Shown here in pieces: positions 1 to 64,000 of a stretch of 64,000 nt of DNA; within the stretch, counting starts at the first letter, position 1, and the number at the start of each line of letters is the position of its first letter. The notes beneath the pieces were generated by a model. The model saw nothing but the letters and a program-made list of their open reading frames with translations, was not told where the DNA came from and did not search any database. Both the position numbers and the translations under genes were made by a program. This DNA is from Escherichia phage vB_EcoS_MM-1: sequence record PV577657; one strand, given 5' to 3'.

Positions 1-126
1 TACCAACGTAGCCCCCATGGGTACGAAGATATTACTTGGAGTATTAAACAATATCTTAAAGATGTATACTCTAGTTTTTCTGATGAAGACCTAGAAACAG
101 TTGCAGTGGAGTTTAATAATGACTAA
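1..126 (+). CDS. 3' end of an upstream gene (partial), hypothetical protein
   Basis: Open frame runs from the window edge to TAA at 124-126; no start visible in window. Confidence 0.4.
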   Translation, partial: YQRSPHGYEDITWSIKQYLKDVYSSFSDEDLETVAVEFNND

Positions 127-325
127 GAATGTGAAACACCTTAAATATCGCTTAATTTACAACGGACGTATGGAAACGGAAGACCTGGCCAAATTAGCTA
201 TTAACTCTAATGAGGTTACAGTGCGTGCGCTGGCAATTGAAAAGTTGCGTGCCTCTTATGAAAATCGTGTTATGGAACTAGAGGAGAAACTTTATGGCAT
301 TCTCGAAGCCGATGCTACCAGATAA
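119..325 (+). CDS. hypothetical small protein
   Basis: ATG at 119 preceded by GGAG at 107-110; ORF track frame (track start is TTG at 101). Confidence 0.5.
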   Translation: MTKNVKHLKYRLIYNGRMETEDLAKLAINSNEVTVRALAIEKLRASYENRVMELEEKLYGILEADATR

Positions 326-515
326 GGGTTTAAACGCCGCTTTGGAAAACGCATTAATGCAGCACTGGGAAACTGGCTATAAGGATGGTGTTGAATCCTG
401 CGCTACTATGCTAGAAGTTATTGCTAATACCTTAATGGAGAAAGGCAATAAAGAATTAGCTGAGCTATTAGACAGTATTGGGCAAAACTTCAGAGAACAG
501 GTGAAAAATGCGTAG
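294..515 (+). CDS. hypothetical small protein
   Basis: ATG at 294 with GAGGAG at 281-286; overlaps neighbours in the tight packing typical of phage operons. Confidence 0.55.
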   Translation: MAFSKPMLPDKGLNAALENALMQHWETGYKDGVESCATMLEVIANTLMEKGNKELAELLDSIGQNFREQVKNA

Positions 516-1344
516 ATTAATTATTATTAGCGGTGCAGGTTTGAGTGTTGAAAGTGGTGTACGAGCTTTTCGTACTGATACTGCTAGTGGTAAAGCATTG
601 TGGGATGACTATGATCTAGAAGAAGTATGTAATATTCATGCCTTTCGTGGTAATTTTTATCATAAAACCCACATGTTTTACAACAAGCGTCGTGAAGAGC
701 TAAAAACTGTTGAACCCAATCTTGCGCATTTGCGTATTGGTGAATGGTATAAACAATATCCAGGTCAAGTAGTAAACTTGACTACCAACGTTGATGACCT
801 TATTGAGCGTGCTGGCGTCCCACATAGTGACATTCTGCACATTCACGGATATTTAAAAGAGGTTGTTGTAGCTGATAGCTACAATAGTAGCAATAAACGG
901 ATTATTGATGTAGGATACAATTCTATTGATCCAGATGATTATAAATGGGTTAAACCTAATGTAATCTTCTTTGGAGAGCATGCTCCTGCATACGCAGAAA
1001 TGTATAATGTTTTTGATGGTATTACCAGTCAAGATATGATCATTGTGGTTGGTTGCTCTAACCAAGTAATTAACTTCTACTGGGAATTATTTCCTGTTCT
1101 TAATTTGACTGCTGCGAAACTTATGGTTGTTAACTACTATGATAGTGCCCTCGCAGCGGAACCGGTCTATCAAGGTATGACTCGTAGTGAGATGTACCAG
1201 CTGGAGGAACGCGGTATCCCTTACTGGAGTAAAGGTGCGGTAGATGCTTTCAGTGACCCTGATTTTATTGCTCGTGTAGAAGCTCATTTAGAGGGTAGAC
1301 CTTATGTGTCGAGAAGCAAGAGAAACAGGTATGTCCATAGTTAA
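508..1344 (+). CDS. Sir2-family (sirtuin-like) NAD-dependent protein, no zinc ribbon
   Basis: Sirtuin motifs in order: GAGLSVESGVRAFR (GAGIS-ESGIP-FR), LTTNVDDL..AG (TQNID-L), HIHG catalytic-His motif, PNVIFFGE; no CxxC pairs. Confidence 0.8.
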   Translation: MRRLIIISGAGLSVESGVRAFRTDTASGKALWDDYDLEEVCNIHAFRGNFYHKTHMFYNKRREELKTVEPNLAHLRIGEWYKQYPGQVVNLTTNVDDLIERAGVPHSDILHIHGYLKEVVVADSYNSSNKRIIDVGYNSIDPDDYKWVKPNVIFFGEHAPAYAEMYNVFDGITSQDMIIVVGCSNQVINFYWELFPVLNLTAAKLMVVNYYDSALAAEPVYQGMTRSEMYQLEERGIPYWSKGAVDAFSDPDFIARVEAHLEGRPYVSRSKRNRYVHS

Positions 1345-1513
1345 ATCTGTATATACACATCCCGACGATATATTTGTATGGGCAGATGGTAGTTGGTGCT
1401 ATCGCTGTGAGCTGTGGGAGATGGACTATAAATCCGATGACTATGGTGTTATATATGTTGATACGGTTGAGTATGATACGTTCTTAGAAAGGAACAAAAA
1501 TGGAAATAAGTAA
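1331..1513 (+). CDS. hypothetical small Cys-containing protein (start uncertain, alternative 1304)
   Basis: ORF track 1304..1513; internal ATG at 1331 sits after the Sir2 coding overlap. Confidence 0.4.
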   Translation: MSIVKSVYTHPDDIFVWADGSWCYRCELWEMDYKSDDYGVIYVDTVEYDTFLERNKNGNK

Positions 1514-2006
1514 TACTCCAATTATTTTTCTAGATATTGATGGGGTGCTCAATTCGAGCATCTCCCACCATCATGCACCTGATGACGAAAAGATTTTCTT
1601 TGGAAGTGACTGGGTTTTCAAGCCGCTTCTCAAGGCTTTTCAGGACTTTATTCGTCCTTCTCCAATAATGATTGTTGGAGTATCATCTTGGTTCTCTGTC
1701 AGAAATGAGATGGAGAACGTTCAGATTATGACCGGATTAGGTCTTATCGATCGTTTTCTTGGTACAACGGATTTTACTGGGGGTGGGTTATCTAGGGGTA
1801 ATTCTGTCCTTCGCTTCGTTGAAAAGCATAAGCTCAAACATTGGTGTGTTCTGGATGACGCTGGTGCTATGATGTATCAGTATCCAACGGTTATAGTCAA
1901 CGGTAGAACTGGAATAAATCTTCAAGATTTAATGGCTGTTAGCTATATGTTAGAGTTTAGTCCAGATCTTGAAATGTGTAAATCCTTACAACAATTTAAG
2001 GTGTAA
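1500..2006 (+). CDS. HAD-superfamily-like hydrolase/phosphatase
   Basis: N-terminal IIFLDIDGVLN matches HAD motif I (DxDGV). Confidence 0.6.
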   Translation: MEISNTPIIFLDIDGVLNSSISHHHAPDDEKIFFGSDWVFKPLLKAFQDFIRPSPIMIVGVSSWFSVRNEMENVQIMTGLGLIDRFLGTTDFTGGGLSRGNSVLRFVEKHKLKHWCVLDDAGAMMYQYPTVIVNGRTGINLQDLMAVSYMLEFSPDLEMCKSLQQFKV

Positions 2007-2008
2007 AT

Positions 2009-2437
2009 ATGTTCAATAATGTATTCTCTAAAGAAGCTAACCCAATTTTGGTTAACTTTTGGCGTACTCTCCCAGCTAGCCTGTATAATGAGGCTATTAA
2101 CTCCTTGAAAATATGGTGTGAGAATAACGAAATCTCCTTTGCTTTTAAAGATGATATTGATGAGGCCCCCTGTATTGGTTTAATTGTGCAGGTAGAGGAT
2201 GGTCTTGAAGAGATTGTCGGCTGGAAAGAGTTAGATGAAATGGGCTTAATTTTTGCGTTAAACTATAAGCTGTTTATGCCTGCTAAGCATCGCCTAGTTG
2301 TTAACTATAAAACTAGTGAATCTCCTGGTTTTCAGGTTAATGAACGTTATGGTTGGTCTTACTCACCGGAAGAAGTAAATGAGGGGATTCAGAAACTTCG
2401 ACGTTTCGGGTATATGATCCCAGGTTTAACTGCTTAA
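2009..2437 (+). CDS. hypothetical protein, paralog A of a tandem duplicated pair
   Basis: RBS AAGGTG before ATG; shares the block CIG..(W)(K/N)ELDEMGLI(F/V)ALN..LF.P with the downstream ORF. Confidence 0.65.
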   Translation: MFNNVFSKEANPILVNFWRTLPASLYNEAINSLKIWCENNEISFAFKDDIDEAPCIGLIVQVEDGLEEIVGWKELDEMGLIFALNYKLFMPAKHRLVVNYKTSESPGFQVNERYGWSYSPEEVNEGIQKLRRFGYMIPGLTA

Positions 2438-2446
2438 GGAGGCAGA

Positions 2447-2838
2447 ATGGAACAAGTATATTGGCGTCAGATTGACCCTAGTTTGGTGAAACGTGCGGAG
2501 AAGCTGCTACAACGTTGGTTGTGGGTAAGACAAGCCTCCTTCACTTTTCCGAGCAGCAAACAGATGATCCCTGTATTGGTGTTTTCCTATCCGGCTACGC
2601 CGGGGAATGGGAATTGGATTGGAATGAATTGTCTGCTATGGGTTTAATTGTTGCCCTAAATTTCTCTTTGTTCCATCCACGTGGGTTGGCCATACGTCGT
2701 GTGCCGGGTGATGGTTGTTCGCCCCATTTTTTACAGGTGGAAGATGATATTTGGGAGTACACTCCAGATATTCTCGCAGAAGCTAAAGAACAATTAAATC
2801 GTGTTGGGATTTATGTTCCAGGCCTAAATGATGAATGA
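2447..2838 (+). pseudogene. paralog B of the duplicated pair, interrupted by an apparent 1-nt frameshift (frame of 2447 switches to frame of 2515 near 2545-2551)
   Basis: Strong RBS AAGGAGG at 2434-2440 and ATG at 2447; the conserved domain continues in the 2515..2838 frame; adding one T to the T4 run at 2545-2548 restores ...SFTF-SEQQTDDPCIG, aligning with paralog A ISFAFKDDIDEAPCIG. Confidence 0.5.
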
Positions 2839-2906
2839 TTTTTATTAGCTGAAATTTGTAATCCGGGCTATTAGTGCTCGGATTATTACATAATCTTTTC
2901 AGTCGA

Positions 2907-2960
2907 TTGACAGTCAAAATAAATTGTCGTTGACAATTTGGATGGATTATGTAATAATAT
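2907..2960 (+). promoter_or_regulatory. promoter with two operator-like inverted repeats upstream of the HNH gene
   Basis: TTGACaGTCAA (2907-2917) and ATTGTC-gtt-GACAAT (2923-2937); -35 TTGACA 2931-2936, -10 TAATAT 2955-2960. Confidence 0.45.
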
Positions 2961-2977
2961 ATGTATTGGAGGTGAGG

Positions 2978-3430
2978 ATGTCATTCACACAGCAAGAACT
3001 TTTAGATAACTTCCGATATGAAGATGGTAAGTTATTTAGAACTACAGGAAGAAATGCAGGGAAAGAATGTTGTGTTTCTACAGGTAACGGATATTATCGT
3101 ATATCTCTAGGGAATAGGACTATGCTTCGGCATAGAGCAATATTTTTAATGCATCATGGATACTTACCTGATTTAGTAGATCATGTGAATACTATAAAAG
3201 GTGATGATCGTATTGAAAATCTTAGAGAGCAGACAGTATCCGGTAATCTAAGAAATATCAAATATAAGAAAGGAATGCATGTTTACCCTTCTGGTAGTAA
3301 GAACTGGCAAGTGGTATTTACTATTAACCGTAAACGTATAGTTAAAGGAACATATGACAACTATGAGGTTGCATGTTCTATGGCCAAGATGTTTAGAGGT
3401 CAATTATACGGTAGGGAATCAATCCAGTAA
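2978..3430 (+). CDS. HNH homing endonuclease
   Basis: RBS GGAGGTGAGG then ATG at 2978; motif HRAIFLMHHGYLPDLVDHVN...DDRIENL typical of phage HNH endonucleases. Confidence 0.8.
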   Translation: MSFTQQELLDNFRYEDGKLFRTTGRNAGKECCVSTGNGYYRISLGNRTMLRHRAIFLMHHGYLPDLVDHVNTIKGDDRIENLREQTVSGNLRNIKYKKGMHVYPSGSKNWQVVFTINRKRIVKGTYDNYEVACSMAKMFRGQLYGRESIQ

Positions 3431-3438
3431 AATTTCAT

Positions 3439-3468
3439 TTGCAAGGGAGTATTATTTTATAGTATAAT
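3439..3468 (+). promoter_or_regulatory. sigma70-type early promoter (T5-like)
   Basis: TTGCAA, 18-nt spacer, TATAAT (3463-3468), then ATTCCCATAAATGAGAGA, resembling the PN25 downstream box. Confidence 0.5.
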
Positions 3469-3498
3469 ATTCCCATAAATGAGAGACATTAGTAAAAA

Positions 3499-3528
3499 TT
3501 GATTTTGCTAATTTTTCTTGTTTACAAT
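3499..3528 (+). promoter_or_regulatory. possible second promoter
   Basis: TTGATT, 18-nt spacer, TACAAT. Confidence 0.35.
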
Positions 3529-3534
3529 CCGCGA

Positions 3535-3953
3535 TACGGAACAGTTAGGCTGCCCCATTAAGGGTTGTTTTAACTGTTACGTGTTAGTTTTTAAACAAAT
3601 AGTTAATAGAATACTTAGCGATCTACATCCCGTAGGAACCCTGGTAAGGCCTCGAAGCAACCTAGTGTGAGGTGGTTGTGAAGTGAGACGGGAAGAGTGA
3701 AAAACTCTGAGAAGTGATGACGTAAGGTATACTGCATCTAGTATGAGCTAGTACATGAAGCATTAGGTGAGCAAATCTGGCTTAGCGGCCATCCTCAAGG
3801 ATTTGTGCGGTATAGTGAAGCGGCAGTGTAGCGTGAAAGGGGAAGTTGCCACCCCCCTTCAGTATTTGCGATTAATTTGTTGAGAAATTGACAGTAACAG
3901 TTGTTCTATTCTTTCTGAATAGTCCTAAAGAAAACTTATTTCATTTCCAACAC
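3535..3953 (+). ncRNA. candidate structured untranslated leader or ncRNA (no ORF of 60 aa or more on either strand)
   Basis: About 420 nt between promoters and the RBS at 3954; purine/G-rich composition unlike the AT-rich flanks; hairpins GAGTgaaaaACTC, ATCCTcaAGGAT and GGGG-N11-CCCC. Confidence 0.3.
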
Positions 3954-3965
3954 AGGAGTATTGTT

Positions 3966-6752
3966 GTGTTCTCAATCCTACAAGGTCATGCAGGATTTCA
4001 TCGCGATTTAGCCACAGGCATTTGGCGAGAAGTTAAAGCAGAAGACTATCTTTTTGCTAAAAGATTTTCCTCAAAGCATCCTGAAGGTAAACCAGCTTCA
4101 ATGCCCTTCAAGTTTGATGTAATTGATGAAGTTGATCCTCAAACCCTAGTAGAAATGCTCCCTCTTATGAGACGTTTAACGTCTGACCCTCATATCGTTG
4201 CGGTACGAGGTCGATGTCTTGCACCCAAAAATAATGTGCGGCGTAAGAAGGGCAACTTTAATGTATCTAACCCAAGTCATATAATTGCAATGGACGTGGA
4301 TGGTATTGTAGATACAGGTGGTTGTAACAAGTTTGATCTTGTTGGCATGGCTCGACATATTATTAGAATGTTAAATAGTATTAGTGAGGATATGTTTCCT
4401 CTTGATGCAGGGTTTATTGCTCATGCATCGTCTTCGGCTGGGCTAAAACCAGGTATCCGAATGCACTTAATACTAGAATCTAATGTTAAAGTAACTCAGG
4501 GTCAAATCAAATTCTTATTTACATCTATCAATGAAAGTAGTAGACAAAAGTATGGCTTTGATATTGCCGACTTAGCTTATTACTCTTCCGTACAGCTCCA
4601 TTATTTTGCAGATCCGTTATTTACCGATGGTATAGTAGATCCGTTTAAGGCGGAGGGTGCTTCACGTCTGGTATTTGTTAAGGGTTCTAAAGTAAACTTA
4701 CCTAATAATCTGGTTGACTATGAAACAACTAGAGGTGAGTTTAAGGAGGAGTTTTACTCTTTACTCGATCAAATTAAAGGTAAAAAAGCTGCCTCCGATA
4801 AAGTAGAGGAAACTATCAGCGAACTAGAAGAAGCTGAGGATGGAGTGTATCTACGTATCATACCTAAACTCTATCACAGAGCTTTAGAGGATGGTGTTGA
4901 TTTTGCATGGCTAGAAAAAGAAATCCGTCCAGCCTTATCAGAATATATTGCAACCAAAGATAATAGTCGTAATATTCAAGATTACTTTAATAACGGTCGT
5001 AAACAGGCTCTGAAAGCATTTGTTAATAATTCTAAACGCGATATACCTGATGTTTTAAAAGGTATTCCACTTAAAAAGCTAGAAACTAACTCTCTAGAAA
5101 CTGATAACTTCTTGAAATTAAATACTGTACCACCAGAAGGTTATATGACTTTTGTAAAAGCAAGTCTAGGTACAGGTAAAACTACGGCGGTTGTGCGTTG
5201 GTTAGATTCAGGAGTTATTAAAGGTAATTTCTTAGCAATTACCAATACTCGAGCACTGGTATCTTCAAATGCTAAGAAATTTAGTGCAGGACAATATGAT
5301 AAGTCTGTAGATATGCTTAATTTTAAGCGTGGTGCTATTGACCGTATGTCCACAACTATTCACTCTTTGCATAAGTTCAAGAGTTTTATTGGTCAAATCG
5401 ATGCAATCTTTATAGATGAATGTGATGCTGTAATGAATGACCTATTATTCGCCCCGGTTGTTAAACAACGTCGTGAATGTATTCAGGTTCTTCGGGATAT
5501 TCTTGCAACTGCAAAAATCATTATATTATCTGATGGGGATATTAGTGCAGAAACAATTGAAGCATATGGTTCTTTAATTGAGTTTGATAAACCGGTTGCA
5601 TTTTATAATCATCACCGAAAAATGCTATCAAAAGCTCATGCCTACGAGTTCCCTGATGAATCCAGTATTTGGGTTGCACTTCAGACTTCTCTAGAGATGG
5701 GTGAGAAATCTATCCTAGTATCTGACTGTGGGCCGGATGAACTGAATGAGAAGGGCATGGCGTTGCGTCGTAATACGGGTGCGTTAGTTAAGGAAATCCA
5801 CTCAAACTCTACGTCTGATGTAGATATTCGACGTATTCTGGATTACACAACTAATGAGTTAATTGACCAACAAATTGATTGCTTATTATGTAGTCCATCC
5901 GTAACGAGTGGTGTTGACTTCAACTATTTTGATAACGTATTCGTTATTACTAGAACCAGTAACCAAGCGCCAAACATGCGTTTTCAAGCAATCAGGCGCG
6001 ACCGTGGTGCTCAGAACATTTATTATTTTATTGATAAATCTACGAGTGGATTCTCCGCAGGCTCTGAACAATATAATATTGATGAAGGTTGGCTGGAGTT
6101 AGCACAGCAATTATACGCACGTCGTAGGGAGCTGGAGTCTAGGAACTATACTAGTACTTTACGTTATTACTTGCTTGATCAGGGTGCAACTATTGATATT
6201 TTCAGTGAAAGCTGGGGAACTATCGAAGGTGCAGGTAAAGAGTATACAGAAGAGCGAATCAAAGCCATTTTGTATTCAACTCCTGATTATTGTGCTCCAC
6301 GCCATGCAGATGCATATGAAGCTAAACTACTTCTTGTTCGCTATTATCATCTTGAGTCTATTAAAGATGTAACAGTTGAGCATGTTGAGCAATACATTAA
6401 GGATAAACCGAATGATCGAGCGGCATTCTTCCATAAAATGCACGAGATGTTCTGGGAAGATATTAAGAAGTGTTCAAATGTCACTATCAAACCATTCATA
6501 GAAGCTCTGAAAGGCAAGAAGAAAGATTTCTTCCTTAAAACAGGTCAGAGTGCTAACCCAAAATATGCCAGAATGTATCTTGGTATGATGGGTATTGGCA
6601 AGGATATGAACACGGAGAATATTGTAGACTGGTACAGAACTTATTGTAAAATCGAGTGTATGCCAATTCCTTTCAAATTCATGACAGAGGAAGAGAAGGC
6701 TATGGCAGAAGAAGTACTGTCCGAACTTGGAGCAACTAATGAAGACGCATAA
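3966..6752 (+). CDS. large replication protein: AEP-primase-like N-domain fused to a P-loop helicase domain (possibly the replication-origin-binding type protein of T5-like phages)
   Basis: In-frame GTG at 3966 with AGGAG at 3954-3958 (track start TTG 3888 is less likely); DxD motif IIAMDVDG, GIRMHLIL, Walker A ASLGTGKTT, Walker B IFIDECD. Confidence 0.6.
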   Translation: MFSILQGHAGFHRDLATGIWREVKAEDYLFAKRFSSKHPEGKPASMPFKFDVIDEVDPQTLVEMLPLMRRLTSDPHIVAVRGRCLAPKNNVRRKKGNFNVSNPSHIIAMDVDGIVDTGGCNKFDLVGMARHIIRMLNSISEDMFPLDAGFIAHASSSAGLKPGIRMHLILESNVKVTQGQIKFLFTSINESSRQKYGFDIADLAYYSSVQLHYFADPLFTDGIVDPFKAEGASRLVFVKGSKVNLPNNLVDYETTRGEFKEEFYSLLDQIKGKKAASDKVEETISELEEAEDGVYLRIIPKLYHRALEDGVDFAWLEKEIRPALSEYIATKDNSRNIQDYFNNGRKQALKAFVNNSKRDIPDVLKGIPLKKLETNSLETDNFLKLNTVPPEGYMTFVKASLGTGKTTAVVRWLDSGVIKGNFLAITNTRALVSSNAKKFSAGQYDKSVDMLNFKRGAIDRMSTTIHSLHKFKSFIGQIDAIFIDECDAVMNDLLFAPVVKQRRECIQVLRDILATAKIIILSDGDISAETIEAYGSLIEFDKPVAFYNHHRKMLSKAHAYEFPDESSIWVALQTSLEMGEKSILVSDCGPDELNEKGMALRRNTGALVKEIHSNSTSDVDIRRILDYTTNELIDQQIDCLLCSPSVTSGVDFNYFDNVFVITRTSNQAPNMRFQAIRRDRGAQNIYYFIDKSTSGFSAGSEQYNIDEGWLELAQQLYARRRELESRNYTSTLRYYLLDQGATIDIFSESWGTIEGAGKEYTEERIKAILYSTPDYCAPRHADAYEAKLLLVRYYHLESIKDVTVEHVEQYIKDKPNDRAAFFHKMHEMFWEDIKKCSNVTIKPFIEALKGKKKDFFLKTGQSANPKYARMYLGMMGIGKDMNTENIVDWYRTYCKIECMPIPFKFMTEEEKAMAEEVLSELGATNEDA

Positions 6753-7257
6753 ACCAATGCCTCCTATGGCATTTATCCTAGAAAAGCTTAGGTATGACGA
6801 AAGTACTGGGGACTTAATTTGGTTATCTGGCCCAAGGAAGGGAAAGGTAGCGGGCTCCAAAATGAAAACTGGGAGACAGCTAGAGTTTATGATAAATGGG
6901 GGGCGGACAGCTTACTTAGCCCATAGAATAATCTGGTTTATAAAGACAGGTGAAGATCCTGGAGATAAAACTATTGACCATAAAGACGGTGATAGTTTAA
7001 ACAACTTGTGGGATAATTTACGTAAGGCTACCTATTCCGAAAATGGAAAGAATAAGAAGTGTTCTACTAATTCTACCGGATTCACTGGAGTTGTAAAACG
7101 AGGTAATAGGTATATGGCCTACGCTTACTGCGATGGAAAGCAACATATTTTTGGTAGACGAGATACCCCGGAAGAAGCCCATCAGCTATACCTTAGGGGA
7201 GTTAAAGAGCTGTTTGGTGAATTTAATCCCTCGGAGAGATATGACAGTGAAGAATAA
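6727..7257 (+). CDS. HNH homing endonuclease
   Basis: AYLAHRIIWFIKTGEDPGDKTIDHKDGDSLNNLWDNL; start overlaps the 3' end of the preceding gene. Confidence 0.8.
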   Translation: MEQLMKTHKPMPPMAFILEKLRYDESTGDLIWLSGPRKGKVAGSKMKTGRQLEFMINGGRTAYLAHRIIWFIKTGEDPGDKTIDHKDGDSLNNLWDNLRKATYSENGKNKKCSTNSTGFTGVVKRGNRYMAYAYCDGKQHIFGRRDTPEEAHQLYLRGVKELFGEFNPSERYDSEE

Positions 7258-7474
7258 AAAATGGGAAACAAGGAAGTTTCCAGTAAAAGAACGTAAAGTT
7301 CCTGTTTATGATACTTCGGAGAAGCTATGTAGGGTGGTACCGCACAGATTAGCTGGCATCCCTAACATATCCGAGTGGTTACTTAAACAACGGAGGACTA
7401 GCGTATCCCTTCGCATAGGGTTTGAGTTAGATAAAGTATATGCTGAACTTTCTTCTTTGCTCAAGGAATCGTAA
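7241..7474 (+). CDS. hypothetical basic protein
   Basis: ATG at 7241 with GGAGAG RBS; in frame with track ORF 7133..7474. Confidence 0.4.
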   Translation: MTVKNKKWETRKFPVKERKVPVYDTSEKLCRVVPHRLAGIPNISEWLLKQRRTSVSLRIGFELDKVYAELSSLLKES

Positions 7475-7482
7475 AAATTTAT

Positions 7483-7511
7483 TTGCATAGTGCAAAAAAT
7501 TTCTGTATAAT
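7483..7511 (+). promoter_or_regulatory. PN25-like strong early promoter
   Basis: TTGCAT, 17 nt, TATAAT, then AGATTCATAAATTTGAGAGAGGAG, near-identical to the T5 PN25 core and downstream box; palindrome TTTGCA-tag-TGCAAA overlaps the -35. Confidence 0.75.
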
Positions 7512-7542
7512 AGATTCATAAATTTGAGAGAGGAGTTTAAAT

Positions 7543-8247
7543 ATGGCTGGTTCTCGTAGAAAGAAACATATCCATGAAATCCCGGATGAAGTCTTTAAAA
7601 AGGTTATAGAGCATCTGGAGAACGGTGGTACTAAGAAAGCAGCATGTGAAATGCTCGGCGTATCATCCAATCCAACTATGGAAAGGATGATTGAAGAATG
7701 GCAAGACCGCCAGATTCAAGTTGCCGAAATGAAGAAAAAGAAACGTGGCACACTCATTGAAGGCATTGAGTTAGCTAACGTTATTGAGCAGTATTTATCT
7801 GGTGATTCTTTTGAAGAAATTGCCGATCGTAATTACCGCTCTGTAGCAATGGTTAAATCTGTTCTGGAACGATATGGTGCTCTACTTCGTTTGAACGATA
7901 TTGTAGATCCATTGAATCCTCCAATTATTCCTGATGATGCTGTAGCAGAAGAATTTGCAGTTGGTGAGCTTGTTTGGGTTCCTGGATACCAGTGTATCGG
8001 TGAAATCAAAAAAGCAATGGATAATCCTGTTGGTTGCTACCGTGTATGGCTTCTATCCGAAGGCAAACAACAGAACGTTCATTATATGAATTACGAGCTG
8101 GCTTCTGTTAAACATCTGGAAAAGTTAGGGGTAGACGTAAAATCTCTAGGGTATAAGTGGACTCGTGAAGAAATTATTACGTTGATTAACGAAGCTGTTA
8201 AGGCTGCTCTGAAACTTGATAAAGAAAAAGGAAAACGCCGTGAGTAA
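7543..8247 (+). CDS. helix-turn-helix DNA-binding protein
   Basis: RBS GAGAGGAG; N-terminal GGTKKAACEMLGVS HTH-like segment. Confidence 0.55.
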   Translation: MAGSRRKKHIHEIPDEVFKKVIEHLENGGTKKAACEMLGVSSNPTMERMIEEWQDRQIQVAEMKKKKRGTLIEGIELANVIEQYLSGDSFEEIADRNYRSVAMVKSVLERYGALLRLNDIVDPLNPPIIPDDAVAEEFAVGELVWVPGYQCIGEIKKAMDNPVGCYRVWLLSEGKQQNVHYMNYELASVKHLEKLGVDVKSLGYKWTREEIITLINEAVKAALKLDKEKGKRRE

Positions 8248-8491
8248 GCTAACAGATTTGCTTAAGGATGGTGAAACAAAAACCGTGTATCGTAGAAGCT
8301 GGGATAATGACAATAATGGCTTAGTGTTACTAACTTTAGACGCTGACTCAGATGTAGCTACCCAACATACCTGGGTAGCTGGTAATTATCCCTATAGTGA
8401 GGTTGTTACGTTAACAGTATGCGAAGCTATTGCCGACGATTGGGAGATTGCCAGCATTGATGATATGCTTGCTGTTGGCCTGGTGGAGTAA
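8216..8491 (+). CDS. hypothetical protein (start may be GTG at 8240)
   Basis: ORF track; overlaps upstream gene. Confidence 0.5.
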   Translation: MIKKKENAVSKLTDLLKDGETKTVYRRSWDNDNNGLVLLTLDADSDVATQHTWVAGNYPYSEVVTLTVCEAIADDWEIASIDDMLAVGLVE

Positions 8492-8508
8492 CTACTGAAA
8501 AATTTCAG

Positions 8509-8537
8509 TTGCTTAATCCTATAATTCTTGATATAAT
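8509..8537 (+). promoter_or_regulatory. sigma70-type early promoter
   Basis: TTGCTT, 17 nt, TATAAT. Confidence 0.6.
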
Positions 8538-8594
8538 ATTCTCATAGTTTGAAAGAACTATTCTGTTTAATTCTTAATTAAGGAAATATAAAAT

Positions 8595-9005
8595 ATGACT
8601 ACTCCAACTCAGTGGACTGATGAACTGTTCGAAAAAATGTCTTCCGAATACGTTGCTCGTATGGAGCAATTCCCAGAGGATGAACGTCCGGGTGTTAGCA
8701 TGGAAATTGTTAGCGAAATTGCCCAGGAAAATGGTGTAACTCCGAACGGTTTTCGTATGAAGCTGACTAAAGCAGGTTTGTATATCAAGAAAGCTGCTGG
8801 CTCTGCTTCTAAATCTAGCGCATCTACTGGAGAAAAGGCTTCTGGTGGTTCTCGTACCTCCAAAGCTCAAGCTCATGCCGATCTTCGTTCAGCATTCTCT
8901 GATGCTGGCTTAGCACCGGATTTTCTGGATGATGCAATTATCGATAAACTGACCGGTAAAGCGGCTGCTCATCTGGCAGAAGCAATCCGAGCTATCACTA
9001 AGTAA
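8595..9005 (+). CDS. hypothetical protein with HeH/SAP-like motif; codon usage suggests high expression
   Basis: Motif EIAQENGVTPNGFRMKLTKAG resembles the repeats in 12003..12770; GCT/CTG-rich codon usage. Confidence 0.55.
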   Translation: MTTPTQWTDELFEKMSSEYVARMEQFPEDERPGVSMEIVSEIAQENGVTPNGFRMKLTKAGLYIKKAAGSASKSSASTGEKASGGSRTSKAQAHADLRSAFSDAGLAPDFLDDAIIDKLTGKAAAHLAEAIRAITK

Positions 9006-9041
9006 TTTTTAGATAAATCCACCAACAAAAGGAACACAGTT

Positions 9042-9338
9042 ATGACCAAAGCTGAAATTATCGCACAATGTGAAAAATTTGGTGAGTTTTATCTTCATTA
9101 CGAGAAACTTCGTCAGAAAGGAACCACGTATCTTCAGGGTACGATGGAATTTGATCCAGCCCAAGATAAATATCTAGCTGAGCGTATTAAACGTGAACGT
9201 ATTCGTAAAGCGAAAGATGATGAGATCCTTGTCTTCTCTCGTACTAATGATAGCTTCCGTTTTATTCCTGTCGAAAAAGTCCGTCGTGTGACTAGCCTCC
9301 AATCAGAGTTAGATCGTGCTTCTCCAGTAGGCCGATAA
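9042..9338 (+). CDS. hypothetical protein
   Basis: ORF track; terminator immediately downstream. Confidence 0.55.
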   Translation: MTKAEIIAQCEKFGEFYLHYEKLRQKGTTYLQGTMEFDPAQDKYLAERIKRERIRKAKDDEILVFSRTNDSFRFIPVEKVRRVTSLQSELDRASPVGR

Positions 9339-9348
9339 GAAACCAATT

Positions 9349-9371
9349 AGCCCCTATATGGGGCTTTTTGT
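9349..9371 (+). terminator. rho-independent terminator
   Basis: AGCCCC-tata-GGGGCT followed by TTTTT. Confidence 0.7.
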
Positions 9372-9388
9372 GTATTTGGGATATGTAA

Positions 9389-9697
9389 ATGAGCGAACAG
9401 GTAAATCAAAACTATGAAGGACACGTTGATGACCAGTCCATCATACTTTGGGAGAAGGAGGGAGAACAAGTAAGATTAACAGTATCTGAATTTCGTGGGA
9501 ATCTATACATGGGTATTCGTTACTGGCTTCTTGATATTAATGATGAGTGGTTTCCAACGAAATCTGGCTTCTCTTTTCCTTACACCCTAGAAACAACATC
9601 ACAGCTTTTCTATGCGTTTACACAGATTCTTAGCGAATCTGAGGTTTTACATGAAGTACAGAAACGAGCTGAAGAACTCAAAGCCAAGAATGCCTAG
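9389..9697 (+). CDS. hypothetical protein
   Basis: ORF track. Confidence 0.55.
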   Translation: MSEQVNQNYEGHVDDQSIILWEKEGEQVRLTVSEFRGNLYMGIRYWLLDINDEWFPTKSGFSFPYTLETTSQLFYAFTQILSESEVLHEVQKRAEELKAKNA

Positions 9698-9713
9698 TTC
9701 TTGGCTTTTTCTT
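9683..9713 (+). terminator. rho-independent terminator overlapping the stop codon
   Basis: GCCAAGAA-tgcctag-TTCTTGGC then TTTTT. Confidence 0.65.
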
Positions 9714-9724
9714 TATAAATGTAC

Positions 9725-9753
9725 TTGCTTTCAACTCAGTTTTGTTATATAAT
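9725..9753 (+). promoter_or_regulatory. sigma70-type early promoter
   Basis: TTGCTT, 17 nt, TATAAT, then ATTTATATAAATTAATGAGAGGG. Confidence 0.6.
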
Positions 9754-9783
9754 ATTTATATAAATTAATGAGAGGGTTGCAAA

Positions 9784-10056
9784 GTGAAAAAGATAAGTAT
9801 AAGTACACTTAAACCTTTCCCGTACATCGGACAGCCTCTTATACTTATGTGGGAGGAGAAGATTAATGGGGAAAAGTATACTAAAACTAGAAGTGGGTAT
9901 AAGCTGACTTCACTTCATTACGAAAAAGAAGTATTAGTAGCTGAAATATACTCTCCGTTGTCAGATAGGCTAGTAAAAACTACATATTTGCATCGTTGCA
10001 AAAATTATACATGGCACGGATCCACTAGACAACCCTCATACTGTGAGGCAGAATAA
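9784..10056 (+). CDS. hypothetical protein (GTG start)
   Basis: ORF track. Confidence 0.45.
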   Translation: MKKISISTLKPFPYIGQPLILMWEEKINGEKYTKTRSGYKLTSLHYEKEVLVAEIYSPLSDRLVKTTYLHRCKNYTWHGSTRQPSYCEAE

Positions 10057-11028
10057 ATGACCAATGTAAAAGACTTTATTAAACGCTGTCAAGAAGCATA
10101 TTATCAAGGTATGTCTTTAATCTCTGACGAAGAATATGATCGTCTGATTAAAAGATTTCCGTTAGAAGAAGAGATCGGGCCTAAGGGCGATATTCCACAT
10201 CTGTATCGTATGTATTCTTTACAGAAAGTTTATTATAATCGTGGAGATAAACCCCCGTTTAACCCATTAGGTCAGGTAGAAACTGATAAGTTAGATGGTT
10301 GTGCAATTTCTCTGTTATATATTAATGGCGAATTTGTTCAAGCACTAACTCGTGGTAACGGTATTCTAGGGAATGATGTCACAAGCAACGTAAGATTGCT
10401 GAACATCCCTAAAAAGATTTCCCAAAAAGTACCTACTCAAATCACTGGTGAAGTTCTAATTACAAAAGAAGTAGAAAATAAACGTAACTTTGCCTCTGGT
10501 GCTATTAACCTCAAAGATAGTGATGATTTTGTACAACGTATCGGAGAAGGTGGTTTAATCTTCGTTGCATATGGTATCCAGTGTTCTGCTGAATCTGTAG
10601 GTATTACAGAAGCATATTTAAAAGATATGCTTTGGCTGGAGAATGAGAACTTCTTAACAGTTGTTAATGTGCGTTCTTTCTTTAAATGGATTCCGACGGA
10701 CGGTAAAGTTGTTCGTATTAATGATAACAACAAATTCTTCCGTGAAGGCTGGACTAATAAATTCCCTCGTGGAGCATTCGCTATTAAAGAGGATGAAGAA
10801 GGCGAGATTACAACTCTTACTAAAGTTGAATGGCAGGTAGGAGCTTCTGGTAAAGTAACTCCAGTTGGTTATTTCGAACCGGTAATTATTGATGATGCTA
10901 CAATTGTTAAAGCGACTCTTAATAACGTTGATTATATTAACTCTCTTGATCTAGAGATCGGTTGCCAGATTCGAGTGATTCGTGCTGGTGGTGTAATCCC
11001 GTGCATAGTAGAGCGAGTATATGATTAA
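10057..11028 (+). CDS. NAD-dependent DNA ligase, adenylation and OB-fold part (subunit A of a split ligase)
   Basis: KxDG adenylation motif (KLDGCA), TRGNGILGNDVT, OB-fold end IRAGGVIPCIVERV. Confidence 0.85.
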   Translation: MTNVKDFIKRCQEAYYQGMSLISDEEYDRLIKRFPLEEEIGPKGDIPHLYRMYSLQKVYYNRGDKPPFNPLGQVETDKLDGCAISLLYINGEFVQALTRGNGILGNDVTSNVRLLNIPKKISQKVPTQITGEVLITKEVENKRNFASGAINLKDSDDFVQRIGEGGLIFVAYGIQCSAESVGITEAYLKDMLWLENENFLTVVNVRSFFKWIPTDGKVVRINDNNKFFREGWTNKFPRGAFAIKEDEEGEITTLTKVEWQVGASGKVTPVGYFEPVIIDDATIVKATLNNVDYINSLDLEIGCQIRVIRAGGVIPCIVERVYD

Positions 11029-11068
11029 TACATAGCCCTTTGCTACCCATCTACCATATCGGAATTAT

Positions 11069-11097
11069 AAAGTGGTTATTGACATTTTCGCCGCTTA
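11069..11097 (+). promoter_or_regulatory. sigma70 promoter inside the ligase spacer
   Basis: TTGACA, 17 nt, TATACT. Confidence 0.55.
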
Positions 11098-11171
11098 GGT
11101 ATATACTATTATCATTCAGTTGAGGGATAGAAAGTTATGGCGAGGGTAAGCAAAGTTAGTTAAAATTGTAG

Positions 11172-11200
11172 TTGCTAAATGCTTAAATACTTGTTATAAT
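11172..11200 (+). promoter_or_regulatory. sigma70-type early promoter
   Basis: TTGCTA, 17 nt, TATAAT, then ATTTATATAAATTGA. Confidence 0.6.
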
Positions 11201-11230
11201 ATTTATATAAATTGATAAGGAAGAAATTTG

Positions 11231-12010
11231 ATGAAAATCGAAATTCCAACACAATGTCCCTCTTGTGGTTCTAAGCTAGATCTTGTCAACGGACAATTAT
11301 TTTGTCGGAATAAGTCCAACTGTCCAGCGCAATCAAGTAAGTTAATTGAGAACTTCTGTACAAAAATGAAGTTAAAGGGCTTTGGTCCAAAAACTATTGA
11401 AAAGCTGGAGCTGACGAAGATCTCAGAACTATTTTACCTAACCGAAGAAGATTTGGTTAGAGCCGTGGGTAGCAAGGTTGCCGCTAAGTTAATTAGCGAA
11501 TTAAATACTAAAGTTCGCGGAGACATTGACTTTGGTTCAGTTCTCGGTTCTTTAGGAATCCCTCTAATTGGAGAGGTTGCAGCAAAGAAATTATCCCAAA
11601 ATTGCACTAGCTTCCACGATGTGAAGGCTGACGGCAAGGCTGGAGAAAACTACAAAGCCTGGCTAAATTCCCCGCAAGGCAAGGATGTTATCGAACTACC
11701 GTGGAAATTCTCAACTGGTATTAAGGGCACTAAAGCTGACGTCATCATTACAGATGAATTAGTTGCCCAGCCAAATGGAATCGCGGTATGTATTACCGGA
11801 TCTTTGCAAGATTTTGCAAATCGAACGGATGCAACAAACTATTTAGAAAGTCTAGGGTATACGGTTAAGAAATCCGTTACCAAAGACGTAAAATACCTGA
11901 TCTGTGAGGATGAATCAAAACGTTCTTCCTCATCTTATAAGAAAGCCGAAACGAATGGGATAGAAATCCTGTCGATTAAAGAACTATTGGAGAAAAATAA
12001 TAATGTCTAA
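11231..12010 (+). CDS. NAD-dependent DNA ligase, Zn-finger/HhH/BRCT part (subunit B)
   Basis: CPSCGSKLDLVNGQLFCRNKSNCPAQ matches the LigA zinc finger; BRCT-like C-terminus; RBS AAGGAAG. Confidence 0.85.
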   Translation: MKIEIPTQCPSCGSKLDLVNGQLFCRNKSNCPAQSSKLIENFCTKMKLKGFGPKTIEKLELTKISELFYLTEEDLVRAVGSKVAAKLISELNTKVRGDIDFGSVLGSLGIPLIGEVAAKKLSQNCTSFHDVKADGKAGENYKAWLNSPQGKDVIELPWKFSTGIKGTKADVIITDELVAQPNGIAVCITGSLQDFANRTDATNYLESLGYTVKKSVTKDVKYLICEDESKRSSSSYKKAETNGIEILSIKELLEKNNNV

Positions 12011-12770
12011 ACTGAACTGGAACGTAGAAGGTGTAACCGAGTCTCTGAAAGCAAAAGCCACTGCTCTGGGTGTTTCTGTAATCTCTCAAGAACAAGTAGC
12101 TGCTATCGCTGCTGAACTGGCTGCTGAAACTGGCAAAGATGTTACTGCTCGCTCTGTTGGCTCTAAACTGCGTAAAGAAGGTTTTGAAGTACAGAAAGCT
12201 AACGAAGTACAGAAATCCCCGTGGACTCCTGAGCAGGAAGCTGAACTGGTTGATTTCCTGAACGCTCATGCTGGTCAGTATACCTATGCTGAAATCGCTG
12301 CTGCTGTAGCTGGTGGTCAGTTCGGTGCTAAACAGGTACAGGGTAAGATCCTGAGTCTGGAAATGACCGCTTCTGTTAAACCAACTGAAAAAGCTGCTGC
12401 TGTTCGTTCCTTTACTCCGGATGAAGAAACTGATTTTGTTAATCAGGTTGTTGCTGGTGCTACTATTGAAGCTATCGCTGCTCACTTCGGTCGTAATATC
12501 AAGCAGATCCGTGGTAAAGCTCTGAGCCTGCTTCGTGAAGGTCGTATCGCTGCTATGCCGGTACAGGAAACTTCCAGTGCTAAAACTCGTGAAGATCTGT
12601 TAGAAGGTCTGGATCTGGTTAACATGACTGTTGCTGAGATCGCTGAGAAAACTGGTAAGTCTGAGCGCGGTGTTAAATCTATGCTGTCTCGTCGTGGTCT
12701 GGTTGCTAAGGACTATGATGGTGCCGCTAAGCGTGCTAAACTGGATGCAAAAGCTGCGGCTGCTGAATAA
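12003..12770 (+). CDS. abundant DNA-binding-like protein with three HeH/SAP-like repeats (possibly the D5-type protein)
   Basis: Internal repeats (VTARSVGSKLRKEG / AKQVQGKILSLE / IKQIRGKALSLLREG / ERGVKSMLSRRG); strongly biased GCT/CTG codon usage; size about 28 kDa. Confidence 0.5.
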   Translation: MSKLNWNVEGVTESLKAKATALGVSVISQEQVAAIAAELAAETGKDVTARSVGSKLRKEGFEVQKANEVQKSPWTPEQEAELVDFLNAHAGQYTYAEIAAAVAGGQFGAKQVQGKILSLEMTASVKPTEKAAAVRSFTPDEETDFVNQVVAGATIEAIAAHFGRNIKQIRGKALSLLREGRIAAMPVQETSSAKTREDLLEGLDLVNMTVAEIAEKTGKSERGVKSMLSRRGLVAKDYDGAAKRAKLDAKAAAAE

Positions 12771-12786
12771 TCTGGTAAATTAAACC

Positions 12787-12820
12787 TAAGGGGAGGGGGC
12801 TATGCTCCTTCCCCTTTTTG
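12787..12820 (+). terminator. rho-independent terminator
   Basis: AAGGGGA ... TCCCCTT stem followed by TTTTT. Confidence 0.6.
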
Positions 12821-12852
12821 CATTTAGAAGGCACGAAAGCGTGCAAAGGAGA

Positions 12853-14325
12853 ATGACCTTGTTTAACGTGCAAGCTGTAGTGTTGAAGATGCTTCTAGCT
12901 TCTGAACAGAAGCAAATAGCATTGGAAACATTCTCAAAACTGCATAAAGATCATTTTAATGACGCTTTCTCCTCAATTTACCAAGCCGTCCAGAATTATT
13001 ATAAAAAATATAACACAATGCCGTCCATTGACGCACTGATGCTTGAGGCTAATAGGAACGCCCGCCTTTCTCAAGCTCTAGTCGTTTTAGCTAACACTCA
13101 AATTCCAGAAGTGAGCATGGAACAGGCACTTGAAGTCCTAGAGGCCGAATATACACAGGATTTATTCCTAAAGCTTCTAGAAACAGACGTGCTTCAAGAT
13201 TTAACAATGCTGGATCAGGGAGAAATTCTCAACCGAGTTGCCTCCCTTCACTTAAAATTAGAAGAGAAAGTAACGAATACTGGAAAAGTATTCAACGCAG
13301 ATAACATGCGTATTTTCCAGAGAGAAGAAGATACCAAACTGAACCTAATCGCTCTTGGTATTTGTAATGAGTTCGACGCTCAAATTGGTTTAGCTCGCAC
13401 AGAAACGTTACTGCTTGGTGGTTGGCGTGGTACTGGTAAATCCATTATCTGTTCAAACATACAGGTTCAGCAATATTTGAATGGAGATATTGCTCCATAC
13501 TTCTCAATTGAGATGAAAGAACATGAAGTATTTAGACGTAATCTAGCCATGCTAGCTGGTGTATCAGCACTAGCAATGCGTAATAATACTCTAGAAGGTG
13601 CAGCTCTGTTGAGACTAGCCAGAACTAGAGCTAGGATGTTCAACGGTGGTGAAGAGCTTTTCGATAACTTCGTTAAACAGTATACAATGGCTAAGATGAG
13701 TGATTTCTACGATATGGAGAGTAAGCTAATAGAAGGGTATGAGCTACATACTCCTATGATTATTGTTTATGACCCTGAGTTGTCTATTACAACAGTTGAC
13801 GTAGAATTAAATAAATTAGTTGCTAGATATGGTGATAAAGTTACAGTAGCTCTACTTGACTATATTAACCAAACCCGACTTCCAGACTCTAAAACCATTG
13901 ATATGTATGACTGGAAAGAACAGATGGTTGTTAGCTCGTCTTTCAAATCTATCTGCCAGAAACATAACGTGGCTGGCGTAGCTCCTTACCAGATCGATCA
14001 AGACGGTAGAACACGTATGTCAAAGGGGATTCTTGATTCCGCAGACATGGCTGCTAATCTTAATGCTGCAAAAGCTGATAATGGTCAAGGTGCTATTATG
14101 TTTGACTTCGTTAAGACTCGTTCTTCTGATAGCGTGAAGTTTATGCCTAAAATGAACTGGGAAACTCTGCGAATGGATAACACTACCAACCTAGCAATGG
14201 AAGATATATCTCAAATGGAAGCTGAGTTCGTTATCCCTATTGAGAAGGATAAGCCGGCTCAACCTAAACGTGCTAAGAAAGACAAAGCTGAAAATTCAAC
14301 AGGTGAACAGGCCAGCGATATATGA
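12853..14325 (+). CDS. DnaB/gp4-like replicative helicase (RecA-fold)
   Basis: Walker A GGWRGTGKS; ATG 12853 with AAAGGAGA RBS (track start 12802 lies inside the terminator hairpin). Confidence 0.7.
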   Translation: MTLFNVQAVVLKMLLASEQKQIALETFSKLHKDHFNDAFSSIYQAVQNYYKKYNTMPSIDALMLEANRNARLSQALVVLANTQIPEVSMEQALEVLEAEYTQDLFLKLLETDVLQDLTMLDQGEILNRVASLHLKLEEKVTNTGKVFNADNMRIFQREEDTKLNLIALGICNEFDAQIGLARTETLLLGGWRGTGKSIICSNIQVQQYLNGDIAPYFSIEMKEHEVFRRNLAMLAGVSALAMRNNTLEGAALLRLARTRARMFNGGEELFDNFVKQYTMAKMSDFYDMESKLIEGYELHTPMIIVYDPELSITTVDVELNKLVARYGDKVTVALLDYINQTRLPDSKTIDMYDWKEQMVVSSSFKSICQKHNVAGVAPYQIDQDGRTRMSKGILDSADMAANLNAAKADNGQGAIMFDFVKTRSSDSVKFMPKMNWETLRMDNTTNLAMEDISQMEAEFVIPIEKDKPAQPKRAKKDKAENSTGEQASDI

Positions 14326-14855
14326 TAACACAGGAAAGGCTAAAAGAGTTATTTGATTACTCCCCAGGAACTGGGGAGTTTACTAGAAAAGTATCTAGAG
14401 GTAATCAGAAAGCTGGTAGTATAGCTGGTTCTTTAAGAAAAGATGATTATATATGTATATGGGTAGATGGAAAGCCTTACTATGCGCATCAACTAGCTTT
14501 TCTCTATATGGAAGGTTATTTACCTGAAGAAGTAGACCATATAAACCGTATACGAAGTGATAATCGTTGGGTTAACCTTAAAGATTCTTCTCACCAAGAG
14601 AATAGCAGGAATAAAGCAGCTAAAAGTAAATCAGGGTATATAGGAGTTAGTTGGAATAAACAAAGGCAAAAATGGCAAGTTCAACTAAGAGATACCAATA
14701 AAAAGAAAATATTCGGTGGATATTTTGAGTACCAGAATTTAGAATCAGCAGTAGATAAGATTAATAATCTACGATTACAATTTCATGGGGAAAATGCTAT
14801 TCAAGAAATATTCGACCCGTCTAATTATCCTGCATTAGAGGAGATAAATTCATGA
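14322..14855 (+). CDS. HNH homing endonuclease
   Basis: YAHQLAFLYMEGYLPEEVDHINRIRSDNRWVNL; overlaps both helicase end and primase start. Confidence 0.8.
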   Translation: MITQERLKELFDYSPGTGEFTRKVSRGNQKAGSIAGSLRKDDYICIWVDGKPYYAHQLAFLYMEGYLPEEVDHINRIRSDNRWVNLKDSSHQENSRNKAAKSKSGYIGVSWNKQRQKWQVQLRDTNKKKIFGGYFEYQNLESAVDKINNLRLQFHGENAIQEIFDPSNYPALEEINS

Positions 14856-15742
14856 GTAGAATAACAGAATTACTTGATCTTAAGGGAATTGAGTATAAAG
14901 ATACTGGTGGAGATATTTTAATCTGTTGCTTAAATCCATATCATGATGATAAACACCCAAGTTTGCGTATTGATCCTGAAACCGGGATTATGCACTGCTT
15001 GAGTTGCGGTTTTGGCAAAGGTATACCTAGTATTTATCATTATTTTAATGAGACTCAATATAGACAATCTCCAAGACTATCCCAAGTACGTAAAAAGATT
15101 TCAGAGATTAGAAATGGATCTACGAATCTTGCAATCCCAGAATCTGCCTGCCTTTTCGAAGGTGATTTCCGAGGTATAAGTTCTAAGACCTTGAAGAAAT
15201 ATTTTGCTTTCCAACACCAAGAGAACTGGGAAGGCAGAATTGTATTCCCAATCACAGATGCTGTTGGACGCAATATCCTATTTTTGGGTCGTTCTATAAA
15301 CAGTTCTGCCCCTCCTAAATACTTAGTAAAACCAAAACAGGTTTCACCACCAATTTTCCCTGTACGATATAATACTCCAGTTCTTATTCTAGTTGAAGGT
15401 ATCTTTGATATGCTGAACCTAGAGGATAGTGGTATAGACTATGCTTCTTGCTGCTTTGGTACACATCAGTTTACTTCAGACAACATTGCAGATAAGTTCA
15501 GTCCGTACATTATTGCTGGTGTTAAAGTTGTTGTTATCTTACTAGATAATGATGCTTCTGGTAATAAAGCTGCACAAGCACTGGCCAAGCTAATTCGTAC
15601 AAAAACGCGTTTAACACCTGTAGTTGCTAACTTTCTTCTGCCTGAAGGTAAAGACCCAGGTGACTTAAATAAAGAAGAAATTGATATGTTAGCAAAACGT
15701 ATTGAAATTTTAGTTGCTGAATCGCTTAAAGATTTGGTATAA
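14852..15742 (+). CDS. DnaG-like DNA primase (zinc-binding domain plus Toprim)
   Basis: CCLNPYHDDKHPSLRIDPETGIMHCLSCGFGK zinc-binding motif; Toprim-like LVEGIFD and LLDNDASG. Confidence 0.85.
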   Translation: MSRITELLDLKGIEYKDTGGDILICCLNPYHDDKHPSLRIDPETGIMHCLSCGFGKGIPSIYHYFNETQYRQSPRLSQVRKKISEIRNGSTNLAIPESACLFEGDFRGISSKTLKKYFAFQHQENWEGRIVFPITDAVGRNILFLGRSINSSAPPKYLVKPKQVSPPIFPVRYNTPVLILVEGIFDMLNLEDSGIDYASCCFGTHQFTSDNIADKFSPYIIAGVKVVVILLDNDASGNKAAQALAKLIRTKTRLTPVVANFLLPEGKDPGDLNKEEIDMLAKRIEILVAESLKDLV

Positions 15743-15768
15743 TAGTCCTAAATAACTGAGGAGTTACT

Positions 15769-16098
15769 ATGGAATATGTATATATTTATGCGGATGTTCC
15801 AGTGTATGATAGTATAACACACAAAGAGGTTAAACTAGAGCGGTTTACAACACTGGAGTCCCTTAACAAACGAAAGAATTTCCATTTATTTGGTGATCCT
15901 AAATTACCTGCATCTTATATTTACTTTAAAGTAAAAGATACAGGTCAAGAGGTATACCTAACATATGATTGGGCTGTTGTAGAAAATACTGAGCAATCTA
16001 TGAAAGCGCTAGATGCTTTTCTGCGCATAGATGAAGAATTTCGGGTACTAGAAAAGCAGCGCAATGAAATGCGTAAATTACTTCACACATATAAATAG
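15769..16098 (+). CDS. hypothetical protein
   Basis: ORF track; RBS GAGGAG. Confidence 0.55.
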   Translation: MEYVYIYADVPVYDSITHKEVKLERFTTLESLNKRKNFHLFGDPKLPASYIYFKVKDTGQEVYLTYDWAVVENTEQSMKALDAFLRIDEEFRVLEKQRNEMRKLLHTYK

Positions 16099-16101
16099 TA
16101 T

Positions 16102-16130
16102 TTGCTATTATCCCAATATTTTGATATAAT
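16102..16130 (+). promoter_or_regulatory. sigma70-type early promoter
   Basis: TTGCTA, 17 nt, TATAAT. Confidence 0.6.
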
Positions 16131-16191
16131 ATATTGGTAAGTTAGAGAAGAAACACTGAAGTTATACTTACTTACCAAGAGGAGATTAAAT

Positions 16192-18759
16192 TTGAAAATC
16201 GCAGTAGTTGATAAAGCTCTAAATAACACTCGTTACGATAAACATTTCCAGCTATATGGCGAGGAAGTTGATGTATTTCATATGTGTAACGAGAAGTTAT
16301 CTGGTCGTTTGCTTAAAAAGCACATTACTATTGGAACACCAGAAAACCCATTTGATCCGAATGATTACGATTTTGTTATACTAGTAGGTGCTGAACCTTT
16401 CCTGTATTTCGCAGGTAAGAAAGGCATTGGTGACTATACTGGTAAACGTGTAGAGTATAATGGATATGCTAACTGGATTGCGAGTATCAGCCCAGCCCAG
16501 TTACACTTTAAACCTGAAATGAAACCAGTTTTCGATGCAACAGTAGAAAATATCCACGATATTATCAATGGTCGTGAGAAGGTTGCAAAAGCTGGTGATT
16601 ACCGTCCTATTACTGACCCTGACGAGGCGGAAGAATATATCAAGATGGTGTATAATATGGTTATCGGACCTGTCGCATTCGACTCCGAAACCTCAGCACT
16701 ATACTGTCGAGATGGTTATCTGCTTGGTGTTTCTATGTCTCACCAAGAGTATCAGGGTGTATATATCGATTCTGATTGTCTCACCGAGGTTGCAGTATAT
16801 TATCTCCAGAAAATTCTGGATAGTGAAAACCACACTATTGTTTTTCACAACCTGAAGTTTGATATGCACTTTTATAAGTACCATCTGGGACTTACTTTTG
16901 ATAAAGCGCATAAAGAACGCAGGCTCCATGATACTATGTTGCAGCATTATGTTCTAGATGAACGTCGTGGTACTCATGGCTTGAAATCTCTAGCAATGAA
17001 GTATACCGATATGGGTGACTATGACTTCGAACTAGATAAGTTCAAAGAGGATTACTGCAAAGCACATAAAATCAAGAAAGAAGATTTCACCTATGATTTA
17101 ATTCCGTTTGATATTATGTGGCCTTACGCTGCGAAAGATACCGATGCTACCATACGTTTGCACAACTTCTTCTTACCAAAAATTGAGAAGAATGAAAAAC
17201 TTTGTAGTCTGTATTATGATGTCCTAATGCCTGGTTGTGTATTTCTCCAGCGTGTTGAGGATCGTGGTGTACCTATTTCTATTGATCGTTTAAAAGAAGC
17301 TCAGTACCAGTTAACCCATAATCTGAATAAAGCTCGTGAAAAACTGTATACTTATCCAGAAGTCGTTCAGCTAGAGAAAGATCAGAACGAAGCGTTTAAC
17401 CCAAACTCTGTTAAACAACTCCGTGTTCTTCTGTTTGATTATGTTGGCTTAACTCCAACAGGTAAATTGACGGATACTGGAGCAGATTCTACAGATGCAG
17501 AAGCTCTGAACGAATTGTCTACGCAGCATCCAATTGCTAAGACTCTACTAGAGATTCGTAAGCTAACTAAGCTGATCTCTACTTATGTTGAGAAGATTCT
17601 TCTGAGTATTGATGCAGATGGTTGCATTCGTACTGGTTTCCACGAACATATGACTACTTCTGGTCGTCTGAGTTCTTCCGGTAAACTGAACTTGCAACAG
17701 TTACCTCGTGATGAATCTATTATCAAGGGTTGTGTAGTAGCTCCTCCTGGGTATCGTGTAATCGCATGGGACTTAACAACTGCGGAAGTTTATTATGCTG
17801 CTGTTCTATCTGGTGATAGAAATATGCAACAAGTATTTATCAACATGAGAAATGAACCAGATAAATACCCCGACTTCCACTCTAACATCGCACACATGGT
17901 ATTTAAGCTCCAATGCGAGCCTCGTGATGTTAAAAAGTTATTCCCAGCTCTGCGTCAAGCAGCTAAAGCAATCACCTTTGGTATTCTGTATGGTTCTGGC
18001 CCAGCTAAAGTAGCTCATTCTGTTAACGAAGCTCTTCTGGAACAGGCTGCTAAGACAGGCGAACCGTTTGTAGAGTGTACGGTTGCAGATGCTAAAGAGT
18101 ATATAGAAACTTACTTCGGTCAGTTCCCGCAGCTTAAGCGTTGGATTGATAAGTGCCATGATCAGATCAAGAATCATGGATTTATCTATAGTCACTTTGG
18201 TCGTAAACGTCGTCTGCATAATATCCACTCCGAAGACCGTGGTGTTCAAGGTGAAGAAATCCGTTCTGGATTTAACGCAATCATTCAGTCTGCTTCTTCT
18301 GATAGTCTCCTTTTAGGTGCTGTAGATGCAGATAATGAGATCATTTCTCTTGGCCTAGAACAAGAGATGAAGATTGTTATGCTGGTTCACGACTCCGTAG
18401 TTGCTATTGTTCGTGAGGATTTGATCGACCAATACAATGAAATCCTAATTCGTAATATTCAGAAAGACCGCGGTATTAGTATTCCTGGCTGTCCGATTGG
18501 TATTGATTCAGATTCTGAAGCTGGAGGTTCTCGCGACTACTCTTGTGGTAAGATGAAGAAACAGCACCCATCAATCGCTTGTATTGATGATGATGAATAT
18601 ACTCGTTATGTCAAGGGTGTATTACTTGATGCAGAATTCGAGTATAAGAAACTAGCTGCAATGGATAAAGAGCATCCAGATCATAGCAAATACAAGGATG
18701 ATAAGTTTATTGCTGTATGTAAAGATTTGGATAACGTGAGAAGGATTCTCGGTGCTTGA
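16192..18759 (+). CDS. family-A DNA polymerase with 3'-5' exonuclease domain (T5 D7-D9 type)
   Basis: 855 aa (T5 polymerase size); TTG start after AAGAGGAG; polymerase motifs RRLHD, QLPR, KAITFGILYG, LVHDSV. Confidence 0.9.
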   Translation: MKIAVVDKALNNTRYDKHFQLYGEEVDVFHMCNEKLSGRLLKKHITIGTPENPFDPNDYDFVILVGAEPFLYFAGKKGIGDYTGKRVEYNGYANWIASISPAQLHFKPEMKPVFDATVENIHDIINGREKVAKAGDYRPITDPDEAEEYIKMVYNMVIGPVAFDSETSALYCRDGYLLGVSMSHQEYQGVYIDSDCLTEVAVYYLQKILDSENHTIVFHNLKFDMHFYKYHLGLTFDKAHKERRLHDTMLQHYVLDERRGTHGLKSLAMKYTDMGDYDFELDKFKEDYCKAHKIKKEDFTYDLIPFDIMWPYAAKDTDATIRLHNFFLPKIEKNEKLCSLYYDVLMPGCVFLQRVEDRGVPISIDRLKEAQYQLTHNLNKAREKLYTYPEVVQLEKDQNEAFNPNSVKQLRVLLFDYVGLTPTGKLTDTGADSTDAEALNELSTQHPIAKTLLEIRKLTKLISTYVEKILLSIDADGCIRTGFHEHMTTSGRLSSSGKLNLQQLPRDESIIKGCVVAPPGYRVIAWDLTTAEVYYAAVLSGDRNMQQVFINMRNEPDKYPDFHSNIAHMVFKLQCEPRDVKKLFPALRQAAKAITFGILYGSGPAKVAHSVNEALLEQAAKTGEPFVECTVADAKEYIETYFGQFPQLKRWIDKCHDQIKNHGFIYSHFGRKRRLHNIHSEDRGVQGEEIRSGFNAIIQSASSDSLLLGAVDADNEIISLGLEQEMKIVMLVHDSVVAIVREDLIDQYNEILIRNIQKDRGISIPGCPIGIDSDSEAGGSRDYSCGKMKKQHPSIACIDDDEYTRYVKGVLLDAEFEYKKLAAMDKEHPDHSKYKDDKFIAVCKDLDNVRRILGA

Positions 18760-19249
18760 TTTCAAATTGCCCGTATATGCTTTACGGGCTTTTGTATCAA
18801 TTGAGCAAGAAGGTGATTATTCCGTAATTACAACAAGATATAATAAATATGTACTAGATAACAGGAAGTTGCCTGGCACTTTTTCTCAACGTAGGCTTAT
18901 TCTATTTGAGAAACGGAAAGAATTACCATATAAGCTCTATCCTATTAGGGGCAGAATATCCATGTTGTCTCAATTAGTTGGGTCAAAGCGTAGCCAATTT
19001 ATAGATTCTGATGGAAATCTTATTAACTGGAAGAAAACTACGTTTTATGATGTTGTCACCTCTAAAGTTTTGCATTCAGCTAGAATTTACAACGGAAAAT
19101 ACCAATGCTATGTAGCTAAAGTTCCATATCCATTTGTATTATCCTATGTTCCAGCTTATATAAGCTATATTCTGGTAAATAATAGCCCTGTTATTTACCA
19201 AGTCCATCAAGAGGAGCCTGAAATTCCTAGACTTAGAATAAAATTATGA
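18752..19249 (+). CDS. hypothetical protein
   Basis: ORF track; coupled to flanking genes. Confidence 0.5.
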   Translation: MLDFKLPVYALRAFVSIEQEGDYSVITTRYNKYVLDNRKLPGTFSQRRLILFEKRKELPYKLYPIRGRISMLSQLVGSKRSQFIDSDGNLINWKKTTFYDVVTSKVLHSARIYNGKYQCYVAKVPYPFVLSYVPAYISYILVNNSPVIYQVHQEEPEIPRLRIKL

Positions 19250-20598
19250 AGGTTGTTATATCTAATAAAGCCTATTTCAAGCCCGATGATGAACTTTGGG
19301 ATTATTGTAGTAAACAAACCACTTATCACATTGAGACAATGACTAGTAAATACCCTATTATGTATAAGAATAGTGGTGTTGTTGCCAAAGAGATTAAGTG
19401 GATTCCTATCACGCGTCTGGATTTACTAGATGCTAAAGGAGTAAAATACGAATTAGTCGATAAACGCACATTAGCTCCAGTAGATATACCAAGACCTAAG
19501 TTCAAGCTGCGTGAAGAAGACCAGCTCCCAATATATGAAGAGTGCGATGATACCTGTATTATTAATGGTAAGCCTGGATTTGGCAAAACTATCCTAGCCC
19601 TGGCACTTGCGTATAAATTTGGCCAGAAAACTTTGGTAATTTGTACCAACACATCTATTCGTGAAATGTGGGCGGCAGAAGTTCGTAAATGGTTTGGGTT
19701 TGAACCAGGTATCATAGGTTCTGGAAAATACAATATTGATCCACCAATTGTGGTCAGTAATATTCAAACAGTGAATAAACATGCGAATAATCTTTCTAAA
19801 GTATTCGGTACTGTTATAGTTGATGAAGTTCACCATTGTGTGGCTACAACTTTCACTAACTTCCTAGAAATATCATGTGCTCGCTATAAGATTGGGCTAT
19901 CTGGAACATTAAAACGTAAAGATGGTCTACAAGTTATGTTCAAAGATTTCTTTGGATATAAGATCTTTAGCCCACCGGTTAATAATACTGTTGCACCTAC
20001 AATCCATAGGTATTCCGTACCTGTTGAGTTATCAGGAAATCAGAATGTGCCATGGGCATTACGTGCTAACGATGTATACAACCATCCTGAGTATCGAGAG
20101 ACTATTATAAATCTAGCACATTTATACGTGAATATGGGACATAAAGTACTCATTGTAAGTGATAGAACAGAGCTAATCCAAACAGTACTAGAAGCTCTTA
20201 CACAACGTGGTGTTACAACGTATGAAATTATAGGGGCAACCCACTTGGATGACCGATTAAAAATTCAGGAAGATATAGCAAAAGGTGGACCTTGTGTACT
20301 TGCAGCCGCTCAAAGTATCTTCTCTGAAGGTATTTCTCTTAATGAGTTGTCTTGTTTAATAATGGGAAGTCTTATTAATAATGAGTCTCTCATTGAACAG
20401 CTTGCAGGTCGTGTTCAACGTATTGTTGATGGTAAACTCGACCCGATTGTTGTAGATCTAATTATGAAAGGTGGCACTGGGCTAAGGCAGGCTTCTGGAC
20501 GTATGGCAGTATATCGTAACAACGGGTGGAAAACTATTACTATGACTCCAGAGAAAGCAGTTCAATTAGCTAAAATTGCATTTGGCAACAGCTCATAA
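19246..20598 (+). CDS. SF2 DEAD/DEAH-box helicase (T5 D10-like)
   Basis: Walker A GKPGFGKT, DEVH box VIVDEVHH; 450 aa. Confidence 0.8.
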   Translation: MKVVISNKAYFKPDDELWDYCSKQTTYHIETMTSKYPIMYKNSGVVAKEIKWIPITRLDLLDAKGVKYELVDKRTLAPVDIPRPKFKLREEDQLPIYEECDDTCIINGKPGFGKTILALALAYKFGQKTLVICTNTSIREMWAAEVRKWFGFEPGIIGSGKYNIDPPIVVSNIQTVNKHANNLSKVFGTVIVDEVHHCVATTFTNFLEISCARYKIGLSGTLKRKDGLQVMFKDFFGYKIFSPPVNNTVAPTIHRYSVPVELSGNQNVPWALRANDVYNHPEYRETIINLAHLYVNMGHKVLIVSDRTELIQTVLEALTQRGVTTYEIIGATHLDDRLKIQEDIAKGGPCVLAAAQSIFSEGISLNELSCLIMGSLINNESLIEQLAGRVQRIVDGKLDPIVVDLIMKGGTGLRQASGRMAVYRNNGWKTITMTPEKAVQLAKIAFGNSS

Positions 20599-20610
20599 AT
20601 GATGTATAAT
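20582..20610 (+). promoter_or_regulatory. sigma70-type promoter
   Basis: TTGGCA, 17 nt, TATAAT, then ATATACATAAATTTGAGAGAG. Confidence 0.5.
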
Positions 20611-20681
20611 ATATACATAAATTTGAGAGAGAAAGTTTCGGATTGATAAGAAAGTCCGAAGCAGAAAAATAAAAATTTTAG

Positions 20682-20711
20682 TTGCTAAATTCTCTCGAAA
20701 TCTAGTATAAT
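20682..20711 (+). promoter_or_regulatory. sigma70-type promoter
   Basis: TTGCTA, 18 nt, TATAAT, then ATATACATAAATTCGAGGAG. Confidence 0.55.
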
Positions 20712-20818
20712 ATATACATAAATTCGAGGAGAAAACAAAAATTAAATTCTTCGATTATGAAAAGCTATACTTACTAGCTAGAGGAAATTCCGACCTAATT
20801 ATTAAGTTATTCAAAAGA

Positions 20819-21103
20819 ATGCTTACAGAGCCTGATGCTCACCAATTGTTGGTCGGTTCCTCATTCATTTTGAATGAATCAACTATTGTTGATAATCCAA
20901 ATAAATTGTCTAATAGACAACTGGCAGAATATCTAGGAATTTTAAGTCTACGAAATTATGCCGAATACAAGTTTACAAACGATCCTAGTTTGGACATGCA
21001 ATATGTTCCAGTATGGATACCACGTTTAGTAATCGACACTAACCCATTAATCGCAATTAACAAATCAAAATTAATCTTTAAAGAGGAAATAAAATATGGC
21101 TAA
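20819..21103 (+). CDS. hypothetical protein (weak)
   Basis: ORF track only; poor RBS. Confidence 0.35.
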   Translation: MLTEPDAHQLLVGSSFILNESTIVDNPNKLSNRQLAEYLGILSLRNYAEYKFTNDPSLDMQYVPVWIPRLVIDTNPLIAINKSKLIFKEEIKYG

Positions 21104-21869
21104 GTCTTGGGGCGAAACTACTGGCGGTTCTAACGATAAAATCGAATTCCTGAAGTTCAACAACGGTATCACTCGTGTTCGTATCGTTTCTGGTGTTCTT
21201 CCACGTTATGTCTATTGGCTGACTAATAAAGAGGGTAACGTAGCTCCTTTCGAATGTCTCCGTTTTAATCGTGACAAAGAGAGCTTCGTTCGCGGTAAAG
21301 CTGATCCGGTTCATGAGATGGGCTTCTTCGAGAAAGAGCTGGATAAAGATGGTAATCGTGTTCCGCTGAAACCGAAGAAAAACTATATCGCTTTTGTTAT
21401 CGATCGCTCTGATAACAAACTGAAAGTAATGGAAGTCAAGGCTACTATTCTGAAAGGCATCCAGTCTATCATGAAGCAGTTGAGTCTGGCAACTCCGTTT
21501 GATATTGATATTTCTATCGAGAAAAAAGGTAAAGGTTTCGATACTGAGTATGATGTACAGCAGATTGCTGCTATGCAGTTCCAGATTAAGCTGCAAGATC
21601 CTAACAGTGCAGAATCTAAGCAATATGCTGCAGATGTAGATCTGATCGGTGAAGCTATGTGTGATGAAGATGGCGACATCATTAAGTTCGAAAAAGTTCC
21701 TTCTCTGGAACAAACCTATCCGGTTCCTACCTATGAAGAGCAGAAAGAAGCAATTCTAGCCTTCATGGAGGGTCGTGAGAATAAAGATGATGATGCCAAA
21801 TCTGGTAATAGCAATGCAGGCTCCCAGAAAGGTATTGACACAGAAGCTGCAAGCGATCTGGACGACTAA
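21096..21869 (+). CDS. putative single-stranded DNA-binding protein (gp2.5-like)
   Basis: Strong RBS AAAGAGGAAAT; acidic C-terminal tail EAASDLDD; position within replication genes. Confidence 0.5.
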   Translation: MAKSWGETTGGSNDKIEFLKFNNGITRVRIVSGVLPRYVYWLTNKEGNVAPFECLRFNRDKESFVRGKADPVHEMGFFEKELDKDGNRVPLKPKKNYIAFVIDRSDNKLKVMEVKATILKGIQSIMKQLSLATPFDIDISIEKKGKGFDTEYDVQQIAAMQFQIKLQDPNSAESKQYAADVDLIGEAMCDEDGDIIKFEKVPSLEQTYPVPTYEEQKEAILAFMEGRENKDDDAKSGNSNAGSQKGIDTEAASDLDD

Positions 21870-21875
21870 TAAATA

Positions 21876-21901
21876 GAGGGGCTTCGGCCCCTTTCTTTTT
21901 A
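21876..21901 (+). terminator. rho-independent terminator
   Basis: AGGGGC-ttcg-GCCCCT followed by a T-run. Confidence 0.7.
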
Positions 21902-21905
21902 ACCA

Positions 21906-22883
21906 ATGAGAATATTATTTAGTGCTGATCATCATATCAAACTAGGACAAGATAAAGTTCCAAAGGAATGGCAGAAGCGTCGCTTCCTGATGCTAGGAGA
22001 ACGGTTAAATGATATATTCCATAATCATAACTGTGATCTTCATATTGCTGGTGGTGATATACTTGATGTTGCCGACCCGTCATCAGAAGAAGTAGAACTG
22101 CTTGAACAGTTCATGTCAAGACTTGACCATCCAGGCAAAATCTTTACTGGAAATCATGAAATGTTAACGAAAACCATTTCATGCCTATATCATTATGCAG
22201 GAGTTATTAATAAAGTAACGAGTGGTAAGTGGGAAGTAATTACCAAACCATATCGTTCCCCTGAATTTGATATTGTTCCGTATGACGAAATCCATAAATC
22301 TAAGTGGAAACCATCTGAATCAAAACTATGTTTCACGCATGTTCGCGGTGAAATCCCTCCGCATGTAAAACCAGAAATTAATCTAACTAAGTACAACTGT
22401 TATGATACTGTAATTGCTGGTGATTTACATTCTTATACTAATAGCCAGACTATCGGGTCTACTAGACTCCTCTACCCAGGGTCTCCATTAACTACATCGT
22501 TCCATAGAGAACGCACAAAAGGTACAAATGGTTGCTTTATAGTTGATACCGACACATTAAAAGTAGAATGGATTGAACTCGGTGATTTACCACAACTGAT
22601 TCGTAAAACAATCGGAGCTGGTGAAGAGATGGAACCTAGTGATTATGATCGTGTAGTCTATGAAGTTACTGGTGACGTTGTTCAATTAAAGTCTATCAAA
22701 GACTCTGATTTATTAGATAAGAAGATTAACCATCGAGTTACTAAAGACGCTAAGTTAAATCTTGTTGATCTTGATATGTTAGGCGAACTTGAACTTTACT
22801 TCCGTGAAGTTGAGAAGCTATCTCAAGGTGACATTGATAGAATCTTGGCTAGAGCTGCGAAATATGTCAAAGATTACAATTAA
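21906..22883 (+). CDS. SbcD/Mre11-like metallophosphoesterase nuclease
   Basis: Calcineurin-like motifs FSADHH, GGDILD, GNHE. Confidence 0.8.
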   Translation: MRILFSADHHIKLGQDKVPKEWQKRRFLMLGERLNDIFHNHNCDLHIAGGDILDVADPSSEEVELLEQFMSRLDHPGKIFTGNHEMLTKTISCLYHYAGVINKVTSGKWEVITKPYRSPEFDIVPYDEIHKSKWKPSESKLCFTHVRGEIPPHVKPEINLTKYNCYDTVIAGDLHSYTNSQTIGSTRLLYPGSPLTTSFHRERTKGTNGCFIVDTDTLKVEWIELGDLPQLIRKTIGAGEEMEPSDYDRVVYEVTGDVVQLKSIKDSDLLDKKINHRVTKDAKLNLVDLDMLGELELYFREVEKLSQGDIDRILARAAKYVKDYN

Positions 22884-24702
22884 GACACTAAAATTTAGTA
22901 ACGTTATGTCTTACGGTAAGGACATCGTAATTCATTTCGACAAGAATCCAGTTACTCAACTAATTGGTGGCAATGGGCTAGGGAAATCCACCATCGCTAC
23001 GGTTATCGAGGAATTGTTTTATAACAAGAACTCACGGGGTATTAAGAAGGATGCTCTGTTCTCTTGGTCTTCTCCGAAAAAAGAGTATGATATGCACGCT
23101 TACTTCTCAAAAGATGAAGATGAGTATGAATTGCATAAAGTAGTTAAATCAACTGCTAAAGTAACCCTTATTAAGAATGGAGAAGATATTAGTGGACACA
23201 CGGCGACCCAAACATACAAGATGATTGAAGAAATTATGGGTGGTGACTTCCAAACATTCACCAAACTTATTTATCAATCAGTGGGTTCTAATCTAGACTT
23301 TCTAAAAGCAACAGATGCAACACGTAAGGCTTTTCTTGTCAACTTGTTCAATCAAGAACAGTACAAAGAAATGTCAGAAACTATTAAGGCTGACCGTAAA
23401 GAAATAGCAAATACCTTAAATAATTTGCAGGGCCAAATGGCTGTAATTACGAAAATTCTTAATGGAAAGAATAACTTGGGAACTTTGCAGGAACCTGTAG
23501 AAGTACCGGAGTTTGATGAAGAGCCGTTAGCACAAGAACTTACTGAATCGAAAATTAAGGCGGCATTAGCCAAGTCTCAAGAGGCTAATATTACTAAATT
23601 GCGTAATTTGGACAAAGCTGTACAAGTTGCCGAACAATCTTTCGAGCCTTTCAAAAATTTACCCGCGCCCACTGACCAAAATGAAGAGATCTCGAGTGTT
23701 ACGCGTGACCTAACGATTGTGACCTCACGTGCGAGCGAAGTTAAGAAACGTTATCAGAAGTTCAAGCAAGAGGCTTCAAATACTGAATGTCCTACCTGTG
23801 GTACTCATCTGGATACAACTGCTGCGCAAAAAGCAATGGATATGGCTAGAACAGAATATGATCCTCTGTTCAAAGAGAAGCAATCTCTTGAAGCTAAGCT
23901 AGAACAGTTGAAGAAGGAACAACTTGAGTACGTTGCGTATACTAGAGCAAAGGATGCTTTGGATAAGGCAGTGGTAGCTAGAGACGAGTTCAAAAATTCA
24001 ATGAGTGATGCTTCTTTTGAAGAACTCAATGTGCAAATCCTACAGGTGCAAATCCGACAATTAGAACAGGAAATAGCTGATGGACGTTCTAAGGTTGCAA
24101 TTGCTAAAGAACATAATGCAAATATTGAGTTAGCCAATGCAAAATATAAGGCGAAACTAGAACAGATTGAGAAAGCTGAGGCAGAAATGTCTGAGATTAC
24201 ATCCAAACTGGATGGAGTATCAGAAGCTGTTGCTGATCTCGATATTCTGATTGCTGCATTAAAGAATCTAGTAGGATATAAGCTAGAGCATAGTGTGAAA
24301 GTATTTGAAGAACTTATCAATAAATACCTTTCTATTATGACTGGCGGTAAGTTCGCACTTGGATTTGAACTTGATGAAACGAAATTGCAAGTAGTAATCT
24401 TCAATGATGGAAACCGTACCAGTATGGAGAATTGCTCTACTGGTCAGCAAAGTCGAATCAACCTAGCAACTCTGTTAGCTATTCGAATGCTACTAACATC
24501 TATTAGTAAAGTTAATATTAATCTTCTATTCCTTGATGAAGTAATTAGCTTTATTGATACTAAAGGACTTGACACCCTTGTTGAATTATTAAATGAGGAA
24601 GAAAGTCTAAATTCTATCATTGTTTCTCATGGGCATACGCATCCATTAGCCCATAAGATTACTGTCAAAAAAGATGCAGAAGGATTTTCCTACTTAGAAT
24701 AA
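22864..24702 (+). CDS. SbcC/Rad50-like ATPase
   Basis: Walker A GGNGLGKST, zinc-hook CPTCGT, Walker B LLFLDEV, long coiled-coil middle; ATG 22864 gives the typical MSKITIKTLKF N-terminus. Confidence 0.8.
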   Translation: MSKITIKTLKFSNVMSYGKDIVIHFDKNPVTQLIGGNGLGKSTIATVIEELFYNKNSRGIKKDALFSWSSPKKEYDMHAYFSKDEDEYELHKVVKSTAKVTLIKNGEDISGHTATQTYKMIEEIMGGDFQTFTKLIYQSVGSNLDFLKATDATRKAFLVNLFNQEQYKEMSETIKADRKEIANTLNNLQGQMAVITKILNGKNNLGTLQEPVEVPEFDEEPLAQELTESKIKAALAKSQEANITKLRNLDKAVQVAEQSFEPFKNLPAPTDQNEEISSVTRDLTIVTSRASEVKKRYQKFKQEASNTECPTCGTHLDTTAAQKAMDMARTEYDPLFKEKQSLEAKLEQLKKEQLEYVAYTRAKDALDKAVVARDEFKNSMSDASFEELNVQILQVQIRQLEQEIADGRSKVAIAKEHNANIELANAKYKAKLEQIEKAEAEMSEITSKLDGVSEAVADLDILIAALKNLVGYKLEHSVKVFEELINKYLSIMTGGKFALGFELDETKLQVVIFNDGNRTSMENCSTGQQSRINLATLLAIRMLLTSISKVNINLLFLDEVISFIDTKGLDTLVELLNEEESLNSIIVSHGHTHPLAHKITVKKDAEGFSYLE

Positions 24703-24705
24703 AAC

Positions 24706-25188
24706 ATGGCTGTAGATAGTAGAGAGAAAGGTAAACGTGGTGAATATCAGGTAAGAGATATTCTACGTGAGCGTACAGGTCTTGAGTGGGAACGTGTTCC
24801 TGGCTCTGGTGCTTTTGGCCAGAGCCACGGACTGAAGGGTGACATCTACCTTCCACCACAAAGTGGACACATTAGTAAATACTGCTTCGAAGTTAAGTGG
24901 TATAAAGATGATAATATCTCAAGTAATTTATTTAATGTTGGTGAATCCACTCTAGAGAAGTGGTGGCAGCAGTGCTCACGTGAAGGTGAGCAGATGAACT
25001 CCAAACCTGCATTAATATTCAAAAAAGACAGAGGACAGTGGTTAATAGCTTTGGATAGCTCAGACCCGATGGTTGACAACTTAATGAGTCGTACCCATAT
25101 GGTGTTAAATAAAAAAGACATGGAAATCGTAATTGGTTTATTTGAGCCGTGGCTACATCATGCATCTGTTGAGGACTTAATTAAATAA
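24706..25188 (+). CDS. PD-(D/E)xK nuclease, Hjc-like Holliday junction resolvase candidate
   Basis: KGKRGEYQVRDIL...GSG...GDI...FEVK matches the Hjc-type pattern. Confidence 0.5.
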   Translation: MAVDSREKGKRGEYQVRDILRERTGLEWERVPGSGAFGQSHGLKGDIYLPPQSGHISKYCFEVKWYKDDNISSNLFNVGESTLEKWWQQCSREGEQMNSKPALIFKKDRGQWLIALDSSDPMVDNLMSRTHMVLNKKDMEIVIGLFEPWLHHASVEDLIK

Positions 25189-26063
25189 TGAGTAAATCCT
25201 GGGGAAAATTTATTGAAGAAGAGGAAGCTGAAATGGCTTCCCGTCGTAACCTAATGATTGTCGATGGAACTAACTTAGGCTTTCGCTTCAAACATAACAA
25301 TAGTAAAAAACCATTTGCCTCAAGTTATGTTTCCACTATTCAGTCTCTAGCAAAATCTTATTCTGCTAGAACTACAATAGTTTTAGGAGATAAGGGGAAG
25401 TCTGCATTCCGCTTAGAGCATTTACCTGAGTATAAGGGTAATCGAGATGAGAAATACTCTCAGCGTACGGAAGAGGAGAAAGCGTTAGATGAGCAGTTCT
25501 TCGAGTATTTGAAAGATGCTTTCGAGTTATGTGAAACTACATTCCCAACTTTCACTATTCGGGGTGTAGAAGCAGATGATATGGCAGCTTATATTGTTAA
25601 ACTGATCGGGCATCTATATGATCACGTTTGGCTGATTTCTACTGACGGTGACTGGGATACTTTATTAACTGATAAAGTATCTCGCTTCTCTTTCACAACA
25701 CGTCGTGAATACCATCTTCGTGATATGTATGAGCATCATAATGTTGACGATGTAGAGCAGTTTATCTCCCTGAAAGCAATTATGGGTGATTTAGGGGATA
25801 ATATCCGAGGTGTTGAAGGTATTGGGGCAAAGCGCGGGTATAATATTATTCGTGAATTTGGTAACGTTCTGGATATTATTGATCAGCTTCCACTGCCTGG
25901 AAAACAGAAATATATACAGAATTTAAATGCTTCGGAAGAATTGCTTTATCGAAACCTAATTCTGGTTGATTTACCTACCTACTGTGTGGATGCTATTGCT
26001 GCTGTAGGTCAAGATGTATTAGATAAATTTACAAAAGATATTTTGGAGATTGCAGAACAATGA
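25188..26063 (+). CDS. 5'-3' flap endonuclease/exonuclease (T5 D15-like)
   Basis: 291 aa (T5 FEN size); LMIVDGTNL, VEADD, H3TH-like GDLGDNIRGVEGIG. Confidence 0.85.
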   Translation: MSKSWGKFIEEEEAEMASRRNLMIVDGTNLGFRFKHNNSKKPFASSYVSTIQSLAKSYSARTTIVLGDKGKSAFRLEHLPEYKGNRDEKYSQRTEEEKALDEQFFEYLKDAFELCETTFPTFTIRGVEADDMAAYIVKLIGHLYDHVWLISTDGDWDTLLTDKVSRFSFTTRREYHLRDMYEHHNVDDVEQFISLKAIMGDLGDNIRGVEGIGAKRGYNIIREFGNVLDIIDQLPLPGKQKYIQNLNASEELLYRNLILVDLPTYCVDAIAAVGQDVLDKFTKDILEIAEQ

Positions 26064-26506
26064 TTAAAATTAAATTAACTCATCCAGATTGTATGCCTAA
26101 GATTGGTTCCGAAGATGCCGCAGGTATGGATCTGCGAGCATTCTTTGGTACTAATCCTGCCGCAGACTTACGCGCTATTGCACCAGGCAAATCTCTTATG
26201 ATTGACACCGGTGTCGCGGTAGAAATTCCGCGAGGTTGGTTCGGTTTGGTAGTTCCGCGTAGTTCTTTAGGTAAACGCCATTTGATGATTGCAAATACCG
26301 CAGGAGTGATTGACTCAGACTATCGTGGAACTATTAAGATGAATCTGTTTAACTACGGTTCTGAAATTCAAACTCTGGAGAATTTTGAAAGACTTTGTCA
26401 GCTAGTAGTAGTACCACACTACTCAACTCATAATTTTGAAATCGTTGACGAACTAGGGGAGACTGATCGTGGGGAAGACGGATTTGGAAGTTCAGGAAGC
26501 AAATAA
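26060..26506 (+). CDS. dut: dUTP pyrophosphatase
   Basis: dUTPase motifs AGMDLRA, GVIDSDYRG, C-terminal RGEDGFGSSG. Confidence 0.85.
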   Translation: MIKIKLTHPDCMPKIGSEDAAGMDLRAFFGTNPAADLRAIAPGKSLMIDTGVAVEIPRGWFGLVVPRSSLGKRHLMIANTAGVIDSDYRGTIKMNLFNYGSEIQTLENFERLCQLVVVPHYSTHNFEIVDELGETDRGEDGFGSSGSK

Positions 26507-26732
26507 TTTTACTGATCCTAATATGATAGGTATTGATACTAATATGTCAACTTATCAGATTAAAACTGCTGAACCAGAAACGTTTGTGCTAAAAACAGAT
26601 AAAGAAGGTAATGTTACTTTCTGGGACCCTGAAGGTTTTGTAGAGCTTTGTACTAATACGGATAATGAGCATTTAAAACTACTATTAGCTATTTATAATC
26701 TTGGTATTATAGAAGGTTGTAGAAGCAAGTAA
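26469..26732 (+). CDS. hypothetical protein
   Basis: ORF track; start uncertain. Confidence 0.4.
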   Translation: MGKTDLEVQEANNFTDPNMIGIDTNMSTYQIKTAEPETFVLKTDKEGNVTFWDPEGFVELCTNTDNEHLKLLLAIYNLGIIEGCRSK

Positions 26733-26735
26733 TAG

Positions 26736-26772
26736 AAAAACCCCGGTGGATTTTGTCCACCGGGGTTTCTTT
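26736..26772. terminator. bidirectional rho-independent terminator between convergent early and late blocks
   Basis: CCCCGGTGGA-tttt-GTCCACCGGGG flanked by A-run upstream and T-run downstream. Confidence 0.8.
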
Positions 26773-26788
26773 GTACTATGTATATGTA

Positions 26789-29557
26789 CTATGAGTTATC
26801 TGGCTTAATAAGCTCGCTAACAAGTTTCTTCAGTTCGGTTAATTCTTGCTCAAGTTTGTTAACTTTATCAGCTTGATAACGAAATGCGCAAGCTAGGTCT
26901 GCCATAATGACGTTGTTATCAAGCGCTAATGTGTCATCTGCTTTGTCAACAACAATTTGACGATCTACATATTCTTCACCTTCATCGTTAACACCTACAA
27001 CATCTGCAAAAATATCACCTCCCGGGATTAATTTTACGTATTCGGGATCTATTTTTAGCAGGTCTTGGGCTATTAAGCCGAATCGTTGGATATCGCTACC
27101 GTTGTATTTAAACATCGTTGGCAACCACTGCATAACTCGGTCATAGCTTTCTTTTCCATCTGTATAAATTATATCGTGCTTTAAATCTCTGTCAGAGTTA
27201 GCGGCCTTTTGAAAAATGAAATTTCCACTTGATGACCATGTGGTTATATCGTTTGAGGCTGGCTGAAACTGGAAGTTACAGAAAAAATTACCATCACCAC
27301 GAAGTCTTAGCGAGCAAAAAGGCCAAGCATTATTTCCCTGTGGGATAAGTCCCCAAGTTGCGCGAATTGGATAACCACCAGTGGATTGTGTACCCCATGA
27401 AAGGCCAGGTGCCCATCCACCATCATTGTTAGCAATAGTCTCACCCCAAACAAGAGCATTACCCCAATAGTTAGGAGCATCCCATCCCATTTGTTGGGTT
27501 TTGCCAGTGTATTGAGCAGAATGCGTTCTGCCGTCAGGGTAAAACTTGTGCATATAGGACCGTATCCCTGCTTGATACAACTCTATTCCAAAAGATTCAA
27601 CGTGTGTGTCGCCTCTTCTGATTAAACCAGCGATAGCGTAATCGTCATACCAGTTGTAACGACTTACACCAGTCCATGTGTTTATTGGTGGATTCATGAT
27701 TGAAAATAGTTGTGACGCATTGCGTTCATTCCCATCTGCATAAATACCAGCCCCAGGAGCTAAGGAAATACTTTTCGCTCCTGAAAAAGTACCATTTTCA
27801 TTAAACTGATAATACTGTGATGCCCCATTATGAAATACGCCTATTGTATGCTTTCCTACGCCTACTTGAGTCTCAAAATAAGACTGAGAAGAACCAATAT
27901 CTTCGCCTTGTGTATTCTTTAATTTTGAATGATATATACCTGCATTTGCAGTAGTTGCATTTTCCGTTTCGTTTTCAACATTAAGACTTAGGAACTTTGG
28001 TGCATGTTTCTCACCAAGCCCTATATTATTTCTGATACCATTCGCATCCTTAGCACCTGTACCACCAAATTGAATACCTAGTGGTAGCCATTGATTGGTT
28101 GTAGCATCATAAACGCCCCAATGATCCCCACCATCTGGAATGGTTAGATACTTGTTTTTATTTGGAGAATATAAAATTGTTTCACCAGAATTCTGAAACA
28201 GCCTATCAACTCCTAAATTATATCTAGCACCTTCAGGAGTATCTGCTCCTGTACCACCAGCCGCAGTTGATAATGGAAGAGTTTCCCATGATATTCCATC
28301 ACCTTTTGTATCTCTCTGAAGTACAATAAGACCATCATCTCTAATAACAAATCTATATAATCTATTATGTGAATATAGAAAAGTATGAACCCCATCTTGT
28401 ACAAGTGAGTCTATAAGGAGTGTCTGACGAGAAGCATTGATATTTGACAGATCTGAGAGATTATTTTCTTTTAGTAACGATTTACTAATGATACCTTCAG
28501 CTTTTCCAGCAGCTACTTCCGCACGCCCAGCGTCTGTAGATGCACTTTGTGCGCTACCAGCAGCATTGCTAGCTTGTTGTCCTGCTTCGGTAGCGCTATT
28601 ACTTGCTTGTGCAGCCGAGGCTGCAGCAGCATCTTTTAGCACTGTAGTTTCCGTTACCGCACTATCCTTAATACCTTGTGTGTCTGTTTTTAATTGCTCA
28701 ACATCAGATTTTAAAGCCGTTGTTTCACCTATAGTGCTGTCTTTAATTAGTTGAGTATCTGTTTTTAATTGCTCAACATCTGATTTTAAGCCTTGAATAG
28801 TAGTTACTGATTGGTTAGCTGAGGCTGCGGAATGGGCTGCATTAGTCTCACTAGTTTTTGCATTGGTTTCACTAGTTTTTGCATTGGCTTCACTAGCTTT
28901 TGCATTAGTTTCCGAGGTTTTTGCAGCGGATGCTGATGCGGCGGCTTGTGCAGAGAATATTTCTGCCCCATCTCTATAGCCTTTAGAATCCGAAGCAGAA
29001 GCAGCAGCATTAGTTTCACTAGCCTTTGCCTTATCTTCACTAGTCTTTGCTGCAATAGCAGAAGCAGCAGCATTAGTTTCACTAGCCTTTGCCTTATCTT
29101 CGCTAGCCTTTGCATTAGTCTCACTAGTTTTTGCGTTAGTCTCACTAGTTTTTGCATTAGTTTCACTAGCCTTTGCCTTATCTTCGCTAGTTTTAGCATT
29201 AGTCTCAGATATTTTAGCTGCAGCTGCTGATTCCTCCGATTTAGTAGCTGATGCAGCAGATTGAGTAGCAGATGTAGCGGACTGAGTGGCAGAGGCTTCA
29301 GAAGCTCCAGCAGAAATAGCAGCTTCCTGTTCAGAGTTCTTAGCATTAAGCTCCGAAGTTTTAGCCGCTATCTCAGAATCTTTTGCAGCTGCAGCAGACT
29401 TAGCTGCAGCCTCAATAGAAGATACTAACTCACTTGCAGTAATAGAGCTAATAGAATTACCTAGAGTTACTGTATATCTAGGAAACTTACTAGCAGTAGC
29501 TTTAGTATCATCAATATTTAATATTTGTTGTACAATAATTTTAGTAGTTACTGCCAT
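26789..29557 (-). CDS. L-shaped tail fibre (pb1-like) with C-terminal intramolecular-chaperone domain
   Basis: N-terminal Ala/Ser-rich heptad repeats (TSETNAK); C-terminal SDRDLKHDIIYTDG...FGLIAQDLLKIDPEYV resembles the S74 auto-processing chaperone domain. Confidence 0.75.
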   Translation of the reverse strand: MAVTTKIIVQQILNIDDTKATASKFPRYTVTLGNSISSITASELVSSIEAAAKSAAAAKDSEIAAKTSELNAKNSEQEAAISAGASEASATQSATSATQSAASATKSEESAAAAKISETNAKTSEDKAKASETNAKTSETNAKTSETNAKASEDKAKASETNAAASAIAAKTSEDKAKASETNAAASASDSKGYRDGAEIFSAQAAASASAAKTSETNAKASEANAKTSETNAKTSETNAAHSAASANQSVTTIQGLKSDVEQLKTDTQLIKDSTIGETTALKSDVEQLKTDTQGIKDSAVTETTVLKDAAAASAAQASNSATEAGQQASNAAGSAQSASTDAGRAEVAAGKAEGIISKSLLKENNLSDLSNINASRQTLLIDSLVQDGVHTFLYSHNRLYRFVIRDDGLIVLQRDTKGDGISWETLPLSTAAGGTGADTPEGARYNLGVDRLFQNSGETILYSPNKNKYLTIPDGGDHWGVYDATTNQWLPLGIQFGGTGAKDANGIRNNIGLGEKHAPKFLSLNVENETENATTANAGIYHSKLKNTQGEDIGSSQSYFETQVGVGKHTIGVFHNGASQYYQFNENGTFSGAKSISLAPGAGIYADGNERNASQLFSIMNPPINTWTGVSRYNWYDDYAIAGLIRRGDTHVESFGIELYQAGIRSYMHKFYPDGRTHSAQYTGKTQQMGWDAPNYWGNALVWGETIANNDGGWAPGLSWGTQSTGGYPIRATWGLIPQGNNAWPFCSLRLRGDGNFFCNFQFQPASNDITTWSSSGNFIFQKAANSDRDLKHDIIYTDGKESYDRVMQWLPTMFKYNGSDIQRFGLIAQDLLKIDPEYVKLIPGGDIFADVVGVNDEGEEYVDRQIVVDKADDTLALDNNVIMADLACAFRYQADKVNKLEQELTELKKLVSELIKPDNS
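28810..29260 (-). repeat. in-frame 21-nt tandem repeats encoding the TSETNAK heptads of the tail fibre
   Basis: Repeated GCATTAGTTTCACTAGCCTTT-type units on the plus strand. Confidence 0.7.
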
Positions 29558-29979
29558 TATTTAGTTACCCCATCACTGATAAATACTTTACCCTCCATTA
29601 TACGAAAGGAGCTAATTGCAGATCCTATAACATCTCTAGTCATAATTATATCATAGTATCCTGCGAATCGCTGACGAGGGTTATATTTATCTCTATCTTT
29701 AGATGCTCTAGCCCCTATATTTTCCACAGATTCTACTGGCAAACTTATAGCTACAGCCCCTTGAGCAGCATCAATAATATTAGTAGTAAAGGATGCTAAT
29801 ATCTCCGCATTCTCATCTAGGCTATTTTTTATAGTACCCCTTAGAGAATACCCGGTTAAGTTAACGGGGGTATTTGTAGGTGGATAAGTACTATCATCAA
29901 CATCTAAGAACCGCATCATTAAACCATATGGTACTTTCTCATCTATTACTAAATCTATAACTCTATTTTCAGTACTCAT
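29557..29979 (-). CDS. tail/collar protein (T5 p140-like by size and position)
   Basis: 140 aa, between pb4-like and fibre genes. Confidence 0.5.
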
Positions 29980-29982
29980 TAT

Positions 29983-32055
29983 TTACCTTATATGGATGTA
30001 CCCGTTTTGCAGGTCTATCTTCATTCTGTAATAGGCTTCCGGATTATCAGATAATGCAGCGTTTCTATCATAAATAACGTTAACACCGATCTGAGATAAG
30101 AAGGCATTATTTGCTACAATCTTACTGGCGGTTACCGTACCATTAACTATCATATCGCCATGCAGTACCATTGCTGGGTTAACCCAACCGGAACCATTCC
30201 ATTGACGAGTAAATGCAGATTGCGGAGCATTACTATTAAACTCTGTCAATACATCATATCTAACTGGAGGACTACCAAAGTTATTCTGGAAGAAGGCATT
30301 AGCCTGCCCATCATCCCAACCACCAAGACCAGGAATACCTAAGGAATACATTCCAGGACCACGTTGTCCATCATGTCCTATAGTACCTTCAGTACCACTC
30401 CACTGAACTACATCAGACCAGCTAGTACCTGCAAGTAGCTTATTAGTAACTGGGTCAAGTGTACCCGTAGTCGCATAGATATTTTGTGTCATATCTGTAC
30501 GATTAGGTGGAGTTTTTGACCAACCAGGAGGCGGATAATCTTGTTCTAGTGGCTTTGCTGGAAGTGCAGTTGATATCTTATAAACAAATACTGTTTGCTT
30601 GCCCTGTATACCTGTTTGGATATCTACATCGCCATTTGGTGTTCCAATTACTACTCCACTAGAAATACGTAGTACATCACCATCATAACGAATCCACTGT
30701 GTGGCATTACCAATGTCTAACTTAGCTTTGGCAGAGGTATTATCCATGCCCATCCAAATACCGGAGTTATTATCCCCCCAAGATTTACCTTGAGTGTAAA
30801 TTGCTGGATTATCCTTACCGGATAAGTTAGTCATGATAAAATTCGCAGCATTAATATCTCTAGTAATTACTTTACCATCAACGTTAACAACACGGTTTAT
30901 AGGATCAAAAGAAATAGGTGCTTTTCCCTCTTCATCTAGCAGACCAATGTTAATAGCACCAGTAGCTGCATCGATTAAGAATGTCTGTCTCCAGATTTCT
31001 CCATCTTTCATGCTGCCCTTAATAAAGGCATAGTTAACATCAATACCAGTCTCATTGACAAAGCTGTTATCTAGAGGAGTATCTTCATTCAATATAAATG
31101 TTACAGGAGCTGATTCTGTTATATCTTGTTTATTTGGTCCCCAGGCAATTGATGATACCTTAAAGGTATGTTCAACTTTCCATGGGAATGATATAATTGT
31201 TGCAGCTCTGGCAGCACCAACGTTTATCTTTTGAGCTTTAGCCCAGCCAGTCTTAGCGTATTCTTCAGAATTTATATATGTAACCAAGAACTCACGAACA
31301 TTAGCACCACCACCGCGTTCCCAATCCCACTCAATTCTAACATCATATCGTTCTTTACCATCAGCAATTCGTGCAGCTTTAAAAACAATATTGATAGGTG
31401 CAGTAGGAGGAACAAAATTATAAGCTACTGTTAAAATATTAGGGAATTCATAGTACCCAGAAGAATCAACTGTAACACCATCAGGCATAGTTACTTGACC
31501 AGATATTCTGATCTTATAATCTCCGATAGGAACTCCACCAAATTTAATAGTAGAACCTAAAGCCCCAATGTAATACTTAGTCCAAGGACTGTCTTCAGTA
31601 GCTGTACTTTTTAACTCAATAGTACAGTAGCTTGCTTCACCAGTTGTTTCTACGACAACTATCGGTGCACCTACCCCAACATCCACAGGTTCTGATTCAG
31701 ATCTTGCTGCAACAATTATTGGCTTCTCTTTTGTCCTAAAGTTAGTCTCATTAGAGAGATTGATACCAATCTTAGCCTCTAGCAGTTCAGAATCAATAAT
31801 AGAGTCGTAGAAAGCCCCTTGAATCTCGTAAGAGGTTGAAGGGGTCAGGTTATTAATCATTATGAAGAAAGTATCTATACCAGTATAATCACGTCTATCT
31901 ATACTTTCTCCTGTCTTTAACCAAAAAGATCTACCAATAACGTCATAGTCAGTATATATAGAGTGCTGGACATATGCCATTGTATATCCAGTCATTATAC
32001 TATTTAAAACCATTTTGGCTGGTGCATTATTCGAAATCATTAAATGGATGCCCAC
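29983..32055 (-). CDS. baseplate/tail-tip protein (pb4-like)
   Basis: 690 aa, follows the baseplate hub as in T5. Confidence 0.6.
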   Translation of the reverse strand: MGIHLMISNNAPAKMVLNSIMTGYTMAYVQHSIYTDYDVIGRSFWLKTGESIDRRDYTGIDTFFIMINNLTPSTSYEIQGAFYDSIIDSELLEAKIGINLSNETNFRTKEKPIIVAARSESEPVDVGVGAPIVVVETTGEASYCTIELKSTATEDSPWTKYYIGALGSTIKFGGVPIGDYKIRISGQVTMPDGVTVDSSGYYEFPNILTVAYNFVPPTAPINIVFKAARIADGKERYDVRIEWDWERGGGANVREFLVTYINSEEYAKTGWAKAQKINVGAARAATIISFPWKVEHTFKVSSIAWGPNKQDITESAPVTFILNEDTPLDNSFVNETGIDVNYAFIKGSMKDGEIWRQTFLIDAATGAINIGLLDEEGKAPISFDPINRVVNVDGKVITRDINAANFIMTNLSGKDNPAIYTQGKSWGDNNSGIWMGMDNTSAKAKLDIGNATQWIRYDGDVLRISSGVVIGTPNGDVDIQTGIQGKQTVFVYKISTALPAKPLEQDYPPPGWSKTPPNRTDMTQNIYATTGTLDPVTNKLLAGTSWSDVVQWSGTEGTIGHDGQRGPGMYSLGIPGLGGWDDGQANAFFQNNFGSPPVRYDVLTEFNSNAPQSAFTRQWNGSGWVNPAMVLHGDMIVNGTVTASKIVANNAFLSQIGVNVIYDRNAALSDNPEAYYRMKIDLQNGYIHIR

Positions 32056-34889
32056 TCCACAGACTGTTCTCCATCATCTCCTTCTGCTCTAATACGAAAA
32101 TATAGTTTTCTATTTATTCCTAGAGCATCACTGTTATGAAGAGCAAAATCTGCCTTATTATACATTAATAAATAGTCATAAGTATACTGATTTTCAATAC
32201 GTACACTTCTTAGCATTCTATTCTGGGAGTCATAGATTTCCAGAGTATAGAATATACTTTCTATTATATCTTCTTCTGGTATCCTATCCCAAGCTAGTTT
32301 TACATCTGGGCCTACAAATTCAGTTACATCCCCAGAAGCCGTATTAGTTACCCTAAAATTAGATACTATACTTAGGTTTTTAGCAGAGTTAAGTTCTATA
32401 GATAAGGTTACTGGAGAACTTCTTCTACCATTTATATCCACAGCCCTTATTTCAAATATCGCTAAGCCTGCAGGCTCTCCAATTATCTCTTGGATCATGC
32501 GTTCATTGGGATTTGTTTCTAGTTGCTGCACAATATAAGGCTCAGCATGCCCGGAATGCACGATAGAGTAATAAACTACGTTATTAGTTAAGCTTGGAAG
32601 CCAAGATAACTCACCATTTTTTCCTATAGAACCAACTAAACCACCGGGTGTAGGAGTATATTTAAAATCTCTAGGAGGAAGAACGTTGTTACTAATATCT
32701 GGTATATCATTACCACTATTATCTACTTGATCAGAGTTGATAAATACATCTTCCCCATACTCCTGTAGAGTAACATTTATCTTTCCTTCTCTAGAGTTTT
32801 CGACTTCATCTACTAAAAAGTACTTCTTATCCCATCCGTAACGGTCGTATGTAAATGCAATAGCATCGTTAGGCTCAATACCAATGAATTGATATGGTAA
32901 AGAAAATGAGAGGGTTCTAGAATACCTAGATTTCTTAAGTTCTCTGTCTGCAAAACTTCTAGCAGTATAGTAGTTAGTTATATTTGCAAAAGATAATTGT
33001 AATTTTTTATCTAAATTTTTATCCTGCTCTTTATATTTAGAGTTATAAAAGGTAATAGAGTTAGTTTTCCAGCTAAGAGCTGGGTCTACTATGGATGCTT
33101 GAACTGAGTTGAATTTATTTCTACCAGTAGTATCTGATAGCTCTAAATCACCATAAGTATCCAGAAAATTAATCTCTAATGGAGTATTAGAATATTTTTC
33201 TACAGTAATCCTATATTGACCAGATAAGTTGTTAATAGCCCCACCGTAGGATTCTAGTAAACCTTGCACATTTTTAAATACTGATTCAGATGTATCTAGA
33301 ATAGTATTCATTTGTACTATTTGTCTATTTTCTGCTAATGGATCAGTCCACCCAACATATCTCCAGTATGGCTGCCAGGATACTTGGTAAGATTCATCTA
33401 TAATATCTAAGATAGCAGCTTCTTGTACCAATTGTTGTAGGGGGAACTGATCAATAGCAATGTTTGCACCATACCTATCTGAAGTTAAGTAGTCAAGTGT
33501 TTGCCAAATACCATTTAAACTAGTACTATTAGCAGTTACTCTACCATCAGGATGATAGATTTTTATCTTCTTACCCTGAATCTCAGCACTAACTTCTGGA
33601 ATCTCAGTTCTATTTTCATTAATAGTAAAGCGTACTACCGCGTATGCAGTATCTAATAGTTTATATCTAGCATCCCAGTACTCAGGCCCATTACCGTTCA
33701 TATTTTGGAGATAGAACCCACGTTCCTTCGCTATATTTACTAATACTTCAGAAGCCGTTTGATCAGCTTTTCCATGATAAGTCCAAATCCTTATATCACC
33801 ATTACCATCATTATATTTATATTCCTGACCGTGCACAGAAGGACTACTAGAAGATATTCCTGATGCTATTCTTTGCATGGTGTCTCCTGCTACTTTTTTA
33901 ACACCGAAACAGGTTCTAGCAGAGCTATCATTAGAGTCCATACAAATCATAGGGTTATCCCCAAAGGAAAAGTCAAGAAAACCGTCTATCTCTCCTTCAG
34001 CAAAAGCGTATACTACGTAAACTATATTAGGATTGTGTAATTCCGTATCCGCAAAAATAGGTATTCCCGGTATTTTCTGTACACCATAAACTACTGGTAT
34101 ATACTTAGCAGCAAGGTTAAAATCTATATCTACTTCTTTAGTAACAGTCTCATAATACTTTTTAAGACTATAACTTCTAGATAGTCCAAATAGCTTTTTC
34201 TTAGACTTTAGCTTGTATCTTTCTTCCTGTACCTGATACTTTGCTAGAATAGAGATACTTTTATTGGCATGAAAGAACCCATAATCTTCCTGGTACTCAA
34301 GTCTTTTAGCCCCGTTAGATGGAACTAATTGTCCTGCTACAACCTCAAGCCCTCTATGAGAAGCATCATCAGTAAACCTACCGTTAACCCTATCAAAATC
34401 ATAGAATTGGTTAGAACAATTCCAAGTAATTGTAGAGGTTCCAACCCCAGAAGTACTAATGTTGTCCTTAATACCTCCACCAGTAATTCTCCCTCTAAAG
34501 TATAATAAAGGGCCATTTGTGTCTGGGTCTACAGGTAAAATAGAACCATCCTCTGTAATAATTGCTTGATGAATTGATACTAGTCTATCTAAAAAGGACA
34601 CACCATTCTGCACTAATTTCAGTACTTCATCCTGCGCTGTACCTGTAATAGTAAAGGATAGGCTGCCAATAGATAAATCTCTATTTTGTTTATGTGTGCT
34701 AATAGACTTAACTTTACCGGCCTGGTACAAAATACCATTATATAGTACATCTCTAAAATAGTCAGTTAAGTAAATAAAAGCAGTACTAGTACCAGTAGAG
34801 CCGGGTAATTCTAGAGAAATTAGACTAGCAGTTTTTATTCTGCTATTATTTTTTAAGTAGTTTCTAGCACTATCTAATATTTTTTTCAT
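32040..34889 (-). CDS. baseplate hub / tail-tip protein (pb3-like)
   Basis: 949 aa, same as T5 pb3; downstream of distal tail protein. Confidence 0.7.
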   Translation of the reverse strand: MKKILDSARNYLKNNSRIKTASLISLELPGSTGTSTAFIYLTDYFRDVLYNGILYQAGKVKSISTHKQNRDLSIGSLSFTITGTAQDEVLKLVQNGVSFLDRLVSIHQAIITEDGSILPVDPDTNGPLLYFRGRITGGGIKDNISTSGVGTSTITWNCSNQFYDFDRVNGRFTDDASHRGLEVVAGQLVPSNGAKRLEYQEDYGFFHANKSISILAKYQVQEERYKLKSKKKLFGLSRSYSLKKYYETVTKEVDIDFNLAAKYIPVVYGVQKIPGIPIFADTELHNPNIVYVVYAFAEGEIDGFLDFSFGDNPMICMDSNDSSARTCFGVKKVAGDTMQRIASGISSSSPSVHGQEYKYNDGNGDIRIWTYHGKADQTASEVLVNIAKERGFYLQNMNGNGPEYWDARYKLLDTAYAVVRFTINENRTEIPEVSAEIQGKKIKIYHPDGRVTANSTSLNGIWQTLDYLTSDRYGANIAIDQFPLQQLVQEAAILDIIDESYQVSWQPYWRYVGWTDPLAENRQIVQMNTILDTSESVFKNVQGLLESYGGAINNLSGQYRITVEKYSNTPLEINFLDTYGDLELSDTTGRNKFNSVQASIVDPALSWKTNSITFYNSKYKEQDKNLDKKLQLSFANITNYYTARSFADRELKKSRYSRTLSFSLPYQFIGIEPNDAIAFTYDRYGWDKKYFLVDEVENSREGKINVTLQEYGEDVFINSDQVDNSGNDIPDISNNVLPPRDFKYTPTPGGLVGSIGKNGELSWLPSLTNNVVYYSIVHSGHAEPYIVQQLETNPNERMIQEIIGEPAGLAIFEIRAVDINGRRSSPVTLSIELNSAKNLSIVSNFRVTNTASGDVTEFVGPDVKLAWDRIPEEDIIESIFYTLEIYDSQNRMLRSVRIENQYTYDYLLMYNKADFALHNSDALGINRKLYFRIRAEGDDGEQSVEWASI

Positions 34890-35500
34890 AGACTTTCCCG
34901 TAAATTTAATGAGATGTTGGAGTATGTTCCGTTATTATTTAGTGTAGATCCAAAAGCATCACCATTCATGAGTTTTGTTCTAAATAGTATTCCATTAAAT
35001 ACTGGCTTCTCCGCTCCAGTAGTAGTTATAAATAAATCAGGGTATAAGTTTATGGACCATGTATTACCTGATTTGTTAAATGATGTTATTTTATATACTT
35101 TTGGGTGGTTAGACAGCTTAAACAGATCTCCCGGTTTTGGAGTACCTGTAAGAAGTCCTTTTGTATCCATAGTTATATTAGAACCTTTCTGTCCAGCAGG
35201 TATATTTACTAGACTAGTATTACCTCTAACTCTAAAAGCTTCGTATTGGGGTAATATAACATCTATATAACCACCAGTCCTTTTGTATTCTAGAATAAAA
35301 GCATCTAGAACACTATATTCATCTGGAAATAATTCTGGATAAGAAATATTTATACCCCAGTATTGAGCAGATACCTTAACTTCGTTAACTTTACCATTTG
35401 GTAACTCATCACGAATTACTGGGTCATTATCAATCAGGTTAACACTTTCGAATCCTAAGCCTGAAAGTTCTGGATTCGTGTATGGGTCTGGTAATCTCAT
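34886..35500 (-). CDS. distal tail protein (pb9-like)
   Basis: 204 aa, immediately after the tape measure gene. Confidence 0.6.
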   Translation of the reverse strand: MRLPDPYTNPELSGLGFESVNLIDNDPVIRDELPNGKVNEVKVSAQYWGINISYPELFPDEYSVLDAFILEYKRTGGYIDVILPQYEAFRVRGNTSLVNIPAGQKGSNITMDTKGLLTGTPKPGDLFKLSNHPKVYKITSFNKSGNTWSINLYPDLFITTTGAEKPVFNGILFRTKLMNGDAFGSTLNNNGTYSNISLNLRESL

Positions 35501-35569
35501 AGTTAATTTCTCCTCTTTAATAACAATATTATAATAGTATTAGAAAATTTTATCAAGAAATTTTTATTT

Positions 35570-35603
35570 TTCCATAAAGAAAAGGAGGACTCAAAGTCCT
35601 CCT
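35570..35603 (-). terminator. hairpin terminator/attenuator after the tape measure gene
   Basis: AGGAGGACT-caaa-GTCCTCCT with T-run on the minus strand. Confidence 0.5.
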
Positions 35604-35609
35604 CCAGTT

Positions 35610-38600
35610 TTAAGAGTTTCCTAATGTTTTCAGACTAGCACCGTTCTCATTCAGAGCTAATTCTACTGCGTCTCTTAGAGCACTACTATTACTAGAAGCA
35701 AACTCTCTGAAACTTGCGGCATCCATAGCACTAATATTCAAGATGATAGGTCTTCCTGAAGTTGAGTTAGATGAGGCTTTTAGCTCATCATTAGGTGTAG
35801 CTTTCATAGGAACCATAGGGGTAACTACTTCTGTACCATGTTCACCCATTTGGTAACTAACCCCTGGGTACATATTACCACCTTCAGCACGAGGAACGAA
35901 AGAGTTGGCACTACCTATACCTTGATCGCCACGAATATAAGATAGTTCACCTGCATTAGCAGACATGGACACATCTATATTCTTTTGACGCTCTCCTAAG
36001 GTTAAGTAACTAGTTGTATCAGCTCCCGAATCAGCAATACTCGACATACTCGATGCAGAGGATGCTTGGGCGAGGGCCAGAGCACCTGCCAAACCTGCCG
36101 CTACCATCAGAGGGATAGAGAACGGGTATGGAACAGCTGTTGCCGCCTGCATTACAGCTACTGCAGTTTGGATGATAATCTGCTTCTTAGCTGCGTCTTG
36201 TTGAATCTTCAGCTTTTCAGCTTCTAACTTTTTCAGTTTAGCTTTAGATGCCTCAGATTTACCATCTCGTTTCTGCTCTGCTGCAATAGCCTGATCAATT
36301 GCACTAACCTGTTGACTAGTACTATATTGAATCATAGAGGCCACAGTCTGCATACCTGAAGCAATCATAGATGTAGTATCTAAAGATCCCTGGGAGAATT
36401 GAATCATAGCATTGGTTAGGTTACCCATGCTTTGAGCTACAGCGGTTGCTTCAGAGTTTAGCTCAGATAGTTTAGAGATTGCCTGATCATAAGAAGCCAT
36501 TCTATTTTGCATATCAGCAAAATCTTTATCTTCTCCAGATAATCCAGTTGTAGGGGTATACACAGCACCTACAGAAGACCCTACCTGTTGCTGCATCTGG
36601 CTATCTCTCTGTTTTCTAAGCTGTTCTAAGGCTGCTGAAGTTTTATAAATCTCATTACGATATTTAATTTCTTCTTCAGTATTACCTTTAGACAGCTCCA
36701 GCTGCTGCTGCAGAATAGATAACCTTTCAGTGAGAATCTGGGACTGACCAGTGACATTTCTCTGCGTTTGGCTAACCTCTAAGGCATCCATAAGGGCGGA
36801 TACATGAGTAGCAGTAGCTTGTTTCTCTGCTTCCCATAACTCTCTACTTATCTGTGCTTGAGCACGTCTAGACTGTTCTGCCTCTTTTTGTTTATCCGCT
36901 TGTTTTAAGTACCACTCATATTTTTCTTCCTCTATAGTTAGTTCTAGCTTTAACTGTGCTAATCTATACTGAGTGCTAGTCATAGTACGGTCATTCAGAA
37001 GAGCTATCTCACGATCTACACCCAGAATTTTATCTGTGTAATCCTTGACCTTTTTCTGGGCTTCCATACCCTGATTAGTAAGCTTAAGTTTCTCCAGCTG
37101 AATTTTTTCAATTTCTTTCTCAACAGCTTTATTTCCCTGGTTTGTTTGAAGAACACGGCGTAAAGCAGCTTCTTGCTCTTCTAACTGTTGGAGTTCTAAA
37201 TGCCTACCAGCTTCCTGTGCTTTTTCTTTATCCTTAGTTTGGTTATATACATCAGCTATCTTCTGTTGAACTGCTAACTGATTTTTAGTTTCATTACCAG
37301 TTAGTTTAACATACTCAGATAGAGCCTGAGATGCAGTTTTCATTTCAGATAGGGTGTTAAACCCTAAGTTGAGACTTTTAACGTACTCATCAGCACTCTT
37401 ACCAGTTCCTGCGGATAGAGACGATACGTTTTTAATTACTTCTTCAAAAGTTGCACTGGTTTTAGCGGCAGTATCTGTGCTAGTAGCTATATTTTGAAAG
37501 TCATTAGCTAAATCACTAGACGTTTTCTTAGTTTGGTTATATGCTTTTTGTTGCTCTGTCAGACCCTTTAGAGCAGCAGAATTAAAGTCATATACAGCAT
37601 CTGGGTCATATACATCTTTCTGTAGATTAATCTGTTTCTGGAACTCCGGATTAGCCTTTGCAGCAGCAGCTCCTGCAGTTTGGAAGGCCGATTTCCAAGC
37701 AGTAAGGTTTTCAGTAGAATCTTCTACTTCTTTATCTAACCTACTTACTTGTAGACCCATAGCGGCGGTTTCTGCTACAAATTGCTTATTGGCCTCCGAA
37801 GCACCTGCTGCTGCAAGACCAACAGGAATACCTTCACCAACTTGACGTATAGCTAGTTTTGTATAGAAATCTGCTTGTTCCATTCGTTTATCGAACTCAG
37901 ATTTTAGCTTATTACGCTTATCAAGAGATTCCTTATACATATCTAGAGCTTTATTATAGCCTTCTTCAGAAGCAGCTAAACTTAAAGCAACAGCACCAAC
38001 GTTGGTAGGGTCTATCTGTCTATTAGTTTTTTCTTGGGCCCTAGCTGCCTCAGCAGATATAGAAGCCTGAGATGTATAAAATACTGTGTTGATAGCATCA
38101 ATTACTGGCCCTAAATACTTAGCAGCAGCTTGTTGTATTTTTCTTAGTGCAGCATCTGCATTAGCAGCAAATTGCTCCCATGGGGTTGCACGTAGTACTT
38201 CATCTAGGTAGCCAAACCGCTTAGTAGATTCAGCAATTACCGCGTTAGCATATGCTTGTTGTTTCTGGAAAGTGGTAAGACTATTAACATTATATGTTAT
38301 ACCTGTGTTTGCAGCATTTAACTGTTTAACATAATCAGCGTATGCGTCATTAAGACGGATGGTGACACCAAGTTCATCCAGAAGTTCAATTTCTTGTTTA
38401 GATACGCCCTTAATTACACGGTTAAGTGCATCAGTCATATCAACGCCAAGAACAGCAGCAGCACGACGAGCTACTAAACCAAATTTATTAAGTTGTTCAG
38501 CATCAAATCCATAAGCAGATGCTGAAGATGCCTGTCTCATTGCTTCCTCAAAAGAAATAGCATATCCAGCAGCTTCTTGTAGTGATCTAGCAAGGGTCTG

Positions 38601-39290
38601 AACAGGAGTACCTGTCTGAGTACCTACTATAACACCAAATTTTTCTAGACGATTTAGCTGATCACCTAGTTTAAGTTGTTCAAATGCTGATTGCAAAACG
38701 AAGATGTTGGAAGCAAGAGCTGCGTACATAATAGGTAAACTACCACCTATCTTAGCCATTGCCGCAAAATCACGAGTTGCACCACGTGCTGAACCAGAAG
38801 TATTACCAATAGCTCTAGAAGCTCTACCAGCGGCACCAGCAGTGTCGTTAAAACCTCTAGCTGTACCACCTAATGCTCTATTAGTATCGTATAATCTATC
38901 CTGGACTTTTTCTGTTGCAGCTGCAACATCATTACCCATTGTTTTAACAGATCTAGAAACTCCATCAAATCCGACTTCTAATTTATCTGCTACTTCAATC
39001 ATTGTAATAGCGAGGTCGTCTAACTTAGCCCCTATATCATTAATAGATTTAGTAACACTAAGCATACCCCTACTAGCTTGCATTTTAGTAAGACTTTTCG
39101 CTGCTCTGTCTGCTGCCCTCTCAATGGAATAAAGAGTTCTGGGCATTTTACCTAACTGCTCATTTGTCAGTTCGGAAGCAGCAGCAGCATTTTCCAACGC
39201 ATCAGATACGTTTTCAATAGACTTTGCAGTACGAGTTGCCCCCTTCTGTTTAACGTCTATTAGTAATTCTCGTATTAGCTTATCAGTCAT
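35610..39290 (-). CDS. tail tape measure protein (pb2-like)
   Basis: 1226 aa; long coiled-coil middle, hydrophobic Ala-rich segments. Confidence 0.85.
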   Translation of the reverse strand: MTDKLIRELLIDVKQKGATRTAKSIENVSDALENAAAASELTNEQLGKMPRTLYSIERAADRAAKSLTKMQASRGMLSVTKSINDIGAKLDDLAITMIEVADKLEVGFDGVSRSVKTMGNDVAAATEKVQDRLYDTNRALGGTARGFNDTAGAAGRASRAIGNTSGSARGATRDFAAMAKIGGSLPIMYAALASNIFVLQSAFEQLKLGDQLNRLEKFGVIVGTQTGTPVQTLARSLQEAAGYAISFEEAMRQASSASAYGFDAEQLNKFGLVARRAAAVLGVDMTDALNRVIKGVSKQEIELLDELGVTIRLNDAYADYVKQLNAANTGITYNVNSLTTFQKQQAYANAVIAESTKRFGYLDEVLRATPWEQFAANADAALRKIQQAAAKYLGPVIDAINTVFYTSQASISAEAARAQEKTNRQIDPTNVGAVALSLAASEEGYNKALDMYKESLDKRNKLKSEFDKRMEQADFYTKLAIRQVGEGIPVGLAAAGASEANKQFVAETAAMGLQVSRLDKEVEDSTENLTAWKSAFQTAGAAAAKANPEFQKQINLQKDVYDPDAVYDFNSAALKGLTEQQKAYNQTKKTSSDLANDFQNIATSTDTAAKTSATFEEVIKNVSSLSAGTGKSADEYVKSLNLGFNTLSEMKTASQALSEYVKLTGNETKNQLAVQQKIADVYNQTKDKEKAQEAGRHLELQQLEEQEAALRRVLQTNQGNKAVEKEIEKIQLEKLKLTNQGMEAQKKVKDYTDKILGVDREIALLNDRTMTSTQYRLAQLKLELTIEEEKYEWYLKQADKQKEAEQSRRAQAQISRELWEAEKQATATHVSALMDALEVSQTQRNVTGQSQILTERLSILQQQLELSKGNTEEEIKYRNEIYKTSAALEQLRKQRDSQMQQQVGSSVGAVYTPTTGLSGEDKDFADMQNRMASYDQAISKLSELNSEATAVAQSMGNLTNAMIQFSQGSLDTTSMIASGMQTVASMIQYSTSQQVSAIDQAIAAEQKRDGKSEASKAKLKKLEAEKLKIQQDAAKKQIIIQTAVAVMQAATAVPYPFSIPLMVAAGLAGALALAQASSASSMSSIADSGADTTSYLTLGERQKNIDVSMSANAGELSYIRGDQGIGSANSFVPRAEGGNMYPGVSYQMGEHGTEVVTPMVPMKATPNDELKASSNSTSGRPIILNISAMDAASFREFASSNSSALRDAVELALNENGASLKTLGNS

Positions 39291-39302
39291 GTTTTATTTT
39301 TC

Positions 39303-39337
39303 CCAATAAAAAAGGCTCTGGGCAAATCACCCAGAGC
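39303..39337 (-). terminator. hairpin terminator/attenuator upstream of the tape measure gene
   Basis: GGCTCTGGG-caaatca-CCCAGAGCC with T-run on the minus strand; flank TTTTCCCAATAAAAAAGG shared with the 44306..44337 element. Confidence 0.55.
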
Positions 39338-39373
39338 CAAGCCTCATCGTGGAACGCCCATTGGAGGAAACTT

Positions 39374-39742
39374 TTACCGTGCACGAGATCTAGCATGTGG
39401 CTTAACGTTAGGAATCCTTCCGTTTTGCGGTTTATGCTTCTCAGCACGTTTACGTGCAGCATCTACAGCTTTAGCATCAAATATATTGATAATGTGTAGA
39501 ACAAATTCTTTTTCTATAGGATCAGTAATCCCATAAATATCAAATAAAACACCTAGTGCAGCCTTATCCTTACCTATAAAAATAGGAAAGTCACCCGGTA
39601 TGAAACAGTCAATCAGACTGTTATAAATATTCATACTAATAGATACAATAGGTGGAAAATCTTCGAGTTCAACGGGCATAGCCTTAGGATCAGGCTCTAT
39701 ACCCATTGACTCGCAAAGTATTAAATATTGTTGTTTAGTCAT
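39374..39742 (-). CDS. tail assembly chaperone-like protein (by position), possible frameshift extension product
   Basis: Lies just upstream of the tape measure gene; its frame is open upstream to 39829, overlapping the end of 39804..40208. Confidence 0.45.
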   Translation of the reverse strand: MTKQQYLILCESMGIEPDPKAMPVELEDFPPIVSISMNIYNSLIDCFIPGDFPIFIGKDKAALGVLFDIYGITDPIEKEFVLHIINIFDAKAVDAARKRAEKHKPQNGRIPNVKPHARSRAR

Positions 39743-39803
39743 TTTAGATGCTGAGCTTTTAATACATTTGTCTGCAAAATCAGCAACAGCATCTAGAAGT
39801 TCT

Positions 39804-40208
39804 TTACGCTTTTGAGCTACGAAAAGTGTCTAAGTGGAACACTGTCTGGTTGATCCAAGAATCAAACGCAGCAGAGTTCTGCATGAGCATTACAGCATTA
39901 TCGCGGCTAAAAGGAACTTCAGTAGCAGGATCAGCATCTGTTTCAATCAGCATCAGTTTTTCAACGTCACCTACAGTCAAACCAGTCCAACCTTTAATAG
40001 CTGCGTCAACAAAGGCTTCAATGAACTTATCATCATCCTGTACCTGAACCAAAGTACCATTAACCCATTCATCGCGTTTAGCAGAAGAAATAACACGTTT
40101 AGAGGTAGCACGAGACATATAGTTAAGTTCTAGTTTAAAGTTCGGCATACCTGGGTAGGAAAGAGTAATAGTACGAGTATCAAGAGTAATATCTTTTAAA
40201 TTAATCAT
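39804..40208 (-). CDS. tail assembly chaperone-like protein (by position)
   Basis: 134 aa between tube and tape measure genes. Confidence 0.45.
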   Translation of the reverse strand: MINLKDITLDTRTITLSYPGMPNFKLELNYMSRATSKRVISSAKRDEWVNGTLVQVQDDDKFIEAFVDAAIKGWTGLTVGDVEKLMLIETDADPATEVPFSRDNAVMLMQNSAAFDSWINQTVFHLDTFRSSKA

Positions 40209-41104
40209 TTTTTAATTTCTCCAAAGAAATCTATTCTCACTGGGTCTGAAGAAGCAGTAGGTATAATGTCCCACTCAACTCTATACACATCTGAGAACTC
40301 TAGGCGTTTTGTAATACGTGCTGAAGGAAAATCTATAGAAATATTATTATTTCTTATCGTTAAAGGTAGATCTGTCTCCGGTTCGATAGTGTAAACCATA
40401 TCTCCTGCAAAACGTTTTAAGTAATATAGAGAAATGGTTGCCGAAGCATTCATTTCATTTACATAAGCTCTTTTATTATTATAAATTTTATTTATATCAA
40501 AAACACTCTTATCTTCTCTCCAAGAGCACTGCTGTTGGAAAGATAAAGAGGCAGAAATAAGACCGGGTAAGATGCTGCCATTAGTAGAAGCTATTACTGG
40601 GCTGTAAGACATTACTTCACCCTGTATAATAGAAGCTGCTTCTCTATACGTAGATACTTCGGAAAATTTTCCCGATTCAATACCAACATTAAGAATTGGT
40701 ATGTTCTTATCTAAAGAAAAATCTACCGTAGATACATAACAGTTTTCAAAATATACACAGTTATTATCTTTATTTACTATATAGATATTGAACATAATAG
40801 GTTCAATATTACTACTATATAGTGGGAGTAAGAAAGTATTACCTTTTCTATCAAAACCTAACCATTCAAAGAAGTTAGCCTCAGTAAGAGTATTACTGAA
40901 ATTTACTGCTAGAGAGATAGAAGAGGGGGTTTGAGCATTTATAATAGAGTCTGCATAGTTAGTTCTACGATGAACAGTCCTACGAAGAGTCTTGAATTCC
41001 TCGTAGGAAGTCTGTATATCATAGTTTGATAGGGCATCAAAATGAAATGCCCTACCATCATACTCAACTATAACTTTTGACTCTCTCATTAGAGAGTAGT
41101 ACAT
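40205..41104 (-). CDS. tail protein, function unknown
   Basis: 299 aa, immediately after the tube gene. Confidence 0.5.
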   Translation of the reverse strand: MYYSLMRESKVIVEYDGRAFHFDALSNYDIQTSYEEFKTLRRTVHRRTNYADSIINAQTPSSISLAVNFSNTLTEANFFEWLGFDRKGNTFLLPLYSSNIEPIMFNIYIVNKDNNCVYFENCYVSTVDFSLDKNIPILNVGIESGKFSEVSTYREAASIIQGEVMSYSPVIASTNGSILPGLISASLSFQQQCSWREDKSVFDINKIYNNKRAYVNEMNASATISLYYLKRFAGDMVYTIEPETDLPLTIRNNNISIDFPSARITKRLEFSDVYRVEWDIIPTASSDPVRIDFFGEIKK

Positions 41105-41108
41105 TTAA

Positions 41109-42503
41109 TTAGCCACCTGCTGTTACAGTAATCTGTTTAGTACCTTTAACTCCAGAACCATCTTTAGCAGTAGCTTCTACAGTAACTGCACCAGTTTTAC
41201 TAGCATCTGCTGTTAACAGTCCGGTCGCACTGATAGTAGCTGCATCGCCGGCAGTGATAGCCCAAGTAACTTCCTTATTCTTTGCGGAAGAAGGAGTAAC
41301 TTCAACACTCATTTGAAGAGTAGCCGAGTTGTTTACTGTAGTAGCATCACCAGCAGATTTAACAGTAATTGCGGTTACAGCATTAGTAGCACCATCACCA
41401 TTAACAATCAAGTTATTAATAGTTGTTTTGGTATATTTACTAGAGAAGCCTAAGTAACCTTCATCACCAGCATCCAGATCAGATGGAATAGCTTTAAACT
41501 CTACTGAAGTACCAAGTACATCATCAGTTTCAATAGTAGGAATATTAACGTGTGCTTGTTTAGCTACCAAAATAGCCGCAGGACGTTCTTCATCGTATTC
41601 GCCACCAAGTACTAGAGCAATTTCGAAGCGGTTAACTACCTTCAGAGTTTTGATAAGATCTTTATACAGCTCCATAGAACCAAGAGATTTATCATTCAGA
41701 TAAGCAGTTAATGAACCAGTTAGTTCAAATGCGCCAGTAAATGAACCGATCGGAATATTTACACGGGACATAATATTTGGGGTTAGATACGTGATATTAT
41801 TATTAATGGTGAAAGTACCACCAGTAATAGGTATGTCATAAGACTTATTGGTATCCATATCCTTAATTTTCAAGATAGTCAGTTTGTTCTTAATATAAGA
41901 ACCCTGGATAGTCATATAAGTTTCATCATCAATACCTACCTCATCTGGATCAAATGGTTGCTCATCCAGAGGAATAAGCTGATTACCATTACCAGACCAA
42001 GTTACACGGCCAATATCTTCAATATCAACATTAACTTCTGCCTGATTAATCTGACAGGAATCAATATAACTCCATGCTTTATCAGTCAGAATATAAATAT
42101 GTAACATTGCTAACTCGTGATAAGAGTTATCTTTGAAGTTAACCATAAAGTTAGCTTCGTTATTGTGTGCCCCTGTATTACCCCCTAAGTTAATAGCTTT
42201 ACCACTAGAAAGTGCATGCCATAACATATAGTCAGGAACGATTTGCTTCTGATCCTCTTTATTGATATAGGGCAGGATGTAAGTGGAGAAACTCCACTCA
42301 GCTGCGTTTAAAGAGTCATTAAAACGTTTAGAACCACGAGTTGGACGCGGACCAGCTTCATTAACAGTAATATCTGTTGAGTTACTGTCCTGACCCCAAG
42401 AAATATCATCCTGAACTAGAATCTCTTGCGTGTTGGTCTTATTATGACCAGTCTTAACCGTAGACACGAAGATTCGAGTATTACGTAATAGTTGTAAAGA
42501 CAT
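41109..42503 (-). CDS. major tail tube protein (pb6-like) with C-terminal Ig-like (Big_2) domain
   Basis: 464 aa, same as T5 pb6; C-terminal Ig-like segment. Confidence 0.8.
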   Translation of the reverse strand: MSLQLLRNTRIFVSTVKTGHNKTNTQEILVQDDISWGQDSNSTDITVNEAGPRPTRGSKRFNDSLNAAEWSFSTYILPYINKEDQKQIVPDYMLWHALSSGKAINLGGNTGAHNNEANFMVNFKDNSYHELAMLHIYILTDKAWSYIDSCQINQAEVNVDIEDIGRVTWSGNGNQLIPLDEQPFDPDEVGIDDETYMTIQGSYIKNKLTILKIKDMDTNKSYDIPITGGTFTINNNITYLTPNIMSRVNIPIGSFTGAFELTGSLTAYLNDKSLGSMELYKDLIKTLKVVNRFEIALVLGGEYDEERPAAILVAKQAHVNIPTIETDDVLGTSVEFKAIPSDLDAGDEGYLGFSSKYTKTTINNLIVNGDGATNAVTAITVKSAGDATTVNNSATLQMSVEVTPSSAKNKEVTWAITAGDAATISATGLLTADASKTGAVTVEATAKDGSGVKGTKQITVTAGG

Positions 42504-42529
42504 TTAATTATTTTCTCCTAATCTGTAAC

Positions 42530-43015
42530 TTATCTGCGAAGTGACCTACGTGGAGGCTGATACCTCACTGTTACATTTATTTCTGCTAAACCATATGGGG
42601 CCAGTAGACCCTCATCTGTACTAACTGATGTAATGATCATATCAGTTGCCTCACATGGGAAGGTCGATCCATTAGGTTTACTAACAGTATATTCTAAATT
42701 TCCACCTGTGTCAATAACGGTTTTTATATCCGCTACGAGTTTTTCAAGTTGCTCTTGAATGTCTGTTTTCTCTTTATCGTACACCAGGATTGGAAGTTCT
42801 AAAAACATCCACTGTTGGCCCGAAGGAAGATACTGCCCAGTTTCAGTTCCGATATGGACTGCCACATAAGGAAACTCTCGTATTTCCTCAAATTTATAAG
42901 TTTGACGAGAAACGTTTCCATATAGGTTATTAAAATATTCATCAGGTTGAGAGCCATCCAACTGTTTAGATATACGGTCAACCAGAGCTTGTGCAATACT
43001 TGTTCTATGATCCAT
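42530..43015 (-). CDS. tail completion/terminator protein
   Basis: 161 aa, upstream of the tube gene. Confidence 0.5.
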   Translation of the reverse strand: MDHRTSIAQALVDRISKQLDGSQPDEYFNNLYGNVSRQTYKFEEIREFPYVAVHIGTETGQYLPSGQQWMFLELPILVYDKEKTDIQEQLEKLVADIKTVIDTGGNLEYTVSKPNGSTFPCEATDMIITSVSTDEGLLAPYGLAEINVTVRYQPPRRSLRR

Positions 43016-43018
43016 TTA

Positions 43019-43786
43019 TTAGGTTCCTTGATTAACCTTGATTTTATATCTAGAGTGAATCAGGTCTCTTGCAGCTTTTGCTATAGCCTCACCAATAAGT
43101 TTTTGGGGGTTTCTAGCGCCTGGGTAAGGTCGTAGAGATAATCTTCGATATGTAGATACTGCTGGATTAAATACAGAATATGGACGTACCATATAATTAT
43201 ACGTCACGTTTAGTTCGGGGGCACCTTTACTAGTCTCTGCATCCCTAAGCATAACATCTTTAATTTTTAGAGAATTTGCAAATCTACCAGTTCTAAACTT
43301 TAATGGCGCTCCTGCCTTTTTCATATCTTTTATCAAATATTCCTTAGCAACTATTTCAAGAATAGTACGCATATTACTATTTGATACAAAACGACCGGAA
43401 GCACCTGTTACTGCACCAGAATAACCATCTTCCACATCTCTAGGATCACCGAAGTTTACCTGTACTCTACCTGTAGAACGTTTTTTACCTACAGCAGATT
43501 TTTTACCCGCGGTTGCTTGTATTAAGTTCTCTAGAGCACCTAAATCTCCCGAAAGATCTAAACTAGAGGATACCGCTTTTAGTATAGAGGCTGTTCTAAC
43601 ATCAAGAAGATCTTGTGATACGGGTTTTGAAAACTTAAAAGATACTTGAGCAACAGTACCATCTCTGGTAGGATCTTTTAACCCTGTCTCAACAGAGTAC
43701 ACAACAGTATTCTTATTATTTTCAGATCGTCCTGCAGTATCTAGCTGCTCTTTAATAATTTGTTTAGCTAGATCGGAAAGAGACAT
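43019..43786 (-). CDS. head-tail joining protein
   Basis: 255 aa, between capsid and tail genes. Confidence 0.45.
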   Translation of the reverse strand: MSLSDLAKQIIKEQLDTAGRSENNKNTVVYSVETGLKDPTRDGTVAQVSFKFSKPVSQDLLDVRTASILKAVSSSLDLSGDLGALENLIQATAGKKSAVGKKRSTGRVQVNFGDPRDVEDGYSGAVTGASGRFVSNSNMRTILEIVAKEYLIKDMKKAGAPLKFRTGRFANSLKIKDVMLRDAETSKGAPELNVTYNYMVRPYSVFNPAVSTYRRLSLRPYPGARNPQKLIGEAIAKAARDLIHSRYKIKVNQGT

Positions 43787-44298
43787 TATACTCTCCTGTA
43801 TACTTCAATAATAGTACGAATATGCTCTGGAATACCAGACTTAGTGCTATTGAAGGTTACTGTTTCACCACCAATTGTTTTAGCTTGGCGATAATCTTGT
43901 TTATGCCAATGATCTACTAGCATACACGCTGCTAACTTAAGATCTTCAGGCACTGGGTTAAATCCACCTTGTGTATACGCTACGTCCATATAACCTTCTG
44001 GAGGATTAAATTTGAGAAGGATAATACCGTCAGAGTATAGTTTATACTGCTCTGGGTCAATCTCATTATCATTAATCGTCACTTTAGTTACGGAGGTAGC
44101 AGATGGTGAACTCAGAAAATATTTCCTACGTGTAGGTTTTGTATTGATTAACTGGTCTACCGCATCAGCATCATCCATGCCTAGAAGGCTCGTAATCAGC
44201 GCATTGGCAGCAGTAATCATCATTTCTACACCGGATTCTAGTTCAGGTCGCTTTAAGCTACCATATAATCTATAGTCTTCGGCTGTAATGATTTGCAT
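43786..44298 (-). CDS. head completion/adaptor protein
   Basis: 170 aa, follows the major capsid gene. Confidence 0.45.
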   Translation of the reverse strand: MQIITAEDYRLYGSLKRPELESGVEMMITAANALITSLLGMDDADAVDQLINTKPTRRKYFLSSPSATSVTKVTINDNEIDPEQYKLYSDGIILLKFNPPEGYMDVAYTQGGFNPVPEDLKLAACMLVDHWHKQDYRQAKTIGGETVTFNSTKSGIPEHIRTIIEVYRRV

Positions 44299-44305
44299 TT
44301 ATTTT

Positions 44306-44337
44306 TCCCAATAAAAAAGGAGAGCCGAAGCTCTCCT
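44306..44337 (-). terminator. hairpin terminator/attenuator after the major capsid gene
   Basis: AGGAGAGC-cgaa-GCTCTCCT with T-run on the minus strand. Confidence 0.55.
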
Positions 44338-44357
44338 TATCGGCTGAAAAGCCTGTA

Positions 44358-45734
44358 TTAAGATGCAGCGTAAGCACCAGATACAACGCCGTTATTAAAG
44401 TAACGTTGCAGGTTAACACGCTGAGTAACGTAGTACGCATCACGCTGTTTACCAGCTTGGCGCTCACGTTCAACAGTAACAGCACGCTGACGCGGCATTA
44501 CGAAGTTATCTTTATAAACAATAACTGCGAACTCTGCAGAGTTAGCTTTAGCCGGGAAGAACTCAGAAACTACAACCGGCAGACCGTAAATACGACCAAC
44601 CTGACCTTGCAGTTTAACAGCATCATTACCAACTTGGGCAACATCCTGCCATTCTTCATCTTCCAGCAGATCGTAATAAGCATCCATAGATACAATCAGT
44701 ACCAGTTTGCTCAGTTTCAGACCATGACGGCCCAGTTTACGGCGCAGTTTAGAGATAGTTTTAGCAGTTACCAGAACAGAACCATCAGCTTTAGCTTCAG
44801 TAATAACTTTAGCACTATCGCCTTCAGCCAGTTTCAGCAGACCCTTAGGCTTACCAGTACCGTCACCAGTCATGAAAGCTTCTTCGATAGAAACAGCGTG
44901 TGCTTCAATCAGACGCTTACGCAGCAGCGGTAGCAGGGAGAAGATTGCATCTTCTTCAGTTTCATCAGTAATGAAGGACTTAGCAGCCAGTTTATAGGTT
45001 TTGAACTGAATTTCAGTCAGAGCACCTTTAACTTCGTCACCAGTAGTAGCATCAGTACCATATGCGCTAGCATCTACCCAAGTAGCTTTACCAGCATCTG
45101 GTTCAACCAGCATAGTAAGAATTTTGCTGGACATTGGCAGTTCTTCAAACAGAGCACCAACTACTAGTTCTTTCTGCAGGTCACGAATAATACGCTGGGA
45201 GAAAATAGTTTCGTAGCTTTCACTAGAAACTTCTACTGAAGAGGACTGGTTTACAGTTTTCAGGTGTCTCTGGCCATGTTCGGTATCAAATACACCTTTT
45301 TCCATCACGTAAGACAGAAGAACCAGTTTTTCAACTTCATCTTCAAAGTTTTCCTGAGTACCGTACAGTGCTTTAGTTACGCTATCACCAACGAAGGAAC
45401 GACCTTCACGAGCTGCTAGCAGAGATTTGATTTCGTCCTGAAGACCAACAATAGTTTCCTGCTGTTTTTCTACAGTCTGTGCAAACAGTTCTGCGCTCTT
45501 CTTAGATTTCTCATCCAGGGATTTAACCAGTTCCAGAGCTTCTTCTAGCTTCTGACGATCTTCGCCAACTGCTTTAGAAACCAGGTCATTCATACGAGCC
45601 AGTTCTTTTTCTTCCTGCTCTTTACGCATACGTTCAGCTTCAGCAGCTTTCTGAGCAGCGGTCAGACCTTCCAGAGATTTAGCCAGATCACCCAGACCAA
45701 GTTCTTCTTTCAGCTTATTAATATCAATAGTCAT
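44358..45734 (-). CDS. major capsid protein precursor (HK97 fold, pb8-like) with N-terminal scaffolding delta domain
   Basis: 458 aa, same as T5 pb8; coiled-coil N-terminus (EELGLGDLAKSLEGLTAAQKAAEAERMRKEQEEKEL). Confidence 0.85.
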   Translation of the reverse strand: MTIDINKLKEELGLGDLAKSLEGLTAAQKAAEAERMRKEQEEKELARMNDLVSKAVGEDRQKLEEALELVKSLDEKSKKSAELFAQTVEKQQETIVGLQDEIKSLLAAREGRSFVGDSVTKALYGTQENFEDEVEKLVLLSYVMEKGVFDTEHGQRHLKTVNQSSSVEVSSESYETIFSQRIIRDLQKELVVGALFEELPMSSKILTMLVEPDAGKATWVDASAYGTDATTGDEVKGALTEIQFKTYKLAAKSFITDETEEDAIFSLLPLLRKRLIEAHAVSIEEAFMTGDGTGKPKGLLKLAEGDSAKVITEAKADGSVLVTAKTISKLRRKLGRHGLKLSKLVLIVSMDAYYDLLEDEEWQDVAQVGNDAVKLQGQVGRIYGLPVVVSEFFPAKANSAEFAVIVYKDNFVMPRQRAVTVERERQAGKQRDAYYVTQRVNLQRYFNNGVVSGAYAAS

Positions 45735-45751
45735 TTTTAAATAATTCTCCG

Positions 45752-46384
45752 TTATTCTTTAACGTAGCCTAAAGCTATCGCAAGTTTTTCTAGTTCAGAA
45801 AGATTACGTTCTTGAGCTGGGACAGCTTTAGAACTTATTGCAGTAAAAGATTTACGCCATTCAGTATAATCATGACCATTCATACTCTTAGCGAGATTGA
45901 ATGTTGAGTCCTGATTACAAGGTACAGAAACTACCGAAACTTCGTATAGTTCTAAATCTTTAATAATAAATATATCAGTAGCTTCATCCCACTCTGCATC
46001 TAGGCAGCGGAATCCGATACTAAAAGTTTTCAGTACACCGTTTTTAATTAGCGAAAAGATAGCCGGGTCAGAACTTTCATAGATCTCACATTCGATTTCG
46101 AGACCCATTTCAGTAGGATTAAGATCAATACACTTGCCGATTGGACGACGATGGTCGTGTCCGAAAAGAATAATCGGGTTTTTCATGTAGTTAGCAAGTG
46201 CATTAGATGTTTTCCATGCAGAGGCAGGAATTACATCACCAGCGCGATCTTTACTAATTGTATTAGCGAATCCACGGATTTTTACAACACCCTCTTTGGA
46301 TTCGCTATCAATAGATTTAATATAAGCATCTAAATGAACCGGTGCTGATTTTAACTTGTTATAGTCAATAGCAGCTTGTGTCAT
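45752..46384 (-). CDS. prohead protease (pb11-like)
   Basis: 210 aa, same as T5 pb11; between decoration/portal and capsid genes. Confidence 0.7.
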   Translation of the reverse strand: MTQAAIDYNKLKSAPVHLDAYIKSIDSESKEGVVKIRGFANTISKDRAGDVIPASAWKTSNALANYMKNPIILFGHDHRRPIGKCIDLNPTEMGLEIECEIYESSDPAIFSLIKNGVLKTFSIGFRCLDAEWDEATDIFIIKDLELYEVSVVSVPCNQDSTFNLAKSMNGHDYTEWRKSFTAISSKAVPAQERNLSELEKLAIALGYVKE

Positions 46385-46387
46385 TTA

Positions 46388-46870
46388 TTAGCCTCCAACA
46401 CCGGGATTAACCGTTACTGTGCATGCAGTAGAAGGTTTACTAACTTTCTTGCTATCTGTAACCGTTACTTTATAGACTCCCGAATCATCAGTAGCTGCTG
46501 CAGGCTTAGTATAGGTAGCTCCTGAAGCATCTGGAATAGGAGAACCATCTTTAGTCCATGCATAAGTATATGGACCAGTACCGCCGGTTGCAGTAACTGA
46601 AAGGGTTAATGCTGCTCCCTCTTCAACGGACATGCTAGCAGTTAAATCTTTAGAAAGAGTTAATGGTGGAGCAGGAGGAACTGCTTTACCATATGCCTCT
46701 ACAAATTTCTTCCATACTTTACGGTTAGTATGCGCAGATGAAAGTCCTAGTTCTCTACGCAGAAAAGCGTAACTAGGAACATATTTATGCGCAGCAACCG
46801 TAGCAAAGAAGATATGAGATTCTGGCAGTTTTTCACCAAAAATGGTCTTTAGACCATTATAATCAATCAT
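46388..46870 (-). CDS. capsid decoration protein with Ig-like domain (pb10-like)
   Basis: C-terminal Ig-like segment TYAWTKDGSPIPDASGATYT. Confidence 0.6.
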   Translation of the reverse strand: MIDYNGLKTIFGEKLPESHIFFATVAAHKYVPSYAFLRRELGLSSAHTNRKVWKKFVEAYGKAVPPAPPLTLSKDLTASMSVEEGAALTLSVTATGGTGPYTYAWTKDGSPIPDASGATYTKPAAATDDSGVYKVTVTDSKKVSKPSTACTVTVNPGVGG

Positions 46871-48084
46871 TCTTTATCTCCCTCGGTGGAACCTTGAGGT
46901 CTACCACCTTCTTGACCAGACACACCTGTTGCAGAACCAGCAACGTTAGCAGGAATACGAATCTTATCCATCTGCTCATCATCTAAAGGTTCAAGGTTCA
47001 GCTCTAAACGAGCTTCGTTACCAGTCATAATACCATTATTAACCAATGAGGTTAAATGTTTAGCCTCAGCTTCTTTATCTGGTGTTAATGCAGCTACTTC
47101 CTTAGTATTAGGAGTAATCTTATAACCAAAAAAGAAAGTAAGAGAACTAGTCAGTTTGTTCAGCATAGGAATGATAGTCATGTAATAGAACAGTTCGATA
47201 TTTGGTCGAATGTTCGCGTTATTACCACCATCAAGTAACACTTGCGGAACACCAAAGGCTAGACAGATAGATTTATTAAATCCTTCAATGTCTTCCTTAA
47301 AGTCTAGATCTTTAAAAGAGGATATTTGGGAGTACGGTTTAGCTTTCATACCACCATCTAGAATCAGGACAGAGGACTGACCAGTACTAGGATTATAATC
47401 TAGTTGTAATTCTTCTTGTTTACGCTCACGCAATTTCTTGTTCAGGATTTCATCCGTCTCAAGAATAAGTCCAATCACGGTTCCGTTATCGAGGAATTTC
47501 TCTTTAAAGTTAAGCATCTTAGAACGCTTCTCAAGAGAATCAATAACAGTAGCAACACGAGATTGTCCAGAAATTTGAGAATTTGTGCCACACACGTAAC
47601 TGTTATCCTTTATAAAGATAATCTCATCTACGCGATAGTCTATCTGGTTATTAAATATAAATTTTTTGATAAACTTATTGGCATCTGCCTCTACTTGCAT
47701 TAATGCAGCAGGGACATGGTAAAGTGCTGTGCCATCCCAATAGATGTATGCACAACCTTCAAAAAGTAGGTCAGTGACTACAAGTCTACGGAATGTGCTT
47801 ATATCCATGAATGGATTAGGTCGTACATTTAAGAGAGTGTCTAGAGTCTTTGCCTTGATGCCATTGGCATACGTGACAATATTATATTTATCTCCGACAG
47901 TATAAGAACACTCCGCCGCACTATCTATAACCATATTAGCAGTTCTATTGAGAATCTCAATTTTACTGTAGGCTTGTCCAGTGGTAAAAGGCTTACGGTT
48001 AGTGCGATGACTAACTGGTTCCATGTCTCTTATAATACGTTGACCCGGATTTAGCTTTTCAGTAATCCAGCTTTTAAAACCCAT
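46867..48084 (-). CDS. portal protein (pb7-like)
   Basis: 405 aa, directly downstream of terminase/HNH. Confidence 0.8.
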   Translation of the reverse strand: MGFKSWITEKLNPGQRIIRDMEPVSHRTNRKPFTTGQAYSKIEILNRTANMVIDSAAECSYTVGDKYNIVTYANGIKAKTLDTLLNVRPNPFMDISTFRRLVVTDLLFEGCAYIYWDGTALYHVPAALMQVEADANKFIKKFIFNNQIDYRVDEIIFIKDNSYVCGTNSQISGQSRVATVIDSLEKRSKMLNFKEKFLDNGTVIGLILETDEILNKKLRERKQEELQLDYNPSTGQSSVLILDGGMKAKPYSQISSFKDLDFKEDIEGFNKSICLAFGVPQVLLDGGNNANIRPNIELFYYMTIIPMLNKLTSSLTFFFGYKITPNTKEVAALTPDKEAEAKHLTSLVNNGIMTGNEARLELNLEPLDDEQMDKIRIPANVAGSATGVSGQEGGRPQGSTEGDKE

Positions 48085-48521
48085 TATAAGAACCTTGCGA
48101 ATCCTGATTTTGTTTCAGTCTTGACTTGTGTCTTTTCTTGAGGATTCTGTAATTTGTCTTTCTGCTTTTGAACCCACACTTTTTGCTTATTAGCAGAAAA
48201 TAAAGGAGGTTCTTTTGTGTAAACCTTATGTAATAATTGGTGATGGTGTACACAAAGGGTAACAGTGTCTTCTACTAGCTCATGCCTATATCGATCATAG
48301 AATGCCGTCCTATTTGAAAGGACTATTTCTTCGTCAGTGAAATCCAATTGGAGTTCTTTAGCAAATTTTTTAACTAGTAGAGACACCGTATGGTAATGAT
48401 GAAGCTCTAATTCTTCAGCACAACCGCAGATAGCACATTGAGAGTCTTTTTTATATTGACTTTTTATTCCGTCTCTCATAAGGGATATAGCATCGCGTTT
48501 ATATTTTATATTGCTTGCCAT
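48084..48521 (-). CDS. HNH endonuclease inserted between terminase and portal genes
   Basis: CAICGCAEELELHHYH...CVHHHQLLHK; start taken at MASNIK with GGAGAA RBS (track start 48608). Confidence 0.7.
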   Translation of the reverse strand: MASNIKYKRDAISLMRDGIKSQYKKDSQCAICGCAEELELHHYHTVSLLVKKFAKELQLDFTDEEIVLSNRTAFYDRYRHELVEDTVTLCVHHHQLLHKVYTKEPPLFSANKQKVWVQKQKDKLQNPQEKTQVKTETKSGFARFL

Positions 48522-48635
48522 AGTGTTCTCCTCAACTGTATGAATATAGTATACATAATCGTATCGAATTTGTAAAGGGGATTTTAAAATGCAGGAATGG
48601 GATACCAACTGAGTAGTATCCCTTCCTATACTTAT

Positions 48636-49952
48636 TTATTTACCACGGGAAATAGAGTAAATTCCATAGCGCAGAGCATCACAGAGGTGAGAGTTAGCAT
48701 CATGACGTGGTTTTTCACGTGATAATTTTTCTTCACCTTCTTGGAAATCCCACTTGTAATTCTGCAATGCGTGAATTAATGAGGAACATGAAGCATCCAC
48801 AATAATCTTGCCTTGTTGGAATAGTGCTTGTAAACATGCTAATCCATCTAGGACAGATTTTTTAGCTGGAGCCGATGCAATTTCATGTTCATAAGCTAAG
48901 TCCTGACGGAACTGAGCTGCGGCAGAGTCAACAAAAACACGATCAACTTTATAACGATCTATACAGTGCTGAATGTAAGCCGCATGCTGAGCTGTGGTTT
49001 TCTCCGCCTGCTGGTACTCTTCTAATACATAGTAGGTATCTGTATCATAGTGGTACTTAATAGTAAGAACTGCTGTAGGATCACGATAACCAACGTCAAT
49101 ACCAAGCAACGTTTCGAATGCTTCATCATCTTTAAAGAAGTGACGCATACCTTTAAGGTCTTTAACATGGTCTATAGCATTAAAGGTATCAAAGATCTGA
49201 CCTTCGAATACAGAGAAGTCAGCCTCATATTCCTGACGAAAGTAGTTTTTACTAACTGTACGACGTGCTTCTTCGATATCATTCAGATCAGCACGTGGGT
49301 TATCACGATACGTACCATGAATAGATACCCAGTTAGGTAATGTATCATCAAATCCATAGGCATAAAACTCTTTAAACCAGTTACCACCACGAGGAGTAGA
49401 GATAAATAGAGCCTTAGAGTTTGGTTTATCTAGGGTAGGACGCAACTGAACTCTAAAGGCATCACCACCCACATCGGAAATTGCCGCCTCATCAAAGATG
49501 ATAAAGTCATATGAACGCCCAACTGCGGAGTCAGCCTGCGCCGCAGAAGCTAGTTTAAACAGAGAACCATTAGCTAACTCAATCTCTTTATCTTTAGCAT
49601 TCTCACGTTCGGTTTGTAGGCCATATTTTTTAATAAGACCACGAATCTGAGACCATCCGATGTTGGCCAGTGAGTAGTTAGGAGCAACTACTAGCACCTT
49701 TACGTTAGGCTCCAGCAACTTTAGAAACCCAAGTGTGTATGCGATGAAGGATTTACCTACACGGCGTGATACACACGCCGTTACAAAACGATGTCTAGGG
49801 TCTTCTAGCGCATTGATAATCGCTATTTGAGGACCATTAGGTGTAATACCCTCTTGAGCTAGTATTCCTGAAACAGGTAGACGAAAGAAACGTTTGTCTA
49901 TTCCGAAATCAATAACATCAACTGTGTTAACGTAGGGTCTTGATACTTCCAT
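48636..49952 (-). CDS. terminase large subunit
   Basis: 438 aa; Walker A-like CVSRRVGKS; C-terminal nuclease-like region. Confidence 0.85.
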   Translation of the reverse strand: MEVSRPYVNTVDVIDFGIDKRFFRLPVSGILAQEGITPNGPQIAIINALEDPRHRFVTACVSRRVGKSFIAYTLGFLKLLEPNVKVLVVAPNYSLANIGWSQIRGLIKKYGLQTERENAKDKEIELANGSLFKLASAAQADSAVGRSYDFIIFDEAAISDVGGDAFRVQLRPTLDKPNSKALFISTPRGGNWFKEFYAYGFDDTLPNWVSIHGTYRDNPRADLNDIEEARRTVSKNYFRQEYEADFSVFEGQIFDTFNAIDHVKDLKGMRHFFKDDEAFETLLGIDVGYRDPTAVLTIKYHYDTDTYYVLEEYQQAEKTTAQHAAYIQHCIDRYKVDRVFVDSAAAQFRQDLAYEHEIASAPAKKSVLDGLACLQALFQQGKIIVDASCSSLIHALQNYKWDFQEGEEKLSREKPRHDANSHLCDALRYGIYSISRGK

Positions 49953-50434
49953 TACTTCTTACCTCCAGTAGCTAGGGAAGTAATTAAGTCCATGTAGTTT
50001 TGATCCCCAGCTCCAGCAATAATATTATTCTGGATATTGGTCTGATTAGCAGGAGCACGGACGGCAGCTTTAGCTTTTTCTAGCTCCACCATCATTTTCA
50101 TCTCTTCCATCTTCATTTTATGTGCCTTCCAGAGAATATCCATAATATCCTGGTCAGAACCCATGCCAGTTTCTTCCAGTTCCTCCAGCTTACGTTTAAT
50201 AACTTCATCTAGAACACCGAACAAACGATCTCTGTTACGGAATCCACTCTCCATAAAAATATCGTTCAAGTAATTCTTAACTTCACTACGATTCATAATA
50301 TCTCGGAAAGCAATTTCAGACATTCCAAGACTACGTGCGGCAGAAGGCACATCGCTACCGCACTGTAAATAAGCTTCAATCACATCCATCCCTTCAGGGG
50401 ACATAAGATCTGGTACTAATATATCATTTGCCAT
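49952..50434 (-). CDS. terminase small subunit candidate (HTH)
   Basis: 160 aa immediately upstream of the large subunit; HTH-like [17 protein letters not shown]. Confidence 0.5.
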
Positions 50435-50444
50435 ATTTCCTCCT

Positions 50445-52202
50445 TTAGGTAAGGCGTTGAACTGTTACTCTTAATCTAGGTAGAAAAACTGCACTACCTA
50501 AACTTACGTGCATAACTACCCCTAACTCTACATTTCCATTCCCCAGATTTTTAGCAGTATATATAAAACTATTTCTACTTAGGGCATTGTTAGGTGTGTA
50601 TCTAAAAGCAGATGTAGTATGAAAAGGTACTAAATACCCTACTGGTAATGTTAAAATCTGGTGGAATATCGCGTCACCATTACTATAACTATATGCTCTT
50701 CTTCCTTGCACCTGAAACACACCGTTATTCCATGTATTAGCAGGGACACCTGCACAGTTAAGATTACCTGATATAACTTCAGTGGTAAGAATTACTGTAG
50801 CATTGCCACCCGGTATACCTAGCCCAATAGTTGATAAACCAACGTATCTATCTCCTGTTCCTGGGTAGCTGGGGGTAATATCATCTCCCATATAAGAACT
50901 ACCTACATTTCCACCAAAAAGTCGTAATGGAACTGCTGATGGTCCCCAAACAACCCCGTGTTCATTACCGATAGTATTATCATTAGAGTTTACGTACCAT
51001 TGCTTACCAGCTCCGAATTTGTAAATACTAATTTGAGACTTAGCCCCTCCATAGTCCACAGGAGACCATAAACTCCCGTTACTAGAACCTACAAGTTCAC
51101 ACCTTGCGGTGGTATCCCCAAAGGCCCCAGTATATGCTGCATTATTTCCAATATATTCCATATCTGGTCTATAACCTAAGTTACCGAAAGCGTTCTGGTT
51201 AATAAACTTGTATCCAGTATTGGGAAGACTAACCCCTTTAATTATGAAATTAGAAGGAGATATAAGAATATCTGAACCAGTAAAAGGATTACCAGAGATA
51301 CTCATACCACCATTTGAGTATCTTAAATTCAAAACGTACCAAATAACTTTAGTAGGAGTTATGTTATACCAATCTTGTAGTATTGTAGAATCACCAGATT
51401 GATTAGCTAAATTAGTTGTAGAACCCCTACAAACAAACCTATTACCCCCATCATGATACATAGTATTTACATTACCAGGAAGACCTTGTCTTACCCCACC
51501 ATACCCACGTATGTTAGAGTTACAAACATAGAACCAATCGTGCCCTCTGTGTGCTGATCCTAAAGGAGACATCCATCCTGGGTCCCAGTAATTTTGGTTA
51601 TTCCCATCTATAGGTACTGTACTACTATTAGTAGGGAATCCTAACTGTGCAAAAGCTTCTGCAACAGTAACCCCTACTGGAGCTCCTGCACCTGGCCTAA
51701 CTATACCATGATACGTACTATGTAGGGTAGTTCCACCAGTACCATTCCTAGAAATAGATTCTTCATGCCCTATAGATGGATTATAGTTATATGTACCAGA
51801 TGCCAGGCTATTACCAAATGCAAATCCACTAGTCTGGGAAACACTAGCAAAAGATCTAAAAGGATCTGCTTGAGTGGCAACTATAGTTTGACCCACCTTA
51901 CTCTGAGTACCATTAAGAAAAGCTCTGTGAGTACCATTAATCTCAATAGCAGTTAATATAACTCTACCAGGATCGTTAGATTTAATATTTATTATGTCAG
52001 AGGGCATCTGACATACAAAAAACCCATTTCCGGCATTTCCTAACCCAGCCTCATAAGTACCATCAACTAGGACAAATGGCATATCACTATGAAAAATACT
52101 ATTGGCATTTGGACTATAGTGACGATTAATGTCACCACCAGATTCAGTATTTAAAGATAGTACGGTCTTACCATCGCTATATTTTCCAGCGAAAAAACCC
52201 AT
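50445..52202 (-). CDS. receptor-binding tail protein (pb5/Oad-like)
   Basis: 585 aa, Gly/Asn-rich, divergently adjacent to the llp-like lipoprotein as in T5. Confidence 0.6.
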
Positions 52203-52227
52203 ATAATCTCCTATTATAAAAATGTAT

Positions 52228-52256
52228 TTGCTTTCATCCCTCTATTTTGCTATAAT
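52228..52256 (+). promoter_or_regulatory. PN25-like early promoter driving llp
   Basis: TTGCTT, 17 nt, TATAAT, then AGATTCATAAATTAGAAATGGAGAG. Confidence 0.65.
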
Positions 52257-52287
52257 AGATTCATAAATTAGAAATGGAGAGATAAAT

Positions 52288-52554
52288 ATGAAAAAGTTTG
52301 TGATTGCACTAGTTGCCGCAGTTATGTTATCTGGTTGTGCACCTGCTCCCAAACCATTTTGTACTGGATTTGTAAAATCTTTTGGTGGTGCGGGAGAAGA
52401 ACATTACGGCCTCAAGGTTCAAAAAGTTCGTATTAAGGGAGATCGCTTCCCAGTAGTACAGCTCCGTACTAAGTTTGGATGGTGGGATCTCAGTCAGTTT
52501 GACCTTAAATATGGTGATTGTAAATTTAAACTAGAGCAATCTAACTACATGTAA
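52288..52554 (+). CDS. llp: lytic-conversion lipoprotein (Llp-like), receptor-blocking superinfection exclusion
   Basis: Signal peptide with lipobox LSGC; small size; divergent from the receptor-binding gene. Confidence 0.7.
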   Translation: MKKFVIALVAAVMLSGCAPAPKPFCTGFVKSFGGAGEEHYGLKVQKVRIKGDRFPVVQLRTKFGWWDLSQFDLKYGDCKFKLEQSNYM

Positions 52555-52731
52555 TTAGTATAAAGCAAAAAGACATCTAAGTAAACTAAATTTTTTATTT
52601 TTTGGATGGTATATTGGCAGAAACCACTATGTAAGAAAATGAGAAGTCCTTCTAGGAAGTCACAAGCATGGTTGGTTATATACAAATTATAAAATATTTT
52701 AAAATACCATACTCATAGGAGCAAGAAAGAT

Positions 52732-52860
52732 ATGTCAAATAAAAGAAAGAACAGACGCGGAGAAGTGTACGAAGCGTGGATTAATATTTACGGATTTGGT
52801 TTTGTATTATTCCTAATCTTCGTAGGTTTTTGGTTAGCAGCTATGGCGGGGTGGATTTAA
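52732..52860 (+). CDS. small basic protein with one C-terminal transmembrane helix (42 aa)
   Basis: RBS AGGAGCAAGAAAG then ATG; MSNKRKNRRGEVYEAWINIYGFGFVLFLIFVGFWLAAMAGWI. Confidence 0.45.
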   Translation: MSNKRKNRRGEVYEAWINIYGFGFVLFLIFVGFWLAAMAGWI

Positions 52861-53015
52861 TGGAATGGGTAATTATTGGCATATTCGTCTTATTGATACT
52901 TCTCTTTGTAGGCTTACGTGTAATAGATACCTCTGTAACCCAAACAGAAATTAAATTAATGCAGTTGAGTAATAGATTATCTAGAATTGAAACTTTATTA
53001 GAGGAGCGTAAATAA
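52860..53015 (+). CDS. small single-pass membrane protein, paralog 1 (51 aa)
   Basis: ATG overlaps previous stop (TAATGG); MEWVIIGIFVLLILLF...RIETLLEERK. Confidence 0.5.
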   Translation: MEWVIIGIFVLLILLFVGLRVIDTSVTQTEIKLMQLSNRLSRIETLLEERK

Positions 53016-53122
53016 TGGAATGGGTAATTATTGCACTACTGGGGATTGTGATTATTGGGCAATGTATTTTAGATAATTATTTAGCTAGAATTGAAACCTT
53101 ACTATCGGAGAAACGTAAATGA
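53015..53122 (+). CDS. small single-pass membrane protein, paralog 2 (35 aa)
   Basis: ATG overlaps previous stop; MEWVIIALLGIVIIGQ...RIETLLSEKRK. Confidence 0.45.
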   Translation: MEWVIIALLGIVIIGQCILDNYLARIETLLSEKRK

Positions 53123-53313
53123 TGGAAGTGGGAATTACACTAATAGTAATATTAGTCTGGGTAATCCTCATTGTCTCTCGTATAGTGTATCTCCGCCTAA
53201 AAACTCTAGAAGCTCAGGTGAAACAACAACAAGTTATTCTAGAAAAGTTAGTACTACTGCAACGTTGTGATAGCACCCGTATTCTGCAAATTGAGAGGGA
53301 ATTAGATGTTTAG
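53119..53313 (+). CDS. small single-pass membrane protein, paralog 3 (64 aa)
   Basis: ATGA overlap with previous gene; MMEVGITLIVILVWVILIV then amphipathic helix. Confidence 0.5.
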   Translation: MMEVGITLIVILVWVILIVSRIVYLRLKTLEAQVKQQQVILEKLVLLQRCDSTRILQIERELDV

Positions 53314-53551
53314 TATTGTAATTGCTTTTATTATCGGGATACTTGCGGGAGTTTTCGGGACAACTGCGGCAATCAACAAGCATCGTAAATATATTGCGGA
53401 AGTATCGCGGGAGATTGCGGAAAGGGAGCGGAAGTTTGACGAGAAACGTGCGGAGTTTGAGCGGGAGTGGTCGGACGGATCTCGGGCGTCGCGGAAGAGA
53501 TTCCGTGAGTTCAGACCAGAACACAGGTTTGATGACCATTCTATGCGCTAA
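53306..53551 (+). CDS. small membrane protein with Arg/Glu-rich C-terminal tail (81 aa)
   Basis: 8-nt overlap with previous gene; N-terminal TM helix MFSIVIAFIIGILAGVFGTTAA. Confidence 0.5.
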   Translation: MFSIVIAFIIGILAGVFGTTAAINKHRKYIAEVSREIAERERKFDEKRAEFEREWSDGSRASRKRFREFRPEHRFDDHSMR

Positions 53552-53716
53552 TTTGACTTTTGCCAAATTTCATAAGATTACACATGGAGGTGTGTCCAGT
53601 GGGTCGGGGGAGAATACTTAGTCTGCTAACCGCCACCCCCCGTTACTATTATCATGGTAATTGTTTCACCCTGCAATTAAAATGGTTGCAGGGTGAAACA
53701 ATTTCAACTTTAATTA

Positions 53717-54493
53717 TTACGCAACTTTTAATTTCTCGATATATTGTTGCGGGCTGCAACTATATTCTGCGCGTTCTTCCTCGGTCATACCTTCCCAACA
53801 TAATTTCAAACGATCAGCTAGGAATTGATAATCATTATCATCATCGAGGGATTCATCAATAAAGGTTTCACCTATCAATGCCACGCCGATTGATAGAATA
53901 TCGTTAACGGCTTGCGCGTCCAGCGTTTTAAATCCGTATGATGCCGCCGCTGATAGTACACCCTTATGATCATCAATCATTGTAAAATCAGCGTTCGGAT
54001 ATAACTGTTTAAATAATTCAAAATAATAAGATTTATAAACTGCGTCTTTGCTGTGGTATATCTCGCTAACTTTATCAGCCTCAAAATATTTATGCAGTGT
54101 ATCGCGAGAAAACACGCGGATATTACTATCACCACGACCGCGCAAGCCTTGTTTGCGCAAATAATAATAGTCCGACTTGCTCATTAGTCGAGCGGTACAA
54201 ATAATGTTTAAAGTATTTGCGTCATTCATGCACTGGCGCATATATGTAACAAGGGGCAATAAAGTATCTTGCATTATTAAATCATGTTTGCAGGCTTCAT
54301 TTTTATACTTATTTAAATCTAAATTGCCCTCGCTATCAAAGCAAGGCGCTACACGATGGAAAGAATTAATGATAGTGCCGTCCAGATCCCAAATCATGAC
54401 GCGGGAAATATGCGGGAAATTACGGGTAATATTCATTTTAACTTGATTCATTTTGTTACGTTCTCCATTAAAGGGATTTAGTTTATCCAGCAT
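53717..54493 (-). CDS. dmp: HAD-family 5'-deoxyribonucleotidase-like protein (Dmp-like)
   Basis: HAD motif I MIWDLDGTIINS; first gene of the pre-early-like block. Confidence 0.65.
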   Translation of the reverse strand: MLDKLNPFNGERNKMNQVKMNITRNFPHISRVMIWDLDGTIINSFHRVAPCFDSEGNLDLNKYKNEACKHDLIMQDTLLPLVTYMRQCMNDANTLNIICTARLMSKSDYYYLRKQGLRGRGDSNIRVFSRDTLHKYFEADKVSEIYHSKDAVYKSYYFELFKQLYPNADFTMIDDHKGVLSAAASYGFKTLDAQAVNDILSIGVALIGETFIDESLDDDNDYQFLADRLKLCWEGMTEEERAEYSCSPQQYIEKLKVA

Positions 54494-54531
54494 TACCCGC
54501 TATTTATAAGCGGGTAATAATAAATCAACTA

Positions 54532-54924
54532 TTAAAGACCATAAGCCAACGCATCAGCGATAAAACTAACATCCTCACCGGATACGCTAGAACGAATCCC
54601 CGCGCAGGTGTATACCTTTGCGCTCGCTAGCTGATCATCAAGGCAAGCGGGGCAAGGCGCGACAACTGCAAAGGCTAGACCAGATTTTACCGCGTCAATA
54701 ATGATTGTTTCTTGTTTCATCGTGTCAACATAAACGCCTTTTGCTTTAATATGGCTGGTTAGTTTGCCTTGCGTATAGGCAAAGGTAGTAACCTGTAAAG
54801 CGTCATTGAAATCTAATAATTCATCAATAACGTGCCCCGCCTCGACGTGGTAACGTTCACCATTAGAATAAACCAGAACAATGGAAGACTGAGCGCGATC
54901 GAATGGAATATTTTGCTTTTTCAT
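54532..54924 (-). CDS. hypothetical pre-early protein
   Basis: ORF track; terminator hairpin downstream. Confidence 0.5.
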   Translation of the reverse strand: MKKQNIPFDRAQSSIVLVYSNGERYHVEAGHVIDELLDFNDALQVTTFAYTQGKLTSHIKAKGVYVDTMKQETIIIDAVKSGLAFAVVAPCPACLDDQLASAKVYTCAGIRSSVSGEDVSFIADALAYGL

Positions 54925-54963
54925 ACTTATAAAACTCCAATTAGTTTAATATAGGGATTTAAT

Positions 54964-55254
54964 TTATTTGATAATAATCTGCATCTGGTACGGCGTTAAT
55001 TCACCGTTTACGGGTAAATTATTATCGCTTAGCCACTCATAAAAAGCGCCATCATCATCAAAAGGAACAACATCATTATCACGATAATCGATGGAAATAA
55101 TGCCATCCGTATTAGTTTTGGCGGCTAGGATAGGCCCAAAGCTGTAAACTTTATCGGATTCCATTTCATCCGGTGAGATGAATGCTTTTTCGTCCAATGT
55201 TTTGGGTAATGTAACTTTCATTTTTTGACTCCTGTAATAGCGGCTATATTTCAA
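54964..55254 (-). CDS. hypothetical pre-early protein
   Basis: ORF track. Confidence 0.5.
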   Translation of the reverse strand: MKYSRYYRSQKMKVTLPKTLDEKAFISPDEMESDKVYSFGPILAAKTNTDGIISIDYRDNDVVPFDDDGAFYEWLSDNNLPVNGELTPYQMQIIIK

Positions 55255-55274
55255 GCCGCTAGGGGATAATTTAA

Positions 55275-56939
55275 TTACGCGAAAAATTTACCGTTTTTAA
55301 AGTCAATCAAAGTGCGCTGACCGTTTGCATAGGTAATTAAATGCGTTTGCGTCCAGCTTGACGCGCCAACGTTGTAACCCATATCCAGACTACCAGCTAC
55401 GCCAGCGGTATAAACGCCACCGTAAATGCTAGCGGTATGGGTGTGTCCCGTGTTTAGCTTGCCCAATTTCTTAAACTGTTTAGGATTGCCACGACTGCCG
55501 TTAATGCCGTTGTGACCGTGTACGCCGCACTCAATGCCTGCAATCTTGAAAGATTGATCAGTGGTTAGGAAAATGGCGTTAAACTCACAACCTGCAACCT
55601 TGCGCAGCGCATAATCTAGCACGTTAAAAGTATCATCATGATCACTGATCGCCGCGTAAATTGCAGCATTCAGGCGGTGATATAGTTCGGCGTTGGCTGG
55701 ATCGTCTTTGATGTTAGCATTACGATCATCTAACCAGCGGGATAGCGCCAAATCGTGATTAGATTCAACAATGATTGTTTGAGAGAAATCACGTTCCATT
55801 GATTCCAGCACGCGCCCCGTATCGATAAGATCATCCAGAACTTTATCACGTCCAGCGGCATACTGTTTTGCTAGGAATACACCGGATGCACGGTTATGAT
55901 GATTGCGCGATGTAAAATCATGCACGTCATGGATAAACTGATATTTTGGTTTAAGAATATCAAGCAAGCTATTTTCGCCAGCCCATGACGCAACGGCACA
56001 ATCATCATCTAATTTTTCCGCATGAATATCGCCATACTGCAAGCCTAAAACATGCCCCGATGTTTCATAGCATCCGGCAGGAGTAGCGCAAACATTCAGA
56101 TCATAAAACACCCCGCTTTCGTCCATTGTTTCAAGCTGGCGAACAAAAAATTCCCCGTCCTCGTCGAACTCAACAATCAGCGCGCCGAAGTTATGCAGAG
56201 CTTCCGCTTTTTGTCCTGCTTTCTGCTGAATATAGTTTTTAAGCGTTGCCGTTCCGGTTGAATACATACGGCGCACTACTTCACCTTTTAAAGCTGGCAC
56301 GCTTTCAGCGGTGATTTTAGCGTGACCAATTGCCAGCCCCTCAATATTGAGCGCCGTTGCAGTTTCTGCAAATCCTGAAAGCGGGTAATCTGCGGTTGGC
56401 AAAACATTAATTTCAGCCATGAAAGCAAAACGGCGGTTATTTAAAAACACGTTTTTGCTGCAAATATATTTATCAAATGCGGGATCGTATTTGATACCGT
56501 CTGCACCTTCTTCATTCTGGAAGCCATTTTTATTATAAATATACTTAGAAACAAGCAAATCAGCACCGATATATTCAGCGAATTTTTCCAGACTTGCTAA
56601 AAAGTTTTTATGCGGGAAAGTATTATTTTGAATCGACGTAATAATAAAGCGTTTACCCTGTTTTACTTCCCATTGCTCAACCGTACTAGAAACAATTCCC
56701 GCCGCTTCTGGGCGCTCATCGTTTTTAATGGCTTTTGCTACTTTTGCCGCTTTCGGTTTAGCTGGTTTATTTGCTTCCAGCCAGTCGCAGATAGCGGTTG
56801 AATGCTTCGTTGTATCGTAGACCGCTTTTGATATATCGTCGCAGACTTCCAGTTTAGTAGCGCGCAGACGTTTACCATAGAAATTAAAGTCAGCGGCCAT
56901 TTTCAGGATAACGGTTTGTTTTTCTGCGGAAATAATCAT
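55275..56939 (-). CDS. A1: A1-like pre-early protein, metallophosphatase fold
   Basis: 554 aa (T5 A1 is 556); phosphoesterase motifs GDIHAE and GHTHTASI. Confidence 0.7.
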   Translation of the reverse strand: MIISAEKQTVILKMAADFNFYGKRLRATKLEVCDDISKAVYDTTKHSTAICDWLEANKPAKPKAAKVAKAIKNDERPEAAGIVSSTVEQWEVKQGKRFIITSIQNNTFPHKNFLASLEKFAEYIGADLLVSKYIYNKNGFQNEEGADGIKYDPAFDKYICSKNVFLNNRRFAFMAEINVLPTADYPLSGFAETATALNIEGLAIGHAKITAESVPALKGEVVRRMYSTGTATLKNYIQQKAGQKAEALHNFGALIVEFDEDGEFFVRQLETMDESGVFYDLNVCATPAGCYETSGHVLGLQYGDIHAEKLDDDCAVASWAGENSLLDILKPKYQFIHDVHDFTSRNHHNRASGVFLAKQYAAGRDKVLDDLIDTGRVLESMERDFSQTIIVESNHDLALSRWLDDRNANIKDDPANAELYHRLNAAIYAAISDHDDTFNVLDYALRKVAGCEFNAIFLTTDQSFKIAGIECGVHGHNGINGSRGNPKQFKKLGKLNTGHTHTASIYGGVYTAGVAGSLDMGYNVGASSWTQTHLITYANGQRTLIDFKNGKFFA

Positions 56940-57029
56940 AGTAATAAAACTCCATTAAAGGGATTAGATTAATAACGGCAATATTGCCAAATATAACGCC
57001 TCAAATAATAGGCGTTATAATTTGCAACA

Positions 57030-57227
57030 TTAATTTAAAGGCACTAGGCTAGAACTAACACCACAAGCAACGGCAGCGATAAAACAAAGCAAGCCCAAAC
57101 GTTTTGCTAATTTAGATTTACGTTTAAAATAATATGAATCTAAATCATTTTGAAAATAAGCGAACAATAACGAGGGCGCCATAATAAACAAGCCTAGAAT
57201 TAATGATTCAGTAGGATAAAAGATCAT
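57030..57227 (-). CDS. small hydrophobic protein
   Basis: ORF track; two hydrophobic segments. Confidence 0.4.
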   Translation of the reverse strand: MIFYPTESLILGLFIMAPSLLFAYFQNDLDSYYFKRKSKLAKRLGLLCFIAAVACGVSSSLVPLN

Positions 57228-57284
57228 TTTAAAAACTCCTGATTTAAGGGAAGAAAATAACTATCGCTAAACAGTTATATTATT

Positions 57285-57315
57285 GCCCCCTCACTAAAAA
57301 AAGGGGGGCAAGGTA
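57285..57315 (-). terminator. hairpin terminator after the A2-like gene
   Basis: GCCCCCT-cactaaaaaa-AGGGGGGC. Confidence 0.55.
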
Positions 57316-57321
57316 TAACTA

Positions 57322-57729
57322 TTATTCGCCTGCGGCTTGTTTTACTTCCTCGGCAACGCCTAACAATTGCGCTACTGCGTCCAGCGTTTCAAGTTTTGCA
57401 CTTTCAAGGCTTGCCAGATCATCGGCATCTTTGATAATGCCGGAATCGATAGCGTGTTTTGCAATAACGCGTACATAATGAGCTTTGCGGATTGAACTAC
57501 CGCCGCCAACTTTGCGGGGCTTACCGCTTTTTTGATATGCTTTTGCGCTGGTCAATTTTGACCGAACGGATACGGGAGAAGCCGCGCCTACTGCTTTTGC
57601 AATCTCTTTCAGGCCGTCGCTATTTGCGAAATCTAAACCGTTTTCATTAATTAACTGTTGATACATGGAAACAGCTTTCTGAGTGTTTTCTTCATTCCAT
57701 GCGAATTTTGCGGTTTTAGCGTTAGTCAT
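57322..57729 (-). CDS. A2: A2-like pre-early DNA-binding protein
   Basis: 135 aa, basic centre (KSGKPRKVGGGSSIRKAH), adjacent to A1-like gene. Confidence 0.55.
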   Translation of the reverse strand: MTNAKTAKFAWNEENTQKAVSMYQQLINENGLDFANSDGLKEIAKAVGAASPVSVRSKLTSAKAYQKSGKPRKVGGGSSIRKAHYVRVIAKHAIDSGIIKDADDLASLESAKLETLDAVAQLLGVAEEVKQAAGE

Positions 57730-57825
57730 GATGTAACTCCTATTAGTTTAATTTAAGGGATTAGATTAACTTAATGTTAATCGTTATATCCCCCTGAAAT
57801 AAGGGGATATAAAGTTAACACTAAT

Positions 57826-58077
57826 TTACAATACAGCTTCCCATTTTTCGTTGCGTTGAACAACCTTTACAACATCGCCGGATTTAACGCGAACGCTAAA
57901 AACGGGCTTGCCGTTGTTACTACGTTCATTTTCAGCGTATACCGCGTCGATTGTATCGAACGGCATAAGCGCCGCACCTTTAATACGTTCGGCCTTTCCG
58001 GTTAATTCATCCGTTTTAGTAACGAAAGGAATGAAGACGAATTGACCAACTTTCGGCGCGGTAATAACGTTTTGCAT
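57826..58077 (-). CDS. hypothetical pre-early protein
   Basis: ORF track; hairpin TATATCCCC-N9-GGGGATATA downstream. Confidence 0.5.
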   Translation of the reverse strand: MQNVITAPKVGQFVFIPFVTKTDELTGKAERIKGAALMPFDTIDAVYAENERSNNGKPVFSVRVKSGDVVKVVQRNEKWEAVL

Positions 58078-58307
58078 AATATAAACTCCTAGTTATTTGG
58101 GGATTGTTCCGCATTACCTGCTAGAAAGTAACAGCAGGTAATAAGTAACAATCCGCTCGCCAATATAATCAATTTTAAAGAACTCCACGTAGGCCGCTAT
58201 ATCCCGTTAGGGGGCGGGATGCATTATGGTAAGCACCGACCGTCAAATTTTATCAAGTTATCGCTCTTATCGAACTGGGTACATCTTAAAACCTATCGGC
58301 TAGGTTG

Positions 58308-58511
58308 TCAAACAATTTTTTGCAATTTTTTATGATTTTCTTTTAGGTCAATCATAATATTTCGCCAGATCATTTCCAGACCTTGCTGGCGACCTTTCTT
58401 GTACTGCGTGAATCTATATCTTACTGATCTTTGAGCTACTGTCAACAAATTTTTTGTTTTGCTATCTAGTGCCTTAATAGGCTTGCCAGTGATCAAAAGC
58501 GTTTGTTTCAT
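58308..58511 (-). CDS. small basic protein
   Basis: RBS AAGGAA on the minus strand before ATG. Confidence 0.45.
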   Translation of the reverse strand: MKQTLLITGKPIKALDSKTKNLLTVAQRSVRYRFTQYKKGRQQGLEMIWRNIMIDLKENHKKLQKIV

Positions 58512-58956
58512 ATCGTCGATTCCTTATAATGAATAAGTTTACCGCCGATAGGCTTTAAGATGTACCCAATTTTTAAAGAGCGTGGCGGTAAACTTCCCGC
58601 CGTGTAGTTCGTCATTGCCGCCCTACGAGATAAATAATAGGGGATTCCCGAAAATGGCGCAACCTTATTTTTGTAAAGAAATGTAAAGGTAAAACTCACC
58701 GGACACCGTGCGGCGACGGCCTAAAATTAAAAGAAACGGGCGCGCGAATACCACAAAATAAAGCAAATAGGCAAGTAATTTTTTCATTTATATTTGCTTT
58801 GCCCTACTTGACAAAATCTAAAAAGCTCGTGGTAACGATAAACGGCTTATCCCCTTATGATGGGATGGCTAAAAACTTTATTGCGTTCTGGAGCGTTTTA
58901 GGCGCATTCTAGCCTTGTTGATAACTTATCCCCAAAAGCAAAAATGAAATTTTCCT

Positions 58957-58993
58957 AGTTATCCACTTGACTTTTATTTTCCAGTGGATAACT
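58957..58993. promoter_or_regulatory. inverted pair of DnaA-box-like sites
   Basis: AGTTATCCACT ... AGTGGATAACT flanking TGACTTTTATTTTCC. Confidence 0.5.
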
Positions 58994-59255
58994 ACTTATT
59001 TTATGAAATAAATTAATTGACTTTTATTTGTTAGTATGCATCGGAAAGATAGCAGACTAATAATTGCTAGAATGATAATCATGCTGGTGGATTGTAACGA
59101 CCTGAATTATTAGCAGACTATTAATCACGGAAAAATCTCATTAGCCAACTAACTATTTCATGATATATAATATACATATAAATTAATGAGAAATAATAAC
59201 TATAAGAAATCATCTAGCTAAGTGAGAACCACTATCATTTAAGTTATACACAAAG

Positions 59256-59264
59256 TTATCCACA
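59256..59264 (+). promoter_or_regulatory. consensus DnaA box
   Basis: TTATCCACA exact 9-mer. Confidence 0.5.
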
Positions 59265-59333
59265 GCACTTTTTGACTTGACACGATAGGCGGCGATATAA
59301 GGACTTTTACACAGACTTATCTACAGGTTATTC

Positions 59334-59353
59334 CACTGTATAAATATACAGGG
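59334..59353. promoter_or_regulatory. LexA (SOS) box-like palindrome
   Basis: cACTGTATAAATATACAGgg = CTGT-N8-ACAG with AT-rich core. Confidence 0.55.
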
Positions 59354-59618
59354 TAAAAAGGTAGTGTTAACAACTGCAATCAATTTTAAGCGGCTTAAAT
59401 CGCATTCTAACGAGCTAAACGCTGCGGGGTAATATTAAAGTAAAGCCTTAATGCGTCGCCCTGGTGGCTTCGCCGTGGTTTGCTCTTTATTGCACCGCTG
59501 CGCGGTTAGCATAAAAATAGGCGCTAGGCAAGGAAAATAAAAAGGTAAAATAATATTTGCCTATGCTAGAAATTTACCTTTATCATTCACTCACCGATTA
59601 ACGAGGGAGGCCGAACAA

Positions 59619-60398
59619 ATGAGGCTTTATAAACCTGATAATGCCACCGTTTTAAAAGGTGCATTGCGCAACCTGCTGGATGGTAGCAAGTCAACCAGCA
59701 TTAAACATTTTATTAACAAGATTGAAACTATTCATCAAAACTTTTTTGATGATTATGACGCTTATGATATGGATAGTTTTCTACCCTTATATAGACAAGG
59801 GGCAACGCTAGTTTTATATAATCGGGATTGCCATATCTTTACAGGCAGGGGAGCGGGGCCGGATACCGATTTTATTGTTGCGCAGGGTAATAATATTGTT
59901 GCGTATCATAGCAATTCAGGCCGTCAATCATTTAATATAAATAGTTTTGAGCTTATTGGACTTGATCTGATAAATGGACTTTCTAGCATTGAGGGATTTT
60001 TAGATGTTATCTGGAAGTATTTACCCGCTGGATGGCATAAGCCGGATAACGACGGATCTCAATATACCGGTATAATGGCTTTTGATGGCGACGGTAATTT
60101 TTTGTTACCACGGGAGCTATACCCATATATTTATGATGGGGATATAGAAAGCGCTGGTTTTTCTTTCTGGAAAGATGAAGATCAGATTATTGACAGCGTA
60201 GAAAACCATGCTGTAAATTCTAACACTCAAAGCGTTAACACTCAAACTACTGAAAACAAAGGAAAAAACACTATGACCAAGATTGCTAACATCGTTGCCG
60301 CTAATAAATCCGCCGTTGTAAATGCTGCAAAACTGGAAGCGGGTAAAATTGCACTGACTCAAATCACGAAAGTAGCGGCTAAAAAGCACCGTTCATGA
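59619..60398 (+). CDS. hypothetical protein
   Basis: Strong RBS GAGGGAGG; 259 aa. Confidence 0.6.
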   Translation: MRLYKPDNATVLKGALRNLLDGSKSTSIKHFINKIETIHQNFFDDYDAYDMDSFLPLYRQGATLVLYNRDCHIFTGRGAGPDTDFIVAQGNNIVAYHSNSGRQSFNINSFELIGLDLINGLSSIEGFLDVIWKYLPAGWHKPDNDGSQYTGIMAFDGDGNFLLPRELYPYIYDGDIESAGFSFWKDEDQIIDSVENHAVNSNTQSVNTQTTENKGKNTMTKIANIVAANKSAVVNAAKLEAGKIALTQITKVAAKKHRS

Positions 60399-60628
60399 TT
60401 AAAGGCTATATTGATACGCCGATTGGTCGAGTAGTGATTGCTAACCTGCTAAGTGTAGCGGTTGACCAGTACGCACCGACTAACCAGAAAGCGAAAGCGG
60501 TAGCAGGGGCGGCTATGGAAGCGGCAATGCTGGAAATGGTGCAAAGTTTTAACATCGCTGAAATGATTGATGAAATGGTGAAAGGTATTGATATTTCTAC
60601 TTTTACCACTAGCACCGAAATCGAGTAA
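60395..60628 (+). CDS. hypothetical protein
   Basis: ATGA overlap with previous gene; terminator hairpin AGTGGGGA-ttatt-TCCCCACT after stop. Confidence 0.5.
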   Translation: MIKGYIDTPIGRVVIANLLSVAVDQYAPTNQKAKAVAGAAMEAAMLEMVQSFNIAEMIDEMVKGIDISTFTTSTEIE

Positions 60629-60693
60629 TAATATTTAGTGGGGATTATTTCCCCACTTTACTACTCCCTTGTTAATTAATAGGAGGCTAACTA

Positions 60694-61188
60694 ATGGCTG
60701 AGGAAAAATACGGCTTCTCGCTAGGAGAAGTGAGCACGGCTAAACATGATATGATCATTTTAGTCGATTGTCATACTGGCTATTGCGGAGAAGGGAACAC
60801 CGAAGAATACTTTGTTCCTGCTGGTACGGATCTGGACGCTTTCGCTCATGAAATGGCTATTGATAATGCTTCTCGTTTTGGTAGCGATGGCTATGAAGAC
60901 GAAGAAACTGGCGAATGGTATGAAAATGAAAACGTATATGCAAGCCTTTATCATTATCAGCTAAGTAAATCCGGCACATATGTAAACGGCGGCGATCCTA
61001 TTAATTCCGTCATGAAATTAATTATTAAATATGGTGGCGTCGAGATAATTGATAACAAAGCGGTAATATACGCAAACCGATTAAAACAGCTTGTTTATAT
61101 TCCTGATAGTACCCGATGGGATGAATACGCTGTTTTGCATGACGAATTGAAACGATGTTTCAATATTGAATCCCTGCAAGTAGTCTAA
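60694..61188 (+). CDS. hypothetical acidic protein
   Basis: Strong RBS AGGAGG; 164 aa. Confidence 0.6.
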   Translation: MAEEKYGFSLGEVSTAKHDMIILVDCHTGYCGEGNTEEYFVPAGTDLDAFAHEMAIDNASRFGSDGYEDEETGEWYENENVYASLYHYQLSKSGTYVNGGDPINSVMKLIIKYGGVEIIDNKAVIYANRLKQLVYIPDSTRWDEYAVLHDELKRCFNIESLQVV

Positions 61189-61293
61189 TGTAAAGTTTTG
61201 TAAAGGTCGCCTTTTATGGTGGCCTTTTTTGTTATAATGCTTTTACACCAAAACGGTGGATTGAAAATTTTCCCAAAAATTTGGAGGCTTAAA

Positions 61294-61524
61294 ATGGTTG
61301 CTTATTCTTCTGCTAGTCATCTGTTTACCGCGCAAGGCTGGGTATCTAATCGTGCTGTCATCTATGAAATGGTGCAGGAGTTCGGCATTGCTAAAACTTA
61401 TAATACCATTCAGGAACTATATAACGCCGATAAAATCGATCAGCAAACGGCTGGCTTTTTACTGGATACCCTGAAAGCTGAACATTGCACTAAAAAACAA
61501 GCCGCTAAAATTGTTTTAATGTAA
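61294..61524 (+). CDS. hypothetical protein
   Basis: ATG 61294 with GGAGG RBS (track start 61216); terminator CGGGGCG-ttacttt-CGCCCCG downstream. Confidence 0.5.
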   Translation: MVAYSSASHLFTAQGWVSNRAVIYEMVQEFGIAKTYNTIQELYNADKIDQQTAGFLLDTLKAEHCTKKQAAKIVLM

Positions 61525-61573
61525 TTAATAACGGGGCGTTACTTTCGCCCCGATAACTAGGAGGCTATCACAA

Positions 61574-61723
61574 ATGGTTATTTTTCGATCTATTTTAGCG
61601 GGTATCTTGGGCGCTATTTTATCGTTATTTGCGATAGCTTTCGGCGTTCACGCTGTTATTATTGGCGCTGGCATTGCTGCGTTTTCTTATCTGCTGGGCT
61701 GCATGACTAGTAAAGGAGAATAA
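61574..61723 (+). CDS. small two-helix hydrophobic protein (49 aa)
   Basis: RBS AGGAGG; Gly/Ala-rich TM segments; below ORF-track length cutoff. Confidence 0.45.
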   Translation: MVIFRSILAGILGAILSLFAIAFGVHAVIIGAGIAAFSYLLGCMTSKGE

Positions 61724-61725
61724 AA

Positions 61726-61938
61726 ATGATCCGCAACGTTTCCCTTGCACGTTCGAAAGGCTTTAAGCTGGTGGATGTTAACACGTTCGAGTGGGAAGAT
61801 TGTAAAATCGAATATGTAGCACGTAACAAAAATGCCTTTCGTGTTACCGAGAAAAAATTTGATAAGCGCGGCAACGTGATAGCTGAAACAGTTAAACATT
61901 TTGCCACCTTTTACGCTGCTTTCCGTGGGGTATTATGA
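61726..61938 (+). CDS. hypothetical protein
   Basis: RBS AAAGGAGAA. Confidence 0.5.
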   Translation: MIRNVSLARSKGFKLVDVNTFEWEDCKIEYVARNKNAFRVTEKKFDKRGNVIAETVKHFATFYAAFRGVL

Positions 61939-62057
61939 TTCAGCAAATTAAAACGGCTTTTCGTTTTTGGGGCGTCCTGCCTTCAATTGGTTTTATTCTG
62001 ATAATTATTAGTCAGCTAATGATCATCGGCGGAACTATTTGGGAGCTATGCAAATGA
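61935..62057 (+). CDS. small hydrophobic protein (40 aa)
   Basis: ATGA overlaps at both ends. Confidence 0.35.
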   Translation: MIQQIKTAFRFWGVLPSIGFILIIISQLMIIGGTIWELCK

Positions 62058-62398
62058 TAATTTATGAAGGCAATCGCTTTGTTGCTAATTGCCGTCCGGC
62101 ATTATTAGCAAACTATTTAAACCAGCTTTCCCCAGCTTATAAGGGCGTTATTAATATTTATGAGGGAAAGGCGCATTATAAAATTAATGCGGTCGTTGCC
62201 CGTGAACTAGCATTTCAATTTTTGACCTTTGCATCTTGTGACGTTCAGGTTATGGGTGAGGCATTAATCGCGGAAAATGAAGAGGATTTTATTAATATTT
62301 TCCGTAAGGTATGCACTGAGCGCTTGATAATGAAAGGCGCGTATATTCAATCAACTGCGGAAAGTATTGAAACAGCATTTCGAAAGGTGGCGCAATGA
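62054..62398 (+). CDS. hypothetical protein
   Basis: ATG 62054 (track start TTG 62039); 114 aa. Confidence 0.5.
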   Translation: MIIYEGNRFVANCRPALLANYLNQLSPAYKGVINIYEGKAHYKINAVVARELAFQFLTFASCDVQVMGEALIAENEEDFINIFRKVCTERLIMKGAYIQSTAESIETAFRKVAQ

Positions 62399-62498
62399 GA
62401 TTATATATTTTCGTTGGTAATGTTAAGGCAGCTAATGATTCCGCTGGTGGCGACAACGTTCGCCACCATTGGCAAAAATATATTTACTAGGAGTTATT

Positions 62499-62606
62499 AT
62501 GTCTGGTTTAATGTTTACCTTATTAGTAGTTTATAGCATAATTACGGCAGGAATAGTAACTTATGTTACTAGTAAAATTTGGCCGGGAATATATGGTAAT
62601 TTTTAA
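62499..62606 (+). CDS. small hydrophobic protein (35 aa)
   Basis: RBS AGGAG; single TM helix. Confidence 0.35.
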   Translation: MSGLMFTLLVVYSIITAGIVTYVTSKIWPGIYGNF

Positions 62607-62621
62607 TAACGGAGCGTTATT

Positions 62622-62825
62622 ATGAGCAATAAAATTATTGTAACCAAAATCAGTACAATGGTTGATGTTTTTTACGTGCCAGATACGCCGGAGAATCGGC
62701 AAGCGGTCGAGCGGGGCGAATATGATAAAGTGATTTATGATCACGATGGTTATTATCAGTATTTGGTGGATTCCTACGGGGAGGAGGAGAAGATCACGCA
62801 TCGACTACCGGAGGAGGGTTTATGA
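62622..62825 (+). CDS. hypothetical acidic protein
   Basis: RBS ACGGAG; 67 aa. Confidence 0.5.
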   Translation: MSNKIIVTKISTMVDVFYVPDTPENRQAVERGEYDKVIYDHDGYYQYLVDSYGEEEKITHRLPEEGL

Positions 62826-62980
62826 AACGATGGTTTAATCACTGGTACAAGCGGTTTTTAGTACGCCGTCGCAAGTCTAGGCATCAAGATGAGTGGCGGG
62901 AGTGGGCAAAGCGTAACGGTTGCCCGCTACTATAATAATCACGGGGCGCAACTATCGGGAAGTGCCCCCAATTCTCAAAT

Positions 62981-63001
62981 GAGAATCATTCTCATTTGAC
63001 C
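62981..63001. repeat. perfect 21-bp palindrome
   Basis: AAATGAGAAT-C-ATTCTCATTT; partial copies recur at the ends of the 67-bp repeats. Confidence 0.8.
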
Positions 63002-63192
63002 GCGCCCGCGATGGTTAGCCTGCTAATGATTAGGGTGTTACGTGTCGCCTTGTGTGATCGTTAGCGAGCTAACTAATTTTCAAGCCTCCTCCAATTTTGC
63101 CCTTGTTTTAGTATCTCCACCAAAATTAAACGCGTTAGAATGCGATCTAGGACGTTTTAACGCTATATTAGAATTATTCACTGCGTAGGAAT

Positions 63193-63212
63193 ACTGTATA
63201 TTTATACAGTAG
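63193..63212. promoter_or_regulatory. LexA (SOS) box-like palindrome
   Basis: TACTGTATATTTATACAGTA. Confidence 0.6.
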
Positions 63213-63219
63213 GATAAGC

Positions 63220-63302
63220 TGTGGATAAGTCTGTTAATAACACCCCAAAATGGCTAGGATTCTGTCAAGTCAAATCGTGCTGTTAATAAGTCTGTGGATA
63301 AC
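63220..63302. promoter_or_regulatory. two consensus DnaA boxes within an inverted motif pair
   Basis: TGTGGATAA at 63220-63228 and 63294-63302, each linked to GTCTGTTAATAA. Confidence 0.5.
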
Positions 63303-63317
63303 TTAAATAATAGTGTT

Positions 63318-63488
63318 TCTCACTTCCGTTCTTAAATACGAATCACTATCATTTGCGTTCCACTTTCTAAATGAGAATCATTCTGCTTTTTAAAGGAGAA
63401 TCGTTTCACTTCCTGAATAATTCTCACTTCCATTCTTAAATGCGAATTATTATCATTCTCATTCCGCTTTTTAAATGAGAATCATTCT
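63318..63488. repeat. two about 67-bp direct repeats, each ending in the AAATGAGAATCATTCT half-palindrome
   Basis: Units at 63318-63384 and 63422-63488 are near-identical. Confidence 0.75.
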
Positions 63489-63511
63489 CATTATCATTCG
63501 CATTCAGGCGA

Positions 63512-63529
63512 GCAGGGCAATTGCCCTGC
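63512..63529. repeat. perfect 18-bp palindrome
   Basis: GCAGGGCAA-TTGCCCTGC. Confidence 0.7.
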
Positions 63530-63535
63530 GCTTTT

Positions 63536-63758
63536 GTGCAAATCCGACATTGCTCCACGGGTGTTACGTGCGGGCGTGTATGTGCGAATCCGACAATTTT
63601 TGGTAGTGTGCAAATCCGACCCGAAAAATTTTTATAGTGTGCAAATCCGACAATGAATTTTCCTAAAAACTCCAGCAATCACGAACTGCGTTCGAATCCT
63701 GTGGGGTATGTGCAAATCCGACACGGTTTTTCTAGGATTAAGATGTGCGAATCCGACA
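63536..63758 (+). repeat. array of six direct copies of GTGC(A/G)AATCCGAC(A), irregularly spaced, each followed by a T-rich tract
   Basis: Copies at 63536, 63582, 63608, 63638, 63710 and 63745. Confidence 0.8.
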
Positions 63759-64000
63759 AGATTTTTGTGACTTCGATTGGAGGGTGTGTGATTGTGTGAG
63801 TTTGGGGAGAAGTTGAGAGAGCGAGAAAAATTTGAGGGAACTGCGGGAGGGGCGCATGTTTGGTGCGGAGCACCTGATTTGCGGGGATTTTGGGGAAGAG
63901 TTGAGAAGATTTGGGTTAATTTGAGATTAGTGCAGAAAAAGTAAAATTTTATTAGCTAAATGGAGCAAAATAGCTTGACAAGTGAAAATTCTTGTGGCTC

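What the first reader, a model, noticed from the sequence alone, without database searches (positions are those of the whole stretch)
59334..63212. Two near-consensus LexA (SOS) boxes in the noncoding pre-early/terminal region of an apparently virulent phage
cACTGTATAAATATACAGgg (59334-59353) and TACTGTATATTTATACAGTA (63193-63212) both fit the E. coli LexA box (CTGT-N8-ACAG with AT-rich core). Both lie in intergenic regulatory DNA next to DnaA boxes, not in coding sequence. SOS-responsive control is expected in temperate phages; here it could couple first-step or early expression to host DNA damage, or titrate LexA.
Basis: partly seen in the sequence, partly recalled or inferred. Interest (0 to 1): 0.55.

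Follow-up and report, generated by a model that had tools for sequence, protein, structure and literature searches.

The report
Conserved LexA boxes in T5 injection-stop repeats
Two near-perfect binding sites for the host DNA-damage repressor LexA, each 8 bases from a pair of DnaA boxes, sit in the inverted repeats that bracket part of the first DNA a T5-like phage injects; the composite is conserved from E. coli phages to Vibrio phages, seems not to have been recognised as LexA sites, and gives a testable handle on T5's unexplained two-step DNA injection.

Summary
The window is a T5-like phage (99.8% identical to ECOP18 and MM-2), and 53.6-63.9 kb is its terminal repeat, the pre-early first-step-transfer DNA. 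They are not independent: they are homologous copies in the known 131-bp inverted repeat of T5 (IRD, and IRD' with 'palindrome D'). Box 2 lies inside the annotated injection stop signal. New here: the box belongs to a fixed composite (LexA box, 7-9 nt, phased DnaA-box doublet) that recurs in Klebsiella, Pectobacterium, Proteus and Vibrio T5-like phages (A1 only 31-42% identical in Proteus and Vibrio). Substitutions are one-sided and LexA-tolerated. The boxes do not overlap any annotated T5 promoter. The inner arm lies within a stretch deleted in a viable T5 mutant. The gene cassette between the arms has inverted during evolution. Most likely these are true host-LexA sites in a host-factor module at the cassette and injection-stop boundaries; the functional output is unproven. 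No accessible paper links T5 to LexA.

The parts
59334..59353 (.). Box 1: LexA-type palindrome CACTGTATAAATATACAGGG, in the inner arm (equivalent to the end of T5 'inverted repeat D')
   Evidence: 20.5 bits; the homologous T5 site is at 6135 in AY587007
63192..63211 (.). Box 2: LexA-type palindrome TACTGTATATTTATACAGTA, in the outer arm (equivalent to T5 'palindrome D', inside the annotated injection stop signal)
   Evidence: 25.5 bits, 19/20 to consensus; T5 palindrome D at 9330-9349; iss annotated at 9140-10149 in AY543070 with the box at 9409
59220..59351 (.). Left arm of the 132-nt inverted repeat (T5 'IRC-spacer-IRD'). Weaker homology continues to 59419.
   Evidence: pairs I1 and I3; Davison's description
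63194..63325 (.). Right arm of the inverted repeat (T5 IRD'-spacer-IRC'). Weaker homology starts at 63126.
   Evidence: pairs I1 and I3
59305..59325 (+). Proximal DnaA-type doublet of the inner arm: TTTTACACA (59305-59313), 3 nt, TTATCTACA (59317-59325). It lies 8 nt from box 1.
   Evidence: box definitions
59244..59264 (+). Distal DnaA doublet of the inner arm: TTATACACA (59244-59252), 3 nt, TTATCCACA (59256-59264)
63220..63240 (-). Proximal DnaA doublet of the outer arm: TGTGGATAA (63220-63228), 3 nt, TGTTAATAA (63232-63240). It lies 8 nt from box 2.
63281..63301 (-). Distal DnaA doublet of the outer arm: TGTTAATAA (63281-63289), 3 nt, TGTGGATAA (63293-63301)
63095..63175 (.). Conserved flank on the cassette side of box 2: a TTTAGTAT motif and about four ~11-nt periodic gcgYT(C)TAGR-like repeats. 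The mirror copy next to box 1 is roughly 59370-59450.
   Evidence: shared from E. coli to Vibrio phages; pair I3
59619..62935 (+). Accessory pre-early gene cassette bracketed by the two modules (DUF7566/T5.011-like genes through small ORFs). It is inverted relative to A1 in Klebsiella Roth39, Pectobacterium My1 and L037.
62968..63498 (.). AAATGAGAATCATTCTCATTT-type palindromes and repeats (T5 DRC and palE-I) flanking box 2. They are Fur-box-like.
   Evidence: (D1, I9, I16)
63534..63766 (+). Six GTGCAAATCCGAC repeats (T5 'direct repeat D') distal to the module, near the end of the first-step-transfer DNA
   Evidence: D2

Best explanation
The two palindromes are genuine binding sites for the host SOS repressor LexA. 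They are kept by selection as one element of an ancient composite host-factor module: about four 11-nt periodic repeats, the LexA box, 7-9 nt, a phased DnaA-box doublet, roughly 45-52 nt, then a second DnaA doublet. The module occurs as an inverted pair bracketing the accessory pre-early gene cassette in the terminal repeat of T5-like phages. The outer copy, which holds box 2, is present in every sampled Demerecviridae genus and lies in the injection-stop region. The inner copy, which holds box 1, is optional. Shown here: the sequence quality of the sites, the fixed architecture, and conservation across Escherichia, Klebsiella, Pectobacterium, Proteus and Vibrio phages. Inferred: when the first 8% of the genome enters, no phage protein has yet been made, so pre-existing host LexA and DnaA occupy the module. 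The inverted geometry gives both copies the same polarity relative to the cassette. That fits a boundary function, such as a protein roadblock or clamp that limits RNA polymerase or DNA movement out of the cassette towards the still-uninjected DNA and towards the A2/A1 operon. LexA occupancy would make this boundary sensitive to the host's SOS state. My estimates are about 0.9 that LexA binds these sites in vitro and about 0.6 that LexA is the selected ligand. Given LexA, I put about 0.5 on a boundary or injection-pause role and about 0.35 on classical promoter repression.
For: The scores of 20.5 and 25.5 bits fall within or above the range of E. coli operators, and box 2 matches 19/20 of the published consensus. 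All 39 loci with A1 at least 66% identical and enough flank carry two boxes. Distant genera also carry boxes of 19-25 bits. Most of these boxes lie next to DnaA boxes: Klebsiella, Pectobacterium, Proteus (A1 42% identical), Vibrio D124, PG07 and Dax (31-34%). In 5 of these 6 loci, 0 of 1000 simulations reach the observed number of sites of at least 18 bits. Anchoring only on DnaA doublets, 15 of 38 distinct doublets have a box of at least 16 bits just upstream, against 0.15% of random windows, with the gap fixed at 8 nt (13 cases) or 7 nt (2 cases). The central 4 nt vary (AT, AA, TT, CC, GA) while CTGTAT and ATACAG are kept. The few half-site changes are one-sided and palindrome-breaking, such as CTGG, with no compensatory pairs. 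That is the pattern expected for a dimeric protein with LexA's specificity, not for a hairpin. The CTGT-N8-ACAG motif extends to most gamma-Proteobacteria and a validated form of it was used for the Vibrionaceae SOS regulon (PMC3323433), so these hosts are expected to share it. A1-bearing phages outside this group lack both LexA and DnaA boxes. The composite is essentially absent from bacterial genomes, with 6 hits in 596 Gb and no match in E. coli genomes. Box 2 lies in the annotated injection stop signal.
Against: There is no binding or expression data. Neither box overlaps an annotated or characterised T5 promoter, which is the usual operator position. A viable T5 mutant deleted from hegG to gene 017 has smaller plaques only; from the coordinates this span includes the inner arm with box 1, but the exact junctions were not available to me. 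The inner arm is degenerate or missing in some lineages, so box 1 at least is dispensable. A T5-like phage is listed with host DH5a, which is recA1 to my knowledge, so LexA cleavage is not required. Within close relatives the box is no better conserved than the rest of the repeat. All sampled hosts are expected to share one LexA motif, so the site could not be shown to track a host's motif. The PWM was built from remembered operator sequences.
Confidence: 0.58

Rival explanations
1. Classical SOS operators: LexA bound at the boxes directly represses a promoter that overlaps or adjoins each box, so that pre-early transcription rises in SOS-induced hosts.
For: LexA's established role is promoter repression. 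In Vibrio phage D124, box c sits 10 nt upstream, and box b about 60 nt upstream beyond a DnaA pair, of perfect sigma54-type promoter motifs reading towards A2/A1. The degenerate inner box of PG07 sits 9 nt upstream of an imperfect one. A 10/12 sigma70-like match (TTAACA-16-TATATT, minus strand, 59370-59343) has its -10 inside box 1. Box 1 lies in the divergent region between the leftward and rightward pre-early operons.
Against: The characterised T5 pre-early promoters (P-H22, P-D/E20 and the one upstream of gene 011) are about 200 bp or more from box 1. The universally conserved outer box lies downstream of the operon, in DNA without ORFs. No -35/-10 pair next to the box is conserved across genera. 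The 59370-59343 match is absent from T5 itself and sits in a poorly conserved stretch. Promoter-like hits are expected in a TATA-rich box.
Confidence: 0.2
2. The palindrome is the target of a phage protein, either a pre-early protein such as the DNA-binding protein A2 (with A1) or an injected virion protein. This protein would act at restart of DNA transfer, and the likeness to the LexA box would be convergent or incidental.
For: [quoted passage not shown] The module co-occurs with A1, A2 and dmp in every lineage that has it. A2 is predicted to be helical with an N-terminal HTH-like bundle. A 20-bp palindrome is a typical site for a dimeric protein.
Against: A2 has no significant structural match. 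The LexA-DNA complex 3jsp appears only at rank 14 with E=2.8. A2 has no Pfam or PDB sequence hit to LexA-type domains, and none of 10 pre-early proteins has a LexA_DNA_bind domain. A chance 19/20 match to the full 20-nt LexA consensus, flanking TA...TA included, has roughly 2^-25 probability per position. It is maintained across phages whose A2 proteins are only 31-42% identical over the aligned parts. The injection pause occurs without phage protein synthesis (established knowledge, Lanni 1968, as summarised), which favours host factors for at least the stop.
Confidence: 0.15
3. The palindromes are structural or recombinational DNA: hairpin or cruciform elements, or simply the ends of an inverted repeat that mediates cassette inversion. 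No sequence-specific ligand would be involved, and the LexA similarity would be chance.
For: The boxes lie within a long inverted repeat in a region full of palindromes. The cassette between the arms has inverted between lineages.
Against: Sequence, and not just symmetry, is conserved across very distant phages. Half-site changes break the palindrome rather than compensate. The inverted-repeat homology continues about 70 nt beyond the boxes, so they are not its ends. The spacing to the DnaA boxes is fixed at 7-9 nt. No recombinase domain was found among the 10 neighbouring ORFs scanned.
Confidence: 0.05

Closest known systems
T5 injection-stop-region inverted repeats (IRC-spacer-IRD and IRD'-spacer-IRC', 'palindrome D') with paired DnaA boxes (Heusterspreute 1987; Wang 2005; Davison 2020 preprint)
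   Same: This is the same element. The boxes align with the end of T5 inverted repeat D (6112-6152) and with palindrome D (9330-9349). The DnaA doublets, the ~52-bp spacer and the position relative to the 7.9% nick all match.
   Different: The literature I could read treats the palindrome as an unexplained repeat and discusses only DnaA. Davison 2020 has zero mentions of LexA or SOS. A 2026 PNAS paper and a 2026 preprint on T5 pre-early genes likewise have none. The LexA identity, the fixed 8-nt LexA-DnaA spacing and the extension to Proteus and Vibrio phages are added here.
Chromosomal SOS operators of Gammaproteobacteria (for example recA, sulA, umuDC)
   Same: The same 20-nt motif, with scores equal to or above genuine operators, and the same pattern of tolerated variation.
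   Different: Chromosomal operators overlap or adjoin promoters. These sites do not overlap annotated T5 promoters, and the conserved copy lies in noncoding DNA downstream of an operon. They are also coupled to DnaA boxes.
LexA exploited by mobile elements: CTX-phi rstA promoter, coliphage 186 tum, GIL01 with gp7, colicin operons, integron integrases (own knowledge; GIL01 and integron papers are listed)
   Same: A mobile element carries host LexA sites, so it can read the host's SOS state.
   Different: The known cases are temperate phages, plasmids or integrons, where LexA represses a defined promoter to time induction. Here the carrier is an obligately virulent phage and the site is part of a non-promoter DnaA-box array in first-entering DNA.
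oriC-type arrays of phased DnaA boxes
   Same: Same-orientation DnaA boxes at 11-13-nt pitch, in two clusters about five helical turns apart.
   Different: The T5 replication origins that have been mapped lie near the genome centre. No DnaA-trio or unwinding element was evident by eye, and LexA boxes are not part of oriC.

Membership tests
Gammaproteobacterial LexA operator (SOS box) | 16-bp CTGT-N8-ACAG palindrome with an AT-rich spacer, extended consensus TACTG(TA)5CAGTA | tested here: met
   Exact CTGT-N8-ACAG at 59336 and 63194; 16/20 and 19/20 matches to the published consensus.
Gammaproteobacterial LexA operator (SOS box) | Quantitative score within the range of experimentally validated operators | tested here: met
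   20.5 and 25.5 bits against 13.0-23.4 for 23 E. coli operators. The PWM comes from remembered sequences, so the absolute values are approximate.
Gammaproteobacterial LexA operator (SOS box) | Position overlapping or immediately adjoining a promoter | tested here: inconclusive
   Not met for the annotated or characterised T5 promoters, which are 200 bp or more away. Only weak, non-conserved sigma70-like matches overlap the boxes. In Vibrio phages, however, boxes adjoin sigma54-type motifs.
Gammaproteobacterial LexA operator (SOS box) | Bound by LexA in vitro or in vivo, with RecA-dependent derepression of a target | not testable with these tools
   No binding or expression data exist in the searchable literature.
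T5-type injection-stop inverted repeat (IRD / palindrome D module) | Homologous ~131-bp inverted pair in the terminal repeat with DnaA doublets separated by a ~52-bp spacer, with the outer copy left of the 7.9% nick | tested here: met
   132-nt arms at 59220-59351 and 63194-63325; positional homology with the T5 annotation; doublets mapped.
Site-specific invertible segment (Hin/Gin/Cin type) | Short crossover sites at the ends of the segment plus an adjacent serine or tyrosine recombinase gene | tested here: not met
   The cassette is inverted between lineages, but no recombinase domain appears among the 10 ORFs scanned. The arms are about 130-200 nt of general homology, which fits rare homologous recombination.
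Fur box (side observation for the neighbouring palindromes) | 19-bp GATAATGATAATCATTATC-like inverted repeat | tested here: inconclusive
   Best sites have 3-4 mismatches, at 63477 and 63442. Locally there are 6 hits against 0.06 expected, but they are copies of one repeat. They recur in My1, PG07 and L092 but not in D124 or Dax.

The most novel reading that the evidence does not exclude
The long-sought injection stop signal of T5-like phages is a landing pad for pre-existing host DNA-binding regulators: LexA plus a DnaA array, and possibly Fur on the neighbouring palindromes. These would load onto the last part of the first-step DNA as it enters, forming a nucleoprotein clamp or roadblock. 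That clamp would hold the pause, or stop RNA polymerase from reeling in the rest of the genome, until A1 and A2 act. The pause would then depend on the host's SOS, replication and iron status.
Probability: 0.15. Interest if true: 0.85.

Novelty: new variant of a known kind. Interest (0 to 1): 0.62.

Why it matters
How T5 stops DNA transfer after 8% of its genome and later restarts has been unexplained for more than 50 years. The stop signal is defined only as a thicket of repeats, palindromes and DnaA boxes. Recognising one of its most conserved palindromes as an operator-quality LexA site, locked at a fixed distance from the DnaA boxes across the Demerecviridae genera sampled here, names a second candidate host factor. 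To my knowledge lexA, like dnaA, is missing from single-gene knockout collections, which would make both invisible to standard host-factor screens. The idea can be tested with existing tools: LexA gel shifts, lexA(Def) and lexA(Ind-) hosts, and the T5 genome-editing methods of the 2026 preprint. It would also be an unusual case of an obligately virulent phage reading or using the SOS repressor.

Tried and rejected
1. A2 as a LexA-like protein. I predicted its structure (pLDDT 84.6, all-helical) and searched the PDB. There was no significant match and LexA ranked 14th with E=2.8. Pfam and PDB sequence searches were also negative. The rival ligand is weakened but not excluded.

2. Host-motif tracking. 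A1-bearing loci outside the Demerecviridae-like group have neither LexA boxes nor DnaA boxes, so no alternative LexA motif could be compared. The test was uninformative.

3. A conserved sigma70 promoter next to the box. None was found across genera.

4. The JSS1_004 lead, a phage protein reported to bind the recA and lexA promoters. It is a kinase/shutoff protein resembling T7 gp0.7 (own knowledge), with nothing linking it to T5-like phages, so it is irrelevant.

5. Origin in the host chromosome. There is no match in 5,426 E. coli genomes, and the composite appears only 6 times in 596 Gb of bacterial genomes.

6. Greater conservation of the box than of its flanks among close relatives. This was not seen, because the whole repeat is conserved. 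Only the distant genera were informative.

7. LexA cleavage as an obligatory timer for restart. I rejected this because a T5-like phage is listed with host DH5a, which is recA1 to my knowledge.

8. LexA titration. I rejected this on copy-number grounds (own knowledge).

9. Other PWM hits in the window at 17342 and 47964. Both lie inside long ORFs and are treated as incidental.

10. I could not obtain Heusterspreute 1987, Wang 2005 or Davison 2015. An earlier remark on the LexA resemblance cannot be excluded.

Full report
WHAT THE WINDOW IS. Window 58800-64000 is 99.8% identical to Escherichia phages ECOP18 and vB_EcoS_MM-2 (genus Tequintavirus, T5-like). In MM-2 it maps to positions 5207-10299 of the annotated left terminal repeat. 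Window positions from about 53.6 to 63.9 kb are therefore the terminal repeat, the pre-early first-step-transfer DNA. The genes dmp (53717-54493), A1 (55275-56939) and A2 (57322-57729) lie on the minus strand. A divergent plus-strand cassette of small accessory genes runs from 59619 to 62935. Beyond it lies noncoding repeat-rich DNA.

THE OBSERVATION. Both sequences exist. Box 1, CACTGTATAAATATACAGGG, is at 59334-59353. CTGT-N8-ACAG occurs three times in the window against 0.70 expected. I built a 20-nt PWM from 23 E. coli operators recalled from memory. On it the boxes score 20.5 and 25.5 bits, the training operators 13.0-23.4 and the perfect consensus 26.8. Simulated windows reach a mean maximum of 13.2 bits. 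Box 2 differs at one position from the published consensus TACTGTATATATATACAGTA (PMC8072944). The other PWM hits, at 17342 (17.4 bits) and 47964 (15.2 bits), lie inside long ORFs.

THE BOXES ARE COPIES WITHIN A KNOWN REPEAT. The boxes are the cassette-proximal parts of a 132-nt inverted repeat with arms at 59220-59351 and 63194-63325, 77% complementary. Weaker homology continues another ~70 nt towards the cassette (pairs I1 and I3). In the T5 record AY587007 the same sites are the end of 'inverted repeat D' (6112-6152; box at 6135) and 'palindrome D' (9330-9349). In AY543070 they lie at 6211 and 9409, the latter inside the feature annotated 'injection stop signal (iss)', 9140-10149. Davison's comparative study describes these repeats (IRC-spacer-IRD and IRD'-spacer-IRC'), their paired DnaA boxes and the constant 52-bp spacer. 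It argues that they belong to the stop signal. It never mentions LexA or SOS.

LITERATURE. A 2026 PNAS paper and a 2026 preprint on T5 pre-early genes also have no mention of LexA or SOS. Five full-text searches combining T5, Tequintavirus or injection-stop terms with LexA or SOS-box terms found no paper making the link. I could not read Heusterspreute 1987, Wang 2005 or Davison 2015.

CONSERVATION AMONG CLOSE RELATIVES. To avoid selecting on the box itself, I collected loci through the A1 protein. All 39 loci with A1 at least 66% identical and enough upstream DNA have two boxes of at least 16.5 bits. L020 has none because it is truncated. The 26 loci with A1 at 36-47% identity have none. Among the close relatives the whole repeat is conserved, so the box does not stand out from its flanks.

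CONSERVATION IN DISTANT GENERA. Named, divergent Demerecviridae were decisive. Klebsiella Roth39 has boxes of 25.5 and 25.6 bits, and Pectobacterium My1 of 24.8 and 23.8. Proteus M4H10_20 (A1 42% identical) has 19.2 and 22.1. Vibrio D124 (34%) has 21.8, 19.4 and 22.1. Vibrio PG07 (32%) has 22.4, and Vibrio Dax (31%) has 22.4 and 18.1. In five of these six loci no simulation out of 1000 reaches the observed number of sites of at least 18 bits. For PG07, which has one site, 14 of 1000 do.

MODULE ARCHITECTURE. The architecture is constant. The LexA-type 20-mer comes first. Then come 7-9 nt (8 in most), a DnaA box, 2-3 nt, a second DnaA-type box, about 45-52 nt, and further DnaA boxes. Vibrio D124 keeps the elements but with looser spacing. 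On the other side of the box lie about four ~11-nt periodic gcgYT(C)TAGR-like repeats and a TTTAGTAT motif, also shared from E. coli phages to Vibrio phages.

NON-CIRCULAR TEST. I anchored solely on same-orientation DnaA doublets. Of 38 distinct doublets, 15 have a box of at least 16 bits within 34 nt upstream, against 0.15% of random windows. The gap is 8 nt in 13 cases and 7 nt in 2. The remaining doublets are the distal ones of each arm.

DISTRIBUTION OF THE COMPOSITE. A pattern search for the composite in IMG/VR returned 56 stretches. They comprise the isolate T5-like genomes plus metagenomic contigs, at least four of which encode A1, A2 and dmp homologues. The same pattern occurs only six times in 596 Gb of bacterial genomes, about the chance level. 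The module has no match in E. coli genomes. A1-bearing phages outside this group lack DnaA boxes as well as LexA boxes, so the two elements travel together.

WHO BINDS THE PALINDROME. Across lineages CTGTAT and ATACAG are retained while the central four bases vary (AT, AA, TT, CC, GA). The rare half-site changes are one-sided, such as CTGG or a single T-to-C change. They break the palindrome rather than compensate, and they are of kinds seen in genuine operators. This fits a dimeric protein with LexA's recognition profile and argues against a purely structural hairpin.

[quoted passage not shown] All the hosts here are Gammaproteobacteria, so they are expected to share it. That also means I could not show the site tracking a different host motif.

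The obvious phage candidate is A2. It is predicted with confidence to be all-helical (pLDDT 84.6) and has no significant structural neighbour; the LexA-DNA complex appears only at rank 14 with E=2.8. It has no Pfam or PDB sequence match, and none of ten pre-early proteins has a LexA-type domain. A2 or another phage protein is not excluded, but nothing supports it. The pause occurs without phage protein synthesis (Lanni 1968, as summarised in Davison's text), which favours pre-existing host factors for the stop.

WHAT THE SITES DO. This part is inferred. [quoted passage not shown] The annotated promoter intervals (4338-4664, 4799-4873, 5938-6012 and 6411-6489 in AY543070) are about 200 bp or more from box 1. 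Box 2 lies downstream of the cassette. No -35/-10 pair next to the box is conserved. So the boxes are not classical operators of the known promoters in E. coli phages.

Two Vibrio lineages differ. In D124, box c is followed 10 nt later by a perfect sigma54-type motif (TGGCAC-N5-TTGC) reading towards A2/A1. Box b is followed by a DnaA pair and then another such motif. The degenerate inner box of PG07 is followed 9 nt later by an imperfect one. A transcriptional role therefore remains possible.

DISPENSABILITY OF THE INNER ARM. A viable T5 mutant deleted from hegG to gene 017 makes smaller plaques. From the coordinates, this span includes the inner arm with box 1, although the exact junctions were not available to me. 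In nature the inner arm is degenerate or missing in some lineages. The outer, stop-signal-proximal module is present in every sampled Demerecviridae genus.

CASSETTE INVERSION. The homologous cassette genes (DUF7566 gene, c3, c8) run divergently from A1 in the window and T5. In the Proteus phage the one detected homologue (the DUF7566 gene) is likewise divergent. In Klebsiella Roth39, Pectobacterium My1 and L037 they run co-directionally with A1, with their order flipped relative to the inner and outer modules. The segment between the arms has therefore inverted during evolution. [quoted passage not shown]

WORKING MODEL. An inverted pair presents the same polarity to anything leaving the cassette in either orientation. 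That leads me to favour a boundary role: host LexA plus DnaA forming a roadblock or clamp at the cassette ends. The outer one would stand between transcribed first-step DNA and the DNA still outside the cell. LexA would make the boundary sensitive to SOS. A T5-like phage is recorded with host DH5a, which is recA1 to my knowledge. LexA cleavage therefore cannot be an obligatory step, and any effect is modulatory or LexA must be displaced in another way. Titration of LexA by 2-4 sites per genome is not credible (own knowledge of LexA abundance).

COMPARISON AND NOVELTY. As a sequence element this is already known: it is T5 palindrome D and inverted repeat D. As a LexA site it meets the sequence criteria of the family but not the usual promoter-overlap criterion, and binding is untested. 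LexA sites on mobile elements are well known for temperate phages, colicin plasmids and integrons. An operator-quality LexA box fixed next to a DnaA array in non-promoter, first-entering DNA of an obligately virulent phage family is a new variant of that theme. I rate interest at about 0.6. The identification is simple, but it names a testable host factor for a 50-year-old problem.

SIDE OBSERVATION ON FUR-LIKE SITES. The AAATGAGAATCATTCTCATTT-type palindromes next to box 2 resemble Fur boxes. The best sites have 3-4 mismatches out of 19, and there are 6 local hits against 0.06 expected, though they are copies of one repeat. They recur in some other genera but not all. This hints that the stop region may be an array of host-regulator sites.

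Noticed in passing
L071 (Vibrio phage D124) 7021, 7053, 8179, 10343, 10650, 10969; L072 (PG07) 2169, 2720, 2996, 5145, 5177, 5468; L073 (Dax) 527, 4418: The pre-early noncoding DNA of Vibrio T5-like phages is dense in sigma54-type promoter motifs (TGGCA[CT]-N5-TTGC). Several read towards A2/A1 and sit next to the LexA/DnaA modules. There are none in the 64-kb E. coli window or in the Klebsiella and Proteus loci. A virulent phage relying on sigma54 for its first genes would be unusual.
   Followed up: partly
window 62975-62997, 63369-63389, 63442-63460, 63471-63495; also 53821-53845 inside dmp: The AAATGAGAATCATTCTCATTT-type palindromes next to box 2 resemble Fur boxes (3-5 mismatches to GATAATGATAATCATTATC; 6 local hits against 0.06 expected, but they are repeat copies). 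Similar sites occur in the My1, PG07 and L092 pre-early regions but not in D124 or Dax. A 2-mismatch site lies within the dmp coding sequence and is conserved in the Klebsiella phage. T5's receptor FhuA is Fur-regulated (own knowledge).
   Followed up: partly
window 59619-62935 compared with L069 5822-8964, L039 3722-5232, L037 3287-5196: The accessory pre-early cassette between the two inverted-repeat arms is inverted relative to A1 in Klebsiella Roth39, Pectobacterium My1 and L037 compared with T5, this window and the Proteus phage. This fits recombination across the arms.
   Followed up: yes
window 63095-63175, with the mirror copy around 59370-59450: A TTTAGTAT motif and about four ~11-nt periodic gcgYT(C)TAGR-like repeats on the cassette side of each LexA box are shared from E. 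coli to Vibrio T5-like phages. No ligand or function is known.
   Followed up: partly
window 59619-60398 and 60395-60628: The DUF7566 family (T5 gene 011, a single 336-aa ORF in AY543070 and reported as toxic and unclonable) is split here into two ORFs overlapping by ATGA. They match profile positions 5-256 and 260-334. AY587007 also annotates two ORFs. This could be a genuine split or frameshift, or a sequencing difference.
   Followed up: no
L039 (My1) 6012 and 6216; L037 948 and 6250; L072 (PG07) 5438; L073 (Dax) 561: A half-degenerate box variant, [GC][CG]ATGTATAAATATACAGT (ATGT instead of CTGT in one half), recurs in several genera as extra copies near the inner module. These may be weaker LexA sites or relics of duplicated arms.
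   Followed up: no
window 47964-47983 (in ORF 46867-48084, minus strand) and 17342-17361 (in ORF 16192-18759, plus strand): Two further LexA-like 20-mers (15.2 and 17.4 bits) lie inside long ORFs. The first is conserved as its reverse complement in many Tequintavirus loci, probably because it is coding sequence.
   Followed up: partly
window 58956-58994: A 15-nt inverted pair (TAGTTATCCACTTGA / TCCAGTGGATAACTA) places two DnaA boxes in opposite orientation, 9 nt apart, in the upstream repeat region (T5 Repeat Region 1). It is separate from the LexA-associated module.
   Followed up: no

What the first reader, a model, noticed from the sequence alone, without database searches (positions are those of the whole stretch)
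61574..62935. String of tiny hydrophobic ORFs coupled by ATGA overlaps in the plus-strand block
Several ORFs of 30-50 aa with good RBSs and transmembrane-like helices (61574..61723, 61935..62057, 62499..62606) are interleaved with 70-115 aa genes and joined by overlapping stop/start codons. Most fall below the ORF-track cutoff. Such micro-proteins are typical of host-takeover or membrane-acting functions and are usually unannotated.
Basis: seen in the sequence. Interest (0 to 1): 0.4.

Follow-up and report, generated by a model that had tools for sequence, protein, structure and literature searches.

The report
Swappable micro-membrane-protein genes in T5-like phage
The tiny overlapping ORFs are real, conserved genes in the first-injected ("pre-early") operon of a T5-like coliphage; three encode 35-49-residue membrane peptides, one of them a relative of the toxic T5 protein gp013, and related phages swap such mini-genes in and out like cassettes.

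Summary
Observation confirmed. Window 61200-63000 is 100% identical to the left terminal repeat of Escherichia phage vB_EcoS_MM-2 (Tequintavirus). That places it in the plus-strand pre-early / first-step-transfer operon, just upstream of the injection stop signal. Eight ORFs tile 61574-62935, with four ATGA overlaps. Three are strongly hydrophobic: B 49 aa, D 40 aa, G 35 aa. Two other micro-ORFs are not: F (31 aa) and I (37 aa, net charge +9).

All five are intact in every relative that carries them and show frame-specific purifying selection (pN/pS 0.2-0.33, against about 0.4-2.1 in shifted frames). B belongs to the T5 gp013 family, which is published as toxic and lysis-inducing on expression and dispensable for growth. 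D and G match no PHROG, Pfam or NCBIfam family and occur only in T5-like phages.

New here: the positions between genes 014/015 and 015/017 are slots. They hold alternative micro-ORF cassettes, about half of them membrane peptides. I found 28 gene orders in 45 loci, and every locus keeps 1-4 hydrophobic micro-ORFs. Junctions reuse Shine-Dalgarno/ATGA linkers and show microhomology deletion scars.

Function beyond gp013 is inferred: accessory membrane-acting host-takeover factors. This is a new member of a known kind, of modest interest.

The parts
61202..61227 (+). Terminator-like hairpin after the upstream 164-aa ORF. It corresponds to the annotated T5 terminator downstream of T5.011.
   Evidence: 10-bp stem followed by a T-run. 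(-15.1 kcal/mol, z -4.6). (stem conserved in 4 phages, loop variable). (T5 terminator at the homologous place).
61230..61238 (+). TGTTATAAT, an extended -10-like element directly after the hairpin. It may be an internal promoter for the 012-to-I block (inferred).
   Evidence: Invariant in four diverged phages. No good -35 element. Not annotated in T5.
61294..61524 (+). Gene A, 76 aa, homolog of T5.012 (soluble).
   Evidence: phrog_5145, E 3e-49. pN/pS 0.20.
61574..61723 (+). Micro-ORF B, 49 aa, very hydrophobic. Short allele of the T5 gp013 family.
   Evidence: phrog_5607, E 8e-32. 65% identity to T5.013. Found in 42 of 45 loci, 30 nucleotide alleles, all intact. pN/pS 0.20 against 0.93 and 2.1 in shifted frames. 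Excess of third-position changes, p 2e-4. 26 protein clusters, all from T5-like phages. The 59-61-aa alleles carry a 10-11-residue insert at the mid-point.
61726..61938 (+). Gene C, 70 aa, homolog of T5.014.
   Evidence: phrog_4227, E 3.5e-49. pN/pS 0.08.
61935..62057 (+). Micro-ORF D, 40 aa, one transmembrane-like helix. Cassette in the 014|015 slot; absent from T5. ATGA-coupled at both ends.
   Evidence: No PHROG, Pfam or NCBIfam hit. 13 loci, 8 alleles, 60-100% identity, all intact. pN/pS 0.33 against 1.3 and 1.3 in shifted frames. Only 10 clusters among 5.8e9 proteins, all 40-41 aa; the named ones are from T5-like phages.
62054..62398 (+). Gene E, 114 aa, homolog of T5.015, the Ung-dependent AP-site nickase family.
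   Evidence: phrog_4379, E 2e-63. pN/pS 0.08. Pfam PF26847 Phage_T5_AP_Endonuclease hits the 115-aa ortholog in L045. Mahata 2021, PMC8201957.
62395..62490 (+). Micro-ORF F, 31 aa, not hydrophobic, ATGA-coupled to E. It contains a conserved 8-bp hairpin at 62443-62464.
   Evidence: phrog_22819, E 2e-25. 146 phage records, always full length, 64-100% identity. pN/pS 0.26 against 1.06 and 0.70 in shifted frames. Hairpin.
62499..62606 (+). Micro-ORF G, 35 aa, one transmembrane-like helix. A rare cassette in the 015|017 slot.
   Evidence: Only 12 phage records. No family hit. One relative among 1.84e9 representatives (P0011, 35 aa, 51% identity). That relative sits at the same place in a divergent T5-like contig. 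dN/dS against it is 0.30 in frame, and 1.23 and 0.74 in shifted frames.
62604..62624 (+). Linker TAATAACGGAGCGTTATTATG: stop, small hairpin with the Shine-Dalgarno motif in its loop, then start. The same linker type precedes many cassettes in relatives, and a variant follows gene A at 61526-61546.
   Evidence: 2 matches in the window, 0 expected. (recurs at cassette junctions in relatives). (-5.1 kcal/mol).
62622..62825 (+). Gene H, 67 aa, acidic, homolog of T5.017.
   Evidence: phrog_6973, E 5e-42. pN/pS 0.16. It is 67 aa when I follows and 64 aa when I is absent.
62822..62935 (+). Micro-ORF I, 37 aa, Arg/Trp-rich, net charge +9. Last ORF of the operon, ATGA-coupled to H.
   Evidence: 62 phage records. 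8 alleles, all intact. pN/pS 0.23 against 1.55 and 1.40 in shifted frames. Present but unannotated in T5 at 9154-9264, under the 'iss' feature.
62943..62968 (+). GC-rich hairpin at the end of the operon, at the place of the annotated T5 terminator. In this phage it has no clear U-tract.
   Evidence: -17.6 kcal/mol for the 50-nt stretch, which includes a second small hairpin; T5 has a canonical terminator at the same place..

Best explanation
The block is the right-hand, plus-strand part of the pre-early (first-step-transfer) operon of a T5-like phage.

**Expression.** After the first ~8% of the genome enters the cell, host RNA polymerase transcribes genes 012 to I as one message. Transcription starts from the 011 promoter and possibly also from an extended -10 element at 61230. 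Ribosomes pass from gene to gene through ATGA overlaps or linkers of at most 15 nt that carry a Shine-Dalgarno motif. The micro-ORFs are therefore translated along with their larger neighbours.

**Products.** B, D and G are 35-49-residue hydrophobic peptides. They most likely insert into the inner membrane within the first minutes of infection. There they would act on membrane integrity or on membrane-embedded host proteins.

**Role.** They are accessory host-takeover factors: individually dispensable, costly when over-expressed, and differing from phage to phage. The genes are cassettes. Each is a self-contained unit that usually starts with ATGA, so its start also supplies the stop codon of whatever lies upstream. 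Cassettes are gained, lost and reordered at two slots (014|015 and 015|017). This happens through short repeated Shine-Dalgarno/start-stop linkers and microhomology.

**Shown:** identity of the region, ORF anatomy, coding-type conservation, cassette variability and deletion scars.
**From the literature:** pre-early timing; toxicity and lysis phenotype of gp013; dispensability of hegG-017.
**Inferred:** translation and membrane insertion of D and G, their targets, and the recombination mechanism.
For: - **Region identity.** 100% identity to PV577658.1 positions 7607-9407, inside its left terminal repeat. Synteny with T5.012-T5.017, followed by the injection stop signal. The iss-type repeats and DnaA boxes lie at 62968-63766.
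- **Anatomy.** ORFs, overlaps, ribosome-binding sites and hydropathy.
- **Coding selection.** Every micro-ORF is intact in every locus that has it. In-frame pN/pS is 0.20-0.33, against 0.44-2.1 in shifted frames. Third-position excess is significant for B, D, F and I. G against its 51%-identical relative gives dN/dS 0.30 in frame and keeps the 35-aa length and both end motifs.
- **Function of the B family.** T5 gene 013 is toxic and gives lysed, non-refractile cells. It is the only toxic pre-early product with transmembrane domains. Genes hegG-017 can be deleted.
- **Cassette behaviour.** 28 gene orders in 45 loci. The 014|015 slot is empty or holds fam7, D, fam18, fam7+D or D+fam7. The 015|017 slot holds none, F, G, F+G, fam8, fam8+F+G, fam12+F, fam22 with or without F, and others. 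94% of locus pairs at 94-97% core identity differ in accessory content. Each of 46 loci keeps 1-4 hydrophobic micro-ORFs.
- **Junction evidence.** Shared linkers recur at cassette boundaries. F is deleted between its own TTATATATTT repeats in L004 and L039. L017 carries a T5.016 scar. L005 has a duplicated E/F junction.
Against: - There is no direct evidence of translation (Ribo-seq, mass spectrometry) for D, F, G or I in any phage.
- Within Tequintavirus, the few substitutions in G are not biased to third positions (6/3/6). The case for G rests mainly on one distant homolog.
- Mahata et al. 2021 saw no toxicity for T5.013.
- The whole right arm can be deleted from T5 with only smaller plaques. 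Any function is therefore non-essential on laboratory hosts.
- AlphaFold2 models the 49-aa B allele as one long helix, not the two-transmembrane hairpin predicted for T5 gp013.
- In Bas33 RNA-seq the 126-nt ORF between 014 and 015 has a value of 1.6, against about 500 for its neighbours. I attribute this to read assignment for a short feature flanked by overlapping genes, but I did not verify that.
- The repeated linkers could reflect convergent selection for ribosome binding rather than a role in recombination.
Confidence: 0.7

Rival explanations
1. The micro-ORFs are translated, but only the act of translation matters. They would be relay or spacer ORFs that keep ribosomes on the polycistronic mRNA. 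This would protect it from Rho or RNases and deliver ribosomes to C, E and H. The peptides themselves would have no target.
For: Tight ATGA coupling and conserved linkers. Micro-ORFs are under weaker constraint (pN/pS 0.2-0.33) than C and E (0.08). Slots can be empty, with C joined to E or E joined to H directly, so no single cassette is needed.
Against: pN/pS is clearly below 1 and is specific to the reading frame. Hydrophobic cores, end motifs and exact lengths are kept across 51-68% identity. Hydrophobic peptides are over-represented among cassettes, at about 9 of 17 families; a pure spacer role would not require this. gp013 has a specific phenotype.
Confidence: 0.1
2. The hydrophobic micro-proteins are specific competition or counter-defence modules. 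They would work by superinfection exclusion (blocking DNA entry of a second phage at the inner membrane) or by inhibiting membrane-bound abortive-infection effectors, rather than as general membrane perturbants.
For: Rapid cassette turnover, alternative families in the same slot and restriction to one phage subfamily are typical of arms-race loci. Expression before the rest of the genome enters is the right time for such functions. [quoted passage not shown]
Against: No sequence similarity to any known exclusion or anti-defence protein. No host-range or exclusion data. The gp013 phenotype is lysis-like toxicity, not a specific block.
Confidence: 0.15
3. Some or all of the micro-ORFs are chance ORFs in intergenic DNA that is conserved for other reasons (RNA structure, protein-binding sites), and no peptide is made.
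For: The ORFs are very short. F contains a conserved GC-rich hairpin. G shows no third-position bias among close relatives. The Bas33 126-nt ORF has a very low count.
Against: 91% tiling of the block, never reached in 2000 shuffles. No disrupted copy of any micro-ORF in 45 loci. Frame-specific pN/pS. F keeps its full length down to 64% identity in 146 records. G keeps length and motifs at 65% nucleotide identity.
Confidence: 0.05

Closest known systems
Bacteriophage T5 pre-early protein gp013 (locus T5.013, YP_006841.1; PHROG 5607)
   Same: B is a homolog (phrog_5607 E 8e-32; 65% identity). It occupies the same position between 012 and 014 in the same operon and has the same two hydrophobic segments with conserved small-residue motifs. 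gp013 is toxic, gives lysis-like cells and is dispensable.
   Different: The window's allele is 49 aa, not 59. It lacks the 10-11-residue polar loop (IQDSYCGLVNTKP) between the two segments. AlphaFold2 gives a single 46-residue helix. The phenotype of the short allele is untested. D and G are unrelated in sequence to gp013.
Hyperplastic regions of T4-type phages, shuffled through PeSL motifs (Arbiol et al. 2010, PMC2839356; Comeau et al. 2014, PMC4122927)
   Same: Clusters of small, mostly orphan early genes lie between conserved genes. They are gained, lost and replaced as modules at short conserved regulatory motifs that flank each module.
   Different: Here the repeated junction is a translational signal of roughly 10-20 nt (Shine-Dalgarno motif plus ATGA, or TAATAACGGRGCGTTATTATG). 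It is not a promoter plus stem-loop transcription cassette. The modules are single micro-ORFs inside one operon. Recombination at the linkers is inferred, not demonstrated.
Small hydrophobic bacterial toxins and phage membrane-lesion peptides (type I toxins such as Hok/TisB/Ldr; holin/pinholin-like peptides)
   Same: Size of 30-50 aa, one or two transmembrane helices, a short charged tail, and toxicity on over-expression for the gp013 relative.
   Different: No sequence similarity. No antisense-RNA locus architecture. Not in the lysis cassette. Expressed at the very start of infection rather than at the end.
Inner-membrane superinfection-exclusion proteins of phages (e.g. T4 Imm and Sp) - recalled from general knowledge, not tested here
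   Same: Small membrane proteins made early, non-essential, variable between relatives.
   Different: No homology and no exclusion data. The known T5 exclusion factor Llp is a lipoprotein encoded elsewhere in the genome.

Membership tests
T5 gp013 family (PHROG 5607) - applies to B only | Significant sequence similarity over the full length | tested here: met
   phrog_5607 E 8.1e-32, residues 1-49 of 49. 65% identity to T5.013. Alignment with 19 relatives.
T5 gp013 family (PHROG 5607) - applies to B only | Position between the 012 and 014 homologs in the plus-strand pre-early operon | tested here: met
T5 gp013 family (PHROG 5607) - applies to B only | Two transmembrane segments | tested here: inconclusive
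   There are 28 overlapping 19-residue windows with Kyte-Doolittle mean of at least 1.6, spanning about 40 residues. The longer alleles have their insert exactly in the middle. AlphaFold2 nevertheless gives one continuous helix for the 49-aa form.
T5 gp013 family (PHROG 5607) - applies to B only | Toxicity and lysis-like phenotype on expression | not testable with these tools
   Reported for T5 013 by Annor et al. 2026. Not seen by Mahata et al. 2021.
Pre-early (first-step-transfer) genes of Tequintavirus | Encoded in the terminal repeat, upstream of the injection stop signal | tested here: met
   Inside the left terminal repeat of PV577658.1. Syntenic with T5.012-017 and the iss. DnaA boxes and iss-type repeats at 62968-63766.
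Pre-early (first-step-transfer) genes of Tequintavirus | Expressed before second-step transfer | not testable with these tools
   Literature only. In Bas33, transcription is restricted to this region when infection is blocked after first-step transfer (PMC13250531).
Genuine protein-coding micro-ORFs (B, D, F, G, I) | Frame-specific purifying selection and no disrupted copies | tested here: met
   Weakest for G among close relatives; supported for G by the distant homolog.
Genuine protein-coding micro-ORFs (B, D, F, G, I) | Ribosome occupancy or detected peptide | not testable with these tools
   I found no Ribo-seq or peptide data for these ORFs in the literature searched.
PeSL-type mobile regulatory cassettes (T4-type hyperplastic regions) | Variable small genes flanked by a conserved early-promoter plus stem-loop motif | tested here: not met
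   Junctions are Shine-Dalgarno/start-stop linkers without promoter hexamers. Only a weak 8-bp hairpin of -5.1 kcal/mol is present. The block works like a hyperplastic region but is not a PeSL system.
Type I toxin / holin-like peptides | Sequence or profile similarity to a described family | tested here: not met
   No significant Pfam, NCBIfam or PDB-sequence hit for B, D or G.

The most novel reading that the evidence does not exclude
The 014-017 stretch of the T5-type pre-early operon is a plug-and-play array for small inner-membrane effectors. Every cassette is a self-contained ATGA-initiated micro-gene. The shared Shine-Dalgarno/start-stop linkers would act as the recombination joints that let co-infecting phages exchange cassettes. 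Selection would keep at least one membrane peptide in every phage because each neutralises a different membrane-embedded host defence or excludes competitors during the vulnerable pause between first- and second-step DNA transfer.
Probability: 0.25. Interest if true: 0.55.

Novelty: new member of a known kind. Interest (0 to 1): 0.3.

Why it matters
T5 pre-early genes decide the outcome of infection in the first minutes, yet most of the 17 annotated ones have no known function. This analysis makes four points:

- **The annotated set is incomplete.** F and I are conserved, selected ORFs that are present but unannotated in T5 RefSeq.
- **gp013 is one of many.** It is one of at least nine alternative families of 31-60-residue hydrophobic peptides that occupy this operon.
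- **Every phage examined keeps at least one of them.** This hints at a shared, redundant membrane-directed role that single-gene deletions in T5 would miss.
- **The cassette slots offer a natural experiment.** Near-isogenic phages that differ only in D, F, G or fam8 could be used to find the selective agent.

The finding does not reveal a new kind of system.

Tried and rejected
- **Family searches gave no function.** Pfam, NCBIfam and PHROG scans of all micro-ORFs and of five other cassette families returned only 'unknown function' PHROGs. PDB sequence searches for B, D and G found nothing meaningful.
- **No relatives outside T5-like phages.** The D profile against 5.8e9 proteins gave 10 clusters, the named ones all from T5-like phages. 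B gave 26 clusters of the same kind. G against 1.84e9 representatives gave a single relative, also T5-like. A bacterial or type-I-toxin origin is therefore not supported. G could not be run through the search for homologous proteins because the minimum length is 40 aa.
- **No paralogs** of any cassette elsewhere in the 64-kb window.
- **Masked search for D.** tblastn of D against the phage collection was crippled by low-complexity masking; only identical copies passed. Its count is a lower bound.
- **AlphaFold2 of B** did not settle hairpin versus single helix. I did not run a fold search on a lone helix because it would be meaningless.
- **Bas33 supplement.** RNA-seq values exist, but the short ORF's low value is probably a counting artefact, and the proteomics table is not held.
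- **Literature gap.** Davison 2015 (PMC4743489), the main review of this region, is not in the library. I cannot exclude that some cassette variation was described there.
- **ATGA at 60395.** I considered it a fifth gene coupling. It is the by-product of a frameshift in the T5.011 homolog.
Full report
**What the region is**

Window 61200-63000 is 100% identical to Escherichia phage vB_EcoS_MM-2 (PV577658.1) positions 7607-9407. It matches 415 phage records, essentially all of them T5-like (Demerecviridae, Markadamsvirinae). In MM-2 the stretch lies inside the annotated left terminal repeat.

In T5 itself (NC_005859) the homologous stretch holds genes T5.012 to T5.017. These form the right-hand, plus-strand part of the first-step-transfer (FST) DNA, and the annotated injection stop signal follows directly. 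The window shows the same downstream landmarks. Two consensus DnaA boxes lie at 63220 and 63293. Families of 24-30-nt direct and inverted repeats span 62968-63766.

The finding therefore sits in the pre-early operon of a T5-like phage. This is the DNA that enters the cell first and is expressed before the rest of the genome follows (Annor et al. 2026, bioRxiv 10.64898/2026.04.02.716235; Skutel et al. 2023, PMC10644984).

**Checking the observation**

| ORF | Coordinates | Length | Identity |
|---|---|---|---|
| A | 61294-61524 | 76 aa | T5.012 homolog |
| B | 61574-61723 | 49 aa | T5 gp013 family |
| C | 61726-61938 | 70 aa | T5.014 homolog |
| D | 61935-62057 | 40 aa | no family |
| E | 62054-62398 | 114 aa | T5.015 homolog |
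| F | 62395-62490 | 31 aa | phrog_22819 |
| G | 62499-62606 | 35 aa | no family |
| H | 62622-62825 | 67 aa | T5.017 homolog |
| I | 62822-62935 | 37 aa | no family |

ATGA overlaps join C/D, D/E, E/F and H/I. The other gaps are 2, 8 and 15 nt, and each start has a Shine-Dalgarno-like motif.

B, D and G are strongly hydrophobic, with maximum 19-residue Kyte-Doolittle means of 2.54, 2.33 and 2.05. F is not hydrophobic. I is extremely basic, with net charge +9.

ORFs of at least 30 aa tile 91% of the block, against 23 +/- 12% in shuffles; none of 2000 shuffles reached the observed value. Of 16 ATGA couplings in the whole window, 4 are in this 1.36 kb.

**Are they genes?**

I collected 45 homologous loci: 36 from IMG/VR, 8 from GenBank records and one metagenomic contig. 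Every micro-ORF is intact, with a start codon and full length, in every locus that carries it.

| ORF | Loci | Nucleotide alleles | pN/pS in frame | pN/pS in shifted frames |
|---|---|---|---|---|
| B | 42 | 30 | 0.20 | 0.93, 2.14 |
| D | 13 | 8 | 0.33 | 1.32, 1.32 |
| F | 21 | 14 | 0.26 | 1.06, 0.70 |
| I | 13 | 8 | 0.23 | 1.55, 1.40 |
| G | 8 | 6 | 0.25 | 0.49, 0.44 |

These are pooled Nei-Gojobori values. For comparison, the accepted neighbour genes give 0.08 (C), 0.08 (E), 0.16 (H) and 0.20 (A). Variable sites are enriched at third positions for B (p 2e-4), D (0.01), F (0.018) and I (0.038), but not for G.

The case for G comes from a distant relative. A search of 1.84 billion representative proteins found exactly one hit, a 35-aa protein of 51% identity. 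It lies in the same slot of a divergent T5-like contig. It keeps the N-terminal MSGL.FTL and C-terminal K.WP.IYG.F motifs. Against it, dN/dS is 0.30 in frame and 1.23 and 0.74 in shifted frames.

F keeps its full length down to 64% identity in 146 phage records. I occurs in 62 records and G in 12. I conclude that all five are protein-coding genes under moderate purifying selection. No ribosome-profiling or peptide evidence exists for them.

**What is known about them**

B matches PHROG 5607 (E 8e-32) and is 65% identical to T5 gp013. Annor et al. 2026 cloned all 17 annotated T5 pre-early genes. They found 013 to be one of seven that are toxic. It is the only toxic one with predicted transmembrane domains, and it produces shrunken, non-refractile cells without DNA staining, consistent with lysis. 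They could also delete hegG through 017 and still obtain viable phage with smaller plaques. Mahata et al. 2021 did not see toxicity for T5.013 under their conditions.

The window's allele is the short form. Alleles of 59-61 aa carry a 10-11-residue polar insert exactly between the two hydrophobic halves. That placement fits a helical hairpin whose loop is dispensable. AlphaFold2 nevertheless models the 49-aa form as a single 46-residue helix at pLDDT 82, so its topology is open.

D and G have no PHROG, Pfam, NCBIfam or PDB relatives. The D family comprises only 10 clusters among 5.8 billion proteins, all of 40-41 aa, and the named ones are from T5-like phages. The B family comprises 26 clusters of the same kind.

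**The cassette architecture**

Gene order between 012 and the injection stop signal is highly variable: 28 orders in 45 loci.

The 014|015 junction is a slot. It can be empty, with 4 nt between the genes as in T5. Otherwise it holds one of the following:
- fam7, 41-47 aa, two short hydrophobic segments (phrog_19184);
- D;
- fam18, 35 aa, hydrophobic;
- fam7 followed by D;
- D followed by fam7.

The 015|017 junction is a second slot. It can be empty, with E joined to H by ATGA. Otherwise it holds F, G, F+G, fam8 (52 aa, two hydrophobic segments; phrog_35622), fam8+F+G, fam12 (53 aa)+F, or fam22 (45 aa, C-terminal hydrophobic helix) with or without F. It can also hold soluble 64-87-aa proteins, including T5.016.

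I is itself optional. H is 67 aa and ATGA-coupled when I follows, and 64 aa when it does not. In one phage I follows E directly.

About nine of the seventeen accessory families are hydrophobic peptides of at most 60 aa. Each of the 46 loci retains between one and four of them. Turnover is fast: 94% of locus pairs whose 014+015 genes are 94-97% identical differ in accessory content.

**Junction anatomy**

Nearly all cassettes start with ATGA, so a newly placed cassette supplies the TGA stop of whatever lies upstream. Where there is a spacer, it is one of a few recurrent linkers, such as TACTAGGAGTTATTATG or TAATAACGGRGCGTTATTATG. The latter occurs at 62604 and, in variant form, at 61526 in the window. 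It can form a small hairpin that presents the Shine-Dalgarno motif in its loop (-5.1 kcal/mol).

Scars of past events are visible:
- In L004 and L039, F has been deleted between its own TTATATATTT repeats.
- L017 keeps the last 15 nt of T5.016.
- L005 has a duplicated E/F junction after an inserted 71-aa gene.

These scars show microhomology-mediated loss and junction-carrying gain. Whether the linkers are the actual recombination substrates, or are merely what selection for translational coupling leaves behind, cannot be decided from sequence.

**Most likely mechanism**

The evidence above establishes the following:
- the block is a pre-early operon;
- it is bounded by a conserved terminator-like hairpin at 61202-61227 and a hairpin at 62943-62968, the latter at the position of the T5 terminator;
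- its ORFs are translationally coupled by design;
- the micro-ORFs evolve as coding sequence.

From the literature, gp013-type peptides damage cells when over-expressed, and the arm is dispensable in the laboratory.

I infer that B, D and G insert into the inner membrane in the first minutes of infection. There they would perturb membrane integrity or bind membrane proteins. I also infer that their diversity reflects host- or competitor-specific selection. T5 arrested after first-step transfer turns cells into phase-light ghosts (PMC13407855). That fits a membrane-damaging pre-early product, but the link to these peptides is my inference.

Rivals are given in their own section of this report: translation-only relay ORFs, specific exclusion or anti-defence modules, and non-coding DNA.

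**Comparison with known systems**

B is a member of the gp013 family by sequence and by position. The two-transmembrane feature is inconclusive for this allele, and the phenotype cannot be tested here.

The block as a whole behaves like the hyperplastic regions of T4-type phages. There, small early genes are shuffled at conserved PeSL motifs (PMC2839356, PMC4122927). It is not a PeSL system, because the junctions are translational signals rather than promoter plus stem-loop units.

The peptides resemble type I toxins and holin-like peptides in size and hydrophobicity only.

**Verdict**

- One of the three highlighted ORFs belongs to a known, recently studied family.
- The other two are orphan cassette genes, already annotated as hypothetical proteins in the identical GenBank record.
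- The added value lies in three points: the evidence that they are under selection, the two extra conserved ORFs missing from T5 RefSeq, and the cassette-slot picture in which every phage keeps at least one membrane peptide.
- This is a new member, with some new descriptive detail, of a known kind. Interest 0.3.

Noticed in passing
window 59619-60628 (junction near 60381-60398): The homolog of the toxic pre-early gene T5.011 (336 aa) is split into 259-aa and 77-aa ORFs. The cause is a -1 frameshift in a homopolymer: the window has A5 in GGCTAAAAAGCACC where slur09 has A6. The ATGA at 60395 is a by-product of this frameshift. The same split is annotated in MM-2. I did not resolve whether it is a mutation, a sequencing error or programmed slippage.
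   Followed up: partly
window 61726-61938 and 62054-62398; NC_005859 T5.014/T5.015: RefSeq and PHROG 4227 put the label 'endonuclease nicking abasic sites generated by Ung' on the 70-aa T5.014 family. The papers call the nickase 015, and Pfam PF26847 (Phage_T5_AP_Endonuclease) hits the 115-aa 015 homolog. This is probably an off-by-one annotation error that has been propagated to many phage records.
   Followed up: partly
NC_005859 8641-8733 and 9154-9264 (L002 3613-3705, 4126-4236); window 62395-62490 and 62822-62935: F (31 aa) and I (37 aa) are intact in T5 and under purifying selection, but they are not annotated in T5 RefSeq. I lies under the 'injection stop signal' feature. T5 may therefore have 19 rather than 17 pre-early ORFs.
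   Followed up: yes
NC_005859 8681-8938 (T5.016); window 62435-62491: The annotated N-terminus of T5.016 (MIPLVAITFATIGKNIFTRVI) overlaps F in the +1 frame, where pN/pS is about 1. The likelier start is the ATG after the TACTAGGGTTATT linker, which would give a 64-aa protein.
   Followed up: partly
window 62443-62464: There is a perfect 8-bp GC-rich inverted repeat, GGTGGCGA-N6-TCGCCACC, inside F. Most alleles retain it, some through G-U pairs, and it is weaker in the most divergent allele. It is not followed by a U-tract. It could be an RNA stability or processing element, or a protein-binding palindrome.
   Followed up: partly
window 61202-61238: The terminator-like hairpin is followed at once by TGTTATAAT (an extended -10 consensus), which is invariant in four diverged phages. 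This may be an internal promoter for the 012-I block. T5 RefSeq annotates only the terminator.
   Followed up: partly
window 62968-63766: The injection-stop-signal region contains five copies of a ~30-nt AAATGAGAATCATTCTCATT-type repeat (direct and inverted), six copies of GTGCAAATCCGAC, and two consensus DnaA boxes at 63220 and 63293. This is as described for T5 relatives by Davison 2020.
   Followed up: partly
window 60694-61188: A 164-aa ORF lies between the 011 homolog and the terminator. It is annotated as phrog_6741 in a relative and is absent from T5. It is another accessory gene of the operon.
   Followed up: no
GenBank MG065692.1, MG065660.1, OR847365.1: T5-like pre-early sequences are deposited as 'Campylobacter phage C13' (flagged UNVERIFIED), 'Campylobacter phage C8' and 'Listeria phage LM 4-11-1'. 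The host labels are probably wrong, or the samples contaminated.
   Followed up: no
PMC13250531 Dataset S1 (Bas33 genes 0170-0175): In Bas33 RNA-seq the 126-nt ORF between the 014 and 015 homologs (bas33_0173) has a value of 1.6, while its neighbours have about 430-590. This is probably because reads spanning a short feature flanked by overlapping genes are discarded as ambiguous. It is a caution for anyone using such tables to judge micro-ORF expression.
   Followed up: no

What the first reader, a model, noticed from the sequence alone, without database searches (positions are those of the whole stretch)
62976..63529. Repeat complex: 21-bp perfect palindrome, two 67-bp direct repeats, an 18-bp perfect palindrome and DnaA boxes
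AAATGAGAAT-C-ATTCTCATTT (62981-63001) recurs as half-sites at the ends of two near-identical 67-bp units (63318-63384, 63422-63488), followed by GCAGGGCAATTGCCCTGC (63512-63529). Two exact TGTGGATAA boxes and a LexA-like box lie just upstream. Such dense nested symmetry is typical of origins, packaging/injection control sites or recombination sites.
Basis: seen in the sequence. Interest (0 to 1): 0.45.

Follow-up and report, generated by a model that had tools for sequence, protein, structure and literature searches.

The report
Phage T5 injection-stop repeat region
The repeat complex is real, but it is the already described non-coding "injection stop signal" region at the inner end of the terminal repeat of a T5-like phage, here in the right-hand copy; how it works is still unproven.

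Summary
The only error is that the 21-nt palindrome lies at 62977-62997, 4 nt left of the stated position.

The window is the right 64 kb of a T5-like phage (Tequintavirus, 99.9% identical to phage ECOP18). Its terminal repeat spans 53594-64000, and the window ends exactly at the repeat end.

The finding aligns with the phage T5 feature annotated "injection stop signal (iss)", described by Davison (2020) as "Repeat Region 3".
- The DnaA boxes and the LexA-like box lie in IRD'-spacer-IRC'.
- The two 67-bp units are DRE1 and DRE2.
- The 18-bp palindrome overlaps the motif of the T5 major nick (7.9% and 99.6% of the genome).
- The DRD repeats follow on the right.

So this is already known. "Injection control" matches the standard annotation, "origin" is not supported, and "packaging" remains open.

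My own additions are untested and I found them in no paper I could search:
- The repeated palindrome TGAGAAT-N-ATTCTCA resembles a Fur box.
- The LexA-like box matches the SOS consensus at 19 of 20 positions.
- The order Fur-like, LexA-like, DnaA boxes, Fur-like array is kept in T5-like phages of Escherichia, Salmonella, Klebsiella and Vibrio.

This suggests host regulators bind here, which is testable.

The parts
53594..64000 (.). Terminal repeat (right-hand copy, 10,407 bp) that contains the finding. It carries the pre-early genes: dmp-like 53717-54493(-), A1 55275-56939(-), A2 57322-57729(-) and a T5.015-like gene 61726-61938(+).
   Evidence: The first 60 nt of phage MM-2 (start of its annotated LTR) match at 53594. 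The last window base equals the last base of the T5 repeat (…TGTGGCTC|TAAAAACT). Window 52969-53869 is 100% identical to MM-2 106900-107800 across the junction of unique DNA and RTR.
62943..62968 (+). G+C-rich hairpin just after the last small pre-early ORFs. It is terminator-like but has no clear U run. It occupies the same place relative to the last ORF as the T5 terminator annotated at 9275-9296, though the sequence differs.
   Evidence: RNA fold of 62936-63005: -25.7 kcal/mol, z = -4.2. T5 annotation; alignment.
62975..62999 (.). Perfect 25-nt palindrome TCAAATGAGAAT-C-ATTCTCATTTGA. It is an isolated extra copy of the operator-like motif that recurs in DRE1 and DRE2. It lies in a ~115-nt segment that T5 itself lacks.
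   Evidence: An intact or near-intact copy (at least 19 of 21 positions) is present in 20 of 30 distinct T5-like sequences, with the centre base flipping between C and G. It is absent from T5, Epseptimavirus and the Klebsiella phages. It scores 15.7 bits with the iron-box matrix.
63192..63211 (.). LexA-like (SOS-box-like) palindrome TACTGTATATTTATACAGTA, at the left edge of IRD'.
   Evidence: It matches the textbook consensus TACTG(TA)5CAGTA at 19 of 20 positions (consensus from my own knowledge). CTGT-N8-[A/C]CAG sits at a fixed offset in all 34 T5-like loci that have enough flank. It is also kept in Klebsiella and Vibrio T5-like phages. Its 16-nt core is identical in the inverted partner.
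63194..63325 (+). IRD'-spacer-IRC' (Davison's name): a 132-nt arm of a long inverted repeat whose partner lies 3.8 kb upstream.
   Evidence: Inverted repeat 59220-59351 / 63194-63325, 77% complementary; aligned. Davison 2020 describes the 131-bp element and its partner.
63220..63240 (-). DnaA-box pair 1: TGTGGATAA (63220-63228, exact TTATCCACA on the - strand) and TGTTAATAA (63232-63240, one mismatch), 3 nt apart.
   Evidence: In 30 distinct relatives each of the four positions holds a consensus or one-mismatch box at a fixed offset. Described for T5-like phages.
63281..63301 (-). DnaA-box pair 2: TGTTAATAA (63281-63289) and TGTGGATAA (63293-63301), 3 nt apart and 40 nt from pair 1.
63317..63384 (+). 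DRE1, the first ~67-nt direct repeat. It is built from two ~35-nt sub-units, each carrying a quasi-palindrome of the AAATGAGAATCATTCTCATTT type.
   Evidence: families D1, D3. Davison's '66 bp DRE1 and DRE2'.
63421..63488 (+). DRE2, the second direct repeat, 87% identical to DRE1. It overlaps a perfect 19-nt palindrome AATGAGAATCATTCTCATT (63474-63492) and a period-35 tandem array. By alignment to T5, the estimated first-step shear point (T5 ~9618) falls near 63400, between DRE1 and DRE2.
   Evidence: Shear point, mapped using the nick position. Fur-like matrix hits at 63442, 63471 and 63477 score 13.4-18.6 bits.
63512..63529 (+). Perfect 18-nt palindrome, a G+C-rich hairpin followed by GCTTTTG. 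It is terminator-like and its right arm overlaps the nick motif.
   Evidence: It is the only terminator-like hit in 62400-64000. RNA fold: -22.6 kcal/mol, z = -4.1. The homologous site is annotated as a terminator in the HdH2 record; the Lindwurm record lists a terminator under the 1.1-kb match, not mapped precisely. In Epseptimavirus the stem is kept with a longer loop; in the Klebsiella phages the hairpin is lost.
63525..63532 (-). Motif of the T5 major single-strand interruption. The - strand reads A/GCGCAGG, which places the predicted nick between 63531 and 63532, 469 nt from the right genome end. That corresponds to the 99.6% nick, and to the 7.9% nick in the left copy.
   Evidence: The T5 record annotates the nick at 9748/9749 on the - strand; it is mapped to the window. 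The consensus R/GCGCRGG comes from PMC3517423. CCYGCGCY followed 10 nt later by the first DRD repeat is kept in all nine enterobacterial relatives checked. It is the best-conserved stretch, 0.99. Whether this phage is nicked there cannot be read from sequence.
63535..63757 (+). In the left-repeat context the series continues past the repeat end.
   Evidence: T5 and MM-2 carry further copies beyond the repeat end.
59220..59351 (-). IRC-spacer-IRD, the inverted partner of 63194-63325. It carries its own DnaA-type boxes (59244, 59256, 59305) and a second LexA-like core (CTGT-N8-ACAG at 59336).

Best explanation
The finding is the right-terminal-repeat copy of the conserved non-coding 'injection stop signal' region of a T5-like phage (Tequintavirus), called Repeat Region 3 by Davison.

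Shown here:
- It lies between the last pre-early ORF and the inner end of the 10.4-kb terminal repeat.
- It is collinear with the annotated T5 iss.
- It holds the same ordered elements as T5: IRD'-spacer-IRC' with two pairs of DnaA-type boxes, DRE1 and DRE2, a G+C hairpin overlapped by the major-nick motif, then the DRD repeats.

Inferred:
- It acts in cis as a dense array of sites for dimeric DNA-binding proteins.
- In the left copy this DNA sits at the cell envelope when first-step transfer pauses after about 8% of the genome. Proteins bound to the just-entered DNA would clamp it until the pre-early proteins A1 and A2 allow transfer to resume.
- DnaA was proposed for this role by Davison. 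From sequence I add LexA and Fur as candidates. The phage's own DNA-binding dimer A2 is also possible.
- The identical right copy, the one in this window, is the last DNA to enter the cell and, by inference, the first to be packaged. It carries the 99.6% nick site.
For: Identity:
- The region is 99.9% identical to phage ECOP18, and 452 phage records match, almost all Escherichia or Salmonella T5-like phages.
- It aligns with the T5 iss feature and with the MM-2 LTR.
- Repeat boundaries were fixed; A1, A2 and dmp lie upstream.

Anatomy matches the published description element by element.

Non-coding:
- T5 annotates no CDS here.
- The 80-aa ORF over the repeats matches no PHROG family.
- Relatives differ by indels that are not multiples of three.
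- No Rfam family matches.

Selection on the sites. Fraction of 29 distinct relatives identical to the window:
- nick motif plus first DRD repeat: 0.99
- LexA-like box: 0.96
- DnaA pairs: 0.92-0.93
- adjacent ORF tail: 0.45

Host-factor reading:
- The three motif types match consensus operators whose specificity is shared among gamma-proteobacteria (my own knowledge).
- The order Fur-like, LexA-like, DnaA boxes, Fur-like array is kept in phages of Escherichia, Salmonella, Klebsiella and Vibrio.
Against: - No experiment has shown that this sequence causes the pause. Davison states that iss was only hypothesised to be a DNA sequence and has never been dissected genetically.
- Binding of DnaA, LexA, Fur or A2 is untested.
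- From my recollection of the literature, T5 ejects its whole genome in vitro. A cytoplasmic protein clamp would therefore have to resist capsid pressure.
- The DRE region varies in length (140-330 nt) among relatives, and the upstream palindrome is missing from T5 itself. Not every repeat is therefore essential.
- From my recollection of the literature, nick-deficient T5 mutants are viable, so the nick itself is dispensable.
- To my knowledge T5 grows on recA hosts, which argues against any obligatory LexA-cleavage step.
Confidence: 0.85

Rival explanations
1. It is a packaging or terminus-processing signal. The array marks the place where terminase recognises the concatemer and cuts at the right repeat boundary. 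The array comprises the DRE motifs, the hairpin and nick site, and above all the adjacent DRD repeats. The pause in injection would then be a secondary effect or unrelated.
For: - The region lies 0.5-1 kb inside the exact right genome end.
- T5 injects its left end first. By the general last-in, first-out rule, the right end with this copy should be packaged first.
- The DRD repeats straddle the repeat boundary in T5 and MM-2, as small-terminase binding arrays often do (my own knowledge).
- A strand-specific nick motif 469 nt from the end is the best-conserved element.
Against: - No terminase binding data exist.
- They have an inverted partner 3.8 kb further in, which a terminus signal does not obviously need.
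- This explanation could hold alongside the injection-stop role rather than replace it.
Confidence: 0.25
2. It is a transcriptional boundary. The hairpins at 62943-62968 and 63512-63529 end rightward pre-early transcription. The operator-like motifs would then regulate weak promoters inside the region, for example a LexA- or Fur-repressed promoter.
For: - The 18-nt palindrome is the only terminator-like hit in the region. It folds strongly, and the homologous site is annotated as a terminator in HdH2.
- T5 has an annotated terminator in the place of the first hairpin.
- Ten promoter-like matches were found against 4.2 expected, one of them overlapping the LexA-like box on the - strand.
Against: - All promoter-like hits are weak, 9 of 12 positions.
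- No conserved ORF lies downstream of any of them.
- Termination explains two hairpins but not the DnaA pairs, the 132-nt inverted repeat or the DRE array.
- The hairpin at 63512 has only four U's after it and is lost in the Klebsiella relatives, while the nick motif stays.
Confidence: 0.2
3. It is a DnaA-dependent replication origin.
For: Four DnaA-type boxes lie in phased pairs, two of them exact, and more lie in the inverted partner. Davison notes the resemblance to oriC.
Against: - T5 origins were mapped near the genome centre, and the replication genes are outside the first-step DNA (Davison).
- By eye, the sequence shows no AT-rich 13-mer unwinding element next to the boxes and only one GATC in 63100-63540.
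- GC skew shows no switch that is specific to this site.
Confidence: 0.03

Closest known systems
Phage T5 injection stop signal (iss) region, or 'Repeat Region 3' of the left terminal repeat. Sources: GenBank AY543070 feature 9140-10149; Davison 2020 bioRxiv 10.1101/866236. Davison cites the 1987 sequencing paper and the 2005 genome paper, which I could not read.
   Same: - Same place in the repeat.
- Collinear and alignable sequence.
- Same IRD'-spacer-IRC' with paired DnaA-type boxes and an inverted partner upstream.
- Same two ~66-nt DRE repeats.
- Same hairpin with the GCGC nick motif.
- Same DRD repeats.
   Different: - This phage has an extra ~115-nt segment with a perfect 25-nt palindrome that T5 lacks.
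- It has two exact DnaA boxes in IRD'-spacer-IRC' where T5 has one.
- The copy seen here is the right-repeat copy.
Non-origin DnaA-box clusters of E. coli such as datA and DARS, and oriC itself (my own knowledge)
   Same: Clustered, phased 9-mer DnaA boxes that mix consensus and one-mismatch sites.
   Different: There is no unwinding element, no evidence of replication function or of DnaA titration, and DnaA binding here is untested.
Fur operators, for example the published iron box GATAATGAGAATCATTATT and the 7-1-7 consensus TGATAATNATTATCA (list in PMC10665472)
   Same: - The 13-mer AATGAGAATCATT is identical.
- The palindrome matches the 7-1-7 consensus at 12 of 14 positions.
- Overlapping hits shifted by 6 nt, as in Fur arrays.
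- Matrix scores of 13-19 bits, within the range of genuine boxes.
   Different: - Both half-sites carry a symmetric change, T to G and A to C, at position 4.
- The sites are not at a recognisable promoter.
- Binding is untested.
Stepwise genome entry of phage T7, where entry is paced by transcription and pauses (my own knowledge)
   Same: Genome entry proceeds in stages, and early genes are expressed before the rest of the DNA enters.
   Different: In T5 the first step occurs without protein synthesis: first-step DNA is isolated in chloramphenicol. Restart needs phage proteins A1 and A2, and the stop is ascribed to a DNA site, not to a polymerase.

Membership tests
T5-type injection stop signal region (Repeat Region 3 of a Tequintavirus terminal repeat) | Non-coding stretch at the inner end of a ~10-kb direct terminal repeat, downstream of the pre-early genes (dmp, A1, A2) | tested here: met
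   Repeat spans 53594-64000. dmp-like, A1 and A2 were identified. The last conserved ORFs end at 62825 and 62935. The ORF over the repeats matches no family.
T5-type injection stop signal region (Repeat Region 3 of a Tequintavirus terminal repeat) | Sequence homology and collinearity with the annotated T5 iss | tested here: met
   Alignment to AY543070 9099-10399 and to MM-2. T5 annotates iss at 9140-10149.
T5-type injection stop signal region (Repeat Region 3 of a Tequintavirus terminal repeat) | 131-132-nt IRD'-spacer-IRC' with DnaA-type boxes in pairs 3 nt apart, plus an inverted partner (IRC-spacer-IRD) upstream | tested here: met
   definition.
T5-type injection stop signal region (Repeat Region 3 of a Tequintavirus terminal repeat) | Two ~66-nt DRE direct repeats followed by a series of DRD repeats | tested here: met
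   DRE1 and DRE2 are 68 nt and 87% identical. Six TGTGCRAATCCGAC copies lie inside the repeat.
T5-type injection stop signal region (Repeat Region 3 of a Tequintavirus terminal repeat) | Major single-strand interruption at about 7.9% (and 99.6%) of the genome, with motif R/GCGCRGG | tested here: inconclusive
   The motif is present on the correct strand at the homologous position, 63525-63532. An actual nick in virion DNA cannot be read from sequence.
T5-type injection stop signal region (Repeat Region 3 of a Tequintavirus terminal repeat) | DNA transfer pauses here in vivo | not testable with these tools
   This needs a shear (blender) experiment or a time-resolved entry experiment.
DnaA-dependent replication origin | DnaA-box cluster next to an AT-rich unwinding element, with origin activity | tested here: not met
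   Boxes are present. By eye, the sequence shows no 13-mer-type AT-rich element and only one GATC nearby. Published mapping places T5 origins near the genome centre. Origin activity itself is not testable here.
LexA (SOS) operator | 20-nt palindrome of the type TACTG(TA)5CAGTA (CTGT-N8-ACAG) | tested here: met
   63192-63211 matches at 19 of 20 positions (consensus from my own knowledge). Variants in relatives keep CTGT-N8-[A/C]CAG.
LexA (SOS) operator | Overlaps a promoter and is bound by LexA | tested here: inconclusive
   Only a weak promoter-like match (9 of 12) on the - strand overlaps the box. LexA binding is not testable here.
Fur operator (iron box) | Match to the 19-nt consensus GATAATGATAATCATTATC or to the 7-1-7 motif | tested here: inconclusive
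   The sites match at 12 of 14 and at 13-16 of 19 positions. Matrix scores are 13.4-18.6 bits, against leave-one-out scores of 2.8-26 for the 11 published boxes. There are 5 hits of at least 10 bits in 551 nt, against a mean of 0.06 elsewhere. Both half-sites carry a symmetric non-consensus base. Fur binding is not testable here.
Intrinsic transcription terminator (63512-63529) | G+C-rich hairpin followed by a U run | tested here: inconclusive
   It passes the simple scan and folds at -22.6 kcal/mol. Only four U's follow, two bases after the stem. Termination in vivo is not testable here.

The most novel reading that the evidence does not exclude
The T5 injection stop region is a landing pad for three host global regulators, not for DnaA alone.

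- A Fur-like box, a near-consensus LexA box, two pairs of DnaA boxes and an array of Fur-like boxes occur in the same order in Demerecviridae of Escherichia, Salmonella, Klebsiella and Vibrio.
- A perfect Fur box that does not vary among relatives also lies 233 nt from the left end of the repeat.

On this reading, host-protein occupancy of the two ends of the first-step DNA sets the pause in DNA transfer, its release, or both. Occupancy might change with iron status, with SOS induction, or when A1 destroys the host chromosome and frees these proteins.
Probability: 0.2. Interest if true: 0.7.

Novelty: already known. Interest (0 to 1): 0.25.

Why it matters
As reported, the finding re-discovers a region that was sequenced in 1987 and compared across 25 T5-like phages in 2020. 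It adds no new kind of element.

The region still matters. How T5 stops after injecting 8% of its genome, and how it restarts, has been open for over 50 years. A 2026 paper still calls second-step transfer poorly understood.

The Fur-like and LexA-like readings found here, if they hold, name concrete host proteins and host mutants to test alongside Davison's DnaA proposal.

Tried and rejected
- **Rfam.** An E-value scan of 62000-64000 found no RNA family.
- **Coding potential.** The ORFs over the repeats are short. The longest (80 aa, 63436-63678, - strand) matches no PHROG family. Some records annotate 'hypothetical proteins' here, but these differ from record to record. I rejected coding.
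- **E. coli genomes.** BLAST of the DRE2 motif (63462-63506) gave only weak hits (E about 8) in an intergenic spot of lambdoid prophages, between an esterase gene and the lysis genes. None lay at iron-regulated promoters, so the search was uninformative.
- **IHF.** No copy of the consensus WATCAR-N4-TTR lies right of 62900.
- **A2 as the binder of the palindromes.** A2 has no Pfam match above cut-off and no relative of known structure. Its fold and likely site type remain unknown. I ran no further search on it.
- **Is the hairpin part of the nick signal?** The four other CCYGCGCY sites on the same strand of the window have no adjacent hairpin. I rejected the idea.
- **Literature.**
  - Davison 2015 (PMC4743489) is not held.
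  - No held paper links LexA or Fur boxes with T5.
  - The library lacks the 1987 and 2005 primary papers, so prior mention of these boxes cannot be excluded.

Full report
**1. What is in the sequence**

- The palindrome AAATGAGAATCATTCTCATTT is at 62977-62997, 4 nt left of the stated position. It extends to a perfect 25-nt palindrome at 62975-62999.
- The two direct repeats are 63317-63384 and 63421-63488. They are 68 nt long, 87% identical and 104 nt apart.
- The half-site AAATGAGAAT recurs at 63369 and 63473. In the second unit it forms a perfect 19-nt palindrome at 63474-63492.
- GCAGGGCAATTGCCCTGC is at 63512-63529.
- TGTGGATAA occurs at 63220 and 63293. Each has a one-mismatch partner TGTTAATAA 3 nt away (63232, 63281).
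- TACTGTATATTTATACAGTA is at 63192-63211.

This is not chance. All three perfect palindromes with arms of at least 9 nt in the 64-kb window lie in these 555 nt. First-order Markov simulations give 0.77 for the whole window.

**2. Where the window comes from**

- The 1.1 kb around the finding is 99.9% identical to Escherichia phage ECOP18. It matches 452 phage records, almost all T5-like phages of Escherichia and Salmonella.
- In records with annotated ends the match lies at about 9.3-10.3 kb, inside the left terminal repeat.
- The first 60 nt of phage MM-2 match the window at 53594. The last window base is the last base of the T5 terminal repeat (…TGTGGCTC|TAAAAACT).
- Window 52969-53869 is 100% identical to the MM-2 junction between unique right-arm DNA and the right repeat.
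- The window is therefore the right 64 kb of a linear T5-like genome. Positions 53594-64000 are its right terminal repeat, and the finding lies 0.5-1 kb from the physical right end.
- The repeat carries the pre-early genes: dmp-like, A1 (554 aa, 'DNA transfer protein'), A2 (135 aa, 'DNA binding protein') and a T5.015-like nickase.

**3. What it is**

The T5 record AY543070 annotates the homologous stretch (9140-10149) as 'injection stop signal (iss)'. It also marks a 'major DNA single-chain interruption' at 9748/9749 on the minus strand. The window aligns with T5 throughout this feature, except for a segment of about 115 nt that T5 lacks.

Davison (bioRxiv 10.1101/866236) calls the region 'Repeat Region 3'. 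He lists a 131-bp IRD'-spacer-IRC' with paired DnaA boxes, two 66-bp DRE repeats, several palindromes and nine DRD repeats. He found these conserved in 25 T5-like phages.

- The DnaA boxes and the LexA-like palindrome are in IRD'-spacer-IRC' (63194-63325). Its inverted partner lies at 59220-59351.
- The '67-bp units' are DRE1 and DRE2.
- The 18-nt palindrome sits 2 nt from the position of the T5 nick. The minus strand reads A/GCGCAGG, which fits the published consensus R/GCGCRGG (PMC3517423). This places the predicted nick at 63531|63532.
- In this right-hand copy that nick is 469 nt from the genome end. It corresponds to the 99.6% interruption of T5 (my arithmetic).
- Six DRD repeats (TGTGCRAATCCGAC) follow at 63535-63757.
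- The estimated first-step shear point in T5 (about 9618) maps near 63400, between DRE1 and DRE2.

**4. Non-coding and conserved**

Evidence that the region is non-coding and not a known RNA:

- T5 annotates no gene here.
- The longest ORF over the repeats matches no PHROG family.
- No Rfam family matches.
- Relatives differ by indels that are not multiples of three.

I collected 30 distinct versions of the region from GenBank and IMG/VR. The 29 with a complete 1,090-nt stretch were aligned. The table gives the fraction of those 29 sequences identical to the window.

| Element | Fraction identical |
|---|---|
| Nick motif plus first DRD repeat | 0.99 |
| LexA-like box | 0.96 |
| 18-nt palindrome | 0.93 |
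| DnaA pairs | 0.92-0.93 |
| DRE units | 0.63-0.84 |
| Upstream 25-nt palindrome | 0.73 |
| Tail of the adjacent ORF | 0.45 |

The sample was selected by an exact 15-mer at 63312-63326, so that stretch is biased.

Other points on variation:

- The 132-nt inverted-repeat arm has no indels in any of the 30. The DRE region varies from 140 to 330 nt.
- An intact or near-intact copy of the upstream palindrome is present in 20 of 30. It is absent from T5, Epseptimavirus and the Klebsiella phages.
- The hairpin stem at 63512 is kept in Epseptimavirus with a longer loop. It is lost in the Klebsiella phages, while the nick motif stays.

**5. How it probably works**

Established from the papers I could read:

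- T5 transfers the left 8% of its genome and then pauses.
- A1 and A2 are needed for the rest of the DNA to enter.
- The pause point maps to this region.
- The idea that a DNA sequence causes the stop is a hypothesis that has never been tested genetically.

Davison proposes that membrane-associated DnaA binds the eight boxes and holds the DNA.

My reading is that the region is a dense array of operators for dimeric proteins. Three observations go beyond the papers I could search.

*The LexA-like box.*
- It matches the textbook SOS consensus at 19 of 20 positions (consensus from my own knowledge).
- It keeps CTGT-N8-[A/C]CAG in every relative, including Klebsiella and Vibrio phages.
- Its 16-nt core is identical in the inverted partner.

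*The recurrent palindrome TGAGAAT-N-ATTCTCA.*
- It matches the Fur 7-1-7 consensus TGATAATNATTATCA at 12 of 14 positions.
- It shares a 13-mer with the published iron box GATAATGAGAATCATTATT.
- I built a matrix from the 11 Gram-negative iron boxes listed in PMC10665472. With it, the six best sites in the whole window all lie in the terminal repeat.
- Four of these lie in the finding (13.4-18.6 bits). Leave-one-out scores of the genuine boxes range from 2.8 to 26 bits.
- In relatives the two variable positions toggle towards exact Fur half-sites. One phage has a perfect box there.

*The order of the elements.* Fur-like box, LexA-like box, DnaA boxes, then a Fur-like array occur in that order in T5, Epseptimavirus, Klebsiella phages and a Vibrio phage. 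These hosts share the specificities of the three regulators (my own knowledge). That fits host factors better than a fast-evolving phage protein.

None of this shows binding. A2, a known DNA-binding dimer, remains a candidate for the palindromes. Its sequence gave no clue.

**6. Rivals**

- **Packaging signal.** This is plausible for the right copy. T5 injects its left end first, so the right end is probably packaged first. The DRD repeats straddle the repeat boundary. This role could coexist with the stop function.
- **Transcription boundary.** This explains the two hairpins but not the rest. The promoter-like hits are weak.
- **Replication origin.** Published mapping places T5 origins near the genome centre. 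By eye, the sequence shows no unwinding element and almost no GATC.

**7. Verdict**

It is nevertheless the known T5 injection stop region, and near-identical sequences are already in GenBank. The novelty class is 'already known' and the interest is low. The Fur-like and LexA-like readings are leads for a question that has been open for 50 years, not findings.

Noticed in passing
window 53826-53840: A perfect Fur 7-1-7 box, TGATAATCATTATCA, lies 233 nt from the left end of the terminal repeat, inside the dmp-like gene (- strand). It gives the best iron-box matrix score in the whole window (20.8 bits). The 15-mer does not vary in 12 distinct T5-like sequences down to 72% identity, while flanking third-codon positions do vary.
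   Followed up: partly
window 63535-63757: Six direct copies of TGTGCRAATCCGAC (Davison's DRD repeats) lie just right of the finding. In T5 and MM-2 the series continues past the repeat end. MM-2 lacks about 70 nt here (window ~63621-63689), apparently lost between repeat copies, so copy number varies. They may be a terminase or other protein-binding array.
   Followed up: partly
window 59220-59351 and 59334-59353: The inverted partner of the DnaA-box element lies 3.8 kb upstream. It has its own DnaA-type boxes (59244, 59256, 59305) and a second LexA-like core identical over 16 nt. The centre of the spacer has diverged between the two arms, while TGTCAAGTCAAA and ACTTAAATRATAGTGKTTCTCACTT are kept.
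   Followed up: partly
window 53641-53721: A 36-nt inverted repeat (78% complementary, 9-nt gap) lies 48 nt inside the left end of the terminal repeat, just downstream of the dmp-like gene on the - strand. It may be a terminator for the leftward pre-early operon or an end-proximal signal.
   Followed up: no
window 63033-63056 and 63559-63582: A 24-nt direct repeat GGGTGTTACGTG… (79% identical) brackets the core of the region. One copy lies left of the DnaA-box element and one lies right of the nick site (family D10).
   Followed up: no
window 58262-58300 and 58544-58582: A 39-nt inverted repeat (85% complementary, 243 nt apart) lies in the non-coding stretch between the A2-side genes and the rightward pre-early genes. 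It may belong to Davison's Repeat Region 1.
   Followed up: no
loci L004 (pork29) and L008 (saus176N): In these two records the annotated left terminal repeat ends about 15 nt after the last DRD copy, equivalent to window ~63793. In T5 and MM-2 it ends at the position equivalent to 64000. Either the repeat boundaries differ among T5-like phages or they were determined differently.
   Followed up: no
window 397, 23662, 34631, 49535: Four more matches to the T5 nick motif (CCYGCGCY on the + strand, so the nick would be on the - strand) lie in the unique part of the window. Only one match lies on the opposite strand (25831). This fits the strand-specific nicks of T5. None has an adjacent hairpin.
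   Followed up: partly
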